64,000 nt of DNA from Candidatus Omnitrophota bacterium (GTDB lineage Bacteria; Omnitrophota; Gorgyraeia; Zapsychrales; Fredricksoniimonadaceae), in contig JADFZK010000011.1 of assembly GCA_015232565.1 (NCBI GenBank), positions 358 to 64,357 on the forward strand, read 5' to 3'. Of this stretch, positions 1 through 64,000 are shown piece by piece. Every line of letters begins with the position of its first letter. The first letter of the stretch is position 1. The position numbers and the translations under genes were made by a program. Under the pieces are notes generated by a model, which made no database searches, was not told the origin of the DNA, and saw only the letters and a list, made by a program, of their open reading frames with translations.

Positions 1-370
1 GATTTTGATTATTGCTTAGTTCGGGTGGTGGAATGATCCCTTTTCTAATAGAAAAGAGGTAGGGATCATTGCACCACCCTAAGATTTTGCTTTGTGAATA
101 TTATCAATATCCACGTTCACTGCACAACAATCACATTACCAATATGAAAAGAGGTGGGGATCATTGCACCACCCTAAGATCCTAGCATGTTAATTTGATC
201 AACATTCACATTCACTGAATAACAATCACCTTACCAAACATGAAAAGAGCAGGGGATCATTGCACCACCCTAAGATCCTAGCATGTTAATTTGATCAACA
301 TTCACATTCACTGAATAACAATCACCTTACCAAACATGAAAAGAGCAGGGGATCATTGCACCACCCTGCG
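1..370. repeat. Tandem array of ~96-bp units: unit1 61-155 (diverged), unit2 156-251 and unit3 252-347 (identical), partial unit4 348-370. Each unit carries the conserved 25-mer ggggatcattgcaccaccctaagat. An inverted partial copy of the motif (gggtggtggaatgatccc) lies at 24-41. The array probably continues beyond the window start.
   Basis: Direct inspection: the motif recurs at 62, 156, 252 and 348 with a 96-bp period; units 2 and 3 are identical; unit 1 is ~75% identical in the variable part; unit ends share atgaaaagag. Confidence 0.85.
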
Positions 371-455
371 GTCCTGCCTTGGGCTGAATCTCGAATTACA
401 ATACAACGAGGCAGGATATTAGCATACTTCGCCTGGGTGTCAAGCCCTGGCGCTA

Positions 456-3436
<2,981 letters not shown>

Positions 3437-3464
3437 AAGCCGCGCTCTGCTATTAAGCCCTGGT

Positions 3465-6400
3465 TTAAGCCTGTTCGGGGCCAGAAGATCTCTGGTAATA
3501 ACTCTGAAGCGATTCGACCGTGAAGCCTTCTTTTAAGCTGGCCTCAATGCCGTGTATTGCCGCCGCGGCGCCCTGGATGGTGGTAATGCAGGGGATATTG
3601 CGTAAAATAGCCGCCGCGCGGATCTTGCGCATATCGAACTGGCTTTTCTTGCCTGACGGCGTATTGATAACAAGATTTATCTCATCTTTCTGGATGAGTG
3701 TCAATATGTTGTTGTGGCCCTCGCCAGTCTTGTCTACCAGCGTGACCATGACGCCGCTGGTCCTTAAGACCTTGGCCGTGCCTTTGGTGGCGAACAACTT
3801 GAACCCCAGGTCGTGCAGGCGCTTGGCCATAAAAGCCACCGAACGCTTGTCGTTCTCGTTAACACTGATGAAAACGCCGCCCTTTTTGGGCAAACCCTGA
3901 TTGGCCGCCATCTGACTTTTGGCATACGCCGCGCCAAAAGTAGGCGCCATGCCCATAACCTCGCCGGTGGACTTCATTTCCGGTCCCAGGATGATGTCCA
4001 CGCCCGAAAAGCGCGAGAACGGCAGAACGCATTCCTTGACCGCCACCATGCCCAGGCGGTCGATATCCGGCAACTTAAAGCCCGACAGTTTCTCGCCGGC
4101 CATTATGCGCGCGGCCATCTTGGCCAGCGGCACGCCGATAGCCTTCGACACAAAAGGCACCGTGCGCGACGCCCGCGGATTAACTTCCAGAATAAAGACC
4201 TTCTCGCCTTTTACCGCGAACTGGATATTAAGCAGGCCGATGACTTTCAACGCCAGCGCAATACGGCGAGTGTGCTCTTTTATTTCCGCCAAAATCTCTT
4301 CGCTTAAGGTATGCGGCGGCAAAACACAGGCCGAATCACCCGAATGGATGCCCGCATTCTCAATATGCTCCATGATACCCGCCACGTAAACCTGCTCGCC
4401 GTCACAGACCGCGTCAACGTCGACTTCCATGGCGTCTTCGATGAACTTGTCGATCAAAATAGGATGGCCGCGCGAAACATCCGTGATCTCGTCGATAAAA
4501 GACATCAGGGACTCTTCGTCGTACACAATGCGCATCGCCCGGCCGCCCAGCACATAAGACGGGCGCACCAGGACCGGATACCCCACCCGCAAAGCCGCGG
4601 CAGCGGTTTCTTCCACAGTAGTAGCCGTGGCATTATTAGGCTGGCTGATCTTCAGCTCATCCATTAAAGCGGCGAATTTCTCGCGGTTTTCAGCGGTATC
4701 AATAGAGTCCACACTGGTGCCGATAATTGGCGCACCGGCCTGTTTCAGGCGGCGGGCCAGGTTCAGCGGAGTCTGCCCGCCAAACTGCACAATAACGCCG
4801 TCCGGCTTCTCGACATCCATAATATTCATTACATCTTCGAAAGTAAGCGGCTCGAAATAAAGGCGGTCGGAAGTATCGTAATCCGTAGACACGGTTTCCG
4901 GATTGGAATTAACCATGATGGTCTCGAAGCCCCGCTCCTTGAGCGCGAAAGCCGCGTGGCAGCAGCAATAATCAAATTCAATGCCCTGGCCGATACGGTT
5001 CGGGCCGCCGCCCAGGATCATGATCTTCCGGCGGGTAGTGCCTTTGGCCTGGGCTTTAGTAAGCTTTTCATTCTGCAGGATGGCCTCATCCTCGGTCTCG
5101 TAGGTAGAATAAAAATAAGGCGTATACGCTTCAAATTCCGCCGCGCAGGTATCCACCACTTTAAACGTGGCCACAATACCCTTTTGTTTGCGCAGGGTGC
5201 GCACCGCGCTCTCGGACATATCCATGATCTCGGCCAGCTGGGGATCGGAAAAACCCCACTCTTTGGCCTGACGCAAGGTTTTATCCGACAAGGTTTTGGC
5301 CGCGGCGAACTCGGCGATCATCTCGTTCTCAAAATCAAGCAACTGTTTCATCTGGGCGATGAACCAGATATCCATGCGCGTATGCTCGACCACCTGGTCT
5401 ACAGTCATGCCGCTCTGCAGGGCATACTTGATGTAAAAGATCCGCGACGCGTTCGGTTCACGCAAGCGCTGTAGCAGCTTGGCTTCCTCGATATTGCGAT
5501 AATCGGTCTTGTTGTCAAAACCGATATGATGTATTTCCAGCCCCCGCAAACCCTTTTGCAAAGACTCCTTGAAAGTCCGGCCGATGGCCATGGTCTCGCC
5601 GACCGACTTCATTTGAATGCCCAGCACATCCTGGGCTTCGGGGAATTTCTCGAAAGTAAAGCGCGGGATCTTGGTAACACAATAATCTATGGCCGGCTCG
5701 AACGAAGCCGGGGTTTCGCGGGTAATATCGTTCTGGATCTCGTCGAGCGAATAGCCCACCGCCAGCTTGGCCGCAAACTTGGCGATCGGAAAGCCCGTCG
5801 CCTTGGACGCCAGCGCGGAAGAGCGCGAAACGCGCGGGTTCATTTCAATTACCACCATCCGGCCGGTCTTGGGATGCACCGCGAACTGGATATTGGAACC
5901 GCCGGTTTCAACCCCGATCTCGCGGATAAGCGCCAGCGACTGGTCGCGCATCTGCTGGTATTCGCGGTCGGTCAGGGTTTGCGCCGGCGCCACGGTAATG
6001 GAATCACCGGTATGCACGCCCATGGGGTCGATGTTCTCGATAGCGCAAACAATGACCACATTGTCCTTGTTATCGCGCATTACCTCCAGCTCAAATTCTT
6101 TCCAGCCCTCGATGGATTCTTCAATAAGGATTTCCGAGATCATACTGCTGTCAATACCGCGCTGGGCCTTGACGTCGAAATCCTCGCGGGAATAAACAAT
6201 GGAACCGCCCGTGCCGCCCAACGTAAAGCTGGAGCGGATAATACACGGGAACCCGATCTCTTTAACGACCTCGCGGGCTTCGTCCAGAGTATAAGCAAAA
6301 GAACTGCGCGGCAAGTCCAGGCCGATGCTCTGGCAAGCCTGCTTGAACTGTTTGCGGTCCTCGGCCTTTTTAATGACCTCGTACCTGGCACCCAGCATTT

Positions 6401-6740
6401 CCACGTTATATTTCTTAAGAATGCCTTTTTCCCACAGCTCAACCGCCAGGTTAAGGCCGGTCTGGCCGCCCAAAGTCGGCAGGATAGCATCCGGGCGTTC
6501 CTTAATAATGATCTTTTCCAGGAACTCGACGTTAAGCGGCTCAATATAGGTATGCGGTGCGGTTTCCGGATCGGTCATGATAGTGGCCGGATTGGAATTA
6601 ACCAGCACGATCTCGAAACCCTCTTCGCGCAAAGCCTTGCAAGCCTGGGTACCGGAATAATCAAATTCACAGGCCTGGCCGATCACGATGGGGCCGGAAC
6701 CGATGAGGAGGATCTTTTTAATGTCAGTGCGTTTGGGCAT
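3465..6740 (-). CDS. carB: Carbamoyl-phosphate synthase large subunit
   Basis: 1091 aa. Duplicated ATP-grasp halves, oligomerisation domain and MGS-like C-terminus; typical CarB length. Confidence 0.97.
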
Positions 6741-6753
6741 AATAAAAGGACTG

Positions 6754-7854
6754 TTACCCTTTTTTCAGGGTGAATTTTTCCATCATTTCAATGAAACGGC
6801 CAAATAAATATTTCGCGTCGTTAGGCCCCGGCGCCGCTTCCGGATGATATTGCACGGAAAATAACGGATATTTCTTATGGCGCAGGCCTTCGACCGTCTT
6901 GTCGTTAAGATTAATATGTATCGCCTCAACTTCAGCTTTATTCAAACTGTTTATGTCTACACAAAACCCATGGTTCTGGGAGGTAATGCTAATACGCCCG
7001 GTCTCCAGGTCTTTCACCGGATGGTTACAGCCGTGGTGCCCGAACTTGAGCTTATAGGTGCGGCCGCCCAGCGCCAGGCCGATCATCTGATTACCCAGAC
7101 AAATGCCGAATATCGGCTTTTTTCCGATCAGTTCCCGGACGGTGGCAATAACATTGGTGACCGCGGCTGGATCGCCCGGGCCATTAGCCAGGAAGATGCC
7201 GTCGGGATCGGCCGCCAGGATATCGGCGGCGCTGGTAGTAGGCGGAACCACGCTGGTTTCAATGCCCAGCCTGGCCATTTCGCGCAGAATATTCAACTTG
7301 ATACCGCAATCGATAGCCGTCACCCGGTACTTCTTCTGGCCTTCGGCTTTCCATACATACGGCTTTTTGGTAGCCACTTCCTTGACCCAGTCGGCGCCTT
7401 CCATGGACGGCACCTTGGCCAGCTTGACCTTGAGGCTCCGGGGATCGAAATCGTCGGTGGAAATAAGGCCCTTCATAGCGCCCGCCACCCGTAAATGACG
7501 GGTAAGCGCGCGCGTATCCACGCCTTCAATACCGATGACCTTGTTCTCGTCCAGGTATTGAATAAGGCCTTTATTAGCCCGGAAATTGGAATAGGTGCGG
7601 CAGAATTCCTTGACCACGAAACCCTTCACATGCACCCGGGAGGATTCCACGTCTTCATCGTTAATGCCGTAATTGCCAATAAGGGGGTAGGTCATCACCA
7701 CGATCTGCCCGGCATAGGAAGGATCGGTAAGGACTTCCTGATAACCGGACAGGGCGGTATTAAAAACAACTTCGCCGGCCGATTCTCCGTGGATATTCAG
7801 GGATCTGCCGTAAAAACATTTGCCGTCTTCGAGGTAAAGGACTGCTTCTTTCAT
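6754..7854 (-). CDS. carA: Carbamoyl-phosphate synthase small subunit (glutamine amidotransferase)
   Basis: 366 aa. CPSase small-chain N-domain plus GATase (GICLGNQ); immediately upstream of carB. Confidence 0.96.
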
Positions 7855-7915
7855 CTGCGACTATTCTTATTTAGAGGAGTCAAAATAGGAGGAAAATCCT
7901 TCCCAAAACTTGCAC

Positions 7916-7944
7916 TACTATAACACCGTTTTTCTTTATGTCAA
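7916..7944 (-). promoter_or_regulatory. Sigma70-like promoter of the carA-carB-purF-pyrG operon: -35 TTGACA (7944..7939), 17-bp spacer, -10 TATAGT (7921..7916).
   Basis: Minus strand reads TTGACAtaaagaaaaacggtgtTATAGT, about 60 nt upstream of the carA ATG. Confidence 0.55.
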
Positions 7945-8206
7945 GGCGGGCAAAAATGAATGTGAATTCCCAGAGTAAACACCAAATACTGCCCCATTTG
8001 CTCCTTCTTCGTGGCCCTGGATCCTTTCTGTCCACTATCCCCAAAAATCAGCACGTAAAAACAACCACGTCGACAAAATCTTTATTATCAGACGCTATGA
8101 AATTAAACGGGCTTCCGAGGAATGCGCACCTAATCGTGCACTAATCATGCAAATCGTGAATGATTGAGGGAAAACATATTTGACAGCCCGCCGAAGCGCG
8201 CCCCTG

Positions 8207-8258
8207 AGCCCTTGTTGAACCCATTATGAGCCCTTTGAGCCCTTTATGAGCCCTTTCC
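8207..8258. repeat. Short tandem GAGCCCTT(T) repeat: 4 copies at 9/12-bp spacing overlapping the stop codon of the DUF4062 gene. It encodes the KGS/KGL C-terminal tail.
   Basis: gagcccttt at 8228, 8237 and 8249, plus gagccctt at 8207. Confidence 0.6.
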
Positions 8259-9705
8259 CTTTCAAATGATATGCTGTTCCTCTCCCAGTAACGCCAAGCC
8301 TCTCAATAACCCCTTTCTTCAAAAGATCCATCAAATCCCGAGTAGCTGTAGCCTTGGAAGCGCCAGACATCTCCCTATAATCATTATTCGTAATCTGACC
8401 ATTCTTCTTAATTAACTTTACGGCCCGCATTTGCCTTTCATTCAACCCCATACTCAAAAGAACGGCATCCGTTAACACATCCCGGGAAATGATCGTCTTA
8501 AACTCCAAATTCCTCACCGAAACAAACTCCGGCTCCGGCAAACCGGCTTCTTTACATTGCCTGATGATCTCCATTGTCCCGGATCCGGCCTCCTGAACGT
8601 AATTCCCGTAAAACATGACCGATGCCAGTCGCGGATTGGCAGGATGCGATGTGTGCGTCTTTTTCAGGTCTTCCAGCTTGAGACTTGGCGGCAGTGTCCC
8701 CGAATTCAACACCTCCACGCGATCAAGAAAGACCATAACCTGTACTGCCGATGTCGTGTTGTAATTTCGATGCACGACGGCATTAATAATCGCCTCCTCA
8801 ATGGCAAACGACGGTATCTCCAACGGACGACTGACTTGAGCTGTGTTTTCCTGCTGAATCACCGGCAAACGGATAGCATCAAACACAAACCCGACCGCTT
8901 TGTCCACCTGCTCAAAAAGATTGCCCTCGTAAATATGATACGACGCGAACGGCTTCTGAACCTCGATGCTTGAAAACTGGATGCATTTAATCTTAGCCTG
9001 ATCAAAGAACTTGCGCGGTTCTTTGCCAAATAACAAAATCGCGGCATTGGTCAGTTTTCCATCTTTCAACAGCTTCCAATGAGTAAAGACATCTTCGGTA
9101 GACGCATCTACCGAGATCGGATAATTGCGCTTTTCCCTGGCGGTTCGCAAACACCACTTCACCTTATCCTCGTCAATATCTGAAAACTTAGCACCCTCGC
9201 ATATGCGCTGATCAAACTCGGCCCGGCTAACCACTCCCTGTGCTTTTAAGAACGTGATCAGGCTTTCATAAACGAAGTCAGTTAATTCAACCGTCGAATT
9301 GTAGCGACGATAACTGTAGCCAGACCTTGAGTCTTTGATCTCTTTGATGAGTTTCTGGACGCCTGCCTCGCGCTTCTTGTCGTTTGCGCCATTCTCGCCC
9401 TTGATGTAGAACAAAATCTCTTTATGATGCTTCTGGGCTTCCCGGAACTCCGCCTCCGTAGGCGACACCTCTGCGCCCTTGGAACCGCCATAACGATCAC
9501 CAAGCAACCCAATGTAAACATCACTTCCTCTGACCTCATTAAGATACGCGGTCTCGGGAGATTTTCCCTGTGCTGGCGCGTCCTCAAACAAGAACACATC
9601 GAAATGCTACGACAACAGCACATCGCCAAGAACGGACACCTTCACTGCCCGCCTCTCGGCTTTCAGATCCTTCTGCACTCCGCTAATGAAAACTTTATAT
9701 TTCAT
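8224..9705 (-). pseudogene. DUF4062 / Schlafen-like AlbA_2 divergent AAA / HATPase_c_4 (RecG-C-terminal-like) protein. The reading frame is interrupted by an in-frame TAG at 9609..9607 after codon 33. The ORF track restarts at GTG 9597.
   Basis: Minus strand from ATG 9705 translates MKYKVFISGVQKDLKAERRAVKVSVLGDVLLS*HFDVFLFEDAPAQ...DVYIGLLGDRYGG, a canonical DUF4062 N-terminus split by the amber codon. The C-terminal ASVMFYGNYVQEAGSGTMEI motif fits HATPase_c_4. Lower GC than flanking genes. Confidence 0.7.
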
Positions 9706-9843
9706 AATTTCTTCCACTCAATAGTGGTTGATTTGGCATCGCCGATGTATCGATTCCATACTTATTTCTCGCCTATAGTTTGCTCGAAATCAAAAACAAT
9801 TTGTTTCTTATTCATTGGTCACCCTTAGTGTCTATTTGTTGTT

Positions 9844-12480
9844 CTAATGGCCCAGGCGTTTTTTGTTGGCCAGGTAATTGGCCTCGCCGAGGATCTTGCG
9901 GGCCAGGGCGTCCTTGTTCTGGCCATTATCAAAATCGTAGTCCATGACCGCCAGATAGCTCAGCAGATTGCCGAACGGGGACTGCAGCATTTCCGGGCTG
10001 GAGGAGGACAGCGCGTCGATCTTGCTGACATATTCACCCGGAGAATGGCCTATACGGATACCTTCCTTGCGGAAACGGTCGATGAATTCCGAAACGGTCA
10101 ACAGCTTTACCTCCCGGTCGATGATCTGCGCCCAGGAGCGCGAGGAACGTTCCAGCGCCTGCCAAAGTTCATTGATACCCACGATAGTTTCCGGAAGCGG
10201 AGTTTCTGCGGCCGCGGCACCAGCAGCTTTGGAAGCCAGCACTTCACTCTCCACCTCTTTGCCCAGCCGGCGGCGCACCTCCTGCTGATAAGCGGCATTG
10301 AGTGCGGCGCGTTTTTGCTGGACCGCGGCATTCTGATACGCCGCATGGGCCAGTAATTGCCTCTCGGTAGTCTCCTGCACCGCTTGCGCCGCCTGGGCCT
10401 GCATAAGGGCATTGCGCTTGGCGGCATATTCCGCGTACTGCCGGATCTCGCCGTTCAACTGCGCCTGGGTTTGCGCTTCCTTATACGCCTTCATTTCCTG
10501 AGCCTGTTTATACGCGTTCAATTCCGCCGCGTTCCGGTAGGCCGCCGCCTGCTGATATTGCGCCGCTTCCATTCCCTGCTTTTGCGCCACCGCCTGAACC
10601 ACTTGCGCGGCCTGTTCTTCTTCGGCTTTCTTTTTGGCCATGGCCATTTCCATAGCCTGCTTTTGAATGGCATATTCTTCCGCGGCTTTTTGCGCGACTG
10701 CCTCTTGATACTGCCGCTGGGCCACCGCCTGCTTGTACGCCTCAACCTGCTGGGCCTGCTGATACGCCGCCATTTGCTGAGCCTGCTGTTGCTGCATCAT
10801 TTGCTGTTGGTACTGCTGGGCGGCCTGGGCCTGCATTTGTTTTTGTTGCTGGACCCGGCGCTGAACCGCCGCGGCGGCGTGCGCGGAAGAAGCCTGGCAC
10901 AAAAAAGGGATCAACAAGATAAATAGCGCAGGCTTTTTAAAACCCGCGAACAGCGAACGGAATTTGGCCAGGAAGCTTATCATAGAAATTATTATAACAA
11001 AGGCCAGGCACGCCCATACAAAAACATCGCCAAATTTGGTATGGAAAGTGCTCCCGCTGGCCAGCGGAATGTCCAGGGCGGTCCAGCCGGTAGATTGCAA
11101 AGCGACTGCTTTTAGTACCCGGCCGCGGGAATCAAAACCCGCACTCCAGCCGGTATTCGCCGCGCGCACCAGCGGCCGGCCGGTCTCCACCGCGCGAAAA
11201 ACTGCCAGCGCCCCATGCATCATTAAAGCTTCCGGCCGCTGAAACCAGCCGTCGTTAAGAACGCTTATGAAGAACCCGGCATTTCGCAAAGCCAGGTCCC
11301 GGGCCAGCGCCGGATATCCTTCCTCAGAACAGATCAGCAACCCGGCGCTGATCTTGTTATCACCCAAAGCAAATAACCCGCGCCGATCACCGGGTAAAAA
11401 ATGATAACTTCCCATCCCGGCAGTACGGGCCAGCCAGACCGAAAATGGATCACTGGGTAAATATTCGCTAAAAGGCACCAGATGGCGCTTGTAATAAATG
11501 TCCCGCCATTGGCCCCGCCGGTCCAGAAGCAGTAAAGCATTAAGATCGTGGTCGTCCTCGGAAAGCAGGGCCGAACCCAGGACGAACCCCACGTTCAGGT
11601 TGCGCGCTACCATTTCGATCCGCGGCCGCCAGAGCGGATCGCGCAAAATATCATCGGGAAAAGCGGTCTCGGGCCAAATAACAATATCGGGCCGGGCCGC
11701 CTGCACGGCTTTCTTGCTGAGGATCAAATGCCGTCCGACATTTTCGTTATACAACGCAACGTTGGCCTTGTCCGCCCGAGAGATATTGGGCTGTACCAAC
11801 ACCACGCGCAAGCGCTGACCGGCCGGTAGGCCCTCCGTCATCATAACCCCCGAACCAATAAAGCCCACAATAAAGGGAAAGGTGATCATCAACCAAAAGA
11901 ACGGCGCTCTTATGACGCCCGACCTCTTCTGCCTGATCAGCAAGAACAGCCCGGTAGAAAAAAAGAGCAACAGCCAGCTGACCGCGTAGACCCCCCCAAA
12001 ACGCGCAGCCTGCACCAGCTCAGGGATCATGGCCTGGGAAACCCCCAGTCCCCAGGTAAAACCACCCAGCAATTGATTGCGTAAATATTCACTAACGACC
12101 CAGGCACAAGGCAGAAAGAACAGGTCGCTGACCCAACTGCGTCGCTCAACGAGGCTCAAGACCGCAAAAAGCGCACCCTGCAAAGCCAGCGCCAGAACCA
12201 GAACCACATAACCTGCCAGCGATACCGGCACCAGCCACCAGAGCAACAAACCATACGCCGCCACACCCCAAGCGAATCCCAGCCCGACCTTAAGCCGCCA
12301 GCCCTTACCCTCCAGTAAAAACAAAAGGGGGATGGCCATCAGCCACCCCCCGATAAATAAACCGTTAATGAATATCAAATTAGAAAACGAAAGCCAAAAC
12401 AAAACCGCCGATAACGCTAAAAACAAAAAAATAGTGTTTAGCATAAGCTTCCCGGGCCAGGTGAAGCGCTCTCCAGCCAC
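9844..12480 (-). CDS. lnt: Apolipoprotein N-acyltransferase (Lnt; 8 TM helices plus CN-hydrolase domain, ~aa 1-500) continuing in frame into a signal-peptide-like hydrophobic segment, a ~190-aa Q/A-rich coiled-coil region and a ~150-aa C-terminal domain of unknown function.
   Basis: 878-aa ORF with no stop between the Lnt C-terminal TM helix and the extension. An internal ATG at 10983 begins MISFLAKFRSLFAGFKKPALFILLIPFLCQASSAHA (signal-peptide-like). Q/A-rich repeats (YQQAQ, AYKQA) span 10300-10890. The stop codon is TAG at 9844-9846. Confidence 0.75.
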   Translation of the reverse strand: MAGERFTWPGKLMLNTIFLFLALSAVLFWLSFSNLIFINGLFIGGWLMAIPLLFLLEGKGWRLKVGLGFAWGVAAYGLLLWWLVPVSLAGYVVLVLALALQGALFAVLSLVERRSWVSDLFFLPCAWVVSEYLRNQLLGGFTWGLGVSQAMIPELVQAARFGGVYAVSWLLLFFSTGLFLLIRQKRSGVIRAPFFWLMITFPFIVGFIGSGVMMTEGLPAGQRLRVVLVQPNISRADKANVALYNENVGRHLILSKKAVQAARPDIVIWPETAFPDDILRDPLWRPRIEMVARNLNVGFVLGSALLSEDDHDLNALLLLDRRGQWRDIYYKRHLVPFSEYLPSDPFSVWLARTAGMGSYHFLPGDRRGLFALGDNKISAGLLICSEEGYPALARDLALRNAGFFISVLNDGWFQRPEALMMHGALAVFRAVETGRPLVRAANTGWSAGFDSRGRVLKAVALQSTGWTALDIPLASGSTFHTKFGDVFVWACLAFVIIISMISFLAKFRSLFAGFKKPALFILLIPFLCQASSAHAAAAVQRRVQQQKQMQAQAAQQYQQQMMQQQQAQQMAAYQQAQQVEAYKQAVAQRQYQEAVAQKAAEEYAIQKQAMEMAMAKKKAEEEQAAQVVQAVAQKQGMEAAQYQQAAAYRNAAELNAYKQAQEMKAYKEAQTQAQLNGEIRQYAEYAAKRNALMQAQAAQAVQETTERQLLAHAAYQNAAVQQKRAALNAAYQQEVRRRLGKEVESEVLASKAAGAAAAETPLPETIVGINELWQALERSSRSWAQIIDREVKLLTVSEFIDRFRKEGIRIGHSPGEYVSKIDALSSSSPEMLQSPFGNLLSYLAVMDYDFDNGQNKDALARKILGEANYLANKKRLGH

Positions 12481-12483
12481 CGC

Positions 12484-13056
12484 TTACTGCCCGGCGGGAA
12501 CGGCCGGTTGAGCGCTAACAGGTACTGCGTCCAGGGCTTTTTGCGCATCCGCCGCCGCATTGGCAGTGGCCGCATCTTCCGACTTTTGCTTGGCCGCCTG
12601 CACCAGCCCCGCCAAAAGCACCGCCGCGCGCTTTACGCCATCCTGATCCTGCTTGGCATTGAATATTTCCACGCTCCGGCGGGCCGCCTGAATGGCCGGC
12701 ATATCCTGCCCGGCGCCTTCATGTGCCACCGCCAACAAGTAATATGCCAAACCATTATCGGGAAACTGCCGCGCCGCAGTGGACAACACCGAGATCGCCT
12801 GGGGATACTGCTTTAAATGCACAAAAGTCTCGCTCAACATAAAATAACCTTCAAAATCACCGGGGGCGGCCTTGATCGCAGTGGCAAAACTCCCAACTGC
12901 GTTTTTAATATCACCCTGCTTCAAATATACCGTACCCTCCACGAGCAATTTCTTGGCCACCGCATTGTTTGCCGGTTCCGCTACCGCCGCTTCCTTCTTC
13001 GCGCAACCGGTGAATAACAGCCCCGCGATCAACAACATTGCCATGGATCTTTTCAT
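12484..13056 (-). CDS. TPR-repeat lipoprotein (signal peptide with LFTGC lipobox)
   Basis: 190 aa. MKRSMAMLLIAGLLFTGC, then TPR-like helices and an Ala-rich C-terminus. 4-nt gap to lnt. Confidence 0.7.
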   Translation of the reverse strand: MKRSMAMLLIAGLLFTGCAKKEAAVAEPANNAVAKKLLVEGTVYLKQGDIKNAVGSFATAIKAAPGDFEGYFMLSETFVHLKQYPQAISVLSTAARQFPDNGLAYYLLAVAHEGAGQDMPAIQAARRSVEIFNAKQDQDGVKRAAVLLAGLVQAAKQKSEDAATANAAADAQKALDAVPVSAQPAVPAGQ

Positions 13057-13091
13057 GCTACCTCCTGGTTTTTTACGCTCCCGGGGAGCTT

Positions 13092-14531
13092 TTAAGCCTG
13101 TCCCGGGCGGATCAAATACTCATGAACATTTTCCGCGGCTGTGCGGCCTTCCTGAATAGCCCACACCACCAGCGACTGCCCGCGGGTCATATCTCCCGCC
13201 GTGAACACACCCGGCAATGAAGTCATTTTGTCCGGTCCCGCTTTCACGTTACCCCGCGGGTCCAGCTCCACCGCCAGCTTTTCTACCAAACCACCCTTAA
13301 CCGGGCTCAGGAAACCCAAAGCCAGAAAAACCAGGTCGCAAGCTATCTCAAACTGTGAACCCGGCACCTCTTTCATAACCGGGCGGCCATTGGCATCTTT
13401 GGCCGACCAATCCAACCGTACGGCGTGGATCATCTTCACATTGCCATTCTCATCACCCGAGAAACTTTTGGTCAGGATATTATAATCCCGCTCACAGCCC
13501 TCTTCGTGCGAAGTGGACGTGCGCATGATAAAAGCCCAATTGGGCCAGGGGTTATCGTCCGCCCGAACAACCGGCGGCTTGGGCATCAGCTCAAACTGCA
13601 ACACCTCCGCCGCGCTCAGGCGGTTGGAAGTGCCCACGCAATCAGACCCCGTGTCTCCACCCCCCAGGACCACTACCTTTTTACCTTTAACATCAATAAA
13701 CTCTTTATTATCTACCTTGGTACCCATTAACAGGCGGGTCTTCTGGGAAAGATACTGCATGGCGAAATATACACCCTTTAACTCCCGGCCCGGCACCGCA
13801 ATATCCCGGGGCAATTCGGCCCCGCCGCACAAGACCAGCGCGTTGAATTGTTTGCGCAAGGCGTTGGGATCCACATCAACTCCCACATTCACCCCGGTCT
13901 TGAAAATCACGCCTTCCTGCTCCATCCGCTTGACCCGGCGCGCGACTACAGACTTCTCTAACTTGAAATTCGGGATCCCCAGCGTTAAAAGACCTCCGAC
14001 CACTTCATTCTTTTCGTACACCGTAACCTGATGGCCCTTTTTATTCAACTGGTCGGCACAAGCCAGGCCGGCCGGCCCCGAGCCAATTACCGCAACTTTA
14101 AATCCGCTGCGCTTTTGGGGCGGCTCGGGCTTAACCCAGCCTTCGGCATACCCGCGCTCAATTATCGCCAGCTCGATATTCTTTATTGTCACCGCCGGAT
14201 TATTGATCGCCAGCGTGCAGGAATTCTCGCAAGGAGCCGGACAGATCCGCCCGGTGAACTCGGGAAAATTATTGGTCTTATGCAGGCGCGCCAGGGCGTC
14301 TTTCCACTGGCCCTTGTTAACCAGGTCGTTCCAGGCCGGAATAATATTGCCCACCGGACAGCCCCACTGGCAAAAAGGCACGCCGCAATCCATACAACGG
14401 CCGCTCTGCTCCTTAAGGCCCTGCTCCTCGGGCAGTTTAATAAACTCTTTCCAGTGCTGTAACCGCCCGCTCACCGGTTCTTTGGTATATTCTGCGCGCC
14501 CGTATTTTAAAAAACCCTTAACTTCGCCCAT
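13092..14531 (-). CDS. gltD: Glutamate synthase (NADPH) small subunit
   Basis: 479 aa. N-terminal Cys cluster CMDCGVPFCQWGCP and FAD/NAD(P)-binding GSGPAGL motif. Confidence 0.93.
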   Translation of the reverse strand: MGEVKGFLKYGRAEYTKEPVSGRLQHWKEFIKLPEEQGLKEQSGRCMDCGVPFCQWGCPVGNIIPAWNDLVNKGQWKDALARLHKTNNFPEFTGRICPAPCENSCTLAINNPAVTIKNIELAIIERGYAEGWVKPEPPQKRSGFKVAVIGSGPAGLACADQLNKKGHQVTVYEKNEVVGGLLTLGIPNFKLEKSVVARRVKRMEQEGVIFKTGVNVGVDVDPNALRKQFNALVLCGGAELPRDIAVPGRELKGVYFAMQYLSQKTRLLMGTKVDNKEFIDVKGKKVVVLGGGDTGSDCVGTSNRLSAAEVLQFELMPKPPVVRADDNPWPNWAFIMRTSTSHEEGCERDYNILTKSFSGDENGNVKMIHAVRLDWSAKDANGRPVMKEVPGSQFEIACDLVFLALGFLSPVKGGLVEKLAVELDPRGNVKAGPDKMTSLPGVFTAGDMTRGQSLVVWAIQEGRTAAENVHEYLIRPGQA

Positions 14532-14547
14532 ATAGCTACCTTTTTAT

Positions 14548-17500
14548 TTAGACTGCTTTCTTCTTTGCCGCCTCTAAAGCCAGGCGGAAATCACGCGGAT
14601 AAACCTTAACGAACTGCGGCAAGGTACTGGCCCAGCCATCCAGGAGAGACTTCGCCGTGGTACTGCCGGTATACTGTAAATGGCGCTCGATCATGGTCTT
14701 TAATTCCGCCACATCCTGCTCTTCCTTGACCGGGAACAATTCCACCATGCCCATATTGCACAACTTGCCAAACTTGCCGTCGGGATCCCAAACATAGGCA
14801 ATACCGCCCGACATACCCGCCGCAAAATTGCGCCCCGTACTGCCCAGGACCACCACCCGGCCGCCGGTCATATATTCACAACCATGATCGCCCACACCTT
14901 CCACGACCGCCAAACCACCCGAATTGCGCACCGCAAAACGCTCGCCGGCCACTCCACGGAAATAAGCTTCGCCGCAAATAGCCCCGTAAAGCACCACATT
15001 GCCAGCCAGGATATTCTCGGCGGCCACCAGCGTGGATTTGCTAGCAGGATACACTATAATACGCCCGCCCGACAATCCCTTACCCACATAATCGTTGGCA
15101 TCGCCTGCCAGCTCGAAGGTGACTCCTTTGGAAAGAAAGGCCCCGAAACTCTGCCCGGCCGAACCGCTGAAATCAATGTGGATGGTCTCATCTTTCAACC
15201 CCGCCATGCCATACTTACGGGCAATAGTGGAACTCAACATGGTGCCCACTGTACGATTGACGTTCCGCACCTCGCAGGCAAAGCGGATCGGCGTACCGGT
15301 ATCAATAGCATTATTGCATTTGGCTATAAGCTCATTGTCCAGCGCTTTTTCCAGACCGTGCTCCTGTTTCAGGCAGTGCCGGATCGGAATATTCTTCGGC
15401 ACATCCGCCCGATGCAGGATATTGGCCAGGTCAATGCCCTTTAATTTCCAGTGCCCGATGACTTCTTTCATTTCCAGCATGTCCACCCGGCCGATCATGT
15501 CCTCAAACTTCCGGAAACCCAGCTCGGCCATCAACTCACGAATTTCCTCAGCCACAAAAGTAAAGAAACTCACCACATATTCCGGCTTACCGGCAAAATT
15601 GGCGCGTAAAAGCGGATCCTGGGTAGCAATGCCCACCGAACAAGCATCCAGATGGCATTTGCGCAACATGATACAACCCAGCGTCACCAGCGCTATAGTG
15701 GAAAAACCGAACTCGTCTGCTCCGAGCATGGCGGTAATTACCACATCCCGCCCGGTCTTGAGCTGTCCGTCGGCCTGAACACGAATACGGCCGCGCAGGT
15801 CGTTCATTACCAGCACCTGCTGGGTCTCCGCCAGGCCCAGCTCCATCGGCAGGCCGGCGTGTTTAATTGAAGTCTGCGGCGACGCGCCAGTACCGCCGTC
15901 GTAACCGGAAATAAGCACATGATCGGATTTGCCCTTGGACACCCCGGCCGCCACCGTGCCGACCCCCACTTCGGAAACCAGCTTAACGCTGACATCCGCC
16001 CGCGGATTGGCGTTCTTCAGATCGTGGATCAACTGGGCCAGGTCTTCGATAGAATAAATATCATGGTGCGGCGGCGGCGAGATCAACTGAACGCCCGGGG
16101 TCGTGCCGCGAGTACCGGCGATCTCTTTGGTAACCTTATGGCCCGGCAATTGCCCGCCTTCACCAGGCTTGGCGCCCTGCGCCATCTTGATCTGCATCTG
16201 ATCAGAATTGACCAAATACTCGATATTCACTCCAAACCGTCCCTGCGCCACTTGTTTGATGCGGCTGCGGCGGTAATCTCCATTGGGGTCTTTCTTGAAT
16301 CGACCCGGATCCTCGCCGCCCTCTCCGGTGTTGGAGAATCCGCCCAAGCGGTTCATGGCGATAGCCAAAGTTTCGTGGGCTTCCCGGGAAATAGAACCAT
16401 AACTCATCGCACCGGTAGCAAAACGCTTGACGATCTCGCTGGCCGGTTCGACCTCCGCAATTGGCACCGCCTGGCCCTTCTTAAACTGCATAAGGCCGCG
16501 AATATTAGCCACGGCCCGCCCCGTTTCATTAACGGTACGGGAAAACTTCTTGAACAACTGATAATCGTTGGCGCGCACCGCCTGCTGTAAAGTAGCAATG
16601 ACCTCGGGATTGATCTGGTGGAACTCACCGTCCTTGCGCCAGTGGTACCAACCGCCCTCATCGAGCAGTTCGTCGACCGGCCCAAATTCCGGATAAGCCG
16701 CGGTATGGCGGCGCAAAGTTTCCTCGGCCACGGTCCCGATCTCGATCCCGCCGATGCGCGAAGGCGTGGCGGTAAAATACCTCTCTATTAATTCTTTCCC
16801 CAGGCCCACCGCTTCAAAGATCTGGGCGCCGCAATACGACTGAATAGTCGAAATGCCCATCTTGGAAATAACCTTGAACAAACCCTTGCGCGTCGCCTTG
16901 ATGTAATTCTTCTCGGCGTGATGATAATCCAGGCCGGGGCCTTTAAAATTCCCTTTGGCCACTTCGCTCTCAATGGTTTCCAAAGCCAGGTAAGGATTGA
17001 TCGCATTCGCCCCGTAACCAATCAGGACCGCAAAATGATGCATTTCCCGCGCCTCACCGGTTTCCAATACAATAGAAACCTTGGTGCGCGCACCTTTACG
17101 GATCAAATGATGATGCAAACCGGCACAAGCCAGCAAGGACGGTATGGCCACATTGCGGGCGCTCATTTCCCGGTCGGACAAGACCAGAATGTTCACTCCT
17201 TCGCTCACCGCTTTATCCACCCGGGCAAACAACATGTCCAAAGCTTTGGCCAGGCCAGCCACCCCTTCCGCTTTAGGGAAGACGATCGGCAAAGTAGCGC
17301 TTTTAAGGCCAGTCAAATTAACGTGCGCAACTTGCTCCAGTTCCCGGTTGGTGAGGATCGGGCGGGCCAGCCGCAAACGACGGGCATGCTCCGGCGTTTC
17401 CGCCAGGATATTGCCTTCCGAACCCAGGTACACATTCTCCGCCATCACGATCTCTTCGCGAATAGCATCCACCGGCGGATTGGTAACCTGGGCAAAAAGC

Positions 17501-19065
17501 TGTTTGAAATAATTAAACAAAAGCTGGGGCCGCAAGGAGAGCACCGCGACCGGATTATCGGCGCCCATGGAACCCGTGGCTTCTTCACTATTCTCGACCA
17601 TCGCCTTAAGGACGATCTTCAGGTCTTCCTGGGTGTACCCGAAAGCGCGCTGGCGCTCCAGCAAAGTCTTTTCGTTCAGCCCGCTGACCTTTTTAGGCTC
17701 CGGCAGGTTCTTCACATCAACAATATTGTCCTTCAGCCACTGGCCATACGGCTGGCGGCGGGCATAAGTCTCTTTTATCTCCCGGTCATCAATAATACGT
17801 CCAACCTGGGTATCGATCAGGAACATCTTGCCCGGCTGCAGACGGCCTTTCTTTGCGACCCGCTCCGGAGCAATGGGCAAAACACCCGTCTCGGAAGCCA
17901 TCACAACCAGCCCGTCTTTGGTGATCGTATATCTGGACGGACGCAAACCGTTACGATCCAGAACCGCGCCGATATAACGGCCATCGGTGAAAGCTATGCA
18001 GGCCGGGCCATCCCACGGCTCCATTAAAAGGGAATGATATTCATAAAAAGCCCGTTTCTCCTCGCTGATGGCCTCGTCGCCCACCCAGGCCTCGGGCACC
18101 ATCATCAACACGGCATGCGGCAGGGAACGGCCGGCCATTACCAACAGCTCCAGCGCATTGTCAAAAGAAGCCGAGTCGCTCCCGAAGGGGCCGACGATCG
18201 GATAGATCTTCTTGACATCCTTGCCAAAAAGGTCGTTAGCCATTTGCGCTTCCCGCGCGCGCATCCAGTTCAAATTCCCGCGCAGGGTATTGATCTCGCC
18301 GTTATGGGCCATCATGCGGTACGGATGCGCCAAAGACCAGGTCGGAAAAGTATTGGTACTGTAGCGCGAATGGACCAGCGCCAGGGCTGAAGTCATGTCG
18401 GGATCGGCCAGGTCGGCAAAGAACGGACCCAGCTGTTCGGCCATGAACTGGCCTTTATAAACCAGCGTTTGCGACGACAGGCTGCAAACGTAAAAATAAC
18501 TGCGGTCATGCACGGTGGAAGTGTGCACCTTGGTCCAACAGCGCTTGCGCAGAACGTAAAGCTTACGCTCAAACTCTTCCGGCTTCGTATCCACGCCGCG
18601 GCCAATGAACAACTGCCGCAGTTCCGGCTGTACCGAATGCGCCACCCGGCCCACATGCCGATCATCATGCGGAATAACGCGCCAGCCCAAAAACTGCTGG
18701 CCTTCCTCACGGATGATCTGCTCCACCCACTCCTCGATAATATTACACGACTGAGTTTCGCCGGGCAAAAACACCAGCCCGCAGGCATAGTCTCCGGCCG
18801 CCGGCAACTCAAAACCTTCCGCCTTGGCCGCCTTGCGCAGGAACTGGTCGGGCATCTGCAGTAAAATACCCGCGCCATCCCCAGTTAAAGGATCACACCC
18901 GCAAGCGCCGCGGTGCGACAGGTTCTCCAGGACCTGAAGGCCCTGCCGGACGATATCATGCGACTTGCGCCCCTGGATGTCTGCCACAAAGCCGACACCG
19001 CAAGCGTCATGTTCGAATTGGGGGTCGTAAAGCCCCTGTTTGGACGGTAAGCCACTAATGTTCAT
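14548..19065 (-). CDS. gltB: Glutamate synthase large subunit (ferredoxin/NADPH type)
   Basis: 1505 aa. N-terminal Ntn amidotransferase (FEHDACGVGF), central domain, FMN-binding domain and GXGXG C-domain. Confidence 0.96.
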   Translation of the reverse strand: MNISGLPSKQGLYDPQFEHDACGVGFVADIQGRKSHDIVRQGLQVLENLSHRGACGCDPLTGDGAGILLQMPDQFLRKAAKAEGFELPAAGDYACGLVFLPGETQSCNIIEEWVEQIIREEGQQFLGWRVIPHDDRHVGRVAHSVQPELRQLFIGRGVDTKPEEFERKLYVLRKRCWTKVHTSTVHDRSYFYVCSLSSQTLVYKGQFMAEQLGPFFADLADPDMTSALALVHSRYSTNTFPTWSLAHPYRMMAHNGEINTLRGNLNWMRAREAQMANDLFGKDVKKIYPIVGPFGSDSASFDNALELLVMAGRSLPHAVLMMVPEAWVGDEAISEEKRAFYEYHSLLMEPWDGPACIAFTDGRYIGAVLDRNGLRPSRYTITKDGLVVMASETGVLPIAPERVAKKGRLQPGKMFLIDTQVGRIIDDREIKETYARRQPYGQWLKDNIVDVKNLPEPKKVSGLNEKTLLERQRAFGYTQEDLKIVLKAMVENSEEATGSMGADNPVAVLSLRPQLLFNYFKQLFAQVTNPPVDAIREEIVMAENVYLGSEGNILAETPEHARRLRLARPILTNRELEQVAHVNLTGLKSATLPIVFPKAEGVAGLAKALDMLFARVDKAVSEGVNILVLSDREMSARNVAIPSLLACAGLHHHLIRKGARTKVSIVLETGEAREMHHFAVLIGYGANAINPYLALETIESEVAKGNFKGPGLDYHHAEKNYIKATRKGLFKVISKMGISTIQSYCGAQIFEAVGLGKELIERYFTATPSRIGGIEIGTVAEETLRRHTAAYPEFGPVDELLDEGGWYHWRKDGEFHQINPEVIATLQQAVRANDYQLFKKFSRTVNETGRAVANIRGLMQFKKGQAVPIAEVEPASEIVKRFATGAMSYGSISREAHETLAIAMNRLGGFSNTGEGGEDPGRFKKDPNGDYRRSRIKQVAQGRFGVNIEYLVNSDQMQIKMAQGAKPGEGGQLPGHKVTKEIAGTRGTTPGVQLISPPPHHDIYSIEDLAQLIHDLKNANPRADVSVKLVSEVGVGTVAAGVSKGKSDHVLISGYDGGTGASPQTSIKHAGLPMELGLAETQQVLVMNDLRGRIRVQADGQLKTGRDVVITAMLGADEFGFSTIALVTLGCIMLRKCHLDACSVGIATQDPLLRANFAGKPEYVVSFFTFVAEEIRELMAELGFRKFEDMIGRVDMLEMKEVIGHWKLKGIDLANILHRADVPKNIPIRHCLKQEHGLEKALDNELIAKCNNAIDTGTPIRFACEVRNVNRTVGTMLSSTIARKYGMAGLKDETIHIDFSGSAGQSFGAFLSKGVTFELAGDANDYVGKGLSGGRIIVYPASKSTLVAAENILAGNVVLYGAICGEAYFRGVAGERFAVRNSGGLAVVEGVGDHGCEYMTGGRVVVLGSTGRNFAAGMSGGIAYVWDPDGKFGKLCNMGMVELFPVKEEQDVAELKTMIERHLQYTGSTTAKSLLDGWASTLPQFVKVYPRDFRLALEAAKKKAV

Positions 19066-19107
19066 GGGAAGAACTCCAAAAGTTAAGGATGCTCAAAGGG
19101 GGTTATT

Positions 19108-19911
19108 TTAAGTCCGCGGCCGGGCAAAAGCAACTGTTTTTTCGAGGGGCCGTTTACGTGCGATCAGGATCAATGACTGGCCAAAAGGCGGCGGGCAAAA
19201 GCTTTCCATTGCGCGCAGGAACGGCACGATCCGGTCCAGCGCCGCGCACGTTACGGGATCGAATCTTTGCTGACGCAAAATTCTGCCAGCGATAAACCAG
19301 GAAAAAACGCCCAGAGCATTCATGTAATATGCCCGCTCCACCTGCAAGCCGGCGGCCACCATCTTTTGCCCCAATTCCCTCCGGGTATAACGGCGCACAT
19401 GCCCCACCATATTGTCCAGGGAGCCGTGAATGGCCGGCAGAGCCGGAACCATGATCAACAAACGCCCTCCCGGAGCCAGAATGCGCGTCATATTGCCAAT
19501 TGCTGCCACATCATCGTCAATGTGCTCAAGAACATTCAACGCAATGACCGTATCCGGCAAATGCTCCTGGATAATGGTCGATCTCTCCAAAGCTGAAATA
19601 TCGGCCAACGGTAAAACCTCGTAACGCGGCTTACGACCGGCAAAACGTTTTTGCAGGAAGGCGGCCATTTCCGGGGCATGATCTGACAGGATGATCCTGT
19701 CTACCGACGGCAGATCATACAGCTCGGCCATATCGCCGCGGCCACTGCCCACATCGAAAACCACGCCGGATAAATACGGCCGAAAATGCGCCATGACCCA
19801 TTGATTATACCGGTCCGCCCGGGCCACAACCTCCAAAGTCGCAAACAGTTCACTCATTTTACGCCCGCCCCGGCACTGGAGATATTTCTGTTTATAAAAT
19901 ACAGCCCACAA
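19108..19911 (-). CDS. Class I SAM-dependent methyltransferase. The likely true start is the internal MSELFATLEV at about 19857.
   Basis: VFDVGSGRGDMAE motif I (GxGxG-like) and acidic motif II; 267-aa ORF. Confidence 0.7.
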   Translation of the reverse strand: MWAVFYKQKYLQCRGGRKMSELFATLEVVARADRYNQWVMAHFRPYLSGVVFDVGSGRGDMAELYDLPSVDRIILSDHAPEMAAFLQKRFAGRKPRYEVLPLADISALERSTIIQEHLPDTVIALNVLEHIDDDVAAIGNMTRILAPGGRLLIMVPALPAIHGSLDNMVGHVRRYTRRELGQKMVAAGLQVERAYYMNALGVFSWFIAGRILRQQRFDPVTCAALDRIVPFLRAMESFCPPPFGQSLILIARKRPLEKTVAFARPRT

Positions 19912-20057
19912 TCCTTAGCATTCCCCAACCTTAAAATATAATCGACCACTGCAAACCACACTGGTGCGTAACCAGAAATATTTCTTTACTGTAACAAAAT
20001 GTTATATAGGATGCTTTTTGTGTCAATCAACCCTTATAACAACAGCCAACAGATTGT

Positions 20058-20756
20058 TTGATGAAGATTTCTATCCTTATCCCCGTTTTTAATGAGTCAG
20101 CTACAATCTTAGCGCTTATCGACAAAGTGCTGGCCGCCGATCTACCCGCTGGGATAACCCGGGAAATACTGGTTATAAATGACGGCTCACGGGATCAAAC
20201 ATCCTCTCTGCTCAAATCCCTGACAGAAAATCCGCTAATCCGCCGCTTTGACCACCCGGTCAACCTTGGAAAAACTGCGGCTATCAGAACAGGTTTCCAA
20301 CATGCCGTTGGCGATATCATCATCATTCAAGATGCCGACCTGGAATACGACCCCTGCCAATATTCTTTATTGCTAGACCCGATACTGACCAGGAACAAAT
20401 CCATTGTTTACGGATCACGGCTAATGCGCAAATCAAACAAAATATACGCCATTAATTATTTAGCCAACAGAGCGGCGGTCATTACACTCAACTGGCTATT
20501 CAAAACACAATTGACCGATTTTCACACAGGATTCAAAGTGTTTAAAAGAAGCCTGCTTGAAGGCATAATCCTGACTTCTGAAAACTTTTCATTTGATACA
20601 GAATTAACCGCAAAATTTCTGGCCAAAGGGCTGGAGATCCACGAAGTGCCCATCGATTATGTACCCCGCACAAAGAAACAAGGCAAAAAGATCACCTGGG
20701 GACAAGCTTTCGAAACATATCTTGTTCTGTTCAAATGCCGCTTTACCCAAAGATAA
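20058..20756 (+). CDS. GT2 family glycosyltransferase, DPM1/GtrB-like polyprenyl-phosphate hexose synthase type (soluble, 232 aa)
   Basis: SILIPVFNE ... VINDGSRD ... QDADLEYDP (DAD motif). AT-richer than the core genes. Converges on the rSAM gene with a 14-nt 3' overlap. Confidence 0.8.
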   Translation: MMKISILIPVFNESATILALIDKVLAADLPAGITREILVINDGSRDQTSSLLKSLTENPLIRRFDHPVNLGKTAAIRTGFQHAVGDIIIIQDADLEYDPCQYSLLLDPILTRNKSIVYGSRLMRKSNKIYAINYLANRAAVITLNWLFKTQLTDFHTGFKVFKRSLLEGIILTSENFSFDTELTAKFLAKGLEIHEVPIDYVPRTKKQGKKITWGQAFETYLVLFKCRFTQR

Positions 20757-21783
20757 AAGCACCCAAGTTCCCAACAATGGTCGGATACGCTTCGCAGGGA
20801 GCCCAACAGCGCGGACAATCCATATTCTCGATCTGCTTCTTTAACGACTGCACCTCAGGATGCGCAATGATCCTGCCAATATCATAATCATTATCGCTTA
20901 ATTTACCTATGGGCCGATCATAAAACAAACAAGGAAACACCATGCCATACGCATCCACAAAAACACTGCCATGCAAAGCCTGACAGACAAAAGGGATCTT
21001 TTCACCTTTCCAGTGTTTATCCAAATAACGCATATATCTGTCTTCCAGAAAGCCTTTAAACGAGAACGCCTTCTTAAAACTTCGTAAAGATGCCCGAAGA
21101 TGCTTCAGATCCACCCCTTCGCACCCTTTTGCTCCCATGGCCTGATTGCCATAATAATGCCCGGAAACATGATAAAAGTTAAAGTGCAAGTCGTCGGCCG
21201 TAAAACCAGGAAGATCTTTTTTAAGGCCAACAATGAATTCCTCCACATATTCAAAGTTCAAAGCTGAAATGGTACAAGAAATTGAAACCCGGCCTTTCTT
21301 AAGGCGCTTCACAGCCTTAAATGTTTCGATACCGCGCGCATATGAGCCCTGGTGCCCGCGCAATTGATCATGAACACCTTCGGGACCATCAAGGCTTATT
21401 GAGATCATCGGACTTTGCCTGAGCCGAATTATCTCCTGCGCCACTTTGACCATTCGATCAGGAAACATCCCATTGGTCGTCATATGAAGGATCTTTAAAT
21501 TCTTAGACTGCCCTATAATTACCCGAACAACATCGATCAAGTCTTCTCTCAAGGTAAGTTCGCCACCCGTAAGATCCAACCAGCTCAAATTGGGCAATTT
21601 CCGAAACATCCTTTCTATTTCACCAACCGACAGCTCTGATCGCAAAGGCATTTTCCAAATAGAACAGATCTTACATTTCAAATTACACCTGAAAGTCAGG
21701 CAAAAAAGCAACTTTGCCACCGACTTCAACTGCCGGGCGTTTGCTCGATACACATTCTTCAAAAAAGTCAGGTTTTTACCCAT
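20743..21783 (-). CDS. Radical SAM protein with a C-terminal SPASM/twitch-like Cys cluster
   Basis: CNLKCKICSIW (CX3CX2C) near the N-terminus, and CQALHGSVFVDAYGMVFPC ... CPRCWAPC in the C-terminal third. Low GC (~35-40%). Confidence 0.75.
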   Translation of the reverse strand: MGKNLTFLKNVYRANARQLKSVAKLLFCLTFRCNLKCKICSIWKMPLRSELSVGEIERMFRKLPNLSWLDLTGGELTLREDLIDVVRVIIGQSKNLKILHMTTNGMFPDRMVKVAQEIIRLRQSPMISISLDGPEGVHDQLRGHQGSYARGIETFKAVKRLKKGRVSISCTISALNFEYVEEFIVGLKKDLPGFTADDLHFNFYHVSGHYYGNQAMGAKGCEGVDLKHLRASLRSFKKAFSFKGFLEDRYMRYLDKHWKGEKIPFVCQALHGSVFVDAYGMVFPCLFYDRPIGKLSDNDYDIGRIIAHPEVQSLKKQIENMDCPRCWAPCEAYPTIVGNLGAFIFG

Positions 21784-21812
21784 AGCCCTGTAAAATCGAT
21801 TAGTTAGTCCCG

Positions 21813-23690
21813 TCAGTTATTGCGTTTAGGATCAAGATAAAGCCTAAAGCCCTTTATTTCAGCCGCCTTAATGAACTGCCGACCATTAAAAACGTCTGCT
21901 CCGGAAATGTTTTCTCCCCCCAGGTCAATTACCGCACAAGGCGTGAATTCTCCCAAAGGATACCCGAGCGCCGAAACCGGCCCCACCACATTAACATGTT
22001 CTACCCGAACATCCGGCCCCAACAGAGCCTGCCAAGTATACTCCCACGCATCCGACCCTAAAATGATACCAACATTGCGGCACCCCATCCCGTTCAATGA
22101 CTCGGACACCTGATCAACCAATGAATATTCCCCGGGATGTTTTGCAAAATAATTCTGTGTGCGACTAAAGCGGAGCAAGCTTTTCTCGGATAACAAGCGC
22201 CGTGTATTGTTTAATACCAAAGGCTGTATGGCCACCAGGAACGCTACCAAGACAGCTCCAATGAGTAATTTGCGCGAAGCGGCCTTCTCAAATACCACCG
22301 CCACTAGCGGCATAGCCATTATAAAAAGCGGCAAGTGTAACCGGCTTATAAAAGGGTTCCATTGAGCCAAAATACAAAACATCAAAGTCTGACATAATCC
22401 TGTCATAACAAAAAACCATAAAACACGCTCTTTATTCCGCACTCGCCAAAACAATGCCCCCGCAATAACGACCAAAAACATATGAAAAGAATTTGGCATA
22501 TAATCTTCATCCAGATAATACCACAAACGCAAAGGCGCTCCCTCTGCTGGAATATTACACACCTTATCCCACTGCAAAACGACACTCTCAATAAAACGAT
22601 TCCACTCTTTCCCAGGCAACGCAAGCTGCGTTGCCGCATTCTTCAAAACATTTGAAACTATTTCCACGCCTCCCACTCGCACCATTGCGGCGTCGCCGCC
22701 TTTTTTCATGGCGACAATGACATTTTTATCCACCTGCGTCAGTCGACACAAGAATGAACCATTAATGATCCCCACCATAAACAACGTTAAAATTAACAAC
22801 CACGCTTTACGGCGAATTCCAACTCCAGAAGAAAACATCACTACCAAAACCGCAGTAACAGCCAAAAACCAACCCGAACCTTTGGTAAAAGCTGCCAAGC
22901 CCGCTCCTGCCGCGGTAAGCCAAAGCCACCTGCCTTGCCCGCTTAATAATACCTTCAATGCAAAACAGGCCGTACACAATACCAAGAAAGCAACCACGTA
23001 ATCATTCTGGGTACTTGAACCCTGCAGTATGCCCATAGGCAGGGTCAATGCCAACAAGGCCGCCGTAATCTGCCCTAAACGCGACGCTCCTAGCAAACCA
23101 GCGGCCAAAGACACTCCCAAAGCCGAACACACCATTGCCGACCATTGCACCATATTGGCGCATCGATCCCCTCCGCTCAATATCTGCAAATGCAGAATAA
23201 TATATTCAGCAAAAGGCAAATACACCAACTGTCGAATAATGTTCGTAGGATAATTCATGACACTGCTATTCTGCCGCCAATGGCCCACGCGCGCCATGTG
23301 ATAGGTCATCGAATCCCAGGTATTCGGCGGCGCATACAAAGCAATAAATCCCACCACCAGCACAATGAAGGCGGCCATACTCAAAAGGACTTTTTCAATC
23401 CAGGTTAAGGACCAACACGGCCATGACCAACGGCCAACGGAAGCAATACGCGCAATCATAAAACTTATGGCCACCACCAGCAAAGACCAGAACGTTAACA
23501 GGGAGAAGAAATTGATCTGCCGGATAGGAGAAAGCGCTTCGGTGGAAAAAACGATAAGAACGCCGCTGATCACATTGGCCGCCAGCAAAGCCTCGCGCGC
23601 TTCCAACCCGCGCAAGGTCAGCCAACGCCATAATAATAAGATAAAAACCAGCGGCAAAAACGCAAAAACTATCATAAACCCAAATTCCAT
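21813..23690 (-). CDS. Polytopic membrane protein, GT-C-like putative glycosyltransferase (copy A of a tandem pair)
   Basis: 625 aa, >10 predicted TM helices, conserved loop PPNTWDSMTYHMARVGHW. N-terminal ~225 aa nearly identical to copy B; C-terminal half diverged and lower GC. Confidence 0.55.
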   Translation of the reverse strand: MEFGFMIVFAFLPLVFILLLWRWLTLRGLEAREALLAANVISGVLIVFSTEALSPIRQINFFSLLTFWSLLVVAISFMIARIASVGRWSWPCWSLTWIEKVLLSMAAFIVLVVGFIALYAPPNTWDSMTYHMARVGHWRQNSSVMNYPTNIIRQLVYLPFAEYIILHLQILSGGDRCANMVQWSAMVCSALGVSLAAGLLGASRLGQITAALLALTLPMGILQGSSTQNDYVVAFLVLCTACFALKVLLSGQGRWLWLTAAGAGLAAFTKGSGWFLAVTAVLVVMFSSGVGIRRKAWLLILTLFMVGIINGSFLCRLTQVDKNVIVAMKKGGDAAMVRVGGVEIVSNVLKNAATQLALPGKEWNRFIESVVLQWDKVCNIPAEGAPLRLWYYLDEDYMPNSFHMFLVVIAGALFWRVRNKERVLWFFVMTGLCQTLMFCILAQWNPFISRLHLPLFIMAMPLVAVVFEKAASRKLLIGAVLVAFLVAIQPLVLNNTRRLLSEKSLLRFSRTQNYFAKHPGEYSLVDQVSESLNGMGCRNVGIILGSDAWEYTWQALLGPDVRVEHVNVVGPVSALGYPLGEFTPCAVIDLGGENISGADVFNGRQFIKAAEIKGFRLYLDPKRNN

Positions 23691-23697
23691 TTTAATC

Positions 23698-25590
23698 TTA
23701 AAATGCTATCTGTCGCGAAAGAGCAGAGTTCACATAAAGCGCAAACTCTGCCACTTCACCCGCCTTAATGAAAGATATACCCTGAAAAACCACCTCCCGC
23801 ACCCTGTCGGCAGTAGCCATGTCGATAACAGCGCAAGGGGCAAACTCACCCTTTGGGTACGCCCATGCCGCCATCACGCCACCCACACCTACATGCTCAA
23901 CGCGCACCTCAGGACCCAATAAAACCTGCCAGGGATACTCCCACTCATCACTGCCAAGCCTTACGCCGACATCGCGGCATGCCAACTCCCGCAAAGCTTT
24001 GGCCACCGGTGCAACCTTAAAATACCACCCTCGGTCCCTGACAAAATAAAGTTGTTCCCGACTAAACAGGAACATGCTTTTATTTGAAAACAACCGGCGC
24101 GTATTATTCAAGCCCAATGGTTGTGCCGCCGCCAGAAAAGTCACCACCAGAACGCCTATAAAAACCTTTCGTGGCATGCACTTCTCAAATATTACCGCAG
24201 TCAACGGCATCGCCAGGACAAAAAAAGGCAAATGAAAACGCCCGATCCAGGGCTGCCATTGTACCGTTACACAAAACAATAGCGCGCCAATTGCTAATGT
24301 CGCCGCATACCAACGCATTGCGGGAACCTTAAATCCATTGAACCAAAAACCACACGCCGAAATAAGAAACAAAAACAAATGCAAAGGATTAACAGCTACA
24401 TCTTCATCCATTTCATAAGTCACGGAAAAAGATGGCTCCAACTTATTCCCAACCGCAGAAGCATATCCACCAAGCAACGCCTGCCCACTTTTCACACCCG
24501 CGTATACGGCTTTATTCCAATCTTCCAGGGGCAAGGCGGCCTGAACAGCCAAGCTCTTTAACATATTTGCGAGCGTTTCCGCAACCCCCAGCCTTTCCAT
24601 TGAAACCCGTCCACCCGTTTCCATAGCCACTAAAGGATTGCGATCAATATCCAGCAACCTGAAACAGAACGAACCGGCGAACAACATCACCGCGAACACG
24701 CTTAAACCCAGGAACACCGCTTTACGGCGCACAGCCGCTTTGGCGAAGAATAACCATGCCAGCACCACTGCGCCTGCCAACAAAAGGCCCAGGCCTTTGG
24801 TCAAAGCCGCCAGGCCCACACTCGCCGCGGCCAAGCCCAACCACCGGCGCTGAGGACTGCTGAAGGTCTTTAACAAAAAGCACATGGCCGACAAAACCAG
24901 CACCGCCACCACGTAATCGTTCTGGGTGCTGGAACCTTGCAAAATACCCATCGGCAAAGTCAGTGCCAATAAAGCCGCCGCGATCTGCCCCAGGCGCGAA
25001 GCGCCCAGCAAGCCGGCGGCCAAAGACACGCCAAAAGCCGAACACACCATGGCCGACCACTGCACCATATTGGCAAACCGGTCGCCGCCAGTTAAAACCT
25101 GTAAATGCAGGATCACATACTCGGCGAACGGGAACATTACCAGCTGGCGGATGATGTTCGTAGGATAATTCATTACACTGCTGTTCTGCCGCCAATGGCC
25201 CACGCGCGCCATGTGATAGGTCATCGAATCCCAGGTATTCGGCGGCGCATACAAAGCAATAAATCCCACCACCAGCACAATGAAGGCGGCCATACCCAAA
25301 AGGACTTTTTCAATCCAGGTTAAGGACCAACGCGGCCAGGACCAGCGGCCGACGGAAGCAATACGCAAAAGCCTAAAGCTTATGGCCACCACCAGCAGAG
25401 ACCAGAACGTTAACAGCGAGAAGAAATTGATCTGCCGGAAAGGAGAAAGCGCTTCGGTGGAGAAAACGATAAGAACGCCGCTGATCACATTGGCCGCCAG
25501 CAAAGCCTCACGCGCCTCAAAGCCGCGCAAGGTCAGCCAGCGCCACAGCAACCCGGTGAATATTAACGGCAGGACGGCGAATACGAACAT
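23698..25590 (-). CDS. Polytopic membrane protein, GT-C-like putative glycosyltransferase (copy B of the tandem pair)
   Basis: 630 aa, same N-terminal core as copy A (long stretches of nucleotide identity, e.g. 23230-23400 vs 25145-25320), distinct C-terminal ~400 aa. Confidence 0.55.
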   Translation of the reverse strand: MFVFAVLPLIFTGLLWRWLTLRGFEAREALLAANVISGVLIVFSTEALSPFRQINFFSLLTFWSLLVVAISFRLLRIASVGRWSWPRWSLTWIEKVLLGMAAFIVLVVGFIALYAPPNTWDSMTYHMARVGHWRQNSSVMNYPTNIIRQLVMFPFAEYVILHLQVLTGGDRFANMVQWSAMVCSAFGVSLAAGLLGASRLGQIAAALLALTLPMGILQGSSTQNDYVVAVLVLSAMCFLLKTFSSPQRRWLGLAAASVGLAALTKGLGLLLAGAVVLAWLFFAKAAVRRKAVFLGLSVFAVMLFAGSFCFRLLDIDRNPLVAMETGGRVSMERLGVAETLANMLKSLAVQAALPLEDWNKAVYAGVKSGQALLGGYASAVGNKLEPSFSVTYEMDEDVAVNPLHLFLFLISACGFWFNGFKVPAMRWYAATLAIGALLFCVTVQWQPWIGRFHLPFFVLAMPLTAVIFEKCMPRKVFIGVLVVTFLAAAQPLGLNNTRRLFSNKSMFLFSREQLYFVRDRGWYFKVAPVAKALRELACRDVGVRLGSDEWEYPWQVLLGPEVRVEHVGVGGVMAAWAYPKGEFAPCAVIDMATADRVREVVFQGISFIKAGEVAEFALYVNSALSRQIAF

Positions 25591-25593
25591 TAA

Positions 25594-26277
25594 TTAAAAC
25601 CTGTACTTGATAATGGCCCCATACATTCCCAAAGCTTTCGGCCAATTGATCTTTTTACCTTGCACAATTGACCGCGCCTGATATTTAACGGGAACCTCCA
25701 CTATACGCACACCACGGCGCACCAGTTTAGCCGTGACCTCGGTCTCAAAAGAGAAATGATCCGACTCCAGCGCGATCGCTTTGATATCCTGCGCACGAAA
25801 CAACTTGAAACAGGTATTAATATCGGTCAGCCGGGTGCCAAATAACAGATTAAACGTGACGTTGGAAACCACATTCGCGAAACGATTCATCGGCGCCATG
25901 CCCTCGATAACGCCCTTGAAGCGGGAACCATACACCGCATCGGCCTGGCCGCTGAGGATCGGCGCCAGCAACCGGGGGTATTGCGCGGGATCATATTCCA
26001 GGTCGGCATCCTGGATCAGCACCAGCCCGCCGGTGGCTTCCTTGATGCCGCGGCGGATAGCCGCGGTCTTGCCCTGGTTGGTTTGCTGAAAGACCTTCAC
26101 GAAACGGTCGCCATCGAAACGGCCCAGCGCTCCGGCCGTGCCATCGGTAGAGCCGTCGTTGATCACCAGGATCTCGCGCTCCCAACCCAAAGGCAACACC
26201 ACCGCTTTCACCGCGTTAATAACCTCGACGACCGTACGCTCTTCATTGTAAGCCGGAATAATAACCGAAAGTTTCAC
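25594..26277 (-). CDS. GT2 family glycosyltransferase, DPM1/GtrB-like (paralog of 20058..20756, ~50% aa identity, opposite orientation)
   Basis: SVIIPAYNE ... [10 protein letters not shown] ... QDADLEYDP. 4-nt overlap with nadE. Confidence 0.8.
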
Positions 26278-27902
26278 AATACCGCCTTGTACCGGTTGGT
26301 AAGCGGCAAGCGCCAGTCTTTGCCGAAAGCCCGCTTGGAGATCTTGACCCCTGGAGGAGCCTGGCGTCTTTTATACTCACTTTTATCCACCAGCTCAACA
26401 ACTTTCCGGGCCATTTTAATATCACCACAAGACCGGCCCATGGCTCCCAAAGAACGATGGCCTTCAACATAAAGATTCAACAGGTCATCCAGCACCGGAT
26501 AAGGCGGCAGGGAATCCTGGTCTTTCTGTCCGGCCTTCAGCTCCGCGGACGGAGCACGGGCAATGACCGAGAGCGGAATAACCGCTTTACCGGCCCGGGC
26601 ATTAACCTGCCGGGCCAGCTCATACACTTTGGTTTTATAGATATCCTTAATGACCGCATACCCGCCGGACATATCGCCATAAAGGGTACAATAACCCGTA
26701 GCCATCTCGCTTTTATTGCCGGTAGTCAGAACCAGCCAGCCGAATTTGTTCGAAAAAGACATCAGCAGGTTCCCCCGGATGCGCGACTGCAAATTCTCCT
26801 CGGCCAGTCCGGAAGGCGTCCCTTTAAAATATGGCTTTAAGGTCTGTAAAAAAGCCGTCACTACTGCTTCGATGGGGATCTCGTGAAAAGCCACACCCAG
26901 GTTCCTGGCCACCCGACGGGCATCATTTCGGGTGGCGGCTACATTAAAACGGGTCGGCATGGAAATACACACCACATTCCGGGGGCCGACCGCATCGGCC
27001 GCGATCGCCGCCACTAAAGCCGAATCAATGCCTCCGGAAAGGCCGATCAGGACTTTCTGAAAACCGTTCTTGCGGATATAATCCCGGGTACCCAGCAAAA
27101 CCGCCTCATACATTTCTTCTATCCGCGGCAAAGGCGCCGGCACCGCCGCCCGCTTCTTACCAGGCAGATTAACCGGCAAATCAACCAATACCAGGTCTTC
27201 CCGGAACTGAGCGCCGGACGCCAGGCAGCGGCCTTGCGGATCCACGACCAGGCTGGAGCCATCAAAAACCAGCTCGTCCTGCCCGCCCACCAGGTTAACA
27301 TACACAATGAACGCGCCAGTCTCCCGAGCGCGCCGCGCTATAAGTTTCACCCGCTCTTCCCGTTTGCCGAACTCATACGGGGAGCTGGAAATATTAACAA
27401 TGATCCTGGCGCCCGCCGCCGCCTGAGCCTGAAAAACCCCGCCGTCCACCCAGATATCTTCACAAACATTTACCGCTATTTTCTCGCCTTTAAGCGAAAA
27501 CAATTTAAAACCCCGGCCCGGAGTAAAATACCGCTTCTCATCAAAAACACTATAATTCGGCAGGGCTTGCTTGTGATAAATGTATTTCACTCCGCCATCG
27601 GCAATAACCGCCGCGGCATTATAAAGCTCCCCACCGGGGCCGCGATCCACAAAACCCACCACCGCCGTAATGCCGCTTACCTGGCGGGCCACGGTCAGCA
27701 GGCTCTTAAGGTTACCGCCAATAAAATGATCCTTGAACAACAGGTCTTCCGGCGGATAACCGGTGGTGGCCAATTCGGGGAAAACCACCAGGTCCGCCCC
27801 GCGTTCCCGCGCCGCTACGCATTGTTCCACAACCTTGCGGGCATTACCTTCCAGGTCGCCCACCGTTGTATTGATCTGTGCCAACGCCACCCGTAAGCTC
27901 AT
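26274..27902 (-). CDS. nadE: Glutamine-dependent NAD+ synthetase (CN-hydrolase domain plus NAD synthetase domain)
   Basis: 542 aa. N-terminal nitrilase-like domain ([12 protein letters not shown]) and C-terminal [10 protein letters not shown]-loop. Confidence 0.93.
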
Positions 27903-28075
27903 TTAGACCTCATTATCGCCAAAATATAGCATCGTTTTAATAAACAGAATCATATCATATGCCCTTATTTAATTACGAACTTTTCTCTGCTTAGAGCCTG
28001 CAATGAAAAAAGGGCTCAAACGCAATATCAGCATCTGAGCCCTTTCTCCTCATCGTACTTTTCAAACTATCACTT

Positions 28076-30175
28076 TTAATACAAGAACAACATCTCCGCA
28101 TAGGTCGGCAAAGGCCACAAGTCGGCCGGGACCAAACCTTCCAGCTCATCGGCCGCGGCGCGAGCCTGTAACATCGCCGCCTTCATTTTCTCGGGATTAT
28201 GCGCTTCAATGGAAGCTTCCAGCGCCTTGATCCCCGCCGACAATGCATCCGCCAGCTGGCAAACCTTGCCCAGAACATCTTTCGCGGCTGCCGCTTTGGC
28301 GCCGGCGTCTTCCACCGCTTTGACCGTTGCCGCCAAGACCGCCTGGTACTCCACTACCGCCGGGAAGATCTGAGTCACGGCAATAGTGCGGGCACATTCC
28401 GCCTCATAGGACAGCACGCTCTTGTAGTTATGCATATAGATCTCATAACGGGACAAAAGCTCTTTCCGGGAGAATACCGCGTATTTCTCGAACAAGGCGA
28501 TCGTCTTTTCCTCTTCCAGTACTTTTAAAGCTTCCGGCGTGGTCTTAAAGTTCGGCAGGCCGCGGCGTTCCGCTTCCTTATGCCATTCTTCGGTATAATT
28601 ATCGCCGTTAAAAAGCACGCGCTTGTGTTTTTTGATGATCGCCTGCAGAACCGCCTGCAATGACTTGTTAAAATCCTTCTTCGCTTTGACATCGCTTTCG
28701 ATCTGGGTGCACATTTCGTCCATCGCGGCCGCCACGATGGTATTCAAAGCCACATTCGCACCCGACGGGCTCATATTGGAACCCAGCGCACGGAACTCGA
28801 ATTTATTGCCCGTAAAAGCAAACGGAGAAGTCCGGTTGCGGTCAGTGGCATCTCTCGGCAAGGTAGGAATAACGTCGACACCTATCTGGATAGTGCCGCC
28901 GCTCCGGGCGCTCTTGGCCTCGCCGCTTTCCAGCTGTTCGATGATATCGGTCAGCTGATCGCCCAGGAACACCGAGATAATAGCCGGAGGCGCTTCATTG
29001 GCGCCCAAACGATGGTCGTTGCCCGGGGAAGCCACGGTAGCGCGCAATAAAGCCGCATTCTCGTCTACCGCCTTAATGATGGCACACAGGGTGAACAGGA
29101 ACTTGGCATTCTCGTGCGGGCTGGAACCGGGGTTGAGCCAGTTCTTTCCATCGGTACCAACTACCGACCAGTTATTATGCTTGCCCGAACCGTTAACCCC
29201 GGCAAAGGGCTTCTCGTGCAACAGGCACACCAGGCCATGCTTGTCGGCGATCTGCTTCATTACGTCCATGCACATCATGTTATGGTCCACCGCCAGATTC
29301 AAGCGCTCGTAAATAGGCGCGATCTCAAACTGGGCCGGAGCCACTTCATTATGGCGCGTCTTGGAAGGCATACCGAGCTTCCAGAGCGTCTGGTCGAGCT
29401 CTTCCATAAAAGCCATGATCCGCGGACGGATAGCGCCGAAATAATGGTCTTCCATCTGCTGATGGCGGGCCGGCTTGCGGCCAAATAAAGTACGTCCGGT
29501 CTGCACCAGATCCAGGCGCTGTTCATAAAAAGCCTTATCGATCAGGAAATATTCCTGCTCGGGTCCGAGTGTGGCGTAAGACTTGACCACCGGTTTAACG
29601 CCGAACATCTTGCCGGCGCGGTCCATCTGTTTGGCCAGGGCCGCGATCGAGCGCAGTAAAGGCGCTTTCTTGTCGAGCGCTTCACCATGATAACCGCAAA
29701 AAATAGTAGGAATGCACAAAGTCGCCCCTTCCGCGCCTTCTTTAATAAAGGCCGGGCTGGTGGGATCCCAGGCGGTATAACCACGCGCTTCAAAAGTGGC
29801 ACGCAGGCCGCCCGAGGGGAAAGACGAAGCATCCGGCTCACCCTGAATAAGCTCTTTGGCGGAAAATTCCATCTTCACGCCGCCCTGCCCGTCAGGGGAA
29901 ATAAAGGAATCATGTTTCTCGGCCGTGGTACCCGTCAACGGCTGGAACCAGTGGCAAAAATGCGTAGCGCCCTTGGCCACCGCCCAGTCTTTCATGGCCC
30001 CGGCCACTTCGGTGGCGATCTGGGGATCCAGCGCGCCGCCGTTGTTCATGGTCTTGCTGAGAGAATCGAAAGCTTTCTTGGAAAGAGCTTTTTTCATGGC
30101 ATTCAGCCCGAATACGTTCTCGCCATACATAGCCTCCACCGCACTAACTACCTTTTTGCTAGTTTTTCCTGCCAT
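28076..30175 (-). CDS. glnN: Glutamine synthetase type III. Start assigned to the ATG at 30175, which has a GGAGG Shine-Dalgarno upstream; the ORF track begins at GTG 30187.
   Basis: ~700 aa, typical GSIII length, with the N-terminal KTSKKVVSAVEAMYGENVFG segment (ORF-track residues 7-26) and a central Gln-synt catalytic region. Confidence 0.9.
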   Translation of the reverse strand: MAGKTSKKVVSAVEAMYGENVFGLNAMKKALSKKAFDSLSKTMNNGGALDPQIATEVAGAMKDWAVAKGATHFCHWFQPLTGTTAEKHDSFISPDGQGGVKMEFSAKELIQGEPDASSFPSGGLRATFEARGYTAWDPTSPAFIKEGAEGATLCIPTIFCGYHGEALDKKAPLLRSIAALAKQMDRAGKMFGVKPVVKSYATLGPEQEYFLIDKAFYEQRLDLVQTGRTLFGRKPARHQQMEDHYFGAIRPRIMAFMEELDQTLWKLGMPSKTRHNEVAPAQFEIAPIYERLNLAVDHNMMCMDVMKQIADKHGLVCLLHEKPFAGVNGSGKHNNWSVVGTDGKNWLNPGSSPHENAKFLFTLCAIIKAVDENAALLRATVASPGNDHRLGANEAPPAIISVFLGDQLTDIIEQLESGEAKSARSGGTIQIGVDVIPTLPRDATDRNRTSPFAFTGNKFEFRALGSNMSPSGANVALNTIVAAAMDEMCTQIESDVKAKKDFNKSLQAVLQAIIKKHKRVLFNGDNYTEEWHKEAERRGLPNFKTTPEALKVLEEEKTIALFEKYAVFSRKELLSRYEIYMHNYKSVLSYEAECARTIAVTQIFPAVVEYQAVLAATVKAVEDAGAKAAAAKDVLGKVCQLADALSAGIKALEASIEAHNPEKMKAAMLQARAAADELEGLVPADLWPLPTYAEMLFLY

Positions 30176-30202
30176 ACATGCCTCCACTTATTTAAGATTT
30201 AC

Positions 30203-30307
30203 CCAAAATAAAAACATCCTCCCCCGAAAAGATCATTTTCGAAGGAGGACATCAGTGCCCTGCTCATTAGCTGTGAGGAGTATATCCAGCGCCCAAATTT
30301 TTGTCAA
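30203..30307 (-). promoter_or_regulatory. glnN promoter and leader. -35 TTGACA (30307..30302), 17-bp spacer, -10 TATACT (30284..30279). The leader holds a terminator-like hairpin (30249..30217, tcctccttcgaaaatgatcttttcgggggagga) followed by a U-tract (30216..30203) before the SD and ATG.
   Basis: Read directly on the minus strand. Candidate attenuator immediately downstream of the ANTAR-domain regulator gene. Confidence 0.55.
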
Positions 30308-30335
30308 TTAAAAATTTTCCGTGAACCCTGGCGCT

Positions 30336-31559
30336 TTACGCGCCTTTCTGAAAGTCGGCCATCAGCAAAATGGACTCCGCGATATCTTTCATGGAACGGC
30401 AGGAATCCATGCTCTTTTTATGGATCATCCGGTAAGCGGCATCTTCAGACAGGCCGTTCAGCTTCATGATCACGCCCTTGGCGCGTTCCACCAACTTGCG
30501 GGTCTCAAGGGCTTCCTTAGCCTTCAGGGCCTCCTCCATCCAGCGCGTATTCTCCACCGCCGCGGCCGCCTGATTGGCCACCACCTGCAATACTCCCACC
30601 TCATCGTCGGTAAAAACATGCGGCTCTTTGGTGTAAACATTAATCACGCCGATAGCCCGGCCCTTGACCACCATCGGCACCGCCACCATGGTGCTTAAGC
30701 CCTCCTTTACCGCCAGCTCACGATAAAAATAACGCTTCTCTTTACGGACATCCGCCACTACCAGCGGGCGCAAAGTCTTGATGACTTCGCCCGTAAGACT
30801 GGCGCCGACTTTAAGGTTGGGCTTCTTCTTATAATCATCGCTCAAGCTCTGCGTGGCCCGGATCACCAGCTCGGAGCCCTTGGCATCCAGCAGCATCACC
30901 GAACAAATGCGCGAATTAAGCATCTCGGCGGTAACAATAACTATAAGATTCAGTATCTCGTCGAGATATTTCTCGGAAGTAATGGACTGGCTCACCTTAA
31001 CCAGGCTGTCGAACTGCAAGGCTTTCTGCCGGGTCTCGCTGAACAGCCGGGCATGTTCCACCACACTGCCCAACTGGCGGGCGGCCATACCCAGCAGATC
31101 CACCACGCTGGCGGGAAAATCGAAAGGCTTCTTGTGCTGAAGGTTAATAACCCCGATGGCCTTACCCTTATACACGATCGGCAAAGCCAGGAAAGCCTCG
31201 TAACGATCTTCCGGCAGGACATCAAAGGCTTTAAAACGCGGGTCATTATAGGCATTAACATTAATCGCCAGCGGCTTGACATTCTTCGCCACCCAACCCG
31301 TTAACCCCTCGCCAACTTTAAGCGTCAGCTGGCCCAGCTCCTGTTTGTGCGGAGTCTTGGACGCGCACAGCACCAGGTTCTGGTGCGCGGCATCGAAAAG
31401 ATACACGAACACCGAGTCCGCAGGCGCTATTGCCAGGGCCACCTTGATGACCTCTTTTAACACCCCGTCGAGATCAACCTCGGAAGTAGTGATATCCACG
31501 ATCCGGCGTAACAAGGCCAGCTCATCTTTGGATGAAAGTTGCTTCTTGACTTTAGTCAT
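30336..31559 (-). CDS. GAF-GAF-ANTAR RNA-binding response-regulator-like antiterminator. Start at MTKVKKQL, preceded by GGAGG.
   Basis: Two GAF-like domains, then the C-terminal ANTAR motif LETRKLVERAKGVIMKLNGLSEDAAYRMIHKKSMD. Confidence 0.8.
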   Translation of the reverse strand: MTKVKKQLSSKDELALLRRIVDITTSEVDLDGVLKEVIKVALAIAPADSVFVYLFDAAHQNLVLCASKTPHKQELGQLTLKVGEGLTGWVAKNVKPLAINVNAYNDPRFKAFDVLPEDRYEAFLALPIVYKGKAIGVINLQHKKPFDFPASVVDLLGMAARQLGSVVEHARLFSETRQKALQFDSLVKVSQSITSEKYLDEILNLIVIVTAEMLNSRICSVMLLDAKGSELVIRATQSLSDDYKKKPNLKVGASLTGEVIKTLRPLVVADVRKEKRYFYRELAVKEGLSTMVAVPMVVKGRAIGVINVYTKEPHVFTDDEVGVLQVVANQAAAAVENTRWMEEALKAKEALETRKLVERAKGVIMKLNGLSEDAAYRMIHKKSMDSCRSMKDIAESILLMADFQKGA

Positions 31560-31640
31560 GTACCCGCCTCCATTTTGTACCAAACGATCCGTTAATTATC
31601 CTTTACCAGCCTCGCACCAGCCAGCCGACAGATTACTTTG

Positions 31641-32186
31641 TTAACCAGGCTTGGCGGACGCACTGGCGGTATATTTCAACAAGGCTTTGATGGTCTTCAA
31701 GCCGATCTGACCGTCGGCCGCCAACCCCTGGGAAGCCTGAAAGCCTTTTAGCGCCTCGCGCGTACGCCGGCCCAGTTGGCCATCGATCTTGCCCACCCCG
31801 AACCCGGCTTTAACCAGCGCTTTCTGCACCGCGCGGCCATCCAGTTCACCTTTCTTGAACAACGGGCTTTGCAAAACCGCCTGCATGCCCGCCCAGGTGT
31901 CTTTATCCACAAAACGGGTTACCTTAAGGCCTTCGTCGGCCTGGAACCGCGCCACCGCTTCGCGGGTGGAAGCGCCAAACTTGCCATCGGGCCGGCCGAT
32001 GCTGTAACCAAAACTTTTGAGGATCTTTTGCACCTCTTCCACTTTGGCATTATATTCATTGAACTCAAAGGCGCCCAGTATCTGCCGCTCTTCGCCACCA
32101 GGCTTATGCAAAAGGGCGTAAAGGCGGTCGCAACCCGCGGCCGGCAGAAGTAAAACGATCAATAAAAGCAGTTGGGCAAATCGCAT
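31641..32186 (-). CDS. Lipoprotein with three PG_binding_1 (peptidoglycan-binding) repeats
   Basis: LLPAAGC lipobox; repeated ...TREAL.GFQ...GL..DG.IG..T motifs. Confidence 0.75.
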   Translation of the reverse strand: MRFAQLLLLIVLLLPAAGCDRLYALLHKPGGEERQILGAFEFNEYNAKVEEVQKILKSFGYSIGRPDGKFGASTREAVARFQADEGLKVTRFVDKDTWAGMQAVLQSPLFKKGELDGRAVQKALVKAGFGVGKIDGQLGRRTREALKGFQASQGLAADGQIGLKTIKALLKYTASASAKPG

Positions 32187-32277
32187 ATCACTTTATAATA
32201 AGACCATTGAGCGCGGTGTCAATGCGATATTCATTACCTGTATTCAGTTCTCGGTCTTATGACCGCTCCACCCAGCT

Positions 32278-33975
32278 ATGGCCAATTTTATCTGCAAAAT
32301 AGAAAGATCCCTCGCCAAGCCAGCCTTGGCCGTACTTATCCTGGTCCTGCTGGGCGTGCTGGTCTACGCCAACTGCCTGCCCAATGAAATGTTCTGGGAC
32401 GATGACGATTTTATCCTCAAGAACATTTATATCCAGGACTGGAAATACTGGCCGCATTTTTTTACCGATAATGTTATCGCCGGCAACCACCTGAACAGCA
32501 ATTACTGGCGGCCGTTACTGCAGGCCGTCTTTGCCGTGGAATGGCATTTATGGAGCGACTGGGCTCCGGGCTGGCATCTGGTTAGCGCCGCCGGCCATAT
32601 CCTGGCGGGAACCGCCCTCTACAAATGCCTGGGCGCCCTGCTGAAAGACCGTCTCCCGGCCTTCCTGTGCGCGGCGGTGTTCATCGTGCACCCGGTCCAG
32701 ACCGAGGCCACGGCCTATCCCAACAGCCTGGGCGACGCGCTGGCGGCAATCTTTGTGTTCTGGGGCATCTATGCCTGGATCAAAACCCGCCGCACCGGCG
32801 CACGCGGCTGGTGGTGGGTTGCCTGGCTAATGTACCCACTGGCACTGCTGTCCAAAGAAACCGGCATCCTGTTGGCCGGCTACCTGGCCTTAACCGAATT
32901 TTTCATTCTGCAGAAAAGCGGCACCTTTTGGCAAAAGTCCTGGCGCACGCTTAGGAACCTGTGGCCTTTTATCGGCACCGCCATTGGCTACCTGGCCCTG
33001 CGGGCCACCGTATTAAACTTTGCCAATTCTTTCAACTTCTACAAAGAGCCCACCGCTTTCACCTCGCACCTGGAACTGCGCATCGTTTCTTTCCTGCAAA
33101 CCCTGGCGGCCTACACGGGGCTATTGTTCATTCCCTACGACCTGCGCGTGGAACGGGTTATCCAGCCCTCGCCCAACCTTTTTACTCCGGACGTTTTCTT
33201 TGGCGGAGCGGTTTTCCTGCTCCTGACGTTCACAATTATTTATTACTGGAAACGTAAGCCGCTGGTTACGTTCGGGGCCCTATGGTTCCTGGTGGGCATA
33301 CTGCCGACTTCCAACCTTATTGTCATCATCAATGCCGTATTATACGAACACTTCCTTTATTCCGCGCTCGTCGGTATCTTTCTGGCCATTTTCTGGAGCG
33401 GCCTGGCATGGGCCAATACCAAGACCAGAAAAAGACTGTTCCTGGGGTTAGCGTTGGTTTTTATCGCCGGGCTGGCCGGCCGCAGCCTCTGGCGCACTTT
33501 CGACTGGCGCACGGCAGTGGGTTTTTATGAAAAGCTGATCGTCACCGCGCCGCACAGTTACCGGGTGGTCAACAATCTGGGCATGGAATACGCCCAGAAA
33601 GGCCGCAATCCCGAGGCCGAAGCCACCTACCGCAAAGCCATTGTCCTGGACCCCACCAACGCGGTGGCGTACCATAATCTGGGTAATTTGTGCCGGGACA
33701 CCGGCCGCAAGGCGGAAGCCGCGCAATTCTTCGAGAAAGCCATTACCGCGCAAAGTAATTTTATCTTTTCCTACCAGGCCCTGATCCAGATCTATCTGGA
33801 TAACCAGGACTACGCCAATGCCCGCCGGGTGCTGGAACAATATTTCCAATATTCCGACGACCGCATAAATATCCTCAACCTGCTGAAAAACATCGCCCAA
33901 AAGCAGAACGACCCCGCCGCCATCCAGCGCTATTCAGAAGTATTATCCAAACTACAAACGGTCCGCCCAAAATAA
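32278..33975 (+). CDS. TMTC/PMT_2-like GT-C membrane glycosyltransferase with C-terminal TPR repeats
   Basis: 565 aa. N-terminal multi-TM region with an acidic loop (NEMFWDDDDFI), C-terminal TPRs (AVAYHNLGNLCRDTGRKAEA...). Confidence 0.65.
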   Translation: MANFICKIERSLAKPALAVLILVLLGVLVYANCLPNEMFWDDDDFILKNIYIQDWKYWPHFFTDNVIAGNHLNSNYWRPLLQAVFAVEWHLWSDWAPGWHLVSAAGHILAGTALYKCLGALLKDRLPAFLCAAVFIVHPVQTEATAYPNSLGDALAAIFVFWGIYAWIKTRRTGARGWWWVAWLMYPLALLSKETGILLAGYLALTEFFILQKSGTFWQKSWRTLRNLWPFIGTAIGYLALRATVLNFANSFNFYKEPTAFTSHLELRIVSFLQTLAAYTGLLFIPYDLRVERVIQPSPNLFTPDVFFGGAVFLLLTFTIIYYWKRKPLVTFGALWFLVGILPTSNLIVIINAVLYEHFLYSALVGIFLAIFWSGLAWANTKTRKRLFLGLALVFIAGLAGRSLWRTFDWRTAVGFYEKLIVTAPHSYRVVNNLGMEYAQKGRNPEAEATYRKAIVLDPTNAVAYHNLGNLCRDTGRKAEAAQFFEKAITAQSNFIFSYQALIQIYLDNQDYANARRVLEQYFQYSDDRINILNLLKNIAQKQNDPAAIQRYSEVLSKLQTVRPK

Positions 33976-33979
33976 AAGA

Positions 33980-34000
33980 CCGGCTTAACGCCGGCCTTTT
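33980..34000. terminator. Putative bidirectional intrinsic terminator: ccggc-ttaac-gccgg hairpin with T-runs on both strands
   Basis: Perfect 5-bp stem with a 5-nt loop. ttttag follows on the plus strand; minus-strand U-rich uuuuauuuu lies on the other side. Confidence 0.4.
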
Positions 34001-34023
34001 AGAATTTACTGCATGTAATTCTT

Positions 34024-34161
34024 TTACGGCAAGCCGACCGGCTGGGCATTGTTGCAATTCAGGGACCACACACTGCCTGTCATCTGCATCATATTGATGA
34101 CCACCGGAGCAAAGCAGTCCACGCCGCGGGTCTTGATGCGCTGGATCTTAAACGTGTTCAT
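34024..34161 (-). CDS. 45-aa ORF that duplicates the C-terminal 40 residues of the giant protein (MNTFKIQRIKTRGVDCFAPVVINMMQMTGSVWSLNCNNAQPVGLP). Its ATG overlaps the yhcG-like stop (ATGA).
   Basis: Derived by reverse-complementing 34024-34161; not in the ORF track (<60 aa). It lies within direct-repeat copy A. Confidence 0.35.
   Translation of the reverse strand: MNTFKIQRIKTRGVDCFAPVVINMMQMTGSVWSLNCNNAQPVGLP
34026..34148. repeat. Direct-repeat copy A (123 bp, ~92% identical to 35335..35457)
   Basis: Direct alignment: acggcaagccgaccggctgggcattg...gcgctggatct. Confidence 0.9.
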
Positions 34162-35258
34162 CCCTGCGCCTCAAAGAATCTCTTCTGCTCTTGCTCAATC
34201 TGCGCCATCAAAACTTTCTCATTTGGTAACTGGAGCCTATACTTCGACGCAAATATCTTGTTGTCGAGCCCGCCCAGGGCGTATTCTGCAACGGTCTTTC
34301 TCTTATCCGCACACAAAACTATCCCCACCGGAGGATTCTCACCCGGCAGCATTTCTTTAGCTTTCAAATAATTCAAATACAAATTCATCTGCCCTGCATC
34401 AGCATGGGTGAACTCTCCAAGCTTCAAGTCGATTCCGACGAGGCATCGTAAAACACGATGGTACAAAAGCAAGTCCAAGCGATAATGCGCCCCTTCCAGT
34501 GTTATCCTTTTCTGACGGGCAACGAAGGTGAAACCAGCCCCCATCTCCAGCAAGAAATGTTCCAAATGCCTGATCAACCCATCCTCCAGATCGCTCTCGG
34601 AATATTCATCCCGCAGCCCCAGAAATTCAAGAACATACGGGTCTTTAACTTCATCCTCCGGCTTCAAAACAATTGGAGCCTTATGTGCCTTGCTGATAAC
34701 CGCTGCTTTTTTCTTTGATAACGCCGTCCGCTCATAAAGCATGGATTGCAGCTGGCGATTCAACTGCCGAACCGACCAATTACCCCGTGCGCACTCCACT
34801 TCGTAGAATGTTCTTTTATGTTCTTCATCTATCCGCATCAGCAAACAATAATGTGACCACGATAGCCCCAAAGCCCCGGACAGTGTCTGGGGTTTCTCGA
34901 CACCAAATTTCCCAGACGCTGTCTGGGAAATTACTGAACGCCGATAAAGCATGAAGAACCGTCTCATCAAACGCAGATTCTCCGACGAAAACCCTTTACC
35001 AAAACGTTTGGTCAGATCCTGGGCCAGTTTCAACAGCACCTCATCGCCATACTCTGCCCGCAGTGCACCCCCCTGCTCATGCTGAACGATACTGCGCCCA
35101 ATGGACCAATATGTGACCACTAAAGCCACATTCACCTGACGAACAGCGACTCTTCGTCCTTGCTCAATAAGCGAAGACAGCTCATTAACGAGACCAGAAT
35201 AACTGCGGGACTTTAATATAATTTTGGGCATGGCTTTATTATATCCACCACGTTTCAA
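34158..35258 (-). CDS. YhcG-family PDDEXK nuclease-domain protein (DUF1016-like)
   Basis: 366 aa. N-terminal DUF1016-like helical region, C-terminal PD-(D/E)XK-like ...LDLLLYH...VGIDLKLGEF. GC ~42%, below the core genes. Confidence 0.7.
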   Translation of the reverse strand: MKRGGYNKAMPKIILKSRSYSGLVNELSSLIEQGRRVAVRQVNVALVVTYWSIGRSIVQHEQGGALRAEYGDEVLLKLAQDLTKRFGKGFSSENLRLMRRFFMLYRRSVISQTASGKFGVEKPQTLSGALGLSWSHYCLLMRIDEEHKRTFYEVECARGNWSVRQLNRQLQSMLYERTALSKKKAAVISKAHKAPIVLKPEDEVKDPYVLEFLGLRDEYSESDLEDGLIRHLEHFLLEMGAGFTFVARQKRITLEGAHYRLDLLLYHRVLRCLVGIDLKLGEFTHADAGQMNLYLNYLKAKEMLPGENPPVGIVLCADKRKTVAEYALGGLDNKIFASKYRLQLPNEKVLMAQIEQEQKRFFEAQG

Positions 35259-35332
35259 CAGAACGGAAGATTTACCTGAAGTTCAGCAAACCCAGCGACT
35301 TTGAAATAGCATCCGGAGATGCAAACTCAACA

Positions 35333-38300
35333 TCACGGCAAGCCGACCGGCCGGGCATTGTTACTATTTAGGGACCAGACACTGCCCGTCATCTGCATCA
35401 TATTGATGACCACCGGAGCAAAGCCGTCCACGCCGCGGGTCTTGATGCGCTGGATCTCGGCAGGATCAATGTTGACCTTAACCCCGTTTCCGGTGCGTTC
35501 CACGGTCATATTGAGCATGGCGGAATCGAAGTCGATACCACCCACCTCACTGTTCGCAGAATAATCAATTCCTAACGCTTTAAGATATCTAGGAATATCA
35601 TCGCCTGGTTTATTATGTTCTTTATTCCGGTCTTCTCGACTAACGGGAAAGGAAGATGCATGTAAGCGTGTATTATTAGGATCAGTACCATTTCCTCCCA
35701 TAATGCTGCGCAACTCAACTTTCTCTTTCACAGTCAACGCCGCTCCCGCATGCGCCATACTATCCAAAGGCTCAATCAACCATACCTCCACCTCACCACT
35801 GGTCACATTCCCAACCACCGACTCAAGAAGATTAACCGTTTGCCCTTCTTTTTGAATAGTGCGCCCGGCCAGCCCGTTATAAAAATCCCGGGTCCAACTA
35901 TCGGAAGGCCTAAAACGCGGCAACTGATGAATAACACGAAGACCCAGCTCCTTCAATCTGGCCTTTACCTTCTCTTGAAGTTCGTCGATATTGGGTAAAG
36001 CCAAAGAATCCGGACGAAACATAATACTAGCCACTTTATTAAGCCCAGCCCCAGCCACCAGGGCCGGTGCGGCTGACTGCAATTCATCATTAACTTTCTT
36101 GGCCAATGCTTGCGCTATTACCATCTTGGCCACTGCCAAAGGAAGAAAAAAGTCCTTATCTGTTAAAGTTGAATCCAATTTTTTTGCTTTTTCGGCATCC
36201 TGTTCGCTCAAACTTAATTCCTGCGCTATGTTTTCCGGAGAAACATCAAATCCATTTTTCATGGCGCTCGTCAACCAATTATTTACGATTTGATAATCGT
36301 AAACGCCAGGCGTTCCATTATAAATATTCCACATTGATACACGAAGTTTGATTGCCAGCGCACGATAAACATCATTTGATTCAATGTCGAGTAATATACT
36401 GCTAGGAAGCAAAGCCAGGGCCCATTCAAAACCAGGGATCCCGGCCAGTGCCAGGCGAATCGCCGTAGAAGAAGCACCGCCCAGATTACGATCCTGATTC
36501 AACATAATCCGACCGCTTTTAATAAGATCGTCAACATCGAGCGTTTCTCCATGAGTCTTCTCGCCATCAAACGAACTGCGTTCATTAAAAAGACCTATCA
36601 CCTGGGTTGTTTCTGTCACTAGGGCGGTTTTTAACACCTCTGTCTGCGCCGCAATAATATCCAGCCCAAAACCTTCACTTAAAAGACGCCCGATAAAATC
36701 TGCTTCCCAACCGGTTTCCGGCATTTCTTCCACCCCGCTACTGATCTTCACTAAACGTTCAACGCGTTCTAAAACATCCTCTAACAATTTGGGAATTGTA
36801 TCCCGCACAACTTTGCCATCAATCTCTTCAGGAAGCCTTAATCCGCTTATTGGATCCCTTTTCTTTCCCGGAGCCTTACCGTGCATATGATCAGTACCAA
36901 CAAGGTAATAAATAATTAATTCCTTAAGCTTCTCCGGATTCGTTAATGCCAGCCTAACCAGGAATTCAACAACTTGCGTTTCTCCATCGACAGTTCCAAT
37001 ATGCTCCAGCGGCATCGAAATGAACGGCTTCATCCCAGGTTTTTTAACGAAACGCGATATCATTTTCTTGCGATGAACCTCAGTAAACAAAGTTAAAATC
37101 TTGCGAAAATCGGCCCCTTGCAGACGCATTATACAATTTGCGGTCTTTGTTCTAACAAAACCTCTCCTTATCGCATCATCCTGACCAAAATGATACGGAT
37201 CGGCCGCCAACGGATAAAACACAAGTGCATGCTCATTGATTCTGTCATCCATCACCGCCATCCCAATACCTGCCGTGGAACGTAAAATCCTCCTTTCTTC
37301 GTCATCCAAAATAAACTTAATTTTCATTTTTGTTTCTGGTGTTAATCCCGGACGCTCAAGCAACTTCCAGTTAAGTTCTTGCAACAACTCGTTTTCCATA
37401 ACCAGAACATCACTTACGGTCTTATTTTCGCGAATTTCATCAGCGTACTCTTTGCGCGCCCATGAAAACGCGGCCAATTGTTTGCCCAGCCAATCGTCCT
37501 GAGTAACTGCAAAGATCACCGCACGGGTCAACATTCCAAAGGCATTCTTTCTATCATGCACTCGTTTCAAAAACGCTTTCTCTAAAACCAGGCGTACTCC
37601 ATCGTAATAAACCCCAAAAGTTTCTTTCTTTCCATTGTCAACCACCATAACCGGCTTGCCTGTTTGACCCAACACATGCCAGGCCAAAGAAATGCTCGAC
37701 TCGTATTCGTACTCGCTTTCAATCGGAACCATTTCATTATACTTAACCGTAGATAAAGCAACGGGGCTATCAAAACCGGCATTGGAGAAACGAGCATCAT
37801 TAATCAGTTCGTCAATCAAAATGGTTCTTAATGCCTTCCCATCCACATCAACTGGAGAATTGATCTTAACCTCTCGCCCGTTGAATTCCAAAAAAACCGA
37901 AGTTTTGTCCTTAAACTTAATTCTGATCCTGTTATTCCCCATAACTTCAAAAGTGTCTCCTTCAGCAATCAGATCATTAGCATCCAGAACCAGCTCGTTT
38001 TTCCGACCCAATAAATTAGCCACAGCAAATGCCACACTTGGCAGTGATTGTGACGTTAAAATCCCTGCCGGGAAATCAGTGGGCAACATTACAATACGAG
38101 TGAAAACTTTATTCGGTGTTGCCAATGCCACCGTTGCTTTTATTTGCTGTCCATTATTTGTAGCGCTCTCACTGAAATCTTTCGATGCCGCGGACTGAGG
38201 CCTGGCCTCCAGACGCTGCGCCAAATCAACATAACTTTCTCCACCGGAAAAATACTTACGCGGAATTATTTCGCCTGTTACCGGGTCAGCGTCTTCATGA

Positions 38301-39283
38301 ATCAAATTAAAAGCCCCCTTGCTGAATTGCTTCAAGTATTCCTTATAAATACGCTTGCGAGCATAAGGATCATTGGAATTCACTCCGGCCGTTTTCTTCT
38401 GGTTTGCGTACACCTGGGACAACAAGCTGTCTTTGAGCGCTTTTTTGTACCAAGTCGCCAGCACCATAGCGCCGTATACCTGGCGCAATTGGGCAAAAGC
38501 TTCTCCAGTGTTAACTTCTTTTTCAATCGCCGGGAGCATTACTTCGCGCATTACCTTCAACTCCATCTCCTGCATGGCATCCGAAGGCGCCGCCTGATCC
38601 TCGGCCGCACCCTGCGCCTTACTGGCCGCCAGCCCAAAATAGTCCCGCGCCAGCATTACTTTCATGGAAAGCTCACCCAGTAAGACCGTATTGTTATTCT
38701 CGTAAACCACGGCCTTGTTTGGCACTATCCAAACCTTGCTTAGGGTGTCCAGCGGAACCTCGGTAGTACCCAGCTGTTCTTTGGCCGCGGCATATACCCG
38801 GCTCCAGAAAGCTTTTCCGGTATCCGAATCCGGATGCAAAATGCTTGAAGCATAACGCTTTAGCGCACTATCCTGCGCCAACATAACGCGGCCCATCTCG
38901 GTTAACCCGAGCTCATTGGGAATAATGCGATCGTTCTCGTAAGGGGAAAGGTTAACCCACAACTCTTTTTCGGGTATCGTTACTGCGGCCAGAAAATATT
39001 TCGCAAGTTTCTCTGTTTCTTTCTTTAACGCTTCACCGCTTAACTCGGTGGAACCGTTATCTACCACAAAATCAAACACCAAGGGCTCATCAACACGCAC
39101 ATTTAGAGCGCGCAGATGTACCGGAAAATATCCAGCATTCGCGGAAACGGTAGCAACAGCCGGCAAGTTAAAAGCCACCTGCGCCATTGCCGGCACCGGG
39201 AAAACCGAATTAACGCTAAAAACCAAAGCTAAAACTGCCGCCATCCGCTTTACAAAACCAGACTTCTTTGCGCAATTCAACAT
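35333..39283 (-). CDS. Giant secreted protein of unknown function (1316 aa, N-terminal signal peptide)
   Basis: MAAVLALVFSVNSVFPVPAMAQV signal-like N-terminus. No domain recognised by eye. ~45% GC versus ~58% for the core genes. SD GAGGA lies 6 nt upstream of the ATG. Confidence 0.7.
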   Translation of the reverse strand: MLNCAKKSGFVKRMAAVLALVFSVNSVFPVPAMAQVAFNLPAVATVSANAGYFPVHLRALNVRVDEPLVFDFVVDNGSTELSGEALKKETEKLAKYFLAAVTIPEKELWVNLSPYENDRIIPNELGLTEMGRVMLAQDSALKRYASSILHPDSDTGKAFWSRVYAAAKEQLGTTEVPLDTLSKVWIVPNKAVVYENNNTVLLGELSMKVMLARDYFGLAASKAQGAAEDQAAPSDAMQEMELKVMREVMLPAIEKEVNTGEAFAQLRQVYGAMVLATWYKKALKDSLLSQVYANQKKTAGVNSNDPYARKRIYKEYLKQFSKGAFNLIHEDADPVTGEIIPRKYFSGGESYVDLAQRLEARPQSAASKDFSESATNNGQQIKATVALATPNKVFTRIVMLPTDFPAGILTSQSLPSVAFAVANLLGRKNELVLDANDLIAEGDTFEVMGNNRIRIKFKDKTSVFLEFNGREVKINSPVDVDGKALRTILIDELINDARFSNAGFDSPVALSTVKYNEMVPIESEYEYESSISLAWHVLGQTGKPVMVVDNGKKETFGVYYDGVRLVLEKAFLKRVHDRKNAFGMLTRAVIFAVTQDDWLGKQLAAFSWARKEYADEIRENKTVSDVLVMENELLQELNWKLLERPGLTPETKMKIKFILDDEERRILRSTAGIGMAVMDDRINEHALVFYPLAADPYHFGQDDAIRRGFVRTKTANCIMRLQGADFRKILTLFTEVHRKKMISRFVKKPGMKPFISMPLEHIGTVDGETQVVEFLVRLALTNPEKLKELIIYYLVGTDHMHGKAPGKKRDPISGLRLPEEIDGKVVRDTIPKLLEDVLERVERLVKISSGVEEMPETGWEADFIGRLLSEGFGLDIIAAQTEVLKTALVTETTQVIGLFNERSSFDGEKTHGETLDVDDLIKSGRIMLNQDRNLGGASSTAIRLALAGIPGFEWALALLPSSILLDIESNDVYRALAIKLRVSMWNIYNGTPGVYDYQIVNNWLTSAMKNGFDVSPENIAQELSLSEQDAEKAKKLDSTLTDKDFFLPLAVAKMVIAQALAKKVNDELQSAAPALVAGAGLNKVASIMFRPDSLALPNIDELQEKVKARLKELGLRVIHQLPRFRPSDSWTRDFYNGLAGRTIQKEGQTVNLLESVVGNVTSGEVEVWLIEPLDSMAHAGAALTVKEKVELRSIMGGNGTDPNNTRLHASSFPVSREDRNKEHNKPGDDIPRYLKALGIDYSANSEVGGIDFDSAMLNMTVERTGNGVKVNIDPAEIQRIKTRGVDGFAPVVINMMQMTGSVWSLNSNNARPVGLP
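35335..35457. repeat. Direct-repeat copy B (123 bp) covering the last 40 codons and stop of the giant gene
   Basis: Aligned to 34026..34148; the copies differ by ~10 substitutions. Confidence 0.9.
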
Positions 39284-39350
39284 AAAGATCCTCTGTTTTA
39301 TGTTAGTTTATCAGTTTTGCTGAATATAGTATAAAACGGACATCCTTGCA

Positions 39351-39366
39351 ATGAAAAAATCTTTGC
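39351..39366. promoter_or_regulatory. Perfect 16-bp palindrome CTTTGCTttAGCAAAG in the promoter region of the giant gene; candidate operator
   Basis: 7-bp inverted-repeat arms with a 2-bp spacer, ~70 bp upstream of ATG 39283, between TTGCAT/TATACT-like hexamers. Confidence 0.35.
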
Positions 39367-39413
39367 TTTAGCAAAGTATGCAATATATTTCAGAGAAAAT
39401 CAAGGGGACGAAT

Positions 39414-39466
39414 AAAAAAACCGGGCCAAGACACTTCCCATCTCGTGGGAAACGCTCAACCCGGCA
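39414..39466 (-). terminator. Intrinsic terminator on the minus strand: a 10-bp stem (GCCGGGUUGAG/CUUGGCCCGG) enclosing a UCCCA-CGAGA-UGGGA hairpin, followed by U7
   Basis: Minus strand reads ...gccggguugagcguuucccacgagaugggaagugucuuggcccgguuuuuuu. Confidence 0.5.
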
Positions 39467-39575
39467 CTAAACATCGGGGGCTGTCAGGGTGGCAAGGAAG
39501 TACAACGAGTCTGGTGGATTCGTCTTTGGGGAGGGTTCCTGACAACCCCGTATCTAATCGGCCCGGCATAACCTC
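39466..39575 (-). ncRNA. Candidate structured RNA element (GC-rich rod-like hairpin). The cgggggctgtcagg (39475-39488) / cctgacaaccccg (39540-39552) helix is nested inside ccgggcc (39421) / ggcccgg (39561). Class and strand are unresolved; it could be an sRNA or a 3'-UTR structure.
   Basis: Long-range complementarity seen directly, in an otherwise AT-rich 520-bp intergenic region, followed on the minus strand by the terminator above. Confidence 0.3.
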
Positions 39576-39802
39576 CGAACCCTATCTTGCAAAGAACGCG
39601 GCGACCACTCCCGCCTAATTGAAAGCATACCCTATAAAAACGCTAAAAACAGCCCTTTTGGCGAAAAACGGGAAAACGTTTGCCCGATTTGCGCGGAATT
39701 TTTTTGCCAAAACATAAATGCTCGTCGGGAAATCACACCTTTAGAAGCTAAAAAGGCGTGCCAGGAAGGCTGAAAAATAATTAAAAAAGTTGCTAAAAAA
39801 GC

Positions 39803-41125
39803 TTAAAAATTGCCCAAAATAACGCGCCGCTCGTCGGAGATGGAATAAAACCGCACCGCCTCTTTTAGCCCGCAGGCCTTAAAGGCGATCTTTTTCTTTT
39901 TCAGGAACCGGGCAGCCTTCAACGCCAGCACGGTTTTCTTGCCCGCTCCGCAAGCGGCAATGAAAAGTTCCGGGCCTTTACGGCAGAGCTCTTCCACATC
40001 GCGTTCGGCCAGATAGGACGGCGTAATATCACCAAGCTCCTTGACCTTGCCATCGGCGCGAATAAAGAACGGGCCCGACATCAGGCGCCCCTTGACACTC
40101 AATTTACCGGAAGGCGTTACCCGGACCACGGGATAATAGGGCGCGTCTTTCAGGTCCCGGGGATCACATTCCTGGCGCACCGCCGCCACTGCCCCGAGCA
40201 TGGTGGCATCGTCGCCCAGCTTGGCCTGCAAGACCCGGGGCGTATTTAATCTGGCGAAGAACGGATCCTGTTTCAACGCCCGCTCCACGACCGGTAAAAT
40301 ATATTCTCCGCACGACTCAACCAGGCCCCCGCCAAAAATAAAAGCTTCCGGATTGAATATATGGTTAAGCGATACGCAGGCACTGCCCAGCGCCTCGGAA
40401 GACCTGCGGATAACGCGCGTAACCAGCGGGTCTTTGGCTTGCAGGGCTTTTTTTATTGCGCCGCTTTTAATTTGCCGCAATTCTTTACCCGCAATATTCT
40501 CGATCAGCGAAGCTTCGCCGTCCTTGACCGCCGCCCGGATATCCCGCTCTATAGCCCAGCGGCCAGCCAGCGCTTCCAGGCAGCCGGTATTGCCGCAAGT
40601 GCACTTTGGCCCGGCGGGATCCACGCTCATATGCCCCAGCTCCGCCGCCGCGCCCTGGGCGCCATCCACCATCCGCCCGCCGGCGATCACGCCGCCGCCC
40701 ACGCCCGTACCCGGAAAAATACCCACTACATTATTGGCTTTACGCGCCGCGCCCAGCCAGCGTTCGCCCATTACCCCGAAATTAACATCGTTGCCTACCG
40801 CCGCCGCAGTGCCGTATTTCTTCACCAGGATCTTTCTTAAATCCACCCCGCTCAGCGAGATGTTAGGGGTCACCACCACCTTGCCAGCGCCATCAACCAC
40901 GCCCGGCACCGCCACTCCAATGCCCAGGATATTCTTGAGCTGAACGTTCTCTTCCTTTAACAACTCCTTGATCACCTGGTACAAAGCCGCCAAAATGGCC
41001 CCCGCGCTGGCCTTGGCCGGCGTGGGCACCTTGATAGCGCGCGCGATCTTGCCCGAAGGGCTTACCAGCCCGCCGTAGATCTTGGTGCCGCCGATATCTA
41101 TACCGATGAAGTATTTTTTAAACAT
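39803..41125 (-). CDS. ROK-family sugar kinase (candidate polyphosphate/ATP glucokinase) with a ~110-aa C-terminal extension (Mth938-like?)
   Basis: FIGIDIGGTKI ... ROK Cys motif CTCGNTGCLE. The extra C-terminal segment reads ...ELFIAACGAGKKTVLALKAARFLKKKKIAFKA. The ORF track starts 36 nt further upstream. Confidence 0.75.
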   Translation of the reverse strand: MFKKYFIGIDIGGTKIYGGLVSPSGKIARAIKVPTPAKASAGAILAALYQVIKELLKEENVQLKNILGIGVAVPGVVDGAGKVVVTPNISLSGVDLRKILVKKYGTAAAVGNDVNFGVMGERWLGAARKANNVVGIFPGTGVGGGVIAGGRMVDGAQGAAAELGHMSVDPAGPKCTCGNTGCLEALAGRWAIERDIRAAVKDGEASLIENIAGKELRQIKSGAIKKALQAKDPLVTRVIRRSSEALGSACVSLNHIFNPEAFIFGGGLVESCGEYILPVVERALKQDPFFARLNTPRVLQAKLGDDATMLGAVAAVRQECDPRDLKDAPYYPVVRVTPSGKLSVKGRLMSGPFFIRADGKVKELGDITPSYLAERDVEELCRKGPELFIAACGAGKKTVLALKAARFLKKKKIAFKACGLKEAVRFYSISDERRVILGNF

Positions 41126-41135
41126 AATTGGAATA

Positions 41136-42482
41136 CTACACGACCGCCGAACAGAATTCAACAGGCAAACCGAATATCCGCTCCAGCAAGTCGGACTTTA
41201 CTTTAGCGGCGGATAATTCGGCGGCAATATCCGCGCCCTTGTTAACGCGCACAATACAGTCGATCTTGTGCAAACCGACCGCCAGATCCACTCCGGCCAC
41301 CAGGGCCCGATGGGTCCGGTCCAGGCCATCGGCAATACGCAGGCAAGCCGCCAGCACACCCACGTTCTCCTGATCATAAAAAGCCAGATCAGCATAGACC
41401 TTGTGCTTGCTGTCCGGCAAACTCCCCCGGTGATAACGGGCCGCTAAAGCCACCATGGCCCGCTCGGCCGCGTTTAACGGTAAAGTACGGTCTTGTAAAA
41501 TTATATCCCGCGAAGCTTTATGGTGCCCTTCCCGGCCATTGACCCACCCGGTATCATGCAATACAGCGGCCACGCGTAAATAGACCTCTTCACGCCAGCC
41601 CAGGCGATGCAGGTTTTTCAGCCCGCTGAATAGCTCTCCAGCCAAACGCGCCACCTGCAGTTCATGGTCCCCTTGCGGGAACTTGCGGCTTAAGGCGCCC
41701 GCCGCCGCCAGGCATTTCTCCGCCTCGGCTTTATTCAGGCCGTCCTGCCCCTCCAGACTGCGCGCTTGCAGGAACGAACGGATCAGCCGCGGCGAAAAAT
41801 CCCGCGCCCGCATCTCGTCCATTACGCTATCTCCGGAATAAGGCACCCGCCAATGTTCCACGGCCAGCCGCTCCGGACTGATATCCAGCACACAATACGA
41901 AGCGCGCGTATCACCATCAAAAGACCGGCCCACCCCGCCGGGATTAATAAAACGCACCCCGTCAACCGTCCGGTCAAAGAACTCATGCGTGTGCCCGCAC
42001 AAAACCACCTTTACCCCCTGGGGGCGCACTTCCGCCGCCAGGCTTTGCAATTTTTCTACCGCCGTACGCGGGGTAATGCCGTCGTTAATCCCGCCCGGAC
42101 TGCCATGCGTCAACAAAAGGCTCCAGCCGGCCACGTCCAACAATTCAGTCCGGGGCAGGCGCGCAATGAATTCCCGACTAACGGAGTTCAAAGCCTGATT
42201 GGTCCAGGCAAAAGAATAAACCTTGTCGGGGTCCTTGCCGGCGGAACGCATCTTGTCCGCATGGCTGTTATCGGCGCATTTAATATCGTGATTACCCAGG
42301 ACATGGCGGGAACATTGCTTCGCCAGCAAAGCCACCACCTGATTAGGGAACGGCGCGTAACCCACCATATCACCCAGGTTCCAGCTTTCATTAACGGCGC
42401 GGGACTGCGCGTCCTGGATAACTGCCTGCAGAGCGGGAAGGTTAGCGTGAACATCCGCGAAAAGGGCGATCCGCGTGCTCAT
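41136..42482 (-). CDS. Calcineurin-like metallophosphoesterase fused to a C-terminal HD domain
   Basis: IALFADVHAN, GDMVGYAPFP and LGNHD (MPP motifs), then AAVLHDTGW (HD). The start at MSTRIALF gives an ATGA overlap with the CHAD gene stop. Confidence 0.7.
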   Translation of the reverse strand: MSTRIALFADVHANLPALQAVIQDAQSRAVNESWNLGDMVGYAPFPNQVVALLAKQCSRHVLGNHDIKCADNSHADKMRSAGKDPDKVYSFAWTNQALNSVSREFIARLPRTELLDVAGWSLLLTHGSPGGINDGITPRTAVEKLQSLAAEVRPQGVKVVLCGHTHEFFDRTVDGVRFINPGGVGRSFDGDTRASYCVLDISPERLAVEHWRVPYSGDSVMDEMRARDFSPRLIRSFLQARSLEGQDGLNKAEAEKCLAAAGALSRKFPQGDHELQVARLAGELFSGLKNLHRLGWREEVYLRVAAVLHDTGWVNGREGHHKASRDIILQDRTLPLNAAERAMVALAARYHRGSLPDSKHKVYADLAFYDQENVGVLAACLRIADGLDRTHRALVAGVDLAVGLHKIDCIVRVNKGADIAAELSAAKVKSDLLERIFGLPVEFCSAVV

Positions 42483-43390
42483 GGGCGGTCGAGGGTAAAA
42501 TAGCTCAGGCGGGCCCAGGTCTTTTGTTTCTTCAGGCGCGACCAGATCAACAGGAAGTCCTGGTAGGCTTCCGCCCGGCGCAGGGTGCATTCTTCATGCA
42601 GGAAATTGACCGCCCGACGAAAATACACGTCACGGCCGGAACTGTCCTTGAATATCTTTATCAAACCCAGCCAGATATCAAAATTATGCATATCGCCCAA
42701 AGCCCGCTGGACTTTCATGGCCGCAAAAATAAAAGGCTTAACCTTGTTCCCGTACAGGCATTCGAAATTCTCCAAAGTGTACCGGAGATTTTTGGCCGCA
42801 ATGCGCATTTCATGCAATTCCTTCACGCAGGCGGCCTGACGCACATACGGCTCCAGGCTGAACATTTTCTCCAAACGCTCCAGGATATTGTTCTTGGCCC
42901 ACTCGTCGAGCGTTACCCCGGTCTCGGCCAGCGTCGGCTTAAGCCGGCGGATAGACTTGAAAACCTGGTGCTGATGCAAACGGGACAAGTCTTTTAGGAT
43001 GCGCGGCTGGATCTCGGCCCGGTCTTCCCGAAGCTCGTCGATGATCTCGAATATACCCTCGCGGTATTTAAGGCCCGGCGCAGTCTTGCCTCCGGCCGGC
43101 TCGGTGACCGGCCCCGCGGCCAGCTGGGTAAGATAAGAGATCTTGGTATCGATATCCCGCGCTTGTCCCAGCGAACGCAAAAGCCGCTTGATATTCAGGA
43201 TCGCCGCCTGATACTCGCGCGAGTTCACCGTTTCCTTAAAATCAGCCAGGGTACTCTTCAGCCGGCGCAGATCCACCCGCATACGATGCAAATGCTCGAT
43301 ATCCTGGCCCAGGCGCACTCCCTTAACCTCGGCCTCTACCGCCGCAATATGCTTTTCCACCAATTTGGTATACAGCGTCCGTTCATCCAT
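42479..43390 (-). CDS. CHAD-domain protein (polyphosphate-granule associated)
   Basis: ~300 aa, helical, with conserved His/Arg (HRMRVDLRRLK, KNLRY). Sits between the MPP-HD gene and ppk1. Confidence 0.65.
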   Translation of the reverse strand: MDERTLYTKLVEKHIAAVEAEVKGVRLGQDIEHLHRMRVDLRRLKSTLADFKETVNSREYQAAILNIKRLLRSLGQARDIDTKISYLTQLAAGPVTEPAGGKTAPGLKYREGIFEIIDELREDRAEIQPRILKDLSRLHQHQVFKSIRRLKPTLAETGVTLDEWAKNNILERLEKMFSLEPYVRQAACVKELHEMRIAAKNLRYTLENFECLYGNKVKPFIFAAMKVQRALGDMHNFDIWLGLIKIFKDSSGRDVYFRRAVNFLHEECTLRRAEAYQDFLLIWSRLKKQKTWARLSYFTLDRP

Positions 43391-45443
43391 AGTGTTTAAT
43401 GAAATAATCCTGGGCATTGAACCGGTCTTCCTCGGCTTTACGAAAAGAATACGTGCGCTGGCTTAATAACAGGCGCACCCGTTGATTGTCTTTCCAGGTC
43501 TGTTCCAGGACGAACCGCAAATGATCCTTGAGTTCCTGGCGATGGATCTCGAACAAGAGCTCGATGCGCCGGTCCAGGTTTCGGCTCATCCAGTCGGCGG
43601 AAGAAAGGAACATCCGGAACTCCGAATTATTATTGAACAGGAATATCCGGCTGTGCTCCAGGAAGCGTCCCACCAGGCTTTTCACCACGATGTTCTCGCT
43701 TAACCCCGGCACTCCGGGCACCAGCACGCAAATACCGCGCACGATCAAATGTACCTTTACCCCCTCGCGCGACGCCTCATAAAGCTTATCGATCATCCGG
43801 GTGTCTTCCAGCGAATTCATCTTGGCAAACACAAACCCGTTCTTGTACGCCCGCTGGAATTCGATCTCTTTATCAATAAGCTCAAAGAAATATTCCCGCA
43901 GGTCATAAGGGGATGAGATCACCCGCTTCCAGCGCGCCGGCTGGGAATACCCGGAGATCACATTGAACACGTCCGAAATATCCCGGGCAAAATCATCGTT
44001 GGCCGTAAAATAGCCGATATCAGTATAAACCCGGGCGGTCTTTTCATTATAATTGCCGGTGGACAAATGCACATAACGCCGGGTGCGGTTCTCTTCCCGG
44101 CGGACAATGAGCGTGATCTTGGAGTGGATCTTCATGCCCGCAATGCCATAGATCACATAACACCCGGATTCTTCCAGCTGGCGCGCCCAGCCGATGTTGC
44201 GCTCTTCGTCAAACCGGGCCTTGATCTCCACCAGCACCGTGACCTGCTTTTTATTCTTGGCCGCCGTTTTCAGCGCCTGAACTATTTCCGAATCCTCACT
44301 GGCGCGGTAAAGCGTCATTTTGATGGCCAGCACGTTGGGGTCGACCGCGGCCGCCTTGATCAGGTCTACCGTCGGCTGAAAAGACTGGTAGGGCATATGC
44401 AGGATGAAATCTTCTTCCTTTATACGGTCGAAAATATTCTCGTACTGCATCCTGGCCGGCGAGTATGACGGATAGAACAAGGCCGGGACTCCCGCCAACC
44501 CCACCAGCTGGAACAGGAAAGTAAGGTCTATTTCCCCGTTGATACGGGTAACTTCCTCCTTGAAAAAACCGGCCGCTTCCATGACCGCGTCGAGCAAAAG
44601 TTCCGGGCACGATTGCTCCACGGATAATTGCACCACCTTGGCCCGCGGGCGCTTCTTGATCTCTTCCTCGATCGATTCCAGCAGGTTCGGAGAAAATTCC
44701 TCGTCCACCGAAAGCTCGCTGTCGCGGATCAGCCTAAAGAGCGAAGCCCCGGTGATCTCATAACCGCGAAAAAAACTTTTCAGGTTATCGCGAATGATCT
44801 CGTCGATCAAAATGAACTCGAAAGAATCCTTGGCCGAAGGCAGTTTAACGATACGCGGAATGCTTTGCGGCACCGGGATGACCGCCAGATGGATAAGTTC
44901 CTGGTGCAAAAGATGCACCGCAAAAGCCAGCGTTTTGGAAGCCAGCACCGGGAACGGATGGCCCTGATCGATAGCCATGGGCGTAATTATCGGATACAAG
45001 GTGGAGTCGAAAAAACGTTTAGCAAATTTCTGCTGGTCGGCGGTCAACTCGCCGATCCGCCGGATGAAAATATTGTTCCGGGCCAGCTCGGGCTTAAGTT
45101 TCTGCTCGTAAATGCCATAAAGCCTTTCCACCAACTGAGCCGTGGTTTCGCGCACCTCGCGGTACACGTCCTGCGGATAATAACCGTAGATATCCTGCCG
45201 GTTATACTGGGCATCAAGCAGGCGCTTTAAGCCGGCCACCCGCACCATGATGAATTCGTCCAGGTTATTGGCAAAAATAGCCAGAAACCGCGCCCGTTCC
45301 AGCAGGGGATTCTCCGGTTCATCGGCCTCTTCCAGCACGCGGCCGTTAAACGCCAGCCAGCTTAAATCACGATGGATAAAACGATCCCGCTCATCCGGAG
45401 CCGGCGCAGAATTTACCTTTGGATCAGACATAGGAACCTTCAA
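43383..45443 (-). CDS. ppk: Polyphosphate kinase 1
   Basis: 686 aa. N-domain ERDRFIHRDLSWLAFNGRVLEEA and two PLD-like C-domains. Confidence 0.93.
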   Translation of the reverse strand: MKVPMSDPKVNSAPAPDERDRFIHRDLSWLAFNGRVLEEADEPENPLLERARFLAIFANNLDEFIMVRVAGLKRLLDAQYNRQDIYGYYPQDVYREVRETTAQLVERLYGIYEQKLKPELARNNIFIRRIGELTADQQKFAKRFFDSTLYPIITPMAIDQGHPFPVLASKTLAFAVHLLHQELIHLAVIPVPQSIPRIVKLPSAKDSFEFILIDEIIRDNLKSFFRGYEITGASLFRLIRDSELSVDEEFSPNLLESIEEEIKKRPRAKVVQLSVEQSCPELLLDAVMEAAGFFKEEVTRINGEIDLTFLFQLVGLAGVPALFYPSYSPARMQYENIFDRIKEEDFILHMPYQSFQPTVDLIKAAAVDPNVLAIKMTLYRASEDSEIVQALKTAAKNKKQVTVLVEIKARFDEERNIGWARQLEESGCYVIYGIAGMKIHSKITLIVRREENRTRRYVHLSTGNYNEKTARVYTDIGYFTANDDFARDISDVFNVISGYSQPARWKRVISSPYDLREYFFELIDKEIEFQRAYKNGFVFAKMNSLEDTRMIDKLYEASREGVKVHLIVRGICVLVPGVPGLSENIVVKSLVGRFLEHSRIFLFNNNSEFRMFLSSADWMSRNLDRRIELLFEIHRQELKDHLRFVLEQTWKDNQRVRLLLSQRTYSFRKAEEDRFNAQDYFIKHYG

Positions 45444-46972
45444 AAACTTTCGTTGATCACCAGCCGGATCCGGCTGCCGGTTATACGTTCAAAAAGCTCT
45501 TTCTTTTCCAGGAAGTCATTCTTCTCCAGGAGAAAATTATCCCGCGAATCCACCTGCAGGGTAACATCATCACTGGTGCCGTTGAGCACCTTTAATTCCT
45601 GCACTTTCTGCCGATGCGCATGGTCCAGCGCATTGGCAATGCGCAAAAGCGCCGACAGTTTTTGCACCGCGATCTGACGGTCGTCCGACAGGCTGTTATA
45701 CACCAGATGCGACCTCTGCGGATCGCCCCGGCGATGATAACGCGCCACGCAAGCGATAGTCTTGATCTCTTCGTCAGTAAGGCGGAAAAGATTCAGTGAA
45801 CTAATGATATATTCCGAATGTTTGTGGTGCGCGCGATTGGAAATGAACTTGCCGATATCGTGCAGATAAGCCGCCAGGCTCAGGTAAAGCAGGTCGCGTT
45901 CCTCCAGCCCCAGCTGTGCCCCCAAACCCTCAAAAAGCACCTTGGCCAGGTGGGCCACATGCTTGGAATGATCGATATTAACATTGTATTGCTCGCAGAT
46001 CGAGTGCGCCACCGACAAAAGCTGATTGGACTTGTTATACCTTCTCGAAAGCTCCAGCCCCAGCACTTTATTGGCCAGCACCGCCTCGGCCAGCGAAGTC
46101 TCCAGGATATAGACGTGCGGAATGCCCGTTAATTCAAAGAACATCTTAAGGACCACCATGTAAGGCAAAAGCGCCTCGGTGTTCTCTACCGGCAGGTCGT
46201 AATCGTGGGCCACTTCCTCATTGGTCTTTTCGGTCAACTCGGTAATAACTTTGTCCACCTCGTTAACACTGAACTGAAAGAAATTGGTCGAAACCTTCTT
46301 GCTCGGCAGGATGGCTTTTAACAGGTCCTGGTTCTCGTCGATCAGGAAAATATCATCCACATGCAGGCGCGGCAGGCGCGTCTTAAGGTAACGAAACTCG
46401 TTCTCGATATATTCATGCACCGCTTCCGCCAGCTCTTCCTTACTGCCGTCGATCTTGCCCGTCAGCTGTTTAAACCGCAACGCGCCCAGGGCCAGCCCGG
46501 TGTTCATCAGGGTAAACCCTTTTTTCAAGATCGAGATATCCAGGCTGCCCGCCCCCATTTCAGCGATCAGCAGATTCTTGTTATGAACGGGATAAGTACC
46601 TTTCAATTTGTGGGAAATATAAGCGTCAATGTAGTAAACAATGTCGCCGACATTAAGCACATCGATCTCGAGCCCCGTCTTGCGCCGTACCGTATCCACG
46701 AAAATATTCCGGTTATCCGCTTCCCGCACCGCGGTGGTGCCGATCACGAACACCTGGTTTACATTGTATTCCCGCAGGATCTTTTTATATTTCTCGAGGG
46801 TGTTGATGGTGAGATTAATGAGTTCCTGCGAAATGCTCCCTTTGAGGAAAGTGGCCCGCCCGATAGGCACCACGTTCTTCAGGGACTCGATGATCATAAT
46901 ATCGCCGTCGGAAGGCTCACCGATAAGCAGCTTGATGGAATTGGATCCTATATCAATTACACCGCTAGCCAT
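45440..46972 (-). CDS. ppx: Exopolyphosphatase / guanosine pentaphosphate phosphohydrolase (Ppx/GppA) with a C-terminal HD-like domain
   Basis: ASGVIDIGSNSIKLLIGE actin-like ATPase fold N-terminus. 4-nt overlap with ppk. Confidence 0.88.
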   Translation of the reverse strand: MASGVIDIGSNSIKLLIGEPSDGDIMIIESLKNVVPIGRATFLKGSISQELINLTINTLEKYKKILREYNVNQVFVIGTTAVREADNRNIFVDTVRRKTGLEIDVLNVGDIVYYIDAYISHKLKGTYPVHNKNLLIAEMGAGSLDISILKKGFTLMNTGLALGALRFKQLTGKIDGSKEELAEAVHEYIENEFRYLKTRLPRLHVDDIFLIDENQDLLKAILPSKKVSTNFFQFSVNEVDKVITELTEKTNEEVAHDYDLPVENTEALLPYMVVLKMFFELTGIPHVYILETSLAEAVLANKVLGLELSRRYNKSNQLLSVAHSICEQYNVNIDHSKHVAHLAKVLFEGLGAQLGLEERDLLYLSLAAYLHDIGKFISNRAHHKHSEYIISSLNLFRLTDEEIKTIACVARYHRRGDPQRSHLVYNSLSDDRQIAVQKLSALLRIANALDHAHRQKVQELKVLNGTSDDVTLQVDSRDNFLLEKNDFLEKKELFERITGSRIRLVINESF

Positions 46973-46976
46973 ATTC

Positions 46977-49415
46977 TTAACCCGTACGCACCTTGAGCAT
47001 ATCGCCCAACTGCCCAAAACTTTTCAGCCAGTCCACCGCCCCCGCATCCCCGGCGGCCGCCTGGGCGCGTTTTTCCCGTTCTGCAGTCTGGGCTATAGCA
47101 TAATAAATATTCTGCGCTTTCCAGTAATCCTGGTCCAGCCGTAAACTGGCCAGCAAACGCACCAGTTCACTGATATTCTCCAGCAAAGCGCCGTCATTGG
47201 GATTACGTGCAAAACGCGCCATCAATTCATTGACCTTGTGCCCGCCGGTAAATTCCAGCTGTTCCTTGCCGCGGTTAAACGGCCAGCGGCTGATCTCGCT
47301 GACCATCCGCCGCAGTTTGTCCAGCGGCACATCCGGCATGGCCAACAGCCGCAGGATATCGCGGTTCAGCACAAACTCCACTACGCCGGACAAAGTCTTG
47401 GGCAGGGGCATATGATTTTCATTGATCATCCGGATCAGCGAATAATGGTCCTCGTATATCCGGCGGAACGACGCCTCGACCTCACGCATCGTGGATTCAA
47501 AGATACTGTCCAGAATAGACTGCTGTTCCTGCCGGAACAAATGCCAGAGAGAATAATTCTTCGAACCGAAATAACGGTTGATAACATGAATAGCGCGCGG
47601 AATATCGCCCTCGGAAAATATTTGCAAAACCTCCTGGCGCATCTTGTTGAACCAGGCGTCATCGCGATAGTAATCCACTCCGGTAATAAAATTATGATCT
47701 CCCAGGTGCAAAACAATATAATGCACCTCAAACTTGGTCCAGGTGACCTCGGAAATGATCTCGCAATGGCCGGCCACCAGGGCCAGCTTGCCGACGGTCT
47801 GCTTGTCGTGCACCTTACGGATGACCTTAAAACAATACAGGTCGGCTTCCGGCGGATAATCCTGATACAGCGAGCTCATGGCGTAATGCGCGCCGACCCG
47901 CAGGATATCCACGATCGAAGGCTCCACATAGGTCTTGTAGATCCGCGCCCCGTTATTGGCCTCGGGCACATTGCTTTTGGCCTTACCCAGGATCTCGATA
48001 AACCCCAGCTCCAGGTCCTCCTCGGTAACGCGGCGCACCAGCTGGATAACCCGGGCAGCATACTTGATTATCTGTACGGTCTCGATGCCGGATATATCAT
48101 CAAAAAACCAGCCGCAACTGGTATACATCAGCAAGGCATTGCGCTGGGTTTCCAGACAACGCAGGATGCGGTTCTTTTCTTTAAGCTCCAACCCCGGGCG
48201 AATATGCTCGCTGAAGAAAAGCTCCACATTGGCGTGCGTACGGTCCAGAATGACCTCAATATAAGCATCCCGGAGTTTCCAGGGTCCGTTGGGCTCCGGC
48301 ACATAAGCCTTTAATTCCCGCACAAAAACTTCGGCCGTACGGTCGCGCAACCAGTCGAGCGCCTCCCGCAGGGGAGCGCGCCACTCCTGTTGCCACCCTG
48401 GTCGGCCGCCGGAATTGCAGCCGCAATTATCCCGCCAGCGCTCGATCCCGTGCAGACAACTCCAGGAGCTGTTCTCCACGATCTCCACCTCATACTCGGG
48501 CGGATTGCGCTCCAGATACTCGCCGTAAATAGTGATGCCGGCCAGATTGTTCTTTTCCACATAATACAAAGCGTATGCCAGCGCCATATCACCAAACTTG
48601 TGATGATGGCCGTAACTTTCGCCGTCGGTCGCAATATGCACCAATTGCGGTTTGGCCGTACGGCGGTCCAGCGCGCCCAGAATGCGGTTGGCCAGGGCCT
48701 CGCCGCTGTTCAAAAGCCCTTCAAAAGCCACCGCCTGGGAAATATGGCCGTCATAAAAGAATAAGGCTATAGTGCGGCCCGACGGCAGACGACACAAATA
48801 AGGCCTCCGCAGATCGATAGCCTCAGCGTCTTCCTCATTCCAGGTTCGACTGGCAGTGATCTTTTTAGCCCGTTTGGCCTGATGCGGCGCCAGCACCGTG
48901 AACTTAATACCCTGCTCGGCCATCAGGTCCAGGCTCTCAAGGTCCACAGCGGTCTCGGCCAGCCACATGCCTTCCGGCCGGCGCTGAAAGCGCGACTCGA
49001 AATCCTCGATCCCCCAGATTATCTGTGTCCGCTTGTCGGCCGCATTGGCCAGCGGCATGATCATGTGATTATAAACCTGCGCCATGGCCGACCCGTGGCC
49101 GGAAAAACGCGTACGGCTTAACCGGTCAGCCTCCAGCACCGAGCGGTAAGCATCAGGGTCCTTTTTTTCCATCCAGGAAAGCAGGGTGGCCCCCATGTTA
49201 AAACTTATTTTGGAATAGGTGTTCACGATCTCAACTACCCGGCCCTCATTGTCCAGGATCCGGGAAGCCCCGTTACGGGCGTAGCATTCGGTGGAAATGC
49301 GCTCGTTCCAGTCGTGATACGGCTGGGCAGATTCCTGCAATTCCACCTCTTCCAGCCACGGATTCTCGCGCGGCGGCTGATAAAAATGCCCATGGATACA
49401 TATGAATTTATTCAT
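46977..49415 (-). CDS. Glycoside hydrolase family 57 protein (alpha-glucan branching / 4-alpha-glucanotransferase type) with a C-terminal DUF3536-like region
   Basis: HGHFYQPPREN, the GH57 N-terminal signature; 812 aa. Confidence 0.85.
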   Translation of the reverse strand: MNKFICIHGHFYQPPRENPWLEEVELQESAQPYHDWNERISTECYARNGASRILDNEGRVVEIVNTYSKISFNMGATLLSWMEKKDPDAYRSVLEADRLSRTRFSGHGSAMAQVYNHMIMPLANAADKRTQIIWGIEDFESRFQRRPEGMWLAETAVDLESLDLMAEQGIKFTVLAPHQAKRAKKITASRTWNEEDAEAIDLRRPYLCRLPSGRTIALFFYDGHISQAVAFEGLLNSGEALANRILGALDRRTAKPQLVHIATDGESYGHHHKFGDMALAYALYYVEKNNLAGITIYGEYLERNPPEYEVEIVENSSWSCLHGIERWRDNCGCNSGGRPGWQQEWRAPLREALDWLRDRTAEVFVRELKAYVPEPNGPWKLRDAYIEVILDRTHANVELFFSEHIRPGLELKEKNRILRCLETQRNALLMYTSCGWFFDDISGIETVQIIKYAARVIQLVRRVTEEDLELGFIEILGKAKSNVPEANNGARIYKTYVEPSIVDILRVGAHYAMSSLYQDYPPEADLYCFKVIRKVHDKQTVGKLALVAGHCEIISEVTWTKFEVHYIVLHLGDHNFITGVDYYRDDAWFNKMRQEVLQIFSEGDIPRAIHVINRYFGSKNYSLWHLFRQEQQSILDSIFESTMREVEASFRRIYEDHYSLIRMINENHMPLPKTLSGVVEFVLNRDILRLLAMPDVPLDKLRRMVSEISRWPFNRGKEQLEFTGGHKVNELMARFARNPNDGALLENISELVRLLASLRLDQDYWKAQNIYYAIAQTAEREKRAQAAAGDAGAVDWLKSFGQLGDMLKVRTG

Positions 49416-49618
49416 CGGAACCTAAACCTCTCACCTTAATAGAAAACCCGTCCTGGTGTAGCGTGTCTGTCGCTTCTTTACATTTGAAGAGCATCTTGTT
49501 TTCGAACGTATAGGAAAGCATTTTATACTCGCCTGTACCATAAAAACTTTCGTGATAATGCTTAACGGCCGGAAAACTGTGCCGCTAAACATTATCACGA
49601 AAACATTATCCTCGGCAC

Positions 49619-51631
49619 TTAACGCGTAATGCGAAAAAACGTCACGCTTAAAGGCGGCAAGCGCAGGTTAAGCGAATGCTCACGGCCATTCCAGCCGATC
49701 GCCTCGCTCATTACTCCGCCGGCATTACCCTTGTTGCTTCCACCATACAGCGCGGCATCCGAATTCAACAGTTCCCGCCAATATCCCGGCTGAGGCACCC
49801 CCACCCGGTAATTGTCCCGCATGACAGGAGTGAAATTACACACCACCAGAATATCCTCACTACGATTCCCGGTTTTGCGCACCCAGGTCAGCACACAATC
49901 CTCCCAGGCCCCGCACTCGATCCATTCAAAGCCGTGATGGCTGAAATCGTCCGCATAGAGCGCCGGTTCACGGCGATACATCGCATTGAGATCCTGCATC
50001 CACTTCTGCGCGCCCTGATGCGGCTGCCAGTTTAACAAATGCCAGTCGAGGCTGGTCTGATAGTTCCATTCATCCCACTGCCCGAACTCGCCGCCCATAA
50101 AATGCAGTTTCTTGCCCGGCTGACCGAACATATACCCGAACAACAGGCGCAAATTAGCGAACTTCTGCCAATCGTCCCCGGGCATTTTATTGAGCAAAGC
50201 GCCCTTGCCATGTACCACCTCGTCGTGCGACAGGGACATCATGAAATTCTCGGTGAACGCATAAAGCAGGCCGAAAGTAAGCTGACCATGATGATGCTTG
50301 CGGTAGACCGGGTCCTTGGTGAAATACACCAAAGTATCGTGCATCCAGCCCATGTTCCATTTCATGCCAAACCCCAGGCCGCCATCCCAAACCGGCTTGG
50401 ACACTTTGGTCCAGGCCGTGGACTCCTCGGCAGTCATCAAAATATCCGGATGCGCCGCGTACACCGCTTCGTTCAGGCGCTTGATGAAGTCGATCGCTTC
50501 CAGGTTTTCGCGCCCGCCAAAACAATTCGGGATCCACTCGCCTTCCTTGCGGGAATAATCCAGGTACAGCATGGAAGCCACGCCATCCACCCGCAAGCCA
50601 TCAGCATGATATTTGTCGAACCAGAACAAGGCGCTGGAAATAAGGTAATTGCGCACCTCAACCCGGCCGTAATTAAAGATCGAACTTTTCCAGTCCGGAT
50701 GGAACCCCTTACGCTGGTCTTCATGCTCATAAAGCGAAGTGCCGTCAAACTGGTAAAGCCCATGGCCGTCATTAGGAAAATGCGACGGGACCCAGTCAAT
50801 AAAAACCCCGATGTCGTTCTGGTGCATCTTGTCTATCAGGAACATCAGCTCCTGCGGTCCGCCAAAGAACGACGCCGGCGCAAAAAAACCGATCGTCTGA
50901 TAACCCCACGACCCCTGGAACGGATGCGCCAGTACCGGCATGAATTCCACGTGCGTATAACCCATCTTTTTTACATAAGCCACCAGCTTGTCGGCCATTT
51001 CCACATACGTCAGCGAACGATTGCCGTCTTCCGGAACGCGCATCCACGAACCCAAATGAACTTCGTATACCGAGATCGGCGCATTCAGGGCATTGTTGTT
51101 CTTGCGTTTTTCCATCCAGGCCTGATCGCGCCACTGATACTCCAGGTCCCACACGATACTCGCCGACTTGGGCGGAACTTCCGAATGACGCCCCATAGGA
51201 TCGGACTTTTCCAGCTCCCAGCCCTGCCGGGTACGGATATAATATTTATAATGATCCCCATGTCCCAGGCCCGCCACAAAACCTTCCCACACCCCGGATT
51301 GATCGCCGCGGCAGTTCAGCCTGGTCGCCTGGCGGTTCCAGCCATTAAAATCACCAATGACCGTGACCACTTCCGCGTTCGGCGCCCACACCGCAAACCA
51401 CACGCCCTTGACGCCATCGCGCTCAATAATATGCGCGCCCAGCTTGTCGTACAGATTAAAATGATTGCCTTCCCGGATAAGATGTATATCAAAGTCAGAC
51501 AGGTAGCAATTCACAGGTTTGTTCTCCTTTAAATAGCCCTGGGCTTCACAGACAACCTTCTTTGCTTCTTTGCGCGACACGGTGCGCGCCGGTTTTTTTA
51601 CTCGACCAGAAAGAAGTGTAGCTGTTGGCAT
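49619..51631 (-). CDS. glgB: 1,4-alpha-glucan branching enzyme
   Basis: CBM48 (VWFAVWAPNAEVVTVIGDFNGW) plus a GH13 catalytic domain. Confidence 0.93.
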   Translation of the reverse strand: MPTATLLSGRVKKPARTVSRKEAKKVVCEAQGYLKENKPVNCYLSDFDIHLIREGNHFNLYDKLGAHIIERDGVKGVWFAVWAPNAEVVTVIGDFNGWNRQATRLNCRGDQSGVWEGFVAGLGHGDHYKYYIRTRQGWELEKSDPMGRHSEVPPKSASIVWDLEYQWRDQAWMEKRKNNNALNAPISVYEVHLGSWMRVPEDGNRSLTYVEMADKLVAYVKKMGYTHVEFMPVLAHPFQGSWGYQTIGFFAPASFFGGPQELMFLIDKMHQNDIGVFIDWVPSHFPNDGHGLYQFDGTSLYEHEDQRKGFHPDWKSSIFNYGRVEVRNYLISSALFWFDKYHADGLRVDGVASMLYLDYSRKEGEWIPNCFGGRENLEAIDFIKRLNEAVYAAHPDILMTAEESTAWTKVSKPVWDGGLGFGMKWNMGWMHDTLVYFTKDPVYRKHHHGQLTFGLLYAFTENFMMSLSHDEVVHGKGALLNKMPGDDWQKFANLRLLFGYMFGQPGKKLHFMGGEFGQWDEWNYQTSLDWHLLNWQPHQGAQKWMQDLNAMYRREPALYADDFSHHGFEWIECGAWEDCVLTWVRKTGNRSEDILVVCNFTPVMRDNYRVGVPQPGYWRELLNSDAALYGGSNKGNAGGVMSEAIGWNGREHSLNLRLPPLSVTFFRITR

Positions 51632-51711
51632 GATAACTCTCCATTGCAACGTTTGATTTTATATAAAAACCGCGCCGGTCCGGCCAGGCCATACAGCGCG
51701 TGACAAAAAGG

Positions 51712-54150
51712 TTATACTTTCCAGATCTCCCGGGCATATTCCCCAATGGTCCGGTCGCTGGAGAACGGCCCGGCCTTGGCCACATTAACGATCGCACGCC
51801 GGGTCCACTCTTCATGATCCTTGTAAAGCTCCGACACTTCGTCCTGGGCTTTGGAATACGCCTCAAAATCAGCGCACAACATGTAATAATCACCCCGGTA
51901 AATAGTGTCCAGCAAAGGCGCGAACAGGCCCTTTTGGCCGTTGGAGAACATATCACTTTCCAGGGCTCGGAACACTTCGCGTAAAGCCGGCGAGCGTTTG
52001 ATATATTCCCGCGGGTCATAACCGCCCTGGCGCAAGGCCAACACCTCATGCGCTTTCAAACCAAAAATAAATATGTTCTTCCCCTCCAGGCACTGCGCCA
52101 TTTCGATATTGGCCCCGTCGTAAGTACCGATCGTCAGCGCGCCGTTCAACATGAACTTCATGTTCCCGGTACCGGACGCTTCCATACCCGCGGTCGAGAT
52201 CTGTTCCGAAAGGTCGGCCGCCGGAATGATCTTCTCGGCCAGCGAAACCCGATAATTCTCCAGGAAAACCAGCCGGATCTTGTCGCGCACCGACTTGTCC
52301 TGCTCGATCGTGGCCGCCACGCTGTTAACAAAACGGATTATCAATTTAGCCAGAAAATATCCCGGCGCAGCCTTGCCGCCCACAATAAACGTCCGCGGCA
52401 TAATAAACTCGTAAGGCGCCGACTTGGCTTTCAAATATTGCGAAACGATGTACAGCGCAAAAAGAAACTGGCGCTTGTATTCATGTATGCGCTTGACCTG
52501 CACATCAAAAAGTGAATTCGGGTCGACCGGCACTTTCAGCGTGCGGGTAATGATCTCCGCCAAGGCGTTCTTGTTAACCTGCTTTATAGCCCGCCAGCGG
52601 CGACGGAATTCCTTGTTGTCTTTATGCTCTTCCAGCCTTTGCAGCAGATCCAGGTTGGTAACCCACTTGTCGCCGATGGTCTCGGTGATCAGGTCGGCCA
52701 GGCGCGGGTTGGCCTTCAACAGCCAGCGGCGCGGCGTTATGCCATTAGTCTTGTTATTGAACCGGCCCGGGAACATCTCGTTAAAATCCCGAAACAAAAC
52801 ACTCTGCAACAACTGCGAATGCAAGGCCGAAACCCCGTTCACCGAGAAACTGCCCACAATGGCCAGATACGCCATGCGCGCTTTCTTAGGGCTGCCTTCC
52901 TCAATGATCGACATCCGGCGTAACCGGTCCGCGTCGCCCGGGAATTTCCGCGCCACCTCGTCCAGGAACCGCCGGTTCACCTCATAAATTATATCCAAAT
53001 GCCGAGGCAAAACCTTCCCCAACAAATCCACAGTCCAGCACTCCAGGGCCTCGGGCATCAGAGTATGATTGGTATACGCAAAAGTCCGGGTGGTTATCTG
53101 CCAGGCCTCGTCCCAGCCCAGGCCTTCCTGGTCGATCAAAACCCGCATCAGTTCCACCACGGCCAAGGTCGGATGCGTATCGTTAAGCTGAATACAGGCC
53201 TTCTCATGGAACAAGCGGATATCATTATTATCGCCTTTATGCCGGCGGATAATGTCCGCGATCGAGGCGGCAGTGAAAAAATATTCCTGCTTGAGCCGCA
53301 GTTCCTTGCCCTGGCTCACATTGTCGTTAGGATACAAAACCTTGGAAATGCTTTCCGACTGGATCTTCTGATGGACCGCTTTTTCATAATCGCCGTGATT
53401 AAAAGAATCAAATTCGAACTCGTCCGTCGCCCGGGCCGACCACAAACGCAAAGTGTTCACCACGTCATTCTTGTAGCCGGGGATCGGGGTATCATAAGGC
53501 ACGGCCATTACCGCTTCGGCATCCACCCAGGAAGAACCGGTCCGGATGCTTTTATCGCTGCGGCCATAGAACTGCACTTTCACCGCATATTCCGGACGGG
53601 GGATCTCCCAGGGATTGCCATTGCGCATCCACTCGTCGGGGATCTCCAGCTGTTCACCATTCTTGATCTTCTGATTAAAAATACCGTAATCATAACGAAT
53701 CCCGTAACCGTGCCCGGCGATACCCAAAGTAGCCATTGAGTCCAGAAAACAAGCGGCCAGGCGGCCCAGCCCGCCATTACCCAGGCCGGCGTCCATCTCT
53801 TCATTACGAACGGCATCGAGATTAATATCCAGCTCCCGCAAAGCCGCTTCAATATCTTTCTCCTTGCCGAGATTGAACATGTAATTACCCAGCAAACGGC
53901 CGATCAAAAACTCCATGGAGAGATAATAAACCCGGCGGGTATTCTTTTCATGATAACGGCTTTGGGTATTCATCCAGCGCTCTACGATACGATGCCGGAC
54001 GGTTAAAGCCAGGGCATGGAAATTATCCAAAGTCGTTGCGGTCCTTTGGTTTTTGGCCAGATAATGCGCGCGAATATCCTGCAGGGAGAACTTGATGTCT
54101 TCTTTGCTCATGTCCACATTGATATCATACTTATCGGCAGGTAGCGACAT
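51712..54150 (-). CDS. glgP: Glycogen/alpha-glucan phosphorylase
   Basis: 812 aa. GLGNGGLGRLAACFLDS and the pyridoxal-phosphate Lys region. Confidence 0.95.
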   Translation of the reverse strand: MSLPADKYDINVDMSKEDIKFSLQDIRAHYLAKNQRTATTLDNFHALALTVRHRIVERWMNTQSRYHEKNTRRVYYLSMEFLIGRLLGNYMFNLGKEKDIEAALRELDINLDAVRNEEMDAGLGNGGLGRLAACFLDSMATLGIAGHGYGIRYDYGIFNQKIKNGEQLEIPDEWMRNGNPWEIPRPEYAVKVQFYGRSDKSIRTGSSWVDAEAVMAVPYDTPIPGYKNDVVNTLRLWSARATDEFEFDSFNHGDYEKAVHQKIQSESISKVLYPNDNVSQGKELRLKQEYFFTAASIADIIRRHKGDNNDIRLFHEKACIQLNDTHPTLAVVELMRVLIDQEGLGWDEAWQITTRTFAYTNHTLMPEALECWTVDLLGKVLPRHLDIIYEVNRRFLDEVARKFPGDADRLRRMSIIEEGSPKKARMAYLAIVGSFSVNGVSALHSQLLQSVLFRDFNEMFPGRFNNKTNGITPRRWLLKANPRLADLITETIGDKWVTNLDLLQRLEEHKDNKEFRRRWRAIKQVNKNALAEIITRTLKVPVDPNSLFDVQVKRIHEYKRQFLFALYIVSQYLKAKSAPYEFIMPRTFIVGGKAAPGYFLAKLIIRFVNSVAATIEQDKSVRDKIRLVFLENYRVSLAEKIIPAADLSEQISTAGMEASGTGNMKFMLNGALTIGTYDGANIEMAQCLEGKNIFIFGLKAHEVLALRQGGYDPREYIKRSPALREVFRALESDMFSNGQKGLFAPLLDTIYRGDYYMLCADFEAYSKAQDEVSELYKDHEEWTRRAIVNVAKAGPFSSDRTIGEYAREIWKV

Positions 54151-54318
54151 AAGGCTCCTTTATTAAGTCTGTTCAATAAACCGTTGCACAAAAAGAAGTT
54201 ACATCTCAAGTTTTTAGATTATATCTGGCCCGGCCATTGCGTCAACAAAATTCTGCGAGCCTGAACAAAAAATGCCAAGGGAAAGCAGTTTTAGCGGTTA
54301 CGAACGTGCTAATAACAC

Positions 54319-55803
54319 CTAAACTTCTGCGCCAATTGGGCTTTGCGCCCACTCGCGGGAGAAACGACACCGCCAGGACAAAACACTCACATAACCAAAA
54401 CCCACCGCGAAGAGCATCATTATAAAGGCATTCCCTTTGTAATGATGATGGTATGCGTACATGGCACTTAAAAGAAAATATAATGTCAGCAGCATCTCGC
54501 TAGCCAGCAAACCTGCCGACCTTAACGATATAGGCTCCAGGCGTATACGTGTTTTCTCCCGGGCCTGTGTCCCGGCCTTAGGCGTCCGCACAAAAACTGC
54601 CGGCTTACCGCCCAACCCCTTGAAGGCCGCCACCGACAAATGCGCCGAAAGCCCCATCGGCACCACGACCGCCGCCGCCACTGAAAAAACCTGCCGCCAG
54701 GCTCCGCAGCCATGCCGCACAAATTGCCCGAACAGGTGGTACAAGAACGCCACCGAACTTAAGCACAGAAAAACAAAAATATCCCAGGCGCTGTCCTGGC
54801 CGGGTGAAAGCCAGCGCCAGAATATCGACGGCAAAACAAAAACCGCCGCAAACAGCCCCAAAGGATAAACCACGCTGTTGGTTAAATGCAAAAAACATTC
54901 CAGTTTTACTTTAAGCGGTAAACTGCTGGTCAGGACCGGCGCCAGGACTTTACACGCCACCTGCACCGTCCCGCGCGTCCAGCGTTCCTGCTGTTTCTTG
55001 AACACCTGCATATCCGCCGGCAATTCGGCATCGGCCAGGATCTCGTCCACATACACAAACCGCCAGCCTTTCAGCTGGGCGCGATAACTCAGGTCCAGGT
55101 CCTCGGCCAGGGTATCACCCTGCCAGCCGCCGGCATCATTAATAGCCTCCCGGCGCCAGATCCCGCAGGTCCCGTTAAAATTAAAAAACCGCCCGCCCGC
55201 CGAGCGCGCCCGCTGGTCGACCGCAAAATGACTGACCGTCAACACCTCCTGCAAACGGGTCAGCAAAGACGCGCCGCAATTCAAATGCGCCCACGTCGCC
55301 TGTACCACGCCGGCCCGGGGGTCGGCGAAATACGGTACCAGTTTCTTAAGAAATTCCCGCCGGGGAATAAAATCAGCATCAAAAATAGCCACAAACTCGC
55401 CACGCGCCGACTTAAGCCCTTCATGCAAAGCCCCGGCCTTAAAGCCCGACCGGTCCACCCGATGATAATGCGTTATATTAAAACCCCGCTCCCGGGCCTC
55501 AGCGGCCAGGCGGGCGGCTATCGCGGTAGTCTCATCGGTAGAATCATCCAGCAACTGAAACTCCACCCGATCCTGGGGATAATCCAGAGCCAGCGCACCG
55601 TTAACCAGACGGGAAACCACCGCCGCTTCATTAAAAAATGGCAGTTGCACCGTTACCAGCGGCCAGGTCACCGGCAAAGCCGCATAGCTTTTACGCCGGA
55701 CATTCTTGATCCATAAATATACCAGCCCATAACGATGCAGCGCATAGACCGTTAAAAGGATCATCAATACCGTATAAACGGGCCAAAAGAAATACATCAA
55801 CAT
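54319..55803 (-). CDS. Membrane GT2 processive beta-glycosyltransferase (cellulose/hyaluronan-synthase-like; D,D,D,QxxRW)
   Basis: LDDSTDETT, FDADF and QQERWTRG motifs; TM helices on both sides. The ORF-track start overlaps ilvD, so an internal Met is used. Confidence 0.75.
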   Translation of the reverse strand: MLMYFFWPVYTVLMILLTVYALHRYGLVYLWIKNVRRKSYAALPVTWPLVTVQLPFFNEAAVVSRLVNGALALDYPQDRVEFQLLDDSTDETTAIAARLAAEARERGFNITHYHRVDRSGFKAGALHEGLKSARGEFVAIFDADFIPRREFLKKLVPYFADPRAGVVQATWAHLNCGASLLTRLQEVLTVSHFAVDQRARSAGGRFFNFNGTCGIWRREAINDAGGWQGDTLAEDLDLSYRAQLKGWRFVYVDEILADAELPADMQVFKKQQERWTRGTVQVACKVLAPVLTSSLPLKVKLECFLHLTNSVVYPLGLFAAVFVLPSIFWRWLSPGQDSAWDIFVFLCLSSVAFLYHLFGQFVRHGCGAWRQVFSVAAAVVVPMGLSAHLSVAAFKGLGGKPAVFVRTPKAGTQAREKTRIRLEPISLRSAGLLASEMLLTLYFLLSAMYAYHHHYKGNAFIMMLFAVGFGYVSVLSWRCRFSREWAQSPIGAEV

Positions 55804-55813
55804 AATTACCTTA

Positions 55814-57466
55814 TTATTTAAGTATGGCGCCGGTAGAAGCCGACGTGACCATCCGGGCATAACGCCCCAGATATCCGCCAACCTCTTTGGGAGGCAATAA
55901 TCGGGTGTTTTTCCGCCGTGATCTTATTTCCGCGGCTGTCAGCCGGACCTGGATGGTTTTACCAGGAATATCAATATCAATAATGTCCCCATTGCGTACA
56001 TAAGCGATCAATCCACCCGCCGCCGCCTCTGGTGAAATATGGCCAATACATGGGCCGCGCGTGCCGCCCGAAAACCGGCCGTCGGTTATTAACGCCACAT
56101 GCTTGTGTAACCCCATGCCCACAATAGCCGAGGTGGGCGAAAGCATTTCCCGCATGCCCGGGCCGCCGGCCGGGCCTTCATAACGGATCACCACAACCAT
56201 ACCTTTGGTTATCTTGCCCGCCAGGATGGCCGCCATGGCCTCCTCTTCCGAATTAAATACCCGCGCCTTGCCGCTGAACTTAAGCATCTCGGGCTCAACT
56301 GCCGCCTGTTTCACTACACAGCCCTCTTCGGCGAGGTTGCCGTGTAAAACCGCTATCCCGCCCTGCGCATGCTCGGGTGCGTTAGCCGGCTTGATCACTT
56401 CGGGATCGATCAATTTGACCGCGCGCATTATAGCCCGGGTCGAAACCCCGGAAACCGTCGGCAGGTCATGAATATCTTTGGCCAGCATCCTCATTACCGC
56501 CGGAATACCTCCCGCGTAATGCAGGTCCTCCATATACCATTTTCCCGCCGGATTCATACTGCACAGATGCGGCGTGGTCCGGCTGAGCCGGTCGAAAGTA
56601 TCCAAAGTCAGCGGCACTCCGGCCTCACGTGCAATAGCCATCAGATGCAAAACCGTGTTGGACGACCCGCCCAAAGCCATATCCACCCGCACTGCATTTT
56701 CCAGCGCTTTAAGAGTTACAATATCCCGCGGGCAGATCTTTTCCTTAACCATGCCCACCACCCGCTGGCCGCTTTCATAAGCCAGGCGCTGTTTGGCGCT
56801 TAATACCGCCATAGTAGTGGCACACATCGGCAAGGACAAGCCCAGCGCTTCCGCCAGGCACGCCATCGTATTGGCCGTATACATCCCCTGGCAGGAGCCG
56901 CAGGTTGGACAAGCTTCGGTCTCCAATGTCAGCCGCTCGTCCTCCTTCAGGTCGCCAGCCTTAAACCTGCCCACCGCTTCAAAAGTATCGGTTATCAAAT
57001 TAAGGCGGCGTTTATTATGCCGTCCCGTCAACATAGGCCCGGCGGTAACCACCACTGCCGGCACATTCACCCTCAGCGAACCCATTATCATGCCGGGAGT
57101 TATCTTGTCACAATTGGTCAACAGTACCAACCCGTCGAAAGCATTGGCGCCGGCGATACATTCAATAATATCCGCGATCAGTTCGCGGGAAGGGAGAGAA
57201 TTCTGCATGCCCTTATGGCCCATGGCAATGCCGTCACAAATACCCGGGACTCCGAAAATAAACGGCGTGCCGCCGGCATTCTCAATGCCCCGCTCTATCG
57301 ACCTCTCCAGGGTGCGCATCTGGGTATGCCCGGGGATAATATCCGTAAAAGACGAAGCGATCCCGATGAACGGCCGGTCCATATGCGAACGATGCAAACC
57401 CGTAGCGTACAACAAAGCCCGATTCGGCATCCGTTCCAGGCCTTTTTTTATATTATCTGATCTCAT
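55814..57466 (-). CDS. ilvD: Dihydroxy-acid dehydratase
   Basis: 550 aa; the catalytic region is read in the overlapping ORF; ILVD/EDD family. Confidence 0.95.
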
Positions 57467-57501
57467 GGCTTTTCTCTGATGGCTTATGTTACTTAAAAGT
57501 T

Positions 57502-57861
57502 TTATTTCCCGCTTTCACTTTGATCCAGGAATAGCGTCTGCCCTACAATTATACCGGTGCTGGCAATAGTGCCCACCGGCAATTCTATGGCTGTTGCCGC
57601 TCGCCAGAATATCGGGCTGAGCTGAAACGGCCGGATCCCGCGAACCAGCCCGACCACACACCAGGACCGGTCCACAAACACCACGTCGAGCGCAAAACGC
57701 ATAAAGAACATGTGAATCGAATTACACCGCGTTATAACCAACGCTTCCCCCGGCTCCAGGCTGGTGCGGCCCAGCAGGCCCTTAAGCCTGGCCAGAAAAG
57801 TATCTGCCAGCCCGGCCTTGACAGCTACCATTCTCTGGGTGGAAATATTCGCGATGGTCAA
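57502..57861 (-). CDS. DUF192 (COG1430) domain protein
   Basis: 119 aa. ...[23 protein letters not shown]... matches the DUF192 core. Confidence 0.7.
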
Positions 57862-57879
57862 AGCTTTCGTCCGGGTTTA

Positions 57880-60054
57880 TTATGACGGGCAGACCTTGCT
57901 GGAATCAAAAATATCCGCGCTAAGGGTGAGCCCCCTCTTGATAAAACCGTCAAAACATACCGGCACATAACCGGTGGGCGCAAATTCGCCAATAATGCGG
58001 CCATTACGATCGGTGCTCTGGTGATTAAAAACAAAGATGTCCTTCAGTTCCGGCAAGCCGTCCACCATCCGGCCGGTCAATTCCGTTATCCCGGTTATTT
58101 TCCGGGTGCCATCCGAAAATCTGGCCACATGCACCACAATATGGATAGCGGAAGCCACCATTTCATAAACCGCGCGCAGGGGGAGTTCAATACCGCTTAA
58201 AAGAAAAAGGGAGTTAAGGCGGATGATCGCGTCCCGGGTAGAATTGGCGTGCACAGTGGTCAACGAACCGTCATGGCCGGTATTCATGGCCTGCAACATG
58301 TCGATAACCTCGGGGCCGCGGCACTCACCGATAATGATCCGGTCCGGGCGCATACGCATGGTGTTCACAAAAAGATCGCGGATGGTTATAGCGCCCTTGC
58401 CTTCCACGTTCGAGGAACGCGACTCCAGGCGGGCCCAGTGGCTTTTATTAAGCTTCAGCTCGGCGGCATCCTCAATGGTAATAATACGTTCGGTATCCGG
58501 AATATATTCGGAAATAATATTAAGCAAGGTGGTCTTGCCCGAACCCGTACCCCCGGAAACCAGAATATTCTTGCGCGCCATGACCGCGGTCTGGATAAAA
58601 TCGGCCATCGGCTGGGAAAGGCTGTGGAAACGATTGATCAGGTCATCCGAAGTATAACGTTCGCGCGAAAATTTACGAATGGTTATCATCGGCCCGCGCA
58701 AGGACAGGGGCGGAATAATAGCGTTGATACGCGAACCGTCGGGCAGGCGCGCGTCAACCATCGGCACCGATTCATCGATACGCCGGCCCAGCGGCGCAAT
58801 AATACGGTCGATTATCAGCCGCACCTGCTGGTCCGACATAAACTTGCGATTAGTGTGTATTATCTTGCCGCTCTTCTCGACATAGATCTCGTCCTTGTTA
58901 TTAACCATGATATCGGTAATATCGGCGTCGGCCAAAAACTCTTCCAGCGGACCCAGGCCCAGGGCTTCATTCAGGATATCCTGCACCAGCCGGGCGCGTT
59001 CTTCATGGGACGAAAGTATCGAGCCGGACTCCTCGGCAATAATATCCGCTATAATACGCTGGGCCTCTTTTTTAATTACCGCCGACTGCTCGGGATCGGC
59101 CAACTGTTCAGGCGTGGCCTTCAAATTCATCCGGTCGATCAGTTTGCCATGCACGCGCCGCTTGAACTGGTCGACCTGGTCATCTTCTTTCTTGGAGACC
59201 ACCTGCAACTGGTTAACATTGCCCGCCCGGGTAATGCCAAACCTTTCCCAAAAATTATCGCCTTTTTTCTCGTCGGTAGTAGCCCGGACGCGGTACACCT
59301 CGGAGGTCAGGACATACAGGCTCTCGTGCTCCAGCTGTTCAGCCATGTCAATAAAAGCCTGGGCCACCTTGGAGCGCGGAGAATCCATCACGCAGGGGAT
59401 CCCGCGATTCAGGGCCACGCCCACCACCTTGCCATCCGAAGGAATACGAGCCAGGATATCCAGGCCGAGCGCGGCTTTCACTTCCTGCCAGGCCACCCCG
59501 CCATGGCTTTCCGAACGATTCAAAACCAACTTTACCATCTTGAGCGGGAAATGCTGGCTTTGCAAAACCTCAATGCCCCACTTGAGCTGGTACACCGCCA
59601 GAATATCCGGCGTGGCTATAAGCAAAATAAGATTGGAAATATCCAGCACCGAAAGCAAGACCTCCGAAAAAGCCTTGCCCACATCCACGATCACATAATC
59701 GTATTGGTTGGAGATCTTCTTAAAGAATATCTTGGTATTATCGGGGGTTATCTGACCGGCCTGGCGGACAGTCGTGACTGCCGGAATAAAATCAATACCG
59801 GAAGAATGCCGGGTGACAAAATTCTTTATAACCGAGGGATCCACTACCCGTTCCAGCTCGGGGAGGGCATCAATTACAGAATGCCGCGGAGCCAGATTCA
59901 GCATCCGGGCCATGTCCTGGCCCGACTGAAAATCATAATCCACCAGCAAAACCTTGTGCCCGGCCATCACCAAAGCGGTGGCAGTATTTACACAGGAAAA
60001 GGTCTTGCCAACGCCGCCTTTATTGCTAAAAACTGTAATTATTCGAGCGATCAT
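57880..60054 (-). CDS. Fused Tad-type pilus assembly proteins: N-terminal CpaE/TadZ-like ParA/MinD ATPase plus C-terminal CpaF/TadA secretion ATPase
   Basis: N-terminal SNKGGVGKTF (deviant Walker A); C-terminal LVSGGTGSGKTT, EDAAEL and IIGECRG (TadA boxes). A single 724-aa ORF. Confidence 0.85.
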   Translation of the reverse strand: MIARIITVFSNKGGVGKTFSCVNTATALVMAGHKVLLVDYDFQSGQDMARMLNLAPRHSVIDALPELERVVDPSVIKNFVTRHSSGIDFIPAVTTVRQAGQITPDNTKIFFKKISNQYDYVIVDVGKAFSEVLLSVLDISNLILLIATPDILAVYQLKWGIEVLQSQHFPLKMVKLVLNRSESHGGVAWQEVKAALGLDILARIPSDGKVVGVALNRGIPCVMDSPRSKVAQAFIDMAEQLEHESLYVLTSEVYRVRATTDEKKGDNFWERFGITRAGNVNQLQVVSKKEDDQVDQFKRRVHGKLIDRMNLKATPEQLADPEQSAVIKKEAQRIIADIIAEESGSILSSHEERARLVQDILNEALGLGPLEEFLADADITDIMVNNKDEIYVEKSGKIIHTNRKFMSDQQVRLIIDRIIAPLGRRIDESVPMVDARLPDGSRINAIIPPLSLRGPMITIRKFSRERYTSDDLINRFHSLSQPMADFIQTAVMARKNILVSGGTGSGKTTLLNIISEYIPDTERIITIEDAAELKLNKSHWARLESRSSNVEGKGAITIRDLFVNTMRMRPDRIIIGECRGPEVIDMLQAMNTGHDGSLTTVHANSTRDAIIRLNSLFLLSGIELPLRAVYEMVASAIHIVVHVARFSDGTRKITGITELTGRMVDGLPELKDIFVFNHQSTDRNGRIIGEFAPTGYVPVCFDGFIKRGLTLSADIFDSSKVCPS

Positions 60055-60073
60055 GCTCTCTTATCTATCATAG

Positions 60074-61747
60074 TTACTTACGTTTGGCAACATTTTTCAA
60101 AAAAGCATCGAGGCTGTAAACGATAGGAAGCGTTACAGTTATCTCATCTTGCGCCAGGCCGGCAGGAAAAGCGCTGTACGGCGCAAGGATCTGGGCTGTA
60201 TTAACGGCGTCCTGGTCAAAAACATCGTAACCGGAACTTTCTTTTACAAAAACATCGCGCAAACTGCCATCCTTGCGGATCACCAAAGCCAGCTTCACGG
60301 TACCCTGCCAGCGATTCTCCTGGGCTTCGTAAGGATAAGCGATCGAAGCCGAAACCTTCTGCTGAACGGCTTCAGCATACGGCTTGAGTTCCGGCGCTAT
60401 AGTGACCGGCACTTCCGCCGCGTTCTTGGCGATCACCGGTAATTTCACATCATTCCGCCCGGCCGCCATAGTGATCTGGTCATCGGGCTTTACTACCGGA
60501 AGATTGTCGTTCTTGACCACCGGCTCAATTTTAATTTCTTCCTCTTTAACCAAGGCTTTAATGATCGTTGGAGTAATAGAAATTACTACTTCCGTTTCGC
60601 TGGTAGGTGTTTTCGTATTACGGAAAAGTGCGCCCACCAACGGAATTTTGCTCATTAAAGGCACTCGGTTAACCGTCTGGCTGTCACGCTTGTCTATTAA
60701 ACCCGCCAGCACTATGGTTTGCTTATCATCCAGAAAAAGCTGGGTTTGCGCAGTCCGCGTGGTAAAAGCAACATCACCATTTGCTCCAGTGCGGCCTTCA
60801 TCAATGCCGCTGATCTCAACATTCAACAAAAGATCAACCTTACCCTTCTTAATAGATGGCGTTGCCCCCATGCTGATACCATAAGACTTGAATGAAACAC
60901 TGGTTTGTGTAGTCTGGGAACTGACGGATGAAGTGGTTGTGGATATCGGTATTTCCCCGCCCACCAAAAAAGTGGCTTCTTTGCCGCTCTTAACAACCAA
61001 CCGCGGCTTTGAAAGAACGTGGCCCTTGCCCTCTGTGATTAAAGCATTGATAGCCGCCAGCAATGCCGTTGTACGATTAAAATCTCCGATCGTAAATAAA
61101 TCTTTAACCTTACCGGTTGCCGTCGGCAAAGTTTCGCTAACACTTAAGGAATCATTCCATTTTACACCCAACAGTTTACTCAACGACGAAGACAACTCGG
61201 TGATCTGCATATCCAGCTGGATCATGTCCTCAATGTCTTCTTTTTTAACCAGGTTCAGCACACTACCCGGAAAAGAATCCGCCACTGAATTAACGTTAGC
61301 CATCTTATCTTCCGGCACAACCCCGGTCAGCATAACCTTGCCTTCCAGGTCGTTTTGTTCGACCTTGACACCAGTAACCAGTGAAGCATCCAACAACGTC
61401 TGAATACGGGCTTTAACCAGGCCCAGATCATCGGTAATAACCCGGATTATAAATGAACGCTTCCCGCTCTCATCCCACAGAAACAACACCGTCTGCCCGG
61501 CCTGCTGGCCCACCACCACCACTTGCCCGGGCTGGGCATCCGTAATATCGGCCACGGCCGGATCGGTCACCGAAACCCGCTGTAAACCTTTTGCGGCGAT
61601 CGTATACACATCACCTTTAAGTATCTGGACCTCTTCGAAAGCCCCGACAGCCGCCAACGCGATGTGGGCCGGCGACATCAGCAAACAAACCGCCAGCAAC
61701 AAACTCAAGCTTTTCTTCATAGTCCCCACCATTAGGTTAATGTTCAT
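60074..61747 (-). CDS. cpaC: Secretin (CpaC/RcpA-like) with a C-terminal TonB_C-like domain
   Basis: Secretin core ...VNRVPLMSKIPLVGALFRN.... The C-terminal ~90 aa read AYPYEAQENRWQGTVKLALVIRKDGSLRDVFVKESSGYDVFDQDAVNTA..., matching the TonB C-terminal domain pattern. Confidence 0.8.
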   Translation of the reverse strand: MNINLMVGTMKKSLSLLLAVCLLMSPAHIALAAVGAFEEVQILKGDVYTIAAKGLQRVSVTDPAVADITDAQPGQVVVVGQQAGQTVLFLWDESGKRSFIIRVITDDLGLVKARIQTLLDASLVTGVKVEQNDLEGKVMLTGVVPEDKMANVNSVADSFPGSVLNLVKKEDIEDMIQLDMQITELSSSLSKLLGVKWNDSLSVSETLPTATGKVKDLFTIGDFNRTTALLAAINALITEGKGHVLSKPRLVVKSGKEATFLVGGEIPISTTTSSVSSQTTQTSVSFKSYGISMGATPSIKKGKVDLLLNVEISGIDEGRTGANGDVAFTTRTAQTQLFLDDKQTIVLAGLIDKRDSQTVNRVPLMSKIPLVGALFRNTKTPTSETEVVISITPTIIKALVKEEEIKIEPVVKNDNLPVVKPDDQITMAAGRNDVKLPVIAKNAAEVPVTIAPELKPYAEAVQQKVSASIAYPYEAQENRWQGTVKLALVIRKDGSLRDVFVKESSGYDVFDQDAVNTAQILAPYSAFPAGLAQDEITVTLPIVYSLDAFLKNVAKRK

Positions 61748-61750
61748 CGA

Positions 61751-62614
61751 TCAAAGCTCCCTTCCACCGCGGTATATCTGAATATACGGCTTGGCATCCA
61801 CGGCGCTCTCGGTCTCCACGCTCAGCTCGGCTTTTCTGGCTACCGGCTCTTCAGTCTGCAACTTGATATCCGCGCCGCTGTTCTCCAGCACATACTCACC
61901 CAGCGTAGACCAGTTGGCGGTGGGTATCATCGGCCGGCCTTTTTCGGTCGGCGTACGCAAAGCCAGTTCCAGCTTTCCGTTCAGGTCGGCAAAAGCCAGC
62001 AAGCCGGCTTCCTGCGGATCGACCGCAAAGGTAACTTTTAAGGCTTTTTCTTTTTGCTGGAATTCATAAGCACCGGGCTCGTCAATATTCGTATTGATGG
62101 CCAGCACCTGCAGGCCCTGAAAGATCATGGCCGTAACTTTTTCCTTTGGATCGAGCTTTTTTCCCGTGGGCATATCCAAATGGGCAATAACGTCCACGAA
62201 ATCGCCAGGGTTAAGCAGTCCGCCTACCGCGCCCAAAGATTGCAGTTCCACCGTAAGAGCGCGCTTGCCCGCCGGAGTACGTAAGGCGAGCGAAGGCTTC
62301 TTTTTGGGGGCTTCCGCGGCCGCTGTTGTAACGGCGGCTTTTTGTGAGGCCGCCATTTTTACCGCTTCCTGCGCGGCTTTATTGGCACTGGCCTGCACTT
62401 CCACTATCTTCTGGTTAAGGCTCGCGATGTCCTGCTGATACTGTGCCTTGTTCTCTTCCTGCGCTTTCTGGTACTGATTGGCCAGCTTGGTAGTCCCCTC
62501 ATTCACCATCGAGGTTACCACATTGCCAACCAGGACCGAGGCCACTACCCCGGCCGCTATCGCTACCGCGATAAAAGTGAACTGCACTTTGTTCCCTGCG
62601 TTAAATAAGGCCAT
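61751..62614 (-). CDS. cpaB: Flp pilus assembly protein CpaB/RcpC (SAF domain)
   Basis: N-terminal TM, ...RTPAGKRALTVELQSLGAVGGLLNPGDFVDVIAH... Confidence 0.8.
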   Translation of the reverse strand: MALFNAGNKVQFTFIAVAIAAGVVASVLVGNVVTSMVNEGTTKLANQYQKAQEENKAQYQQDIASLNQKIVEVQASANKAAQEAVKMAASQKAAVTTAAAEAPKKKPSLALRTPAGKRALTVELQSLGAVGGLLNPGDFVDVIAHLDMPTGKKLDPKEKVTAMIFQGLQVLAINTNIDEPGAYEFQQKEKALKVTFAVDPQEAGLLAFADLNGKLELALRTPTEKGRPMIPTANWSTLGEYVLENSGADIKLQTEEPVARKAELSVETESAVDAKPYIQIYRGGREL

Positions 62615-62616
62615 AA

Positions 62617-63591
62617 TTATTCTCCGGTTTTTTCGTTCAGCAGTTCGGTGTTCACGCTGATCTTGACCTTTTTGGTCACTTCAGCCATTTTATCCAACAC
62701 CGCTTTCTGCTGTTTCTGGGCTGTCAGCCCCTTGATCAACTCCGCCTTGACGGTCTCAAAAGACGCTTTATCACCGCCGCGCACATCATCTACCTTTACA
62801 ATGTAATAACCTTCCGGGCCCTGGAACACTGCCGACACATTGCCTTTGTTAAGCGCATCCACCGCCCGGCCCTGCTGTTCAAAAGCATATTTAACCAAAA
62901 AACCGAGGTCACCGCCCGCCGCCGCTGTTTTACCCTTGGAGCGGTCTTTGGCGATCTGCGCAAAATCCCCGCCCTGTAAAACCTGGACCAGGATATCTTT
63001 GGCTTCCGCTTCGGTCAACACCACGATCTCGCTGACCTTCTTCTCCACCGGATTCAAAAAAGTATCCGGATTCTTTTCGTAATACTCTTTGGCCTCTGCT
63101 TCGGATGATGCCAGATCCTTGGTTAACCCGGCTACCAACTCCTGAACCAGAATGTTATTCTCAAAATCTTGCATGGCCGCGCGCACCACTTTGGATTCAT
63201 TCAGTTTTTGCTCACGCGCTTCATAAACCATCAACTGTTGCCGAATAAGCTCATCCAGTAACATATTGCGGGATTCGGTTTTCTTTTCATCAAAATCAGT
63301 CACCACCTGCTTGATGTTTTTAACTCTTTCCGCAAACTCCGCAGTGGTCAAGGTCCAATCCCCAACCTTGGCCAATACGTCTTTAGGTAATTTTTCATCT
63401 GCGGCTACTACGGTAGTGGCCGAAGTCGCAGGAGTTGCTACGGCAACCGGTGCCACATTGGCAACAGGAGCGCTAACGGTTTTGGTAGCTGGTACTTTAC
63501 CGGATTTTGGAAAAAGATTATCACAGCCGCTCAAGCACAGAACGGCAAGGAATGTAAACAAAACAAACTCTCTCTTTGTGGCAACAACCAT
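62617..63591 (-). CDS. SurA/PrsA-like parvulin peptidyl-prolyl isomerase lipoprotein
   Basis: CLSGC lipobox, SurA-like N-domain, PpiC-type PPIase region (PEGYYIVKVDD). Confidence 0.75.
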   Translation of the reverse strand: MVVATKREFVLFTFLAVLCLSGCDNLFPKSGKVPATKTVSAPVANVAPVAVATPATSATTVVAADEKLPKDVLAKVGDWTLTTAEFAERVKNIKQVVTDFDEKKTESRNMLLDELIRQQLMVYEAREQKLNESKVVRAAMQDFENNILVQELVAGLTKDLASSEAEAKEYYEKNPDTFLNPVEKKVSEIVVLTEAEAKDILVQVLQGGDFAQIAKDRSKGKTAAAGGDLGFLVKYAFEQQGRAVDALNKGNVSAVFQGPEGYYIVKVDDVRGGDKASFETVKAELIKGLTAQKQQKAVLDKMAEVTKKVKISVNTELLNEKTGE

Positions 63592-63599
63592 GGTCTTAT

Positions 63600-63645
63600 C
63601 CTCCTGATTAGTAGTTCCGCTTTAATTATACACGACATTTGTCAA
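63600..63645 (-). promoter_or_regulatory. Promoter-like -35 TTGACA (63645..63640) and -10 TATAAT (63630..63625), with a strong SD AGGAGG (63605..63600), for the PPIase-cpaB-cpaC-cpaEF operon. The -35/-10 spacer is only 9 bp, so the TTGACA may be incidental.
   Basis: Minus strand reads tttttttgacaaatgtcgtgTATAATtaaagcggaactactaatcAGGAGGataagaccATG. Confidence 0.4.
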
Positions 63646-63678
63646 AAAAACAAGTTTAGCACAAAAATTAATGAATTC

Positions 63679-64000
63679 TCAACTTTTCAACAACCCCAAA
63701 ACCTGGTCGCGCTCCTCGAGCAATTCAGCTAAAGTAAGGGCGATTTTTTGTTGCGCGAAACCATCCAGCGTTAACCCTTTGACCACTTGCCAATCCCGGC
63801 CATTGGAACAAACGGGAAAACCAAACACCAGCCCGGCAGGTATATCGTAACTGCCATCCGATACCGCGGCCACCGAAAAAAATTCCCCTTCCGCAGTTGG
63901 CGTAATTAATGCCCGCACAGTATCCACCACCGCATTAGCCGCGGAAGCCGCGGAAGAAAACCCGCGCGCTTTTATAATTTCGGCGCCGCGCTTTTGCACC
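63679..64000 (-). CDS. mdh: Malate dehydrogenase, C-terminal part (gene continues beyond the window end)
   Basis: ...[59 protein letters not shown]... matches the LDH/MDH C-terminal domain. Confidence 0.85.

Follow-up and report, generated by a model that had tools for sequence, protein, structure and literature searches.

The locus and its genes

The window, which is the whole 64,000-nucleotide stretch of DNA that was analyzed, comes from a Candidatus Omnitrophota bacterium (GCA_015232565.1 JADFZK010000011.1:358-64357). On its minus strand lies a 1316-aa ORF (35333-39283, ATG start at 39283), which was judged to be real; its product was 100% identical to a hypothetical protein from a Candidatus Omnitrophica MAG. 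Searches of Pfam, NCBIfam, and PDB sequences with the 1316-aa protein returned zero matches. The protein comprises a signal peptide (aa 1-34), an N-domain (aa 35-348), a variable cargo, and a C-module (aa 1248-1300), with the N-domain and C-module forming two conserved bookends. The gene order at the locus, metallophosphoesterase-HD, ROK glucokinase, family gene, and TPR gene, was kept in other Omnitrophota genomes. The GC content of the ORF was 46.3%, compared with 52.5% for the whole window and 54-56% for the immediate flanks, so that the lower GC described in an earlier note on this DNA (45% against 58%) was confirmed, but the gap was smaller than claimed. Since the low GC resided mostly in the cargo (43.3% in the cargo core, ~49% in the two bookends), exchange of the cargo is a better fit than uptake of the gene as a whole.

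Upstream of the ORF, a Shine-Dalgarno-like AGAGGA (39289-39294, minus strand) was read from the sequence 6 nt before the ATG. A consensus scan gave a promoter-like site ~40 nt upstream of the ATG (TTGCAA, 17-nt spacer, TATATT; 39323-39351, minus strand), which matched the consensus at 9 of 12 positions, and such sites were no more numerous in the region than in shuffled sequences. The perfect 16-bp palindrome reported earlier at 39351-39366 was absent. The gene strand there reads gcaaagattttttcat, and the nearest feature was the imperfect CTTTGC-TAAA-GCAAAG hairpin (39361-39376), with a T-run after it. The intergenic segment 39418-39640, previously described as a structured element, folded barely better than its shuffles (z = -1.8; 12 of 200 as good) and matched nothing in Rfam, even with E <= 1 allowed; 84 nt of it were conserved, in one sister MAG only.

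Downstream, and outside the 1316-aa protein, a YhcG/DUF1016 PDDEXK nuclease gene (34158-35258, minus strand; YhcG_C E = 1e-57, DUF1016_N E = 3e-43) lies between the two copies of a 123-nt direct repeat (35335-35457 and 34026-34148), which were 94% identical, and 90% at the protein level. The outer copy (34026-34148, minus strand) repeats the last 41 codons of the gene, and has Cys in place of the Gly that is otherwise invariant in the GF motif; beyond it lies a terminator-like hairpin ending in a T-run (~33969-33998). Homologues of the nuclease with ~48-50% identity were found on 516 plasmid records, and the insertion was missing from the syntenic locus L002. The second C-terminal copy is a displaced relic left by the 1.3-kb YhcG nuclease insertion. 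The ORF had been described as terminated by a duplicated C-terminal module; the duplication of the last 41 aa is real, but it does not provide a functional second module.

Conserved bookends of a large protein family

A putative Sec-type signal peptide (aa 1-34, MLNCAKKSGFVKRMAAVLALVFSVNSVFPVPAMA then Q; 39182-39283, minus strand) was recognized from the family pattern and the sequence, with cleavage judged by rule of thumb. It contains four K/R residues and a hydrophobic core, followed by PAMA↓Q (aa 31-35), which has the A-x-A↓Q form of the bookend family. A net-positive n-region with a hydrophobic core was present in 109 of 114 family members, and the 59 aligned members mostly had Ala at -1 (55), A/S/V/G/I/T at -3 (54), and Gln at +1 (51). 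The only other segment of the query with transmembrane-like hydrophobicity was a buried helix at aa 941-959. Cys accounted for 0.08% of residues in the family versus 1.17% in the 29 other ORFs of the window, a 14-fold depletion, and 71 of 120 members (median length 1,290 aa) had no Cys past residue 40. From the conserved AxA↓Q site and the extreme Cys depletion, we infer that the protein would be exported via Sec, with the signal peptide cut after AMA and an N-terminal Gln left. The earlier note is supported in this respect: export of this large protein from the cytoplasm is most likely.

The N-domain (aa 35-348; 38240-39181, minus strand) ends in an invariant YFSGG and showed 45-66% identity to 119 relatives. 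Its invariant residues are WVNLSP (109-114), D138, K142, K183, W185, D214, E256, N258, R267, and Q268, and every invariant column of the signature WVNLSP...D..LK...YFSGG was present in the query. The AF2 model of the domain (mean pLDDT 74, pTM 0.67) consists of long helices and two beta-hairpins. It had no match among Pfam, NCBIfam, and PDB profiles, and searching PDB and BFVD with Foldseek yielded nothing significant. The highest-ranked structures, all weak matches, were the alpha-helical pore-forming toxins NheA, Cry6Aa, and colicin Ia, none of them significant (E 0.03-0.6, TM ~0.1); the top match to NheA (E = 0.028, prob 0.13, TM 0.10) does not indicate a ClyA/Nhe-type fold.

The C-module (aa 1248-1300, GGIDF...VERTGNGVKVNIDPAEIQRIKTRGVDGFAPVVINM; 35384-35542, minus strand) was delimited by BLAST and by its motif in relatives. 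It stood at the C-terminus of 100 of the 119 relatives by BLAST (30-67% identity), and by motif the C-module and the FSGG junction were both present in 111 of 120 proteins. GGID stood a median of 70 aa before the end of the protein, and the query carries the GGID(F/L)...GF.PV(I/V)IN module at about this distance. AF2 predicted a hairpin, a helix, and a strand at pLDDT 50-70. The identities of the N-domain and the C-module were correlated (Spearman 0.38, p = 1e-4).

More than 2,270 protein clusters share both bookends, as do at least 588 loci in species-representative genomes, and almost all of them bear an Omnitrophota label. Among the best 80 of these at least 588 loci, all but one came under the titles Omnitrophota/Omnitrophica, 'Candidatus Aceula' or 'uncultured Planctomycetales', and single MAGs had several loci; tandem arrays of family genes occurred at ~20% of loci. 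BLAST matches of non-orthologues were confined to aa 1-~350 and ~1243-1300 of the query. The proteins span 0.7-3.2 kAA (up to 3,200 aa), and their cargo spans 300-1,900 aa (median 902 aa); no cargo-less member was found among the 120 best matches, in which the minimum cargo was 300 aa. In relatives, the cargo matched Pfam families for NDK, UDPGP (UGPase), NUDIX, adenylate kinase, PGM, FBP aldolase with GAPDH, and FBPase, as well as PPDK_N, MutS, REC, HATPase, HEAT, methyltransferases, and GNAT. Locus L002 carries UDPGP (UGPase) cargo in the same syntenic slot as the query gene, and in P0008-P0010, which have different cargo, both bookends were nearer to the query than in P0003-P0006, four of the five same-cargo members. 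The flanking genes of 79 loci included no recurrent non-family neighbour, and a partner gene was not found. The Tad-like/secretin block of the window (57880-63591) lies ~18.6 kb off, in agreement with the ~18 kb given earlier. The family is very large, Omnitrophota-specific, and apparently undescribed.

The cargo and its predicted fold

The cargo core (aa 379-1037; 36173-38149, minus strand) is common only to five full-length orthologues (alignments A3 and A4), P0002-P0006, which were 36-38% identical to the query. Of 1.84 billion representatives, an exhaustive HMMER search with the core identified 62 as relatives. AF2 modeled it as a multi-domain block with pLDDT mostly >90, in which Foldseek against PDB detected a NadD-like nucleotidyltransferase fold at aa ~680-985 (36329-37246, minus strand). 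NadD/NaMN adenylyltransferases accounted for 42 of the 50 top matches (prob >=0.98, ~12% identity), with target TM scores of 0.56-0.72, mostly 0.62-0.72, over a model region with pLDDT >90. The other eight were TmcAL (5), NadM (1), and IMP-nucleotidase (2), and the region has the Rossmann-like nucleotidyltransferase fold of NadD. The statement that the protein lacks recognizable domains therefore holds for sequence libraries but not for structure. The query had no match to Pfam PF01467 (CTP_transf_like) at E <= 1, and the orthologues P0006 and P0007 stayed below its gathering threshold (12 bits, with the cut-off at 21); matches were borderline in distant short relatives, of which only P0152 reached 21.2 bits.

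Two motifs occupy invariant columns of the alignments. The variant DPYHFGQ of (H/T)xGH (aa 695-701; 37181-37201, minus strand; A3 and A4) lacks the second histidine, and the Gln in its place is invariant in six orthologues. Many relatives of the cargo likewise have HxGQ; HWGH is retained in distant short ones. The second motif, ASSTAIR (aa 937-943; 36455-36475, minus strand; A3), with S, T, A, I, and R invariant, is of the ISSTxIR type, and we take it to be the counterpart of the C-terminal NadD/NMNAT motif. On the basis of the model, the center of the cargo block is a NadD-like nucleotidyltransferase domain with an invariant HxGQ/ASSTAIR pair. It shares with NadD/NMNAT the fold, the first His of HxGH, and the ISSTxIR-like motif. 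In contrast to these enzymes, it has ~100 extra residues in the fold, only ~12% identity, Gln for the second His, and no Pfam match, and it is embedded in a 660-aa block with extra domains that is predicted to be exported. Since the second His of HxGH is replaced, catalytic competence is not assured. Several distant short cargo relatives have their own signal peptides and no Cys, and the NadD-like module was also found within proteins of 4,000-6,400 aa.

Near the C-terminus, a ~160-aa insert (aa ~1078-1240; 35564-36052, minus strand) corresponds to a gap in all five orthologues and had no Pfam match; the earlier note had found this region vaguely nucleotide-kinase-like. When four NDK domains of the family and E. 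coli NDK were combined into an NDK (PF00334) profile, aa 1090-1216 aligned colinearly at only 1.6 bits, which was not significant. TRLHASS in the insert stands where NDK has NxxHGSD, the motif with its catalytic His, with low-confidence AF2 there (pLDDT 30-66). Judged by its sequence, this lineage-specific insert is possibly a degenerate NDK-like domain.

Probable export and possible role of the bookended enzymes

TpsA proteins resemble the family in having a Sec signal and then a conserved ~250-300-aa N-terminal domain on diverse passengers, and the conservation of their TPS domain is explained by one common transporter, TpsB. However, TPS domains are beta-helical (Pfam Haemagg_act), whereas the family N-domain is helix-rich with two hairpins; after the signal peptide of the query, no Pfam match to such a domain was found and the AF2 model was mostly helical. 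Moreover, no TpsB-like gene adjoins the family genes, and TpsA lacks a conserved C-terminal module. Type IX secretion cargo likewise combines a Sec signal with a small conserved C-terminal module on unrelated enzymes, but without a conserved N-domain. Its CTD is a 70-100-aa Ig-like beta-sandwich, and the system belongs to Bacteroidota. The C-module was modeled, at low confidence, as a hairpin, a helix, and a strand, and the CTD models Por_Secre_tail and TIGR04183 had no match in the query or nine relatives scanned whole with Pfam and NCBIfam. SLH/dockerin exoenzymes, which serve cell-surface enzyme display and the cellulosome, also form a large paralogous family in which a conserved anchoring or docking module is joined to many catalytic domains. 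Their cargo consists of extracellular glycoside hydrolases, whereas the bookends enclose cytoplasmic-type enzymes of nucleotide and sugar-phosphate metabolism and of regulation, and Pfam gave no SLH or dockerin match in the query.

Closer in lineage are the Omnitrophota proteins of at least 10 kAA classed by Pfam content (West-Roberts et al., 2023, 10.1101/2023.11.21.568195; 10.64898/2026.06.07.730766). These are multi-enzyme proteins of the same phylum, associated with signal peptides or membranes, and they share with the bookend family the cytoplasmic-type Pfams NUDIX, PPDK_N, HATPase_c, HEAT, PGM, REC, GT1, and methyltransferases, but they exceed its 0.7-3.2 kAA in size. A term search of both papers found no description of the N-domain and C-module pair.

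It is unlikely, but worth weighing, that the proteins are effectors delivered to a host or prey, with the N-domain serving for translocation or membrane insertion, as such modules do in AB toxins and two-partner-secretion exoproteins. The enzymes would then enter the cytoplasm of the cell to which the ultra-small Omnitrophota cell attaches, where ATP and substrates are present, and re-route its nucleotide and sugar metabolism. The cargo repertoire, biochemically sensible only with ATP/NTP and phosphorylated intermediates, speaks for this, as do a Cys depletion typical of proteins that cross membranes unfolded, the weak toxin matches of the N-domain, and the reported ultra-small size and host-dependent traits of Omnitrophota (PMC10066038). 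Nevertheless, those fold matches were not significant, no hydrophobic beta-tongue or transmembrane hairpin was evident, no injection apparatus was linked to the family genes, and the conserved C-module would be left without a role. It is rather improbable that the N-domain and C-module co-fold into one structural unit with adjacent FSGG and GGID hinges, where it would display the inserted cargo, and that such units assemble by themselves into a lattice in the envelope or at the surface, or act as scaffold subunits; the bookends would then build an enzyme-decorated surface layer and not serve as a targeting signal. The invariant Gly-Gly at both junctions, the co-occurrence and correlated divergence of the bookends, and a very high N-domain conservation that fits homo-oligomeric packing are consistent with such a unit, as is the Cys-free composition, which is typical of S-layer proteins. 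The correlation may also be a lineage effect, however, and cargo-less members are lacking among the best matches.

Retention in the cytoplasm, for which the cytoplasmic type of the cargo argues, appears very unlikely. This has been proposed for giant Omnitrophota proteins with only a TM segment, and the 2026 preprint (10.64898/2026.06.07.730766) reads many long Omnitrophota multi-enzyme proteins as membrane-anchored with cytoplasmic domains, but it also reports multi-enzyme giants with signal peptides. In the bookend family, the K/R-rich n-region before a single helix predicts an N-in/C-out topology, the AxA↓Q site is kept in >90% of members, and a 14-fold Cys depletion is unexpected for cytoplasmic enzymes. 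The picture of an isolated, domain-less, compositionally foreign giant, with the adhesin or toxin role raised in the earlier note and a horizontal origin, is scarcely credible. It draws on the GC below that of the flanks, the missing Pfam and NCBIfam matches, and the mobile-type YhcG insertion next door, but is contradicted by thousands of relatives, conserved synteny, and the NadD-like enzyme fold; repeats and beta-helix, Ig-like or toxin domains were not detected in the 1316-aa protein, and nothing pointed to an adhesin or a classical toxin.

With a probability of roughly 0.55, we favor an exported enzyme in which the bookends are shared targeting or anchoring modules and the cargo is interchangeable. 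The two bookends would act as targeting, anchoring or docking modules for one common partner, which may be a transporter, an envelope polymer or a scaffold; recognition by such a partner would explain why they are 45-66% identical despite freely exchanged cargo. Outside the cytoplasm, the cargo of the query would have nucleotides or pyridine nucleotides as its substrates, and a plausible role would be the salvage of NAD, NMN, and nucleotides from hosts or prey via reversible adenylyl transfer. Many cargo types, among them kinases, nucleotidyltransferases, response-regulator receivers, MutS, and HATPase, need ATP or cytoplasmic partners, however, which is difficult to square with a site in the periplasm or outside the cell. 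The conserved bookends around cytoplasmic-type enzymes suggest that the phylum has its own means of positioning metabolic enzymes beyond the cytoplasm.

Conserved ends around exchangeable cargo

The query gene lies at 35333..39283 on the minus strand and encodes 1316 aa from an ATG start, exactly where the earlier note had placed the gene of a giant secreted protein. A Candidatus Omnitrophica MAG encodes a hypothetical protein with 100% identity to its product. Searching Pfam, NCBIfam and the PDB sequences with the whole query and with segments of it returned noise only (DUF6422, DUF3659, DUF4317, liprin), and neither internal repeats nor self-similarity were found in the protein. The query is not isolated: it has matches to more than 2,270 other proteins, a lower bound obtained by scoring the best 8,000 word-sharing candidates. 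A cluster look-up gave no informative names for the family clusters.

A BLAST breakdown of the best 120 relatives indicated that residues 1 to ~350 of the query are matched by every relative and residues ~1243-1300 by 100 of 119, always at the relative's own extreme C-terminus. The middle region is unrelated among these best relatives except in five full-length orthologues, P0002-P0006. The alignments divide the proteins into a signal peptide, an N-domain (aa 35-348), a variable cargo, and a C-module beginning with GGID(F/L) and continuing through ...GF.PVIINI.P; the N-domain and C-module are referred to here as bookends. The N-domain ends in an invariant YFSGG and also contains the invariants WVNLSP, D138, K142, K183, W185, D214, E256, N258, R267 and Q268. 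Both junction motifs (FSGG, GGID) were present in 111 of the 120 members examined, with cargo lengths of 300-1,876 aa between them (median 902) and a median of 70 aa from GGID to the protein end.

Both cargo junctions are Gly-Gly throughout the family (YFSGG, aa 344-348; GGID, aa 1248-1251 of the query), and they may serve either as hinges within one fold or as sites of processing. Omnitrophota giant proteins are reported to contain C39 peptidase domains. Double-glycine processing by C39 at FSGG or GGID is at most an idea, the upstream residues being, by eye, unlike a double-glycine leader. A GlyGly-CTERM or PEP-CTERM sorting signal was rejected for lack of a terminal transmembrane helix and basic tail.

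The cargo Pfams of the relatives are of kinds typical of the cytoplasm. They cover nucleotide metabolism (nucleoside diphosphate kinase, NUDIX, adenylate and guanylate kinase, CoaE, cytidine deaminase), sugar and central carbon metabolism (UTP-glucose-1-phosphate uridylyltransferase, phosphoglucomutase, class II aldolase and GAPDH, FBPase, PPDK_N), and regulatory or other functions (MutS, receiver domains, HATPase_c, GNAT, methyltransferases, HEAT repeats).

At L002, a syntenic locus in another genome, the order metallophosphoesterase-HD, ROK glucokinase, family gene and convergent TPR gene is the same as in the window, and the family gene carries a UDPGP cargo in place of the query's cargo. 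The similarity of the bookends likewise ignores cargo type. The query N-domain is 60-66% identical to those of P0008-P0010, which have different cargo, versus 52-53% for P0003-P0006 and 63% for P0002, which share its cargo; for the C-module, the values are 60-67% for P0008-P0012, P0018 and P0019 (different cargo) versus 49-58% for P0002-P0006. Therefore, as judged from these comparisons, bookends and cargo have separate histories. Across 97 relatives, the N-domain and C-module identities to the query correlate with each other (Spearman 0.38, p=1e-4).

Composition along the gene fits a mosaic origin, with GC of ~49% in the bookends, 43% in the cargo core and 54-56% in the flanks. The low GC of the ORF, which had been pointed out before, is real but smaller than claimed (46.3%, versus 52.5% for the window and 54-56% for the immediate flanks). 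Low GC was rejected as an intrinsic trait of the family, whose genes differ from their upstream flank by -1.2 +/- 4.7 points on average.

A scan of one genome per species confirmed at least 588 family loci. The best 80 come from MAGs titled Omnitrophota/Omnitrophica, 'Candidatus Aceula' or 'uncultured Planctomycetales', with one titled 'bacterium' only. The Planctomycetales title in ENA (L011, L014-L017, L020-L023 and other family loci) is probably a labelling artefact, a placeholder of the NCBI taxonomy for Omnitrophota, since among these best 80 loci the family is otherwise exclusive to that phylum. One MAG can hold several copies, and roughly one locus in five has another family gene standing head-to-tail beside the first; the window has no further member beyond the query, a 41-codon relic aside. 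No recurrent non-family neighbour that might be a dedicated transporter was found in the flanks of 79 loci.

A NadD-like fold in the query cargo

P0002-P0006 share 36-38% identity with the query over the cargo core (aa 379-1037), which has many invariant motifs. Word-indexed searches with the cargo alone or its alignment returned 2-3 proteins, and an exhaustive HMMER profile search was used instead, which found only 62 relatives among 1.84 billion representatives. Some of the Omnitrophota proteins that contain the module are as long as 6,428 aa, and relatives with both bookends reach 3,200 aa. Many others are 300-450 aa long, with the match confined to the region around FYPLAADPYHFGQ...YLVGTDHMH. 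A borderline match to Pfam CTP_transf_like was seen in 4 of 10 cargo relatives scanned, with P0152 scoring 21.2 bits against a cut-off of 21.

The AF2 model of aa ~390-1038 had pLDDT mostly >90. In Foldseek searches against the PDB, 42 of the top 50 matches were NadD/NaMN adenylyltransferases from many species (probability >=0.98, target TM mostly 0.62-0.72, ~12% identity), the other eight being TmcAL (5), bifunctional NadM (1) and IMP-nucleotidase (2). Of the two His in the HxGH motif, the domain retains the first, the second being invariantly replaced by Gln, and it also has ASSTAIR as an ISSTxIR-like motif; the query thus has neither the full HxGH motif nor a Pfam score above threshold. From the fold matches, the retained His and ASSTAIR, we read the cargo domain as like a NadD-type nucleotidyltransferase in its modelled fold, and predict the same type of action. 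The description 'no recognisable domains' consequently holds for the sequence searches but not at the level of structure. Overall, the earlier note is borne out in part, both in what it observed and in how it interpreted it.

Seven distant short relatives (P0154-P0156, P0160, P0164, P0165, P0169) of 350-430 aa have signal-peptide-like N-termini and zero Cys. The canonical DPFHWGH is present in three of them (P0155, P0156, P0165), and the motif search was negative in the other four. Their sequences suggest that exported NadD-like enzymes make up a broader group, so far unstudied.

The orthologues lack a stretch of ~160 aa that precedes the C-module in the query (aa 1078-1240). It has an NDK-like look by eye, in keeping with the nucleotide-kinase-like look mentioned in the earlier note, with an NDK profile score of 1.6 bits, low AF2 confidence, no Pfam match and a BLAST E of 0.14 to the NDK domains of the family.

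Surroundings of the gene in the window

A Shine-Dalgarno-like AGAGGA can be read 6 nt 5' of the ATG, and a sequence scan placed a sigma-70-like TTGCAA/TATATT pair ~40 nt 5' of the gene, both on the minus strand. The perfect 16-bp palindrome reported at 39351-39366 is absent from that stretch; ten bases from that site, at 39361-39376, lies an imperfect hairpin, CTTTGC-TAAA-GCAAAG, followed by a T-run. Nor could the structured intergenic element be upheld: the folding energy of 39418-39640 is -82.5 kcal/mol, but its z-score against shuffles is only -1.8. Rfam gave no match to it, whether at the gathering threshold or at E<=1, and on these two results a riboswitch or known ncRNA upstream of the gene was rejected.

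Within this interval, a region with a 12-bp-stem hairpin (39475-39555, minus strand) is 77% identical over 84 nt to the sister MAG only (L001 2637-2718), where the counterpart sits ~280 nt 5' of the family gene. It is absent at L002, L003 and L004 and matches nothing in Rfam; a small RNA specific to the lineage, a leader or a repeat element are possible identities. At L002, the gap between glucokinase and family gene (2086-2900) instead holds a small antitoxin-like ORF and a PIN-type toxin-like ORF, as judged by eye, so that this intergenic slot seems to accept insertions.

The duplicated C-terminal module of the earlier note is a 123-nt direct repeat with 94% identity, but its downstream copy is a decaying relic of the last 41 codons. 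The relic is in frame with no ORF, has Gly replaced by Cys in the otherwise invariant GF motif, and is followed by a terminator-like hairpin with a T-run. The repeats flank a 366-codon ORF for a YhcG/DUF1016 PDDEXK nuclease (Pfam E=1e-57 and 3e-43), homologues of which are annotated on 516 plasmid records. At L002 the YhcG gene is absent and the TPR gene directly follows the family gene. The sequence is most simply read as the result of 1.3 kb having inserted into the family gene at its 3' end (34026-35457, repeats included), with no integrase or transposase present. The insertion would have brought its own copy of the last 41 codons, restoring the reading frame, and pushed the original 3' end and terminator downstream.

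A Tad-like block at 57880-63591 encodes a fused CpaE/ParA-like and CpaF (T2SSE) ATPase, a secretin with an unusual C-terminal TonB_C fusion, RcpC/CpaB, and a Rotamase_2/SurA-like PPIase lipoprotein. It lies 18.6 kb from the query gene, in line with the non-adjacent position at ~18 kb noted before, and no linkage to the family was found. It corresponds to a secretion locus near giant genes that the available text reports as conserved across Omnitrophota. A contiguous polyphosphate and glycogen block (39803-54150) starts with genes for ROK glucokinase, metallophosphoesterase-HD/Ppx-III, a CHAD protein, PPK1 and Ppx/GppA, and continues with GH57 and DUF3536, a branching-enzyme-like alpha-amylase and glycogen phosphorylase; its first two genes are also syntenic with the family gene in other MAGs. 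Tandem PMT_2-type glycosyltransferase paralogues of 625 and 630 aa with near-identical N-termini occupy 21813-25590, adjoined by a radical-SAM/SPASM gene and a methyltransferase. The upstream copy has 52.8% GC and the downstream copy (21813-23690) 47.6%; the latter and the sequence downstream of it are low in GC (44-46% per 1-kb bin at 20-23 kb).

Export signature and a candidate sorting pathway

The signal peptide described for the query was borne out family-wide. In 109 of 114 intact N-termini the n-region carries a net positive charge and leads into a strongly hydrophobic core, and the aligned cleavage site of 59 members has Ala at -1 (55/59), A/S/V/G/I/T at -3 (54/59) and Gln at +1 (51/59), a pattern of Ala at -1 and a small residue at -3 that we take to be a signal-peptidase I site. 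The query contains no further transmembrane-like segment. Cysteine makes up 0.08% of family residues versus 1.17% in 29 other ORFs of the window, and 71 of 120 members, with a median length of 1,290 aa, have zero Cys after residue 40; the depletion spans the enzyme cargo as well as the bookends. Since many secreted and surface proteins avoid cysteine, this is probably a strong compositional signature of extracytoplasmic proteins.

The N-domain model consists of six long helices and two beta-hairpins (pLDDT 74, pTM 0.67), and Foldseek against the PDB and BFVD gave no significant match (best NheA, E=0.028, TM 0.10); the family profile of the domain found nothing among PDB sequences. The C-module was modelled as a hairpin, helix and strand at pLDDT 50-70. 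In function, the bookends compare most closely with TPS domains, T9SS CTDs, and SLH or dockerin modules, but they show none of the features that define these.

We tentatively propose, at a probability of about 0.3, an Omnitrophota-specific sorting, export or display pathway defined by a novel N-domain and C-module without detected relatives elsewhere, which would move whole enzymes of central nucleotide, cofactor and sugar-phosphate metabolism to the cell surface, an enlarged periplasmic metabolic space or attached host cells, with cargo recruited by recombination between the bookends. The query itself is probably exported by Sec and cleaved before Gln35. Its bookends would serve as shared targeting, anchoring or docking modules; binding of one common partner by all members would explain why bookends stay 45-66% identical despite varying cargo. 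The NadD-like domain is predicted to act on nucleotides or pyridine nucleotides outside the cytoplasm, with salvage of NAD/NMN and nucleotides from hosts or prey as a plausible role.

Because many of the cargo types require ATP or cytoplasmic partners, three other explanations stay in contention. The family enzymes may be delivered into host cells, or the N-domain and C-module may form one structural unit that displays the cargo inserted into it. A tether at the cytoplasmic face is the less likely of the three.

Omnitrophota giant proteins carry the same kinds of enzyme Pfams in tiles, and most bear signal peptides or transmembrane helices, according to the available text of two preprints (10.1101/2023.11.21.568195; 10.64898/2026.06.07.730766). 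The general theme is therefore already known. Keyword matching in the open-access literature, including the accessible text of these preprints and of the Nature Microbiology phylum survey, did not retrieve any account of a family with this N-domain and C-module. We regard the bookend family as a variant of a kind already known, that of modular exported proteins whose targeting modules are shared.

Family architecture and structure prediction combined resolve a 'domain-less' ORF, and the bookends offer a bioinformatic marker of the exported proteome as well as baits for partner machinery. Omnitrophota are widespread, uncultivated and ultra-small, and their dependence on other cells has been inferred; to our knowledge, the mechanism behind it is unexplained. 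The family has thousands of members and several copies per genome, and its end modules seem to direct ordinary metabolic enzymes to sites outside the cytoplasm, which gives a testable hypothesis of how the cells draw on host or prey nucleotides, NAD and sugar nucleotides. If true, this would be a major, so far unnamed part of Omnitrophota cell biology. The proposed pathway would be a secretion or display system of a new kind and would offer a mechanistic approach to the dependence of these nanobacteria on hosts.

Follow-up and report, generated by a model that had tools for sequence, protein, structure and literature searches.

The Omnitrophota are ultra-small bacteria and are probably predatory. 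A Tad complex has been reported to be expressed in V. archaeovorus with prey (Seymour et al. 2023), and a conserved 'T2SS-like locus' has been described phylum-wide in Omnitrophota upstream of giant genes, its components being rcpC, a gspD-like secretin, a gspE-like ATPase, gspF-like platform proteins, a Rotamase_2 PPIase and small genes with class III signals (West-Roberts et al. 2023). A fusion of TadZ with TadA was described in Bdellovibrio bacteriovorus in 2026; this TadZA lacks an atypical receiver domain (ARD) and binds RomR (bioRxiv 10.64898/2026.07.08.737194). We analyzed a stretch of Omnitrophota DNA of 64,000 nucleotides (the window). By its listed components, the module found there is the locus of West-Roberts et al., and the Omnitrophota module is presumably also the Tad locus of V. 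archaeovorus. Term searches found no mention of a TonB_C tail, an ATPase fusion or DUF192 in the text of either paper (Seymour et al. 2023; West-Roberts et al. 2023).

Our main reading, to which we give a probability of roughly 0.7, is that a block of tightly packed minus-strand genes (57502-63591) forms the first five genes of a Tad-like (Flp/type IVc pilus) cluster conserved across Omnitrophota, working as proposed below. The genes code for a parvulin PPIase lipoprotein, RcpC/CpaB, a secretin fused to TonB_C, a ParA/MinD domain fused to TadA (CpaF) and a DUF192 protein, with intergenic gaps of 2, 3, 19 and 18 nt in that order; the RcpC start thus lies 2 nt past the PPIase stop. Every domain call passed the curated Pfam thresholds, and the NCBIfam profiles were in agreement. 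The gene order and coordinates given in a first-pass annotation of this DNA match the open reading frames exactly:

63592-63678, minus strand: mdh/PPIase intergenic region, 87 nt, with AGGAGG and promoter-like hexamers
62617-63591, minus strand: PPIase lipoprotein gene, 324 aa, Rotamase_2, LSGC lipobox
61751-62614, minus strand: RcpC/CpaB gene, 287 aa, Pfam RcpC and NCBIfam TIGR03177
60074-61747, minus strand: secretin gene, whole, 557 aa, T2SS-T3SS_pil_N, Secretin and TonB_C
60437-61747, minus strand: secretin body, residues 1-437, with signal peptide, pil_N, beta-barrel core (235-397) and most of the disordered linker
60074-60436, minus strand: secretin TonB_C module, residues ~438-557, Pfam TonB_C, TIGR01352 and fold match
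57880-60054, minus strand: fused ATPase gene, whole, 724 aa, AAA_31/ParA/CbiA and T2SSE
59305-60054, minus strand: ParA/MinD-like domain, residues 1-250, Pfam AAA_31/ParA/CbiA
57880-59304, minus strand: junction (residues ~251-330) and TadA/CpaF ATPase, Pfam T2SSE 2.9e-59
57502-57861, minus strand: DUF192 gene, 119 aa, Pfam DUF192 1.6e-16

In these five genes the Omnitrophota cluster holds periplasmic and outer-membrane parts (PPIase, RcpC, secretin) together with a cytoplasmic motor (ParA::CpaF, DUF192). The mdh/PPIase intergenic region is likely the transcription start region of the module. An AGGAGG was read in the sequence 8 nt ahead of the PPIase ATG, and a promoter scan of the region returned TTGAGA-18-TAAACT (9/12, with a TG before the second hexamer). 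A TATAAT promoter and a Shine-Dalgarno sequence had been proposed here; both motifs are present, but the TATAAT has no properly spaced -35 and fails the promoter scan, and the promoter is a weak candidate.

The PPIase is the first module gene and precedes RcpC across the related loci. It matched Pfam Rotamase_2 (68.7 bits, 1e-18), its N-terminal region is weakly SurA_N-like (SurA_N_3 1e-4, under cutoff) and its LSGC lipobox occupies residues 19-22. This protein may be a dedicated periplasmic chaperone or a pilotin-like factor. The RcpC/CpaB protein matched Pfam RcpC (82 bits, 3.9e-23) and NCBIfam TIGR03177 pilus_cpaB (91.6 bits against a cutoff of 71); it is of a periplasmic Tad component type with a hydrophobic N-terminus as membrane anchor, and its residues ~35-105 are rich in A, Q and K. 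A SAF domain, for which the first-pass annotation had suggested a scan, was not detected in this protein by profile scan. The DUF192 protein (Pfam DUF192, 60.6 bits, 1.6e-16) is apparently cytoplasmic, no signal peptide being seen on reading its sequence, and PDB sequence comparison gave no solved structure among its relatives. Its gene directly follows that of the fused ATPase in 52 of 59 GTDB loci and 34 of 36 JGI loci.

The fused ATPase combines AAA_31/ParA/CbiA matches (residues 2-245) with a T2SSE domain (residues 365-642; 201 bits, 2.9e-59). Its TadA/CpaF half has CpaF in the PDB as a strong match (3e-110), with only 45 bits against the NCBIfam GspE model, and its Walker A (GGTGSGKTT), Walker B, Asp box and His box motifs are all intact. 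Against NCBIfam and the PDB, the ParA/MinD domain scored best with MinD and ParA-family proteins. This domain lacks an ARD and has an intact deviant Walker A motif, KGGVGKT, conserved to 90% or more across Omnitrophota. The label CpaE/TadZ first given to it holds as positional equivalence, but the domain scores as MinD-like. The best homologues of the ATPase carry both domains, as a rule with lengths of about 715-731 aa and a junction of conserved length (74-82 aa), and 57 of the 64 secretins in the related loci of the best 80 GTDB stretches have a fused ATPase of 690 aa or more after them. Fusions of the TadZ-TadA type also occur in MAGs labelled Bacteriovoracia and Elusimicrobiota, and a 722-aa protein from a Bacteriovoracia-labelled MAG matches the window ATPase end to end with 40% identity.

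The secretin matched Pfam T2SS-T3SS_pil_N (45.6 bits, 5.8e-12) and Secretin (143.2 bits, 7.4e-42), and the best PDB matches of its AF2 model were the GspD, BfpB and RcpA-TadD secretins. Residues 469-546 matched Pfam TonB_C (62.0 bits, cutoff 24.6, E 7.6e-17), and the tail also matched NCBIfam TIGR01352 tonB_Cterm (55.7 bits against a cutoff of 27.1). TonB C-terminal domains (CTDs) were the only matches of the tail in a PDB sequence search; it has a YP motif and ends in a short extra C-terminal helix. The domain model (pLDDT 85) had TonB, FusB, HasB or TolA CTDs as all of its top 24 Foldseek matches (best TM 0.78, rmsd 1.4 A). In the model the tail adopts a genuine TonB C-terminal fold, and Pfam, NCBIfam and PDB sequence matches join this confident fold match in supporting the TonB_C domain noted at the first pass. 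NCBI names the secretin 'TonB family protein'. The linker ahead of the domain is hypervariable (pLDDT <50, ~10% identity phylum-wide, length 25-228 aa). TonB_C was present in 79 of 80 secretins (the window's own and 79 from related loci), with a conservation of 0.50 compared to 0.53 for the barrel core in the same comparison, and is tandemly duplicated in some lineages. All of the best 120 secretin homologues carry pil_N, Secretin and TonB_C; relatives are encoded on 558 stretches of GTDB species genomes, the best 80 of which all match through the TonB_C region. The four TadZA loci that lie outside the Omnitrophota-type cluster lacked the secretin::TonB_C fusion. The first-pass annotation had called both fusions unusual. 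This applies less to the ATPase fusion, known in Bdellovibrio and several phyla; the secretin fusion found no description in the literature searched and appears to be undescribed so far.

Both fusions recur, with the gene order kept, in hundreds of Omnitrophota proteins and in 80 of the 80 best GTDB loci, as the first-pass annotation had proposed to check in related MAGs. The dN/dS of the PPIase, RcpC, secretin and ATPase genes was 0.06-0.12, close to that of the neighboring ilvD, and that of DUF192 in the split clade was 0.10-0.26, all approximate values with dS near saturation. Both fusions are genuine, ancient and under strong purifying selection. No T2SSF, Peptidase_A24 or Flp-like genes lie within the 64-kb window, and none of the Omnitrophota-type clusters showed a prepilin peptidase gene. 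In most members of the phylum the module runs on into a single ~22-kb cluster, continuing with an HTH protein, Flp, ~7 TadE-like pseudopilins, a ~500-aa pilin-like protein, TadE-/TadG-like proteins, TadB and TadC; Flp_Fap, Class_IIIsignal and TadE profile signals were found among these genes, and one relative (L093) has everything from mdh through TadB/TadC on one stretch. In the window's clade a rearrangement after DUF192, where ilvD adjoins it, parts the two cluster halves. Function in this lineage is suggested by selection and by the relatives.

In the proposed mechanism, the CpaF half would power pilus assembly or retraction on a TadB/TadC platform whose genes lie at another place in the genome, the ParA/MinD domain fused to it would position or regulate the motor, a role already proposed in Bdellovibrio TadZA, and the filament would exit via the secretin. 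Each secretin subunit would hang its TonB CTD in the periplasm on a flexible leash, many copies being expected per pore if its ring is like the C13 ring of RcpA (8ODN). The tail is most likely a periplasmic tether for a partner strand or peptidoglycan. It would dock the pore either to peptidoglycan or, in the TonB/TolA manner of beta-strand augmentation, to a partner, and would substitute for the anchoring provided by AMIN domains, GspAB or pilotins in other secretin systems. No partner motif was found for the tail, and whether TonB-type domains bind peptidoglycan is debated.

An adhesive pilus and a secretion pseudopilus would both be compatible with the sequence. A mainly T2SS-like role, in which a pseudopilus piston exports the adjacent giant surface proteins, no adhesive Tad pilus is made and the TonB_C tails could recruit or guide substrates, is unlikely but deserves weight: West-Roberts et al. 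call the same locus T2SS-like and place it, as a general rule, ahead of giant genes, the cluster is flanked by giant ORFs in the loci L001/L002 and L088, and pilin-like genes are unusually many (about 8-10, some ~500 aa and >1000 aa). The component types, however, are those of Tad. The ATPase is a CpaF orthologue with a low GspE score, two separate ~290-aa single-T2SSF proteins resemble TadB/TadC, the secretin has pil_N with no Secretin_N (N0-N3) match at E<=0.1, the pilins have Flp/class III-type leaders with no N_methyl match, and the cluster has no giant gene next to it in either the window or L087. The missing pilin and platform genes had been explained at the first pass as either split across loci or a sign of a reduced or novel apparatus. 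Their absence from the 64 kb stands, and the break after DUF192 is common to the whole clade; both speak for a second half lost rather than relocated, the rest being reduced or repurposed to work without Flp pilins and TadB/C. We consider such a loss quite improbable, since all five genes are intact at dN/dS ~0.06-0.26, a state not easily accounted for if motor and pore had neither platform nor filament, and a split is supported by the downstream genes of relatives and by a free-standing second half found behind unrelated genes in metagenomes (L130/L129). To our knowledge, no secretion ATPase of the CpaF family works without a platform protein in type IV filament systems.

That the tail is functionally a true TonB, coupled to ExbB/ExbD and opening the pore or TonB-dependent transporters, is very improbable despite a sequence and fold that clearly belong to the TonB_C family, YP motif included. 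The domain is covalently part of an outer-membrane beta-barrel protein with a cleavable-type N-terminal signal region and lacks the TonB-type N-terminal membrane anchor and ExbD-interacting segment; tied to such a protein without an inner-membrane anchor, it cannot be an energy-transducing TonB. ExbB/ExbD were not found in the window or any inspected loci, and canonical TonB-dependent receptor systems were absent from the Omnitrophota genome collection of a 2026 survey. The chance that one or both fusions are an assembly or frameshift artefact of the metagenome bin is negligible. The NCBI annotation of the contig does give the ATPase as a CpaF protein of 502 aa (P0162), but the 724-aa ORF is uninterrupted, orthologues from independent assemblies and sources keep its length and architecture, and the junction length is conserved; the single CpaE-CpaF polypeptide of the first-pass annotation is genuine.

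Compared to canonical Tad/Flp systems (Aggregatibacter tad, Caulobacter cpa, Pseudomonas rcp-tad; RcpA-TadD 8ODN), the module shares RcpC/CpaB, an RcpA/CpaC secretin with pil_N and a CpaF orthologue, and its relatives also share Flp, TadE/TadG-like pseudopilins, separate TadB and TadC and the classical rcpC-rcpA-tadZ-tadA order. Unlike these systems, the Omnitrophota TadZ has no ARD and forms one polypeptide with TadA, the secretin bears a linker and TonB_C tail, and the cluster adds a PPIase lipoprotein, DUF192, HTH-611 and a very large pilin battery; no TadD/RcpB-type pilotin or TadV was seen in it. Bdellovibrio TadZA, compared via its published description, is likewise a ParA-type/TadA fusion without an ARD. 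The Omnitrophota domain keeps the canonical deviant Walker A, degenerate in several fusions from other phyla, and no RomR-type partner is known for it. In contrast to the loci of Seymour et al. and West-Roberts et al., the cluster is split after DUF192 in the window's clade.

The tail shares with the CTDs of TonB, TolA, FusB and HasB its fold, sequence family and place at the end of a long flexible linker. In TonB-BtuB/FhuA and TolA-TolB, the CTD captures a short partner strand by beta-augmentation. Myxococcus GltG/GltJ, which are TonB_C-bearing periplasmic connectors, resemble the tail in fold and sequence family. Compared to TonB and TolA the polarity is inverted, the tail being on an outer-membrane pore with no inner-membrane anchor coupled to ExbBD/TolQR, and it therefore cannot transmit proton-motive force by itself. 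The AMIN domains of PilQ and GspA-GspB are peptidoglycan-anchoring modules of other secretin systems. They are likewise accessory periplasmic modules that fix or position the secretin, one proposed role of the TonB_C tail, which differs in its fold and in being C-terminal rather than N-terminal, its peptidoglycan binding being putative. The ATPase fusion was already known from Bdellovibrio; what appears to be new is an outer-membrane pore with a flexibly tethered, putative docking domain of the TonB type.

ORF calling recovered five minus-strand genes at 57502-63591, exactly where the first-pass annotation had placed them, with spacers of 2, 3, 19 and 18 nt between the genes and an 87-nt gap separating the module from a malate/lactate-dehydrogenase gene. 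In gene order the module reads:

First gene, minus strand: parvulin PPIase with a lipobox
61751-62614, minus strand: RcpC/CpaB protein
60074-61747, minus strand: secretin with a C-terminal TonB_C tail
57880-60054, minus strand: 724-aa fusion ATPase, ParA/MinD-type and TadA (CpaF)
Last gene, minus strand: DUF192 protein

The earlier domain calls were borne out by Pfam and NCBIfam scans, with the PPIase, RcpC, secretin, TonB_C, ParA/MinD-type, T2SSE and DUF192 domains all above curated thresholds. The RcpC/CpaB protein has an RcpC domain and scored 91.6 bits on TIGR03177 (cutoff 71), but the domain scan detected no SAF domain, which had been listed as an expectation; it differs here from the Bacteriovoracia comparator, which carries both SAF and RcpC. 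A stretch of about 70 A/Q/K-rich residues, seen by eye, lies between its membrane anchor and RcpC domain. PDB sequence searches with DUF192 and RcpC returned no matches, and a literature search for DUF192 together with a pilus gave nothing relevant. Upstream of the PPIase gene, the AGGAGG lies 8 nt before the ATG as first described. The TATAAT proposed as part of a promoter is also present, but it lacks a properly spaced -35 element, and within that intergenic stretch a promoter scan picked out another site, a weak one.

The secretin consists of T2SS-T3SS_pil_N and Secretin domains followed by TonB_C at residues 469-546. The TonB_C assignment, initially made from sequence consensus, was upheld by Pfam (62.0 bits compared to a threshold of 24.6), by TIGR01352 (55.7 compared to 27.1) and by a match to the TonB CTD fold. 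When searched by sequence against the PDB, the tail matched TonB C-terminal domains only. In the full-length AF2 model the tail had a pLDDT of 76-89 and the linker ahead of it a pLDDT below 50, while the tail modelled by itself reached a pLDDT of 85 and a pTM of 0.76. The top 24 PDB fold matches of the C-terminus were all TonB, FusB, HasB or TolA CTDs, the best being TonB of N. meningitidis (TM 0.78, rmsd 1.4 A) and of H. pylori (TM 0.76). The RcpA-TadD structure 8ODN was among the structural matches of the secretin.

Across the phylum the tail is as conserved as the pore: mean identity to the window is 0.50 for the tail and 0.53 for the barrel core, and 21 tail positions are invariant in a set of 17 diverse sequences. 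In the linker, identity is about 10% and length varies from 25 to 228 residues. Comparison of 80 secretins (79 from GTDB loci plus that of the window) found TonB_C in 79, with two copies in three of them. Tandem TonB_C secretins of 764-783 aa were seen among homologous proteins (P0042, P0063) and related loci (L023, L033, L059); copy number and leash length evolve and the domain itself is held constant. The linker motif PVIxKN was considered as an in-cis TonB-box and rejected, being confined to a subclade near the window and not universal.

The window belongs to an Omnitrophota MAG, and both fusion architectures recurred in related MAGs. The best 120 secretin homologs (43-73% identity) all carried pil_N, Secretin and TonB_C, and the best ATPase homologs (63-89% identity) were 715-730 aa long with both ATPase domains. 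A scan of GTDB with one genome per species gave 558 stretches encoding relatives; in the best 80, which come from Omnitrophota-type MAGs, some with placeholder names, the match extended through the TonB_C region in every case. Among the best GTDB loci, a fused ATPase of at least 690 aa directly followed the secretin in 57 of the 64 with enough downstream sequence, and DUF192 directly followed the fused ATPase in 52 of 59, the exceptions being mostly fragmented ORFs in poor assemblies. In the most distant subgroup (L076, L077, L078, L080 and L084, e.g., L084 13785-14849; secretin 32-34% identical), a second T2SSE-type ATPase of 353-354 aa follows the fused ATPase in the place usually taken by DUF192, one of them with an N-terminus of PilT-like appearance.

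The two ATPase domains are joined by a junction of conserved length (74-82 aa) and orthologs carry both, confirming a single polypeptide and no frameshift artefact. The NCBI annotation of the window contig gives the ATPase as a 502-aa 'CpaF family protein' (P0162) with the ParA/MinD domain dropped; since junction length is conserved, this is a start-site mis-call and no sign of two genes. The NCBI entry identical to the window secretin is named 'TonB family protein' (P0001), and the public annotation thus appears wrong for both fusion genes (57880-60054, -; 60074-61747, -).

In the ATPase, a ParA/MinD-type domain spans residues 2-245 and T2SSE residues 365-642 (2.9e-59). The TadA/CpaF half matched Caulobacter CpaF structures at 3e-110 over residues ~330-700, its Walker A, Asp box, Walker B and His box are intact, and by sequence it is an unambiguous CpaF ortholog. 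The N-terminal domain (AAA_31/ParA/CbiA) occupies the tadZ position between rcpA and tadA but is fused to tadA. The label TadZ is positional because the domain ranks as MinD-like by sequence, with 35 bits on the CpaE_hom_Actino model (cutoff 154). The atypical receiver domain (ARD) of TadZ/CpaE was not found in the window protein, and there is no room for it because the ParA/MinD-like domain begins at residue 2. An ARD-less ParA/MinD-like region, a linker and TadA in one polypeptide is the TadZA type.

Across the 64 kb there was no T2SSF, Peptidase_A24 or Flp-like gene, in agreement with the first-pass annotation, which had found no Flp pilin, prepilin peptidase or TadB/TadC. A tblastn search with the downstream proteins of relatives and an Flp-motif scan matched only DUF192 and RcpC's own anchor, and the window therefore contains no hidden pilin genes. 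In most Omnitrophota the operon runs on past DUF192 into a second half of the cluster, in which TadB and TadC were located by walking downstream beyond the 10-kb flank of the loci:

After DUF192: conserved cytoplasmic HTH-like protein, ~350-980 aa, with an invariant HTH-like N-terminus
After the HTH protein: Flp-like pilin, 51-52 aa
Within the second half: about seven pseudopilins, ~100-120 aa, with G/xxxxEY-type leaders
Within the second half: pilin-like protein, ~500 aa
Within the second half: TadE-like protein and TadG-like protein (>1000 aa)
Cluster end: ~105-aa gene, then TadB and TadC, adjacent single-domain T2SSF proteins of 285-307 aa

One related stretch (L093) carries the whole ~22-kb series, and beyond TadB/TadC lie unrelated genes or a giant ORF. 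Pilin signals in relatives comprised a Flp_Fap-like match of the 51-52-aa protein (1.5e-4, below the Pfam cutoff), a weak TadE match (0.037), GQS.LEY-type motifs seen by eye and a single above-cutoff Class_IIIsignal match (25.4 compared to 23.7 bits). No prepilin peptidase TadV/CpaA (Peptidase_A24) was found in the window or in any Omnitrophota-type cluster with called genes and Pfam listings; Peptidase_A24 was present in the Bacteriovoracia comparator. Its gene may lie in another part of the genome, a possibility raised for Bdellovibrio too. The HTH protein (L002 12742-14601; L003 12591-14426; alignment A3) has a nearly invariant N-terminus, MGV.YKL...SCR...SKSS..., with weak HTH_32/Tc3-type HTH matches and no Pfam family, and the rest of the sequence diverges quickly; the protein might serve in regulation or in assembly. 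Two candidates for the platform were rejected: the ~611-aa protein after DUF192, in which no more than one segment is hydrophobic and the N-terminus resembles an HTH only weakly, and multi-TM ORFs in 80 loci, which are CNNM/CorC transporters, acyltransferases and PMT_2 proteins.

The genes missing from the window had been explained either by a set split across loci or by a reduced or novel apparatus. In the window's clade (the window, L007, L009, L089, L090 and the P0122 contig; ATPase identity at least 78%) DUF192 is followed by ilvD and glycogen genes. All five module genes are intact there with a dN/dS of about 0.06-0.12 (worst 0.26, for DUF192), similar to ilvD, values that are approximate because dS is near saturation. 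Two metagenome stretches, L130 (2282-6509) and L129, hold a free-standing second half (HTH protein and Flp-like pilin) with no secretin/ATPase module ahead, which fits the split arrangement viewed from the other side. Ahead of this second half come what appears to be a GH1-like glycosidase and a membrane protein, both identified by eye. L130 is not assigned to the window's clade, its closest HTH-611 (the ~611-aa HTH protein) being that of L010 and its GC 0.43 compared to 0.46-0.55. The split is supported because relatives have the full cluster, the selected module of the split clade is intact and a second half stands free elsewhere; a reduced apparatus in the window's clade is improbable.

The machine might instead drive secretion of neighbouring giant proteins in the manner of a T2SS rather than form an adhesive Tad pilus; in the literature the locus appears both as T2SS-like (West-Roberts et al., 2023) and as a Tad complex (Seymour et al., 2023). 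Giant ORFs with products of about 4500-5200 aa flank the cluster in several relatives, as well as a TadZA locus of an unclassified bacterium (L001/L002 1-2317; L088 17923-23780; L173 1-4686), which fits the published link of the locus with giant genes, but no giant gene adjoins the module in the window. The GspD and GspE NCBIfam models scored far below their cutoffs (134.9 compared to 351; 45 compared to 630), and the window secretin gave no Secretin_N (N0-N3) match at E<=0.1. The platform in relatives is two single-domain proteins and not one two-domain GspF, and their scanned pilin-like genes carry Flp/class-III-type signals with no N_methyl match. We consider the T2SS-like reading the less likely of the two. 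On each feature tested the components are of a Tad-like type, the window itself encoding a TadA/CpaF-type ATPase and an RcpA/CpaC secretin with RcpC/CpaB.

Within this Tad-like machine, the secretin is TonB-like in its CTD only. Its N-terminus is the secretin signal region, followed by the pil_N and Secretin domains, and does not have the makeup of a TonB energy transducer, in which an inner-membrane anchor coupled to ExbB/ExbD precedes a proline-rich spacer and the CTD; no ExbB/ExbD was found in the 64-kb window or in the neighbourhoods of relatives inspected. The tail cannot itself transduce energy, since it is tied to an outer-membrane pore without an inner-membrane anchor or nearby ExbBD. 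With a globular domain under strong constraint and a leash under none, the conservation pattern is that of a tethered binding module. To our knowledge, all characterised TonB/TolA-type CTDs capture a short partner strand through beta-augmentation, and complexes with BtuB, FhuA, FoxA and TolB were among the PDB fold matches of the tail. The polarity of the tail is inverted, with the domain hanging from the outer-membrane pore. Most likely it would hold the pore to peptidoglycan or to a Tad component of the periplasm or inner membrane, taking over what pilotins, AMIN domains or GspAB do for other secretins. A bolder reading, to which we give a probability of roughly one in four, is that the secretin ring bears a crown of about a dozen 'inverted' TonB domains, outer-membrane-tethered on leashes of 25-228 residues, that capture a TonB-box-like strand of an inner-membrane/periplasmic Tad component, the filament or a giant secreted protein. 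If true, such a crown would be an unrecognised way to couple, gate or load a secretin pore, peculiar to the attachment/predation machine of the nanobacterial Omnitrophota. More generally, the tail may reveal the means by which a Tad secretin is anchored or coupled without the pilotins and peptidoglycan-binding modules of other systems, and a tethered TonB-type docking domain conserved like the pore itself is a concrete, testable structural feature.

The remainder of the window is housekeeping (pyrG, purF, carAB, gltBD, lnt, GSIII, nadE, ppk/ppx, glycogen genes). Directly downstream of the module, 39803-54150 holds clustered polyphosphate genes (ppk1, two Ppx/GppA-HD proteins, CHAD) and glycogen genes (GH57, branching enzyme, phosphorylase), and in split-clade relatives the same glycogen genes come after ilvD. 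A 1316-aa ORF without a Pfam family (35333-39283, -) lies in the lowest-GC stretch (0.435-0.48) beside a YhcG/DUF1016 PDDEXK nuclease (34158-35258, -); the stretch could represent an acquired island or have a link to defence. A low-GC (0.44-0.52) glycosylation island at ~20000-26300 contains two GT2 glycosyltransferases, a radical SAM/SPASM protein and two paralogous PMT_2-like membrane glycosyltransferases of ~625-630 aa. Between carA and lnt, a GC dip (0.478) coincides with a DUF4062 + HATPase_c_4 + HTH_24 protein (8224-9597, -), an architecture known from defence or regulatory ATPases.

Omnitrophota are abundant, uncultured and ultra-small and are thought to be predators or parasites, and this cluster, often beside giant genes, is the best candidate for their attachment or secretion machine. 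Neither the locus itself nor the ATPase fusion is new; the novel element is the secretin tail. The Omnitrophota papers reporting the locus do not mention the TonB_C tail (Seymour et al., 2023; West-Roberts et al., 2023), a text search for a secretin with TonB_C gave nothing relevant and no describing paper was found; the tailed secretin is apparently an undescribed, phylum-wide variant. A 2026 survey reported 'TonB-domain' genes flanking giant genes, with the secretin not recognised, and found no canonical TonB-dependent receptor systems. The 'TonB family protein' of Omnitrophota genomes is the secretin of this machine, which corrects a widespread misannotation and accounts for the genes seen in that survey.

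The ATPase fusion extends further. In a search of 1.84 billion cluster representatives (50% identity), many of ~700-760 aa matched the window ATPase end to end at 37-46% identity, and the named members come from Bacteriovoracia, from Elusimicrobiota and from MAGs without classification. They sit in ordinary Tad loci, with Flp, TadE, RcpC, the fusion ATPase and T2SSF, in some cases Peptidase_A24, and a secretin wherever one was called; the TonB_C tail was absent in all four TadZA loci examined outside the Omnitrophota-type cluster. The KGGVGKT P-loop is intact in Omnitrophota (at least 90% of sequences) but degenerate in several other-phylum fusions. A preprint on Bdellovibrio bacteriovorus (bioRxiv 10.64898/2026.07.08.737194, July 2026) gives the same ARD-less architecture the name 'atypical TadZA fusion ATPase'; according to it the protein interacts with RomR, a polarity hub, and the authors propose that it ties motor activity to spatial regulation. 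The likeness noted here is to that published description. With the TadZA architecture shared by Bdellovibrio-type predators, the recent work on Bdellovibrio can be viewed against a far broader phylogenetic background.
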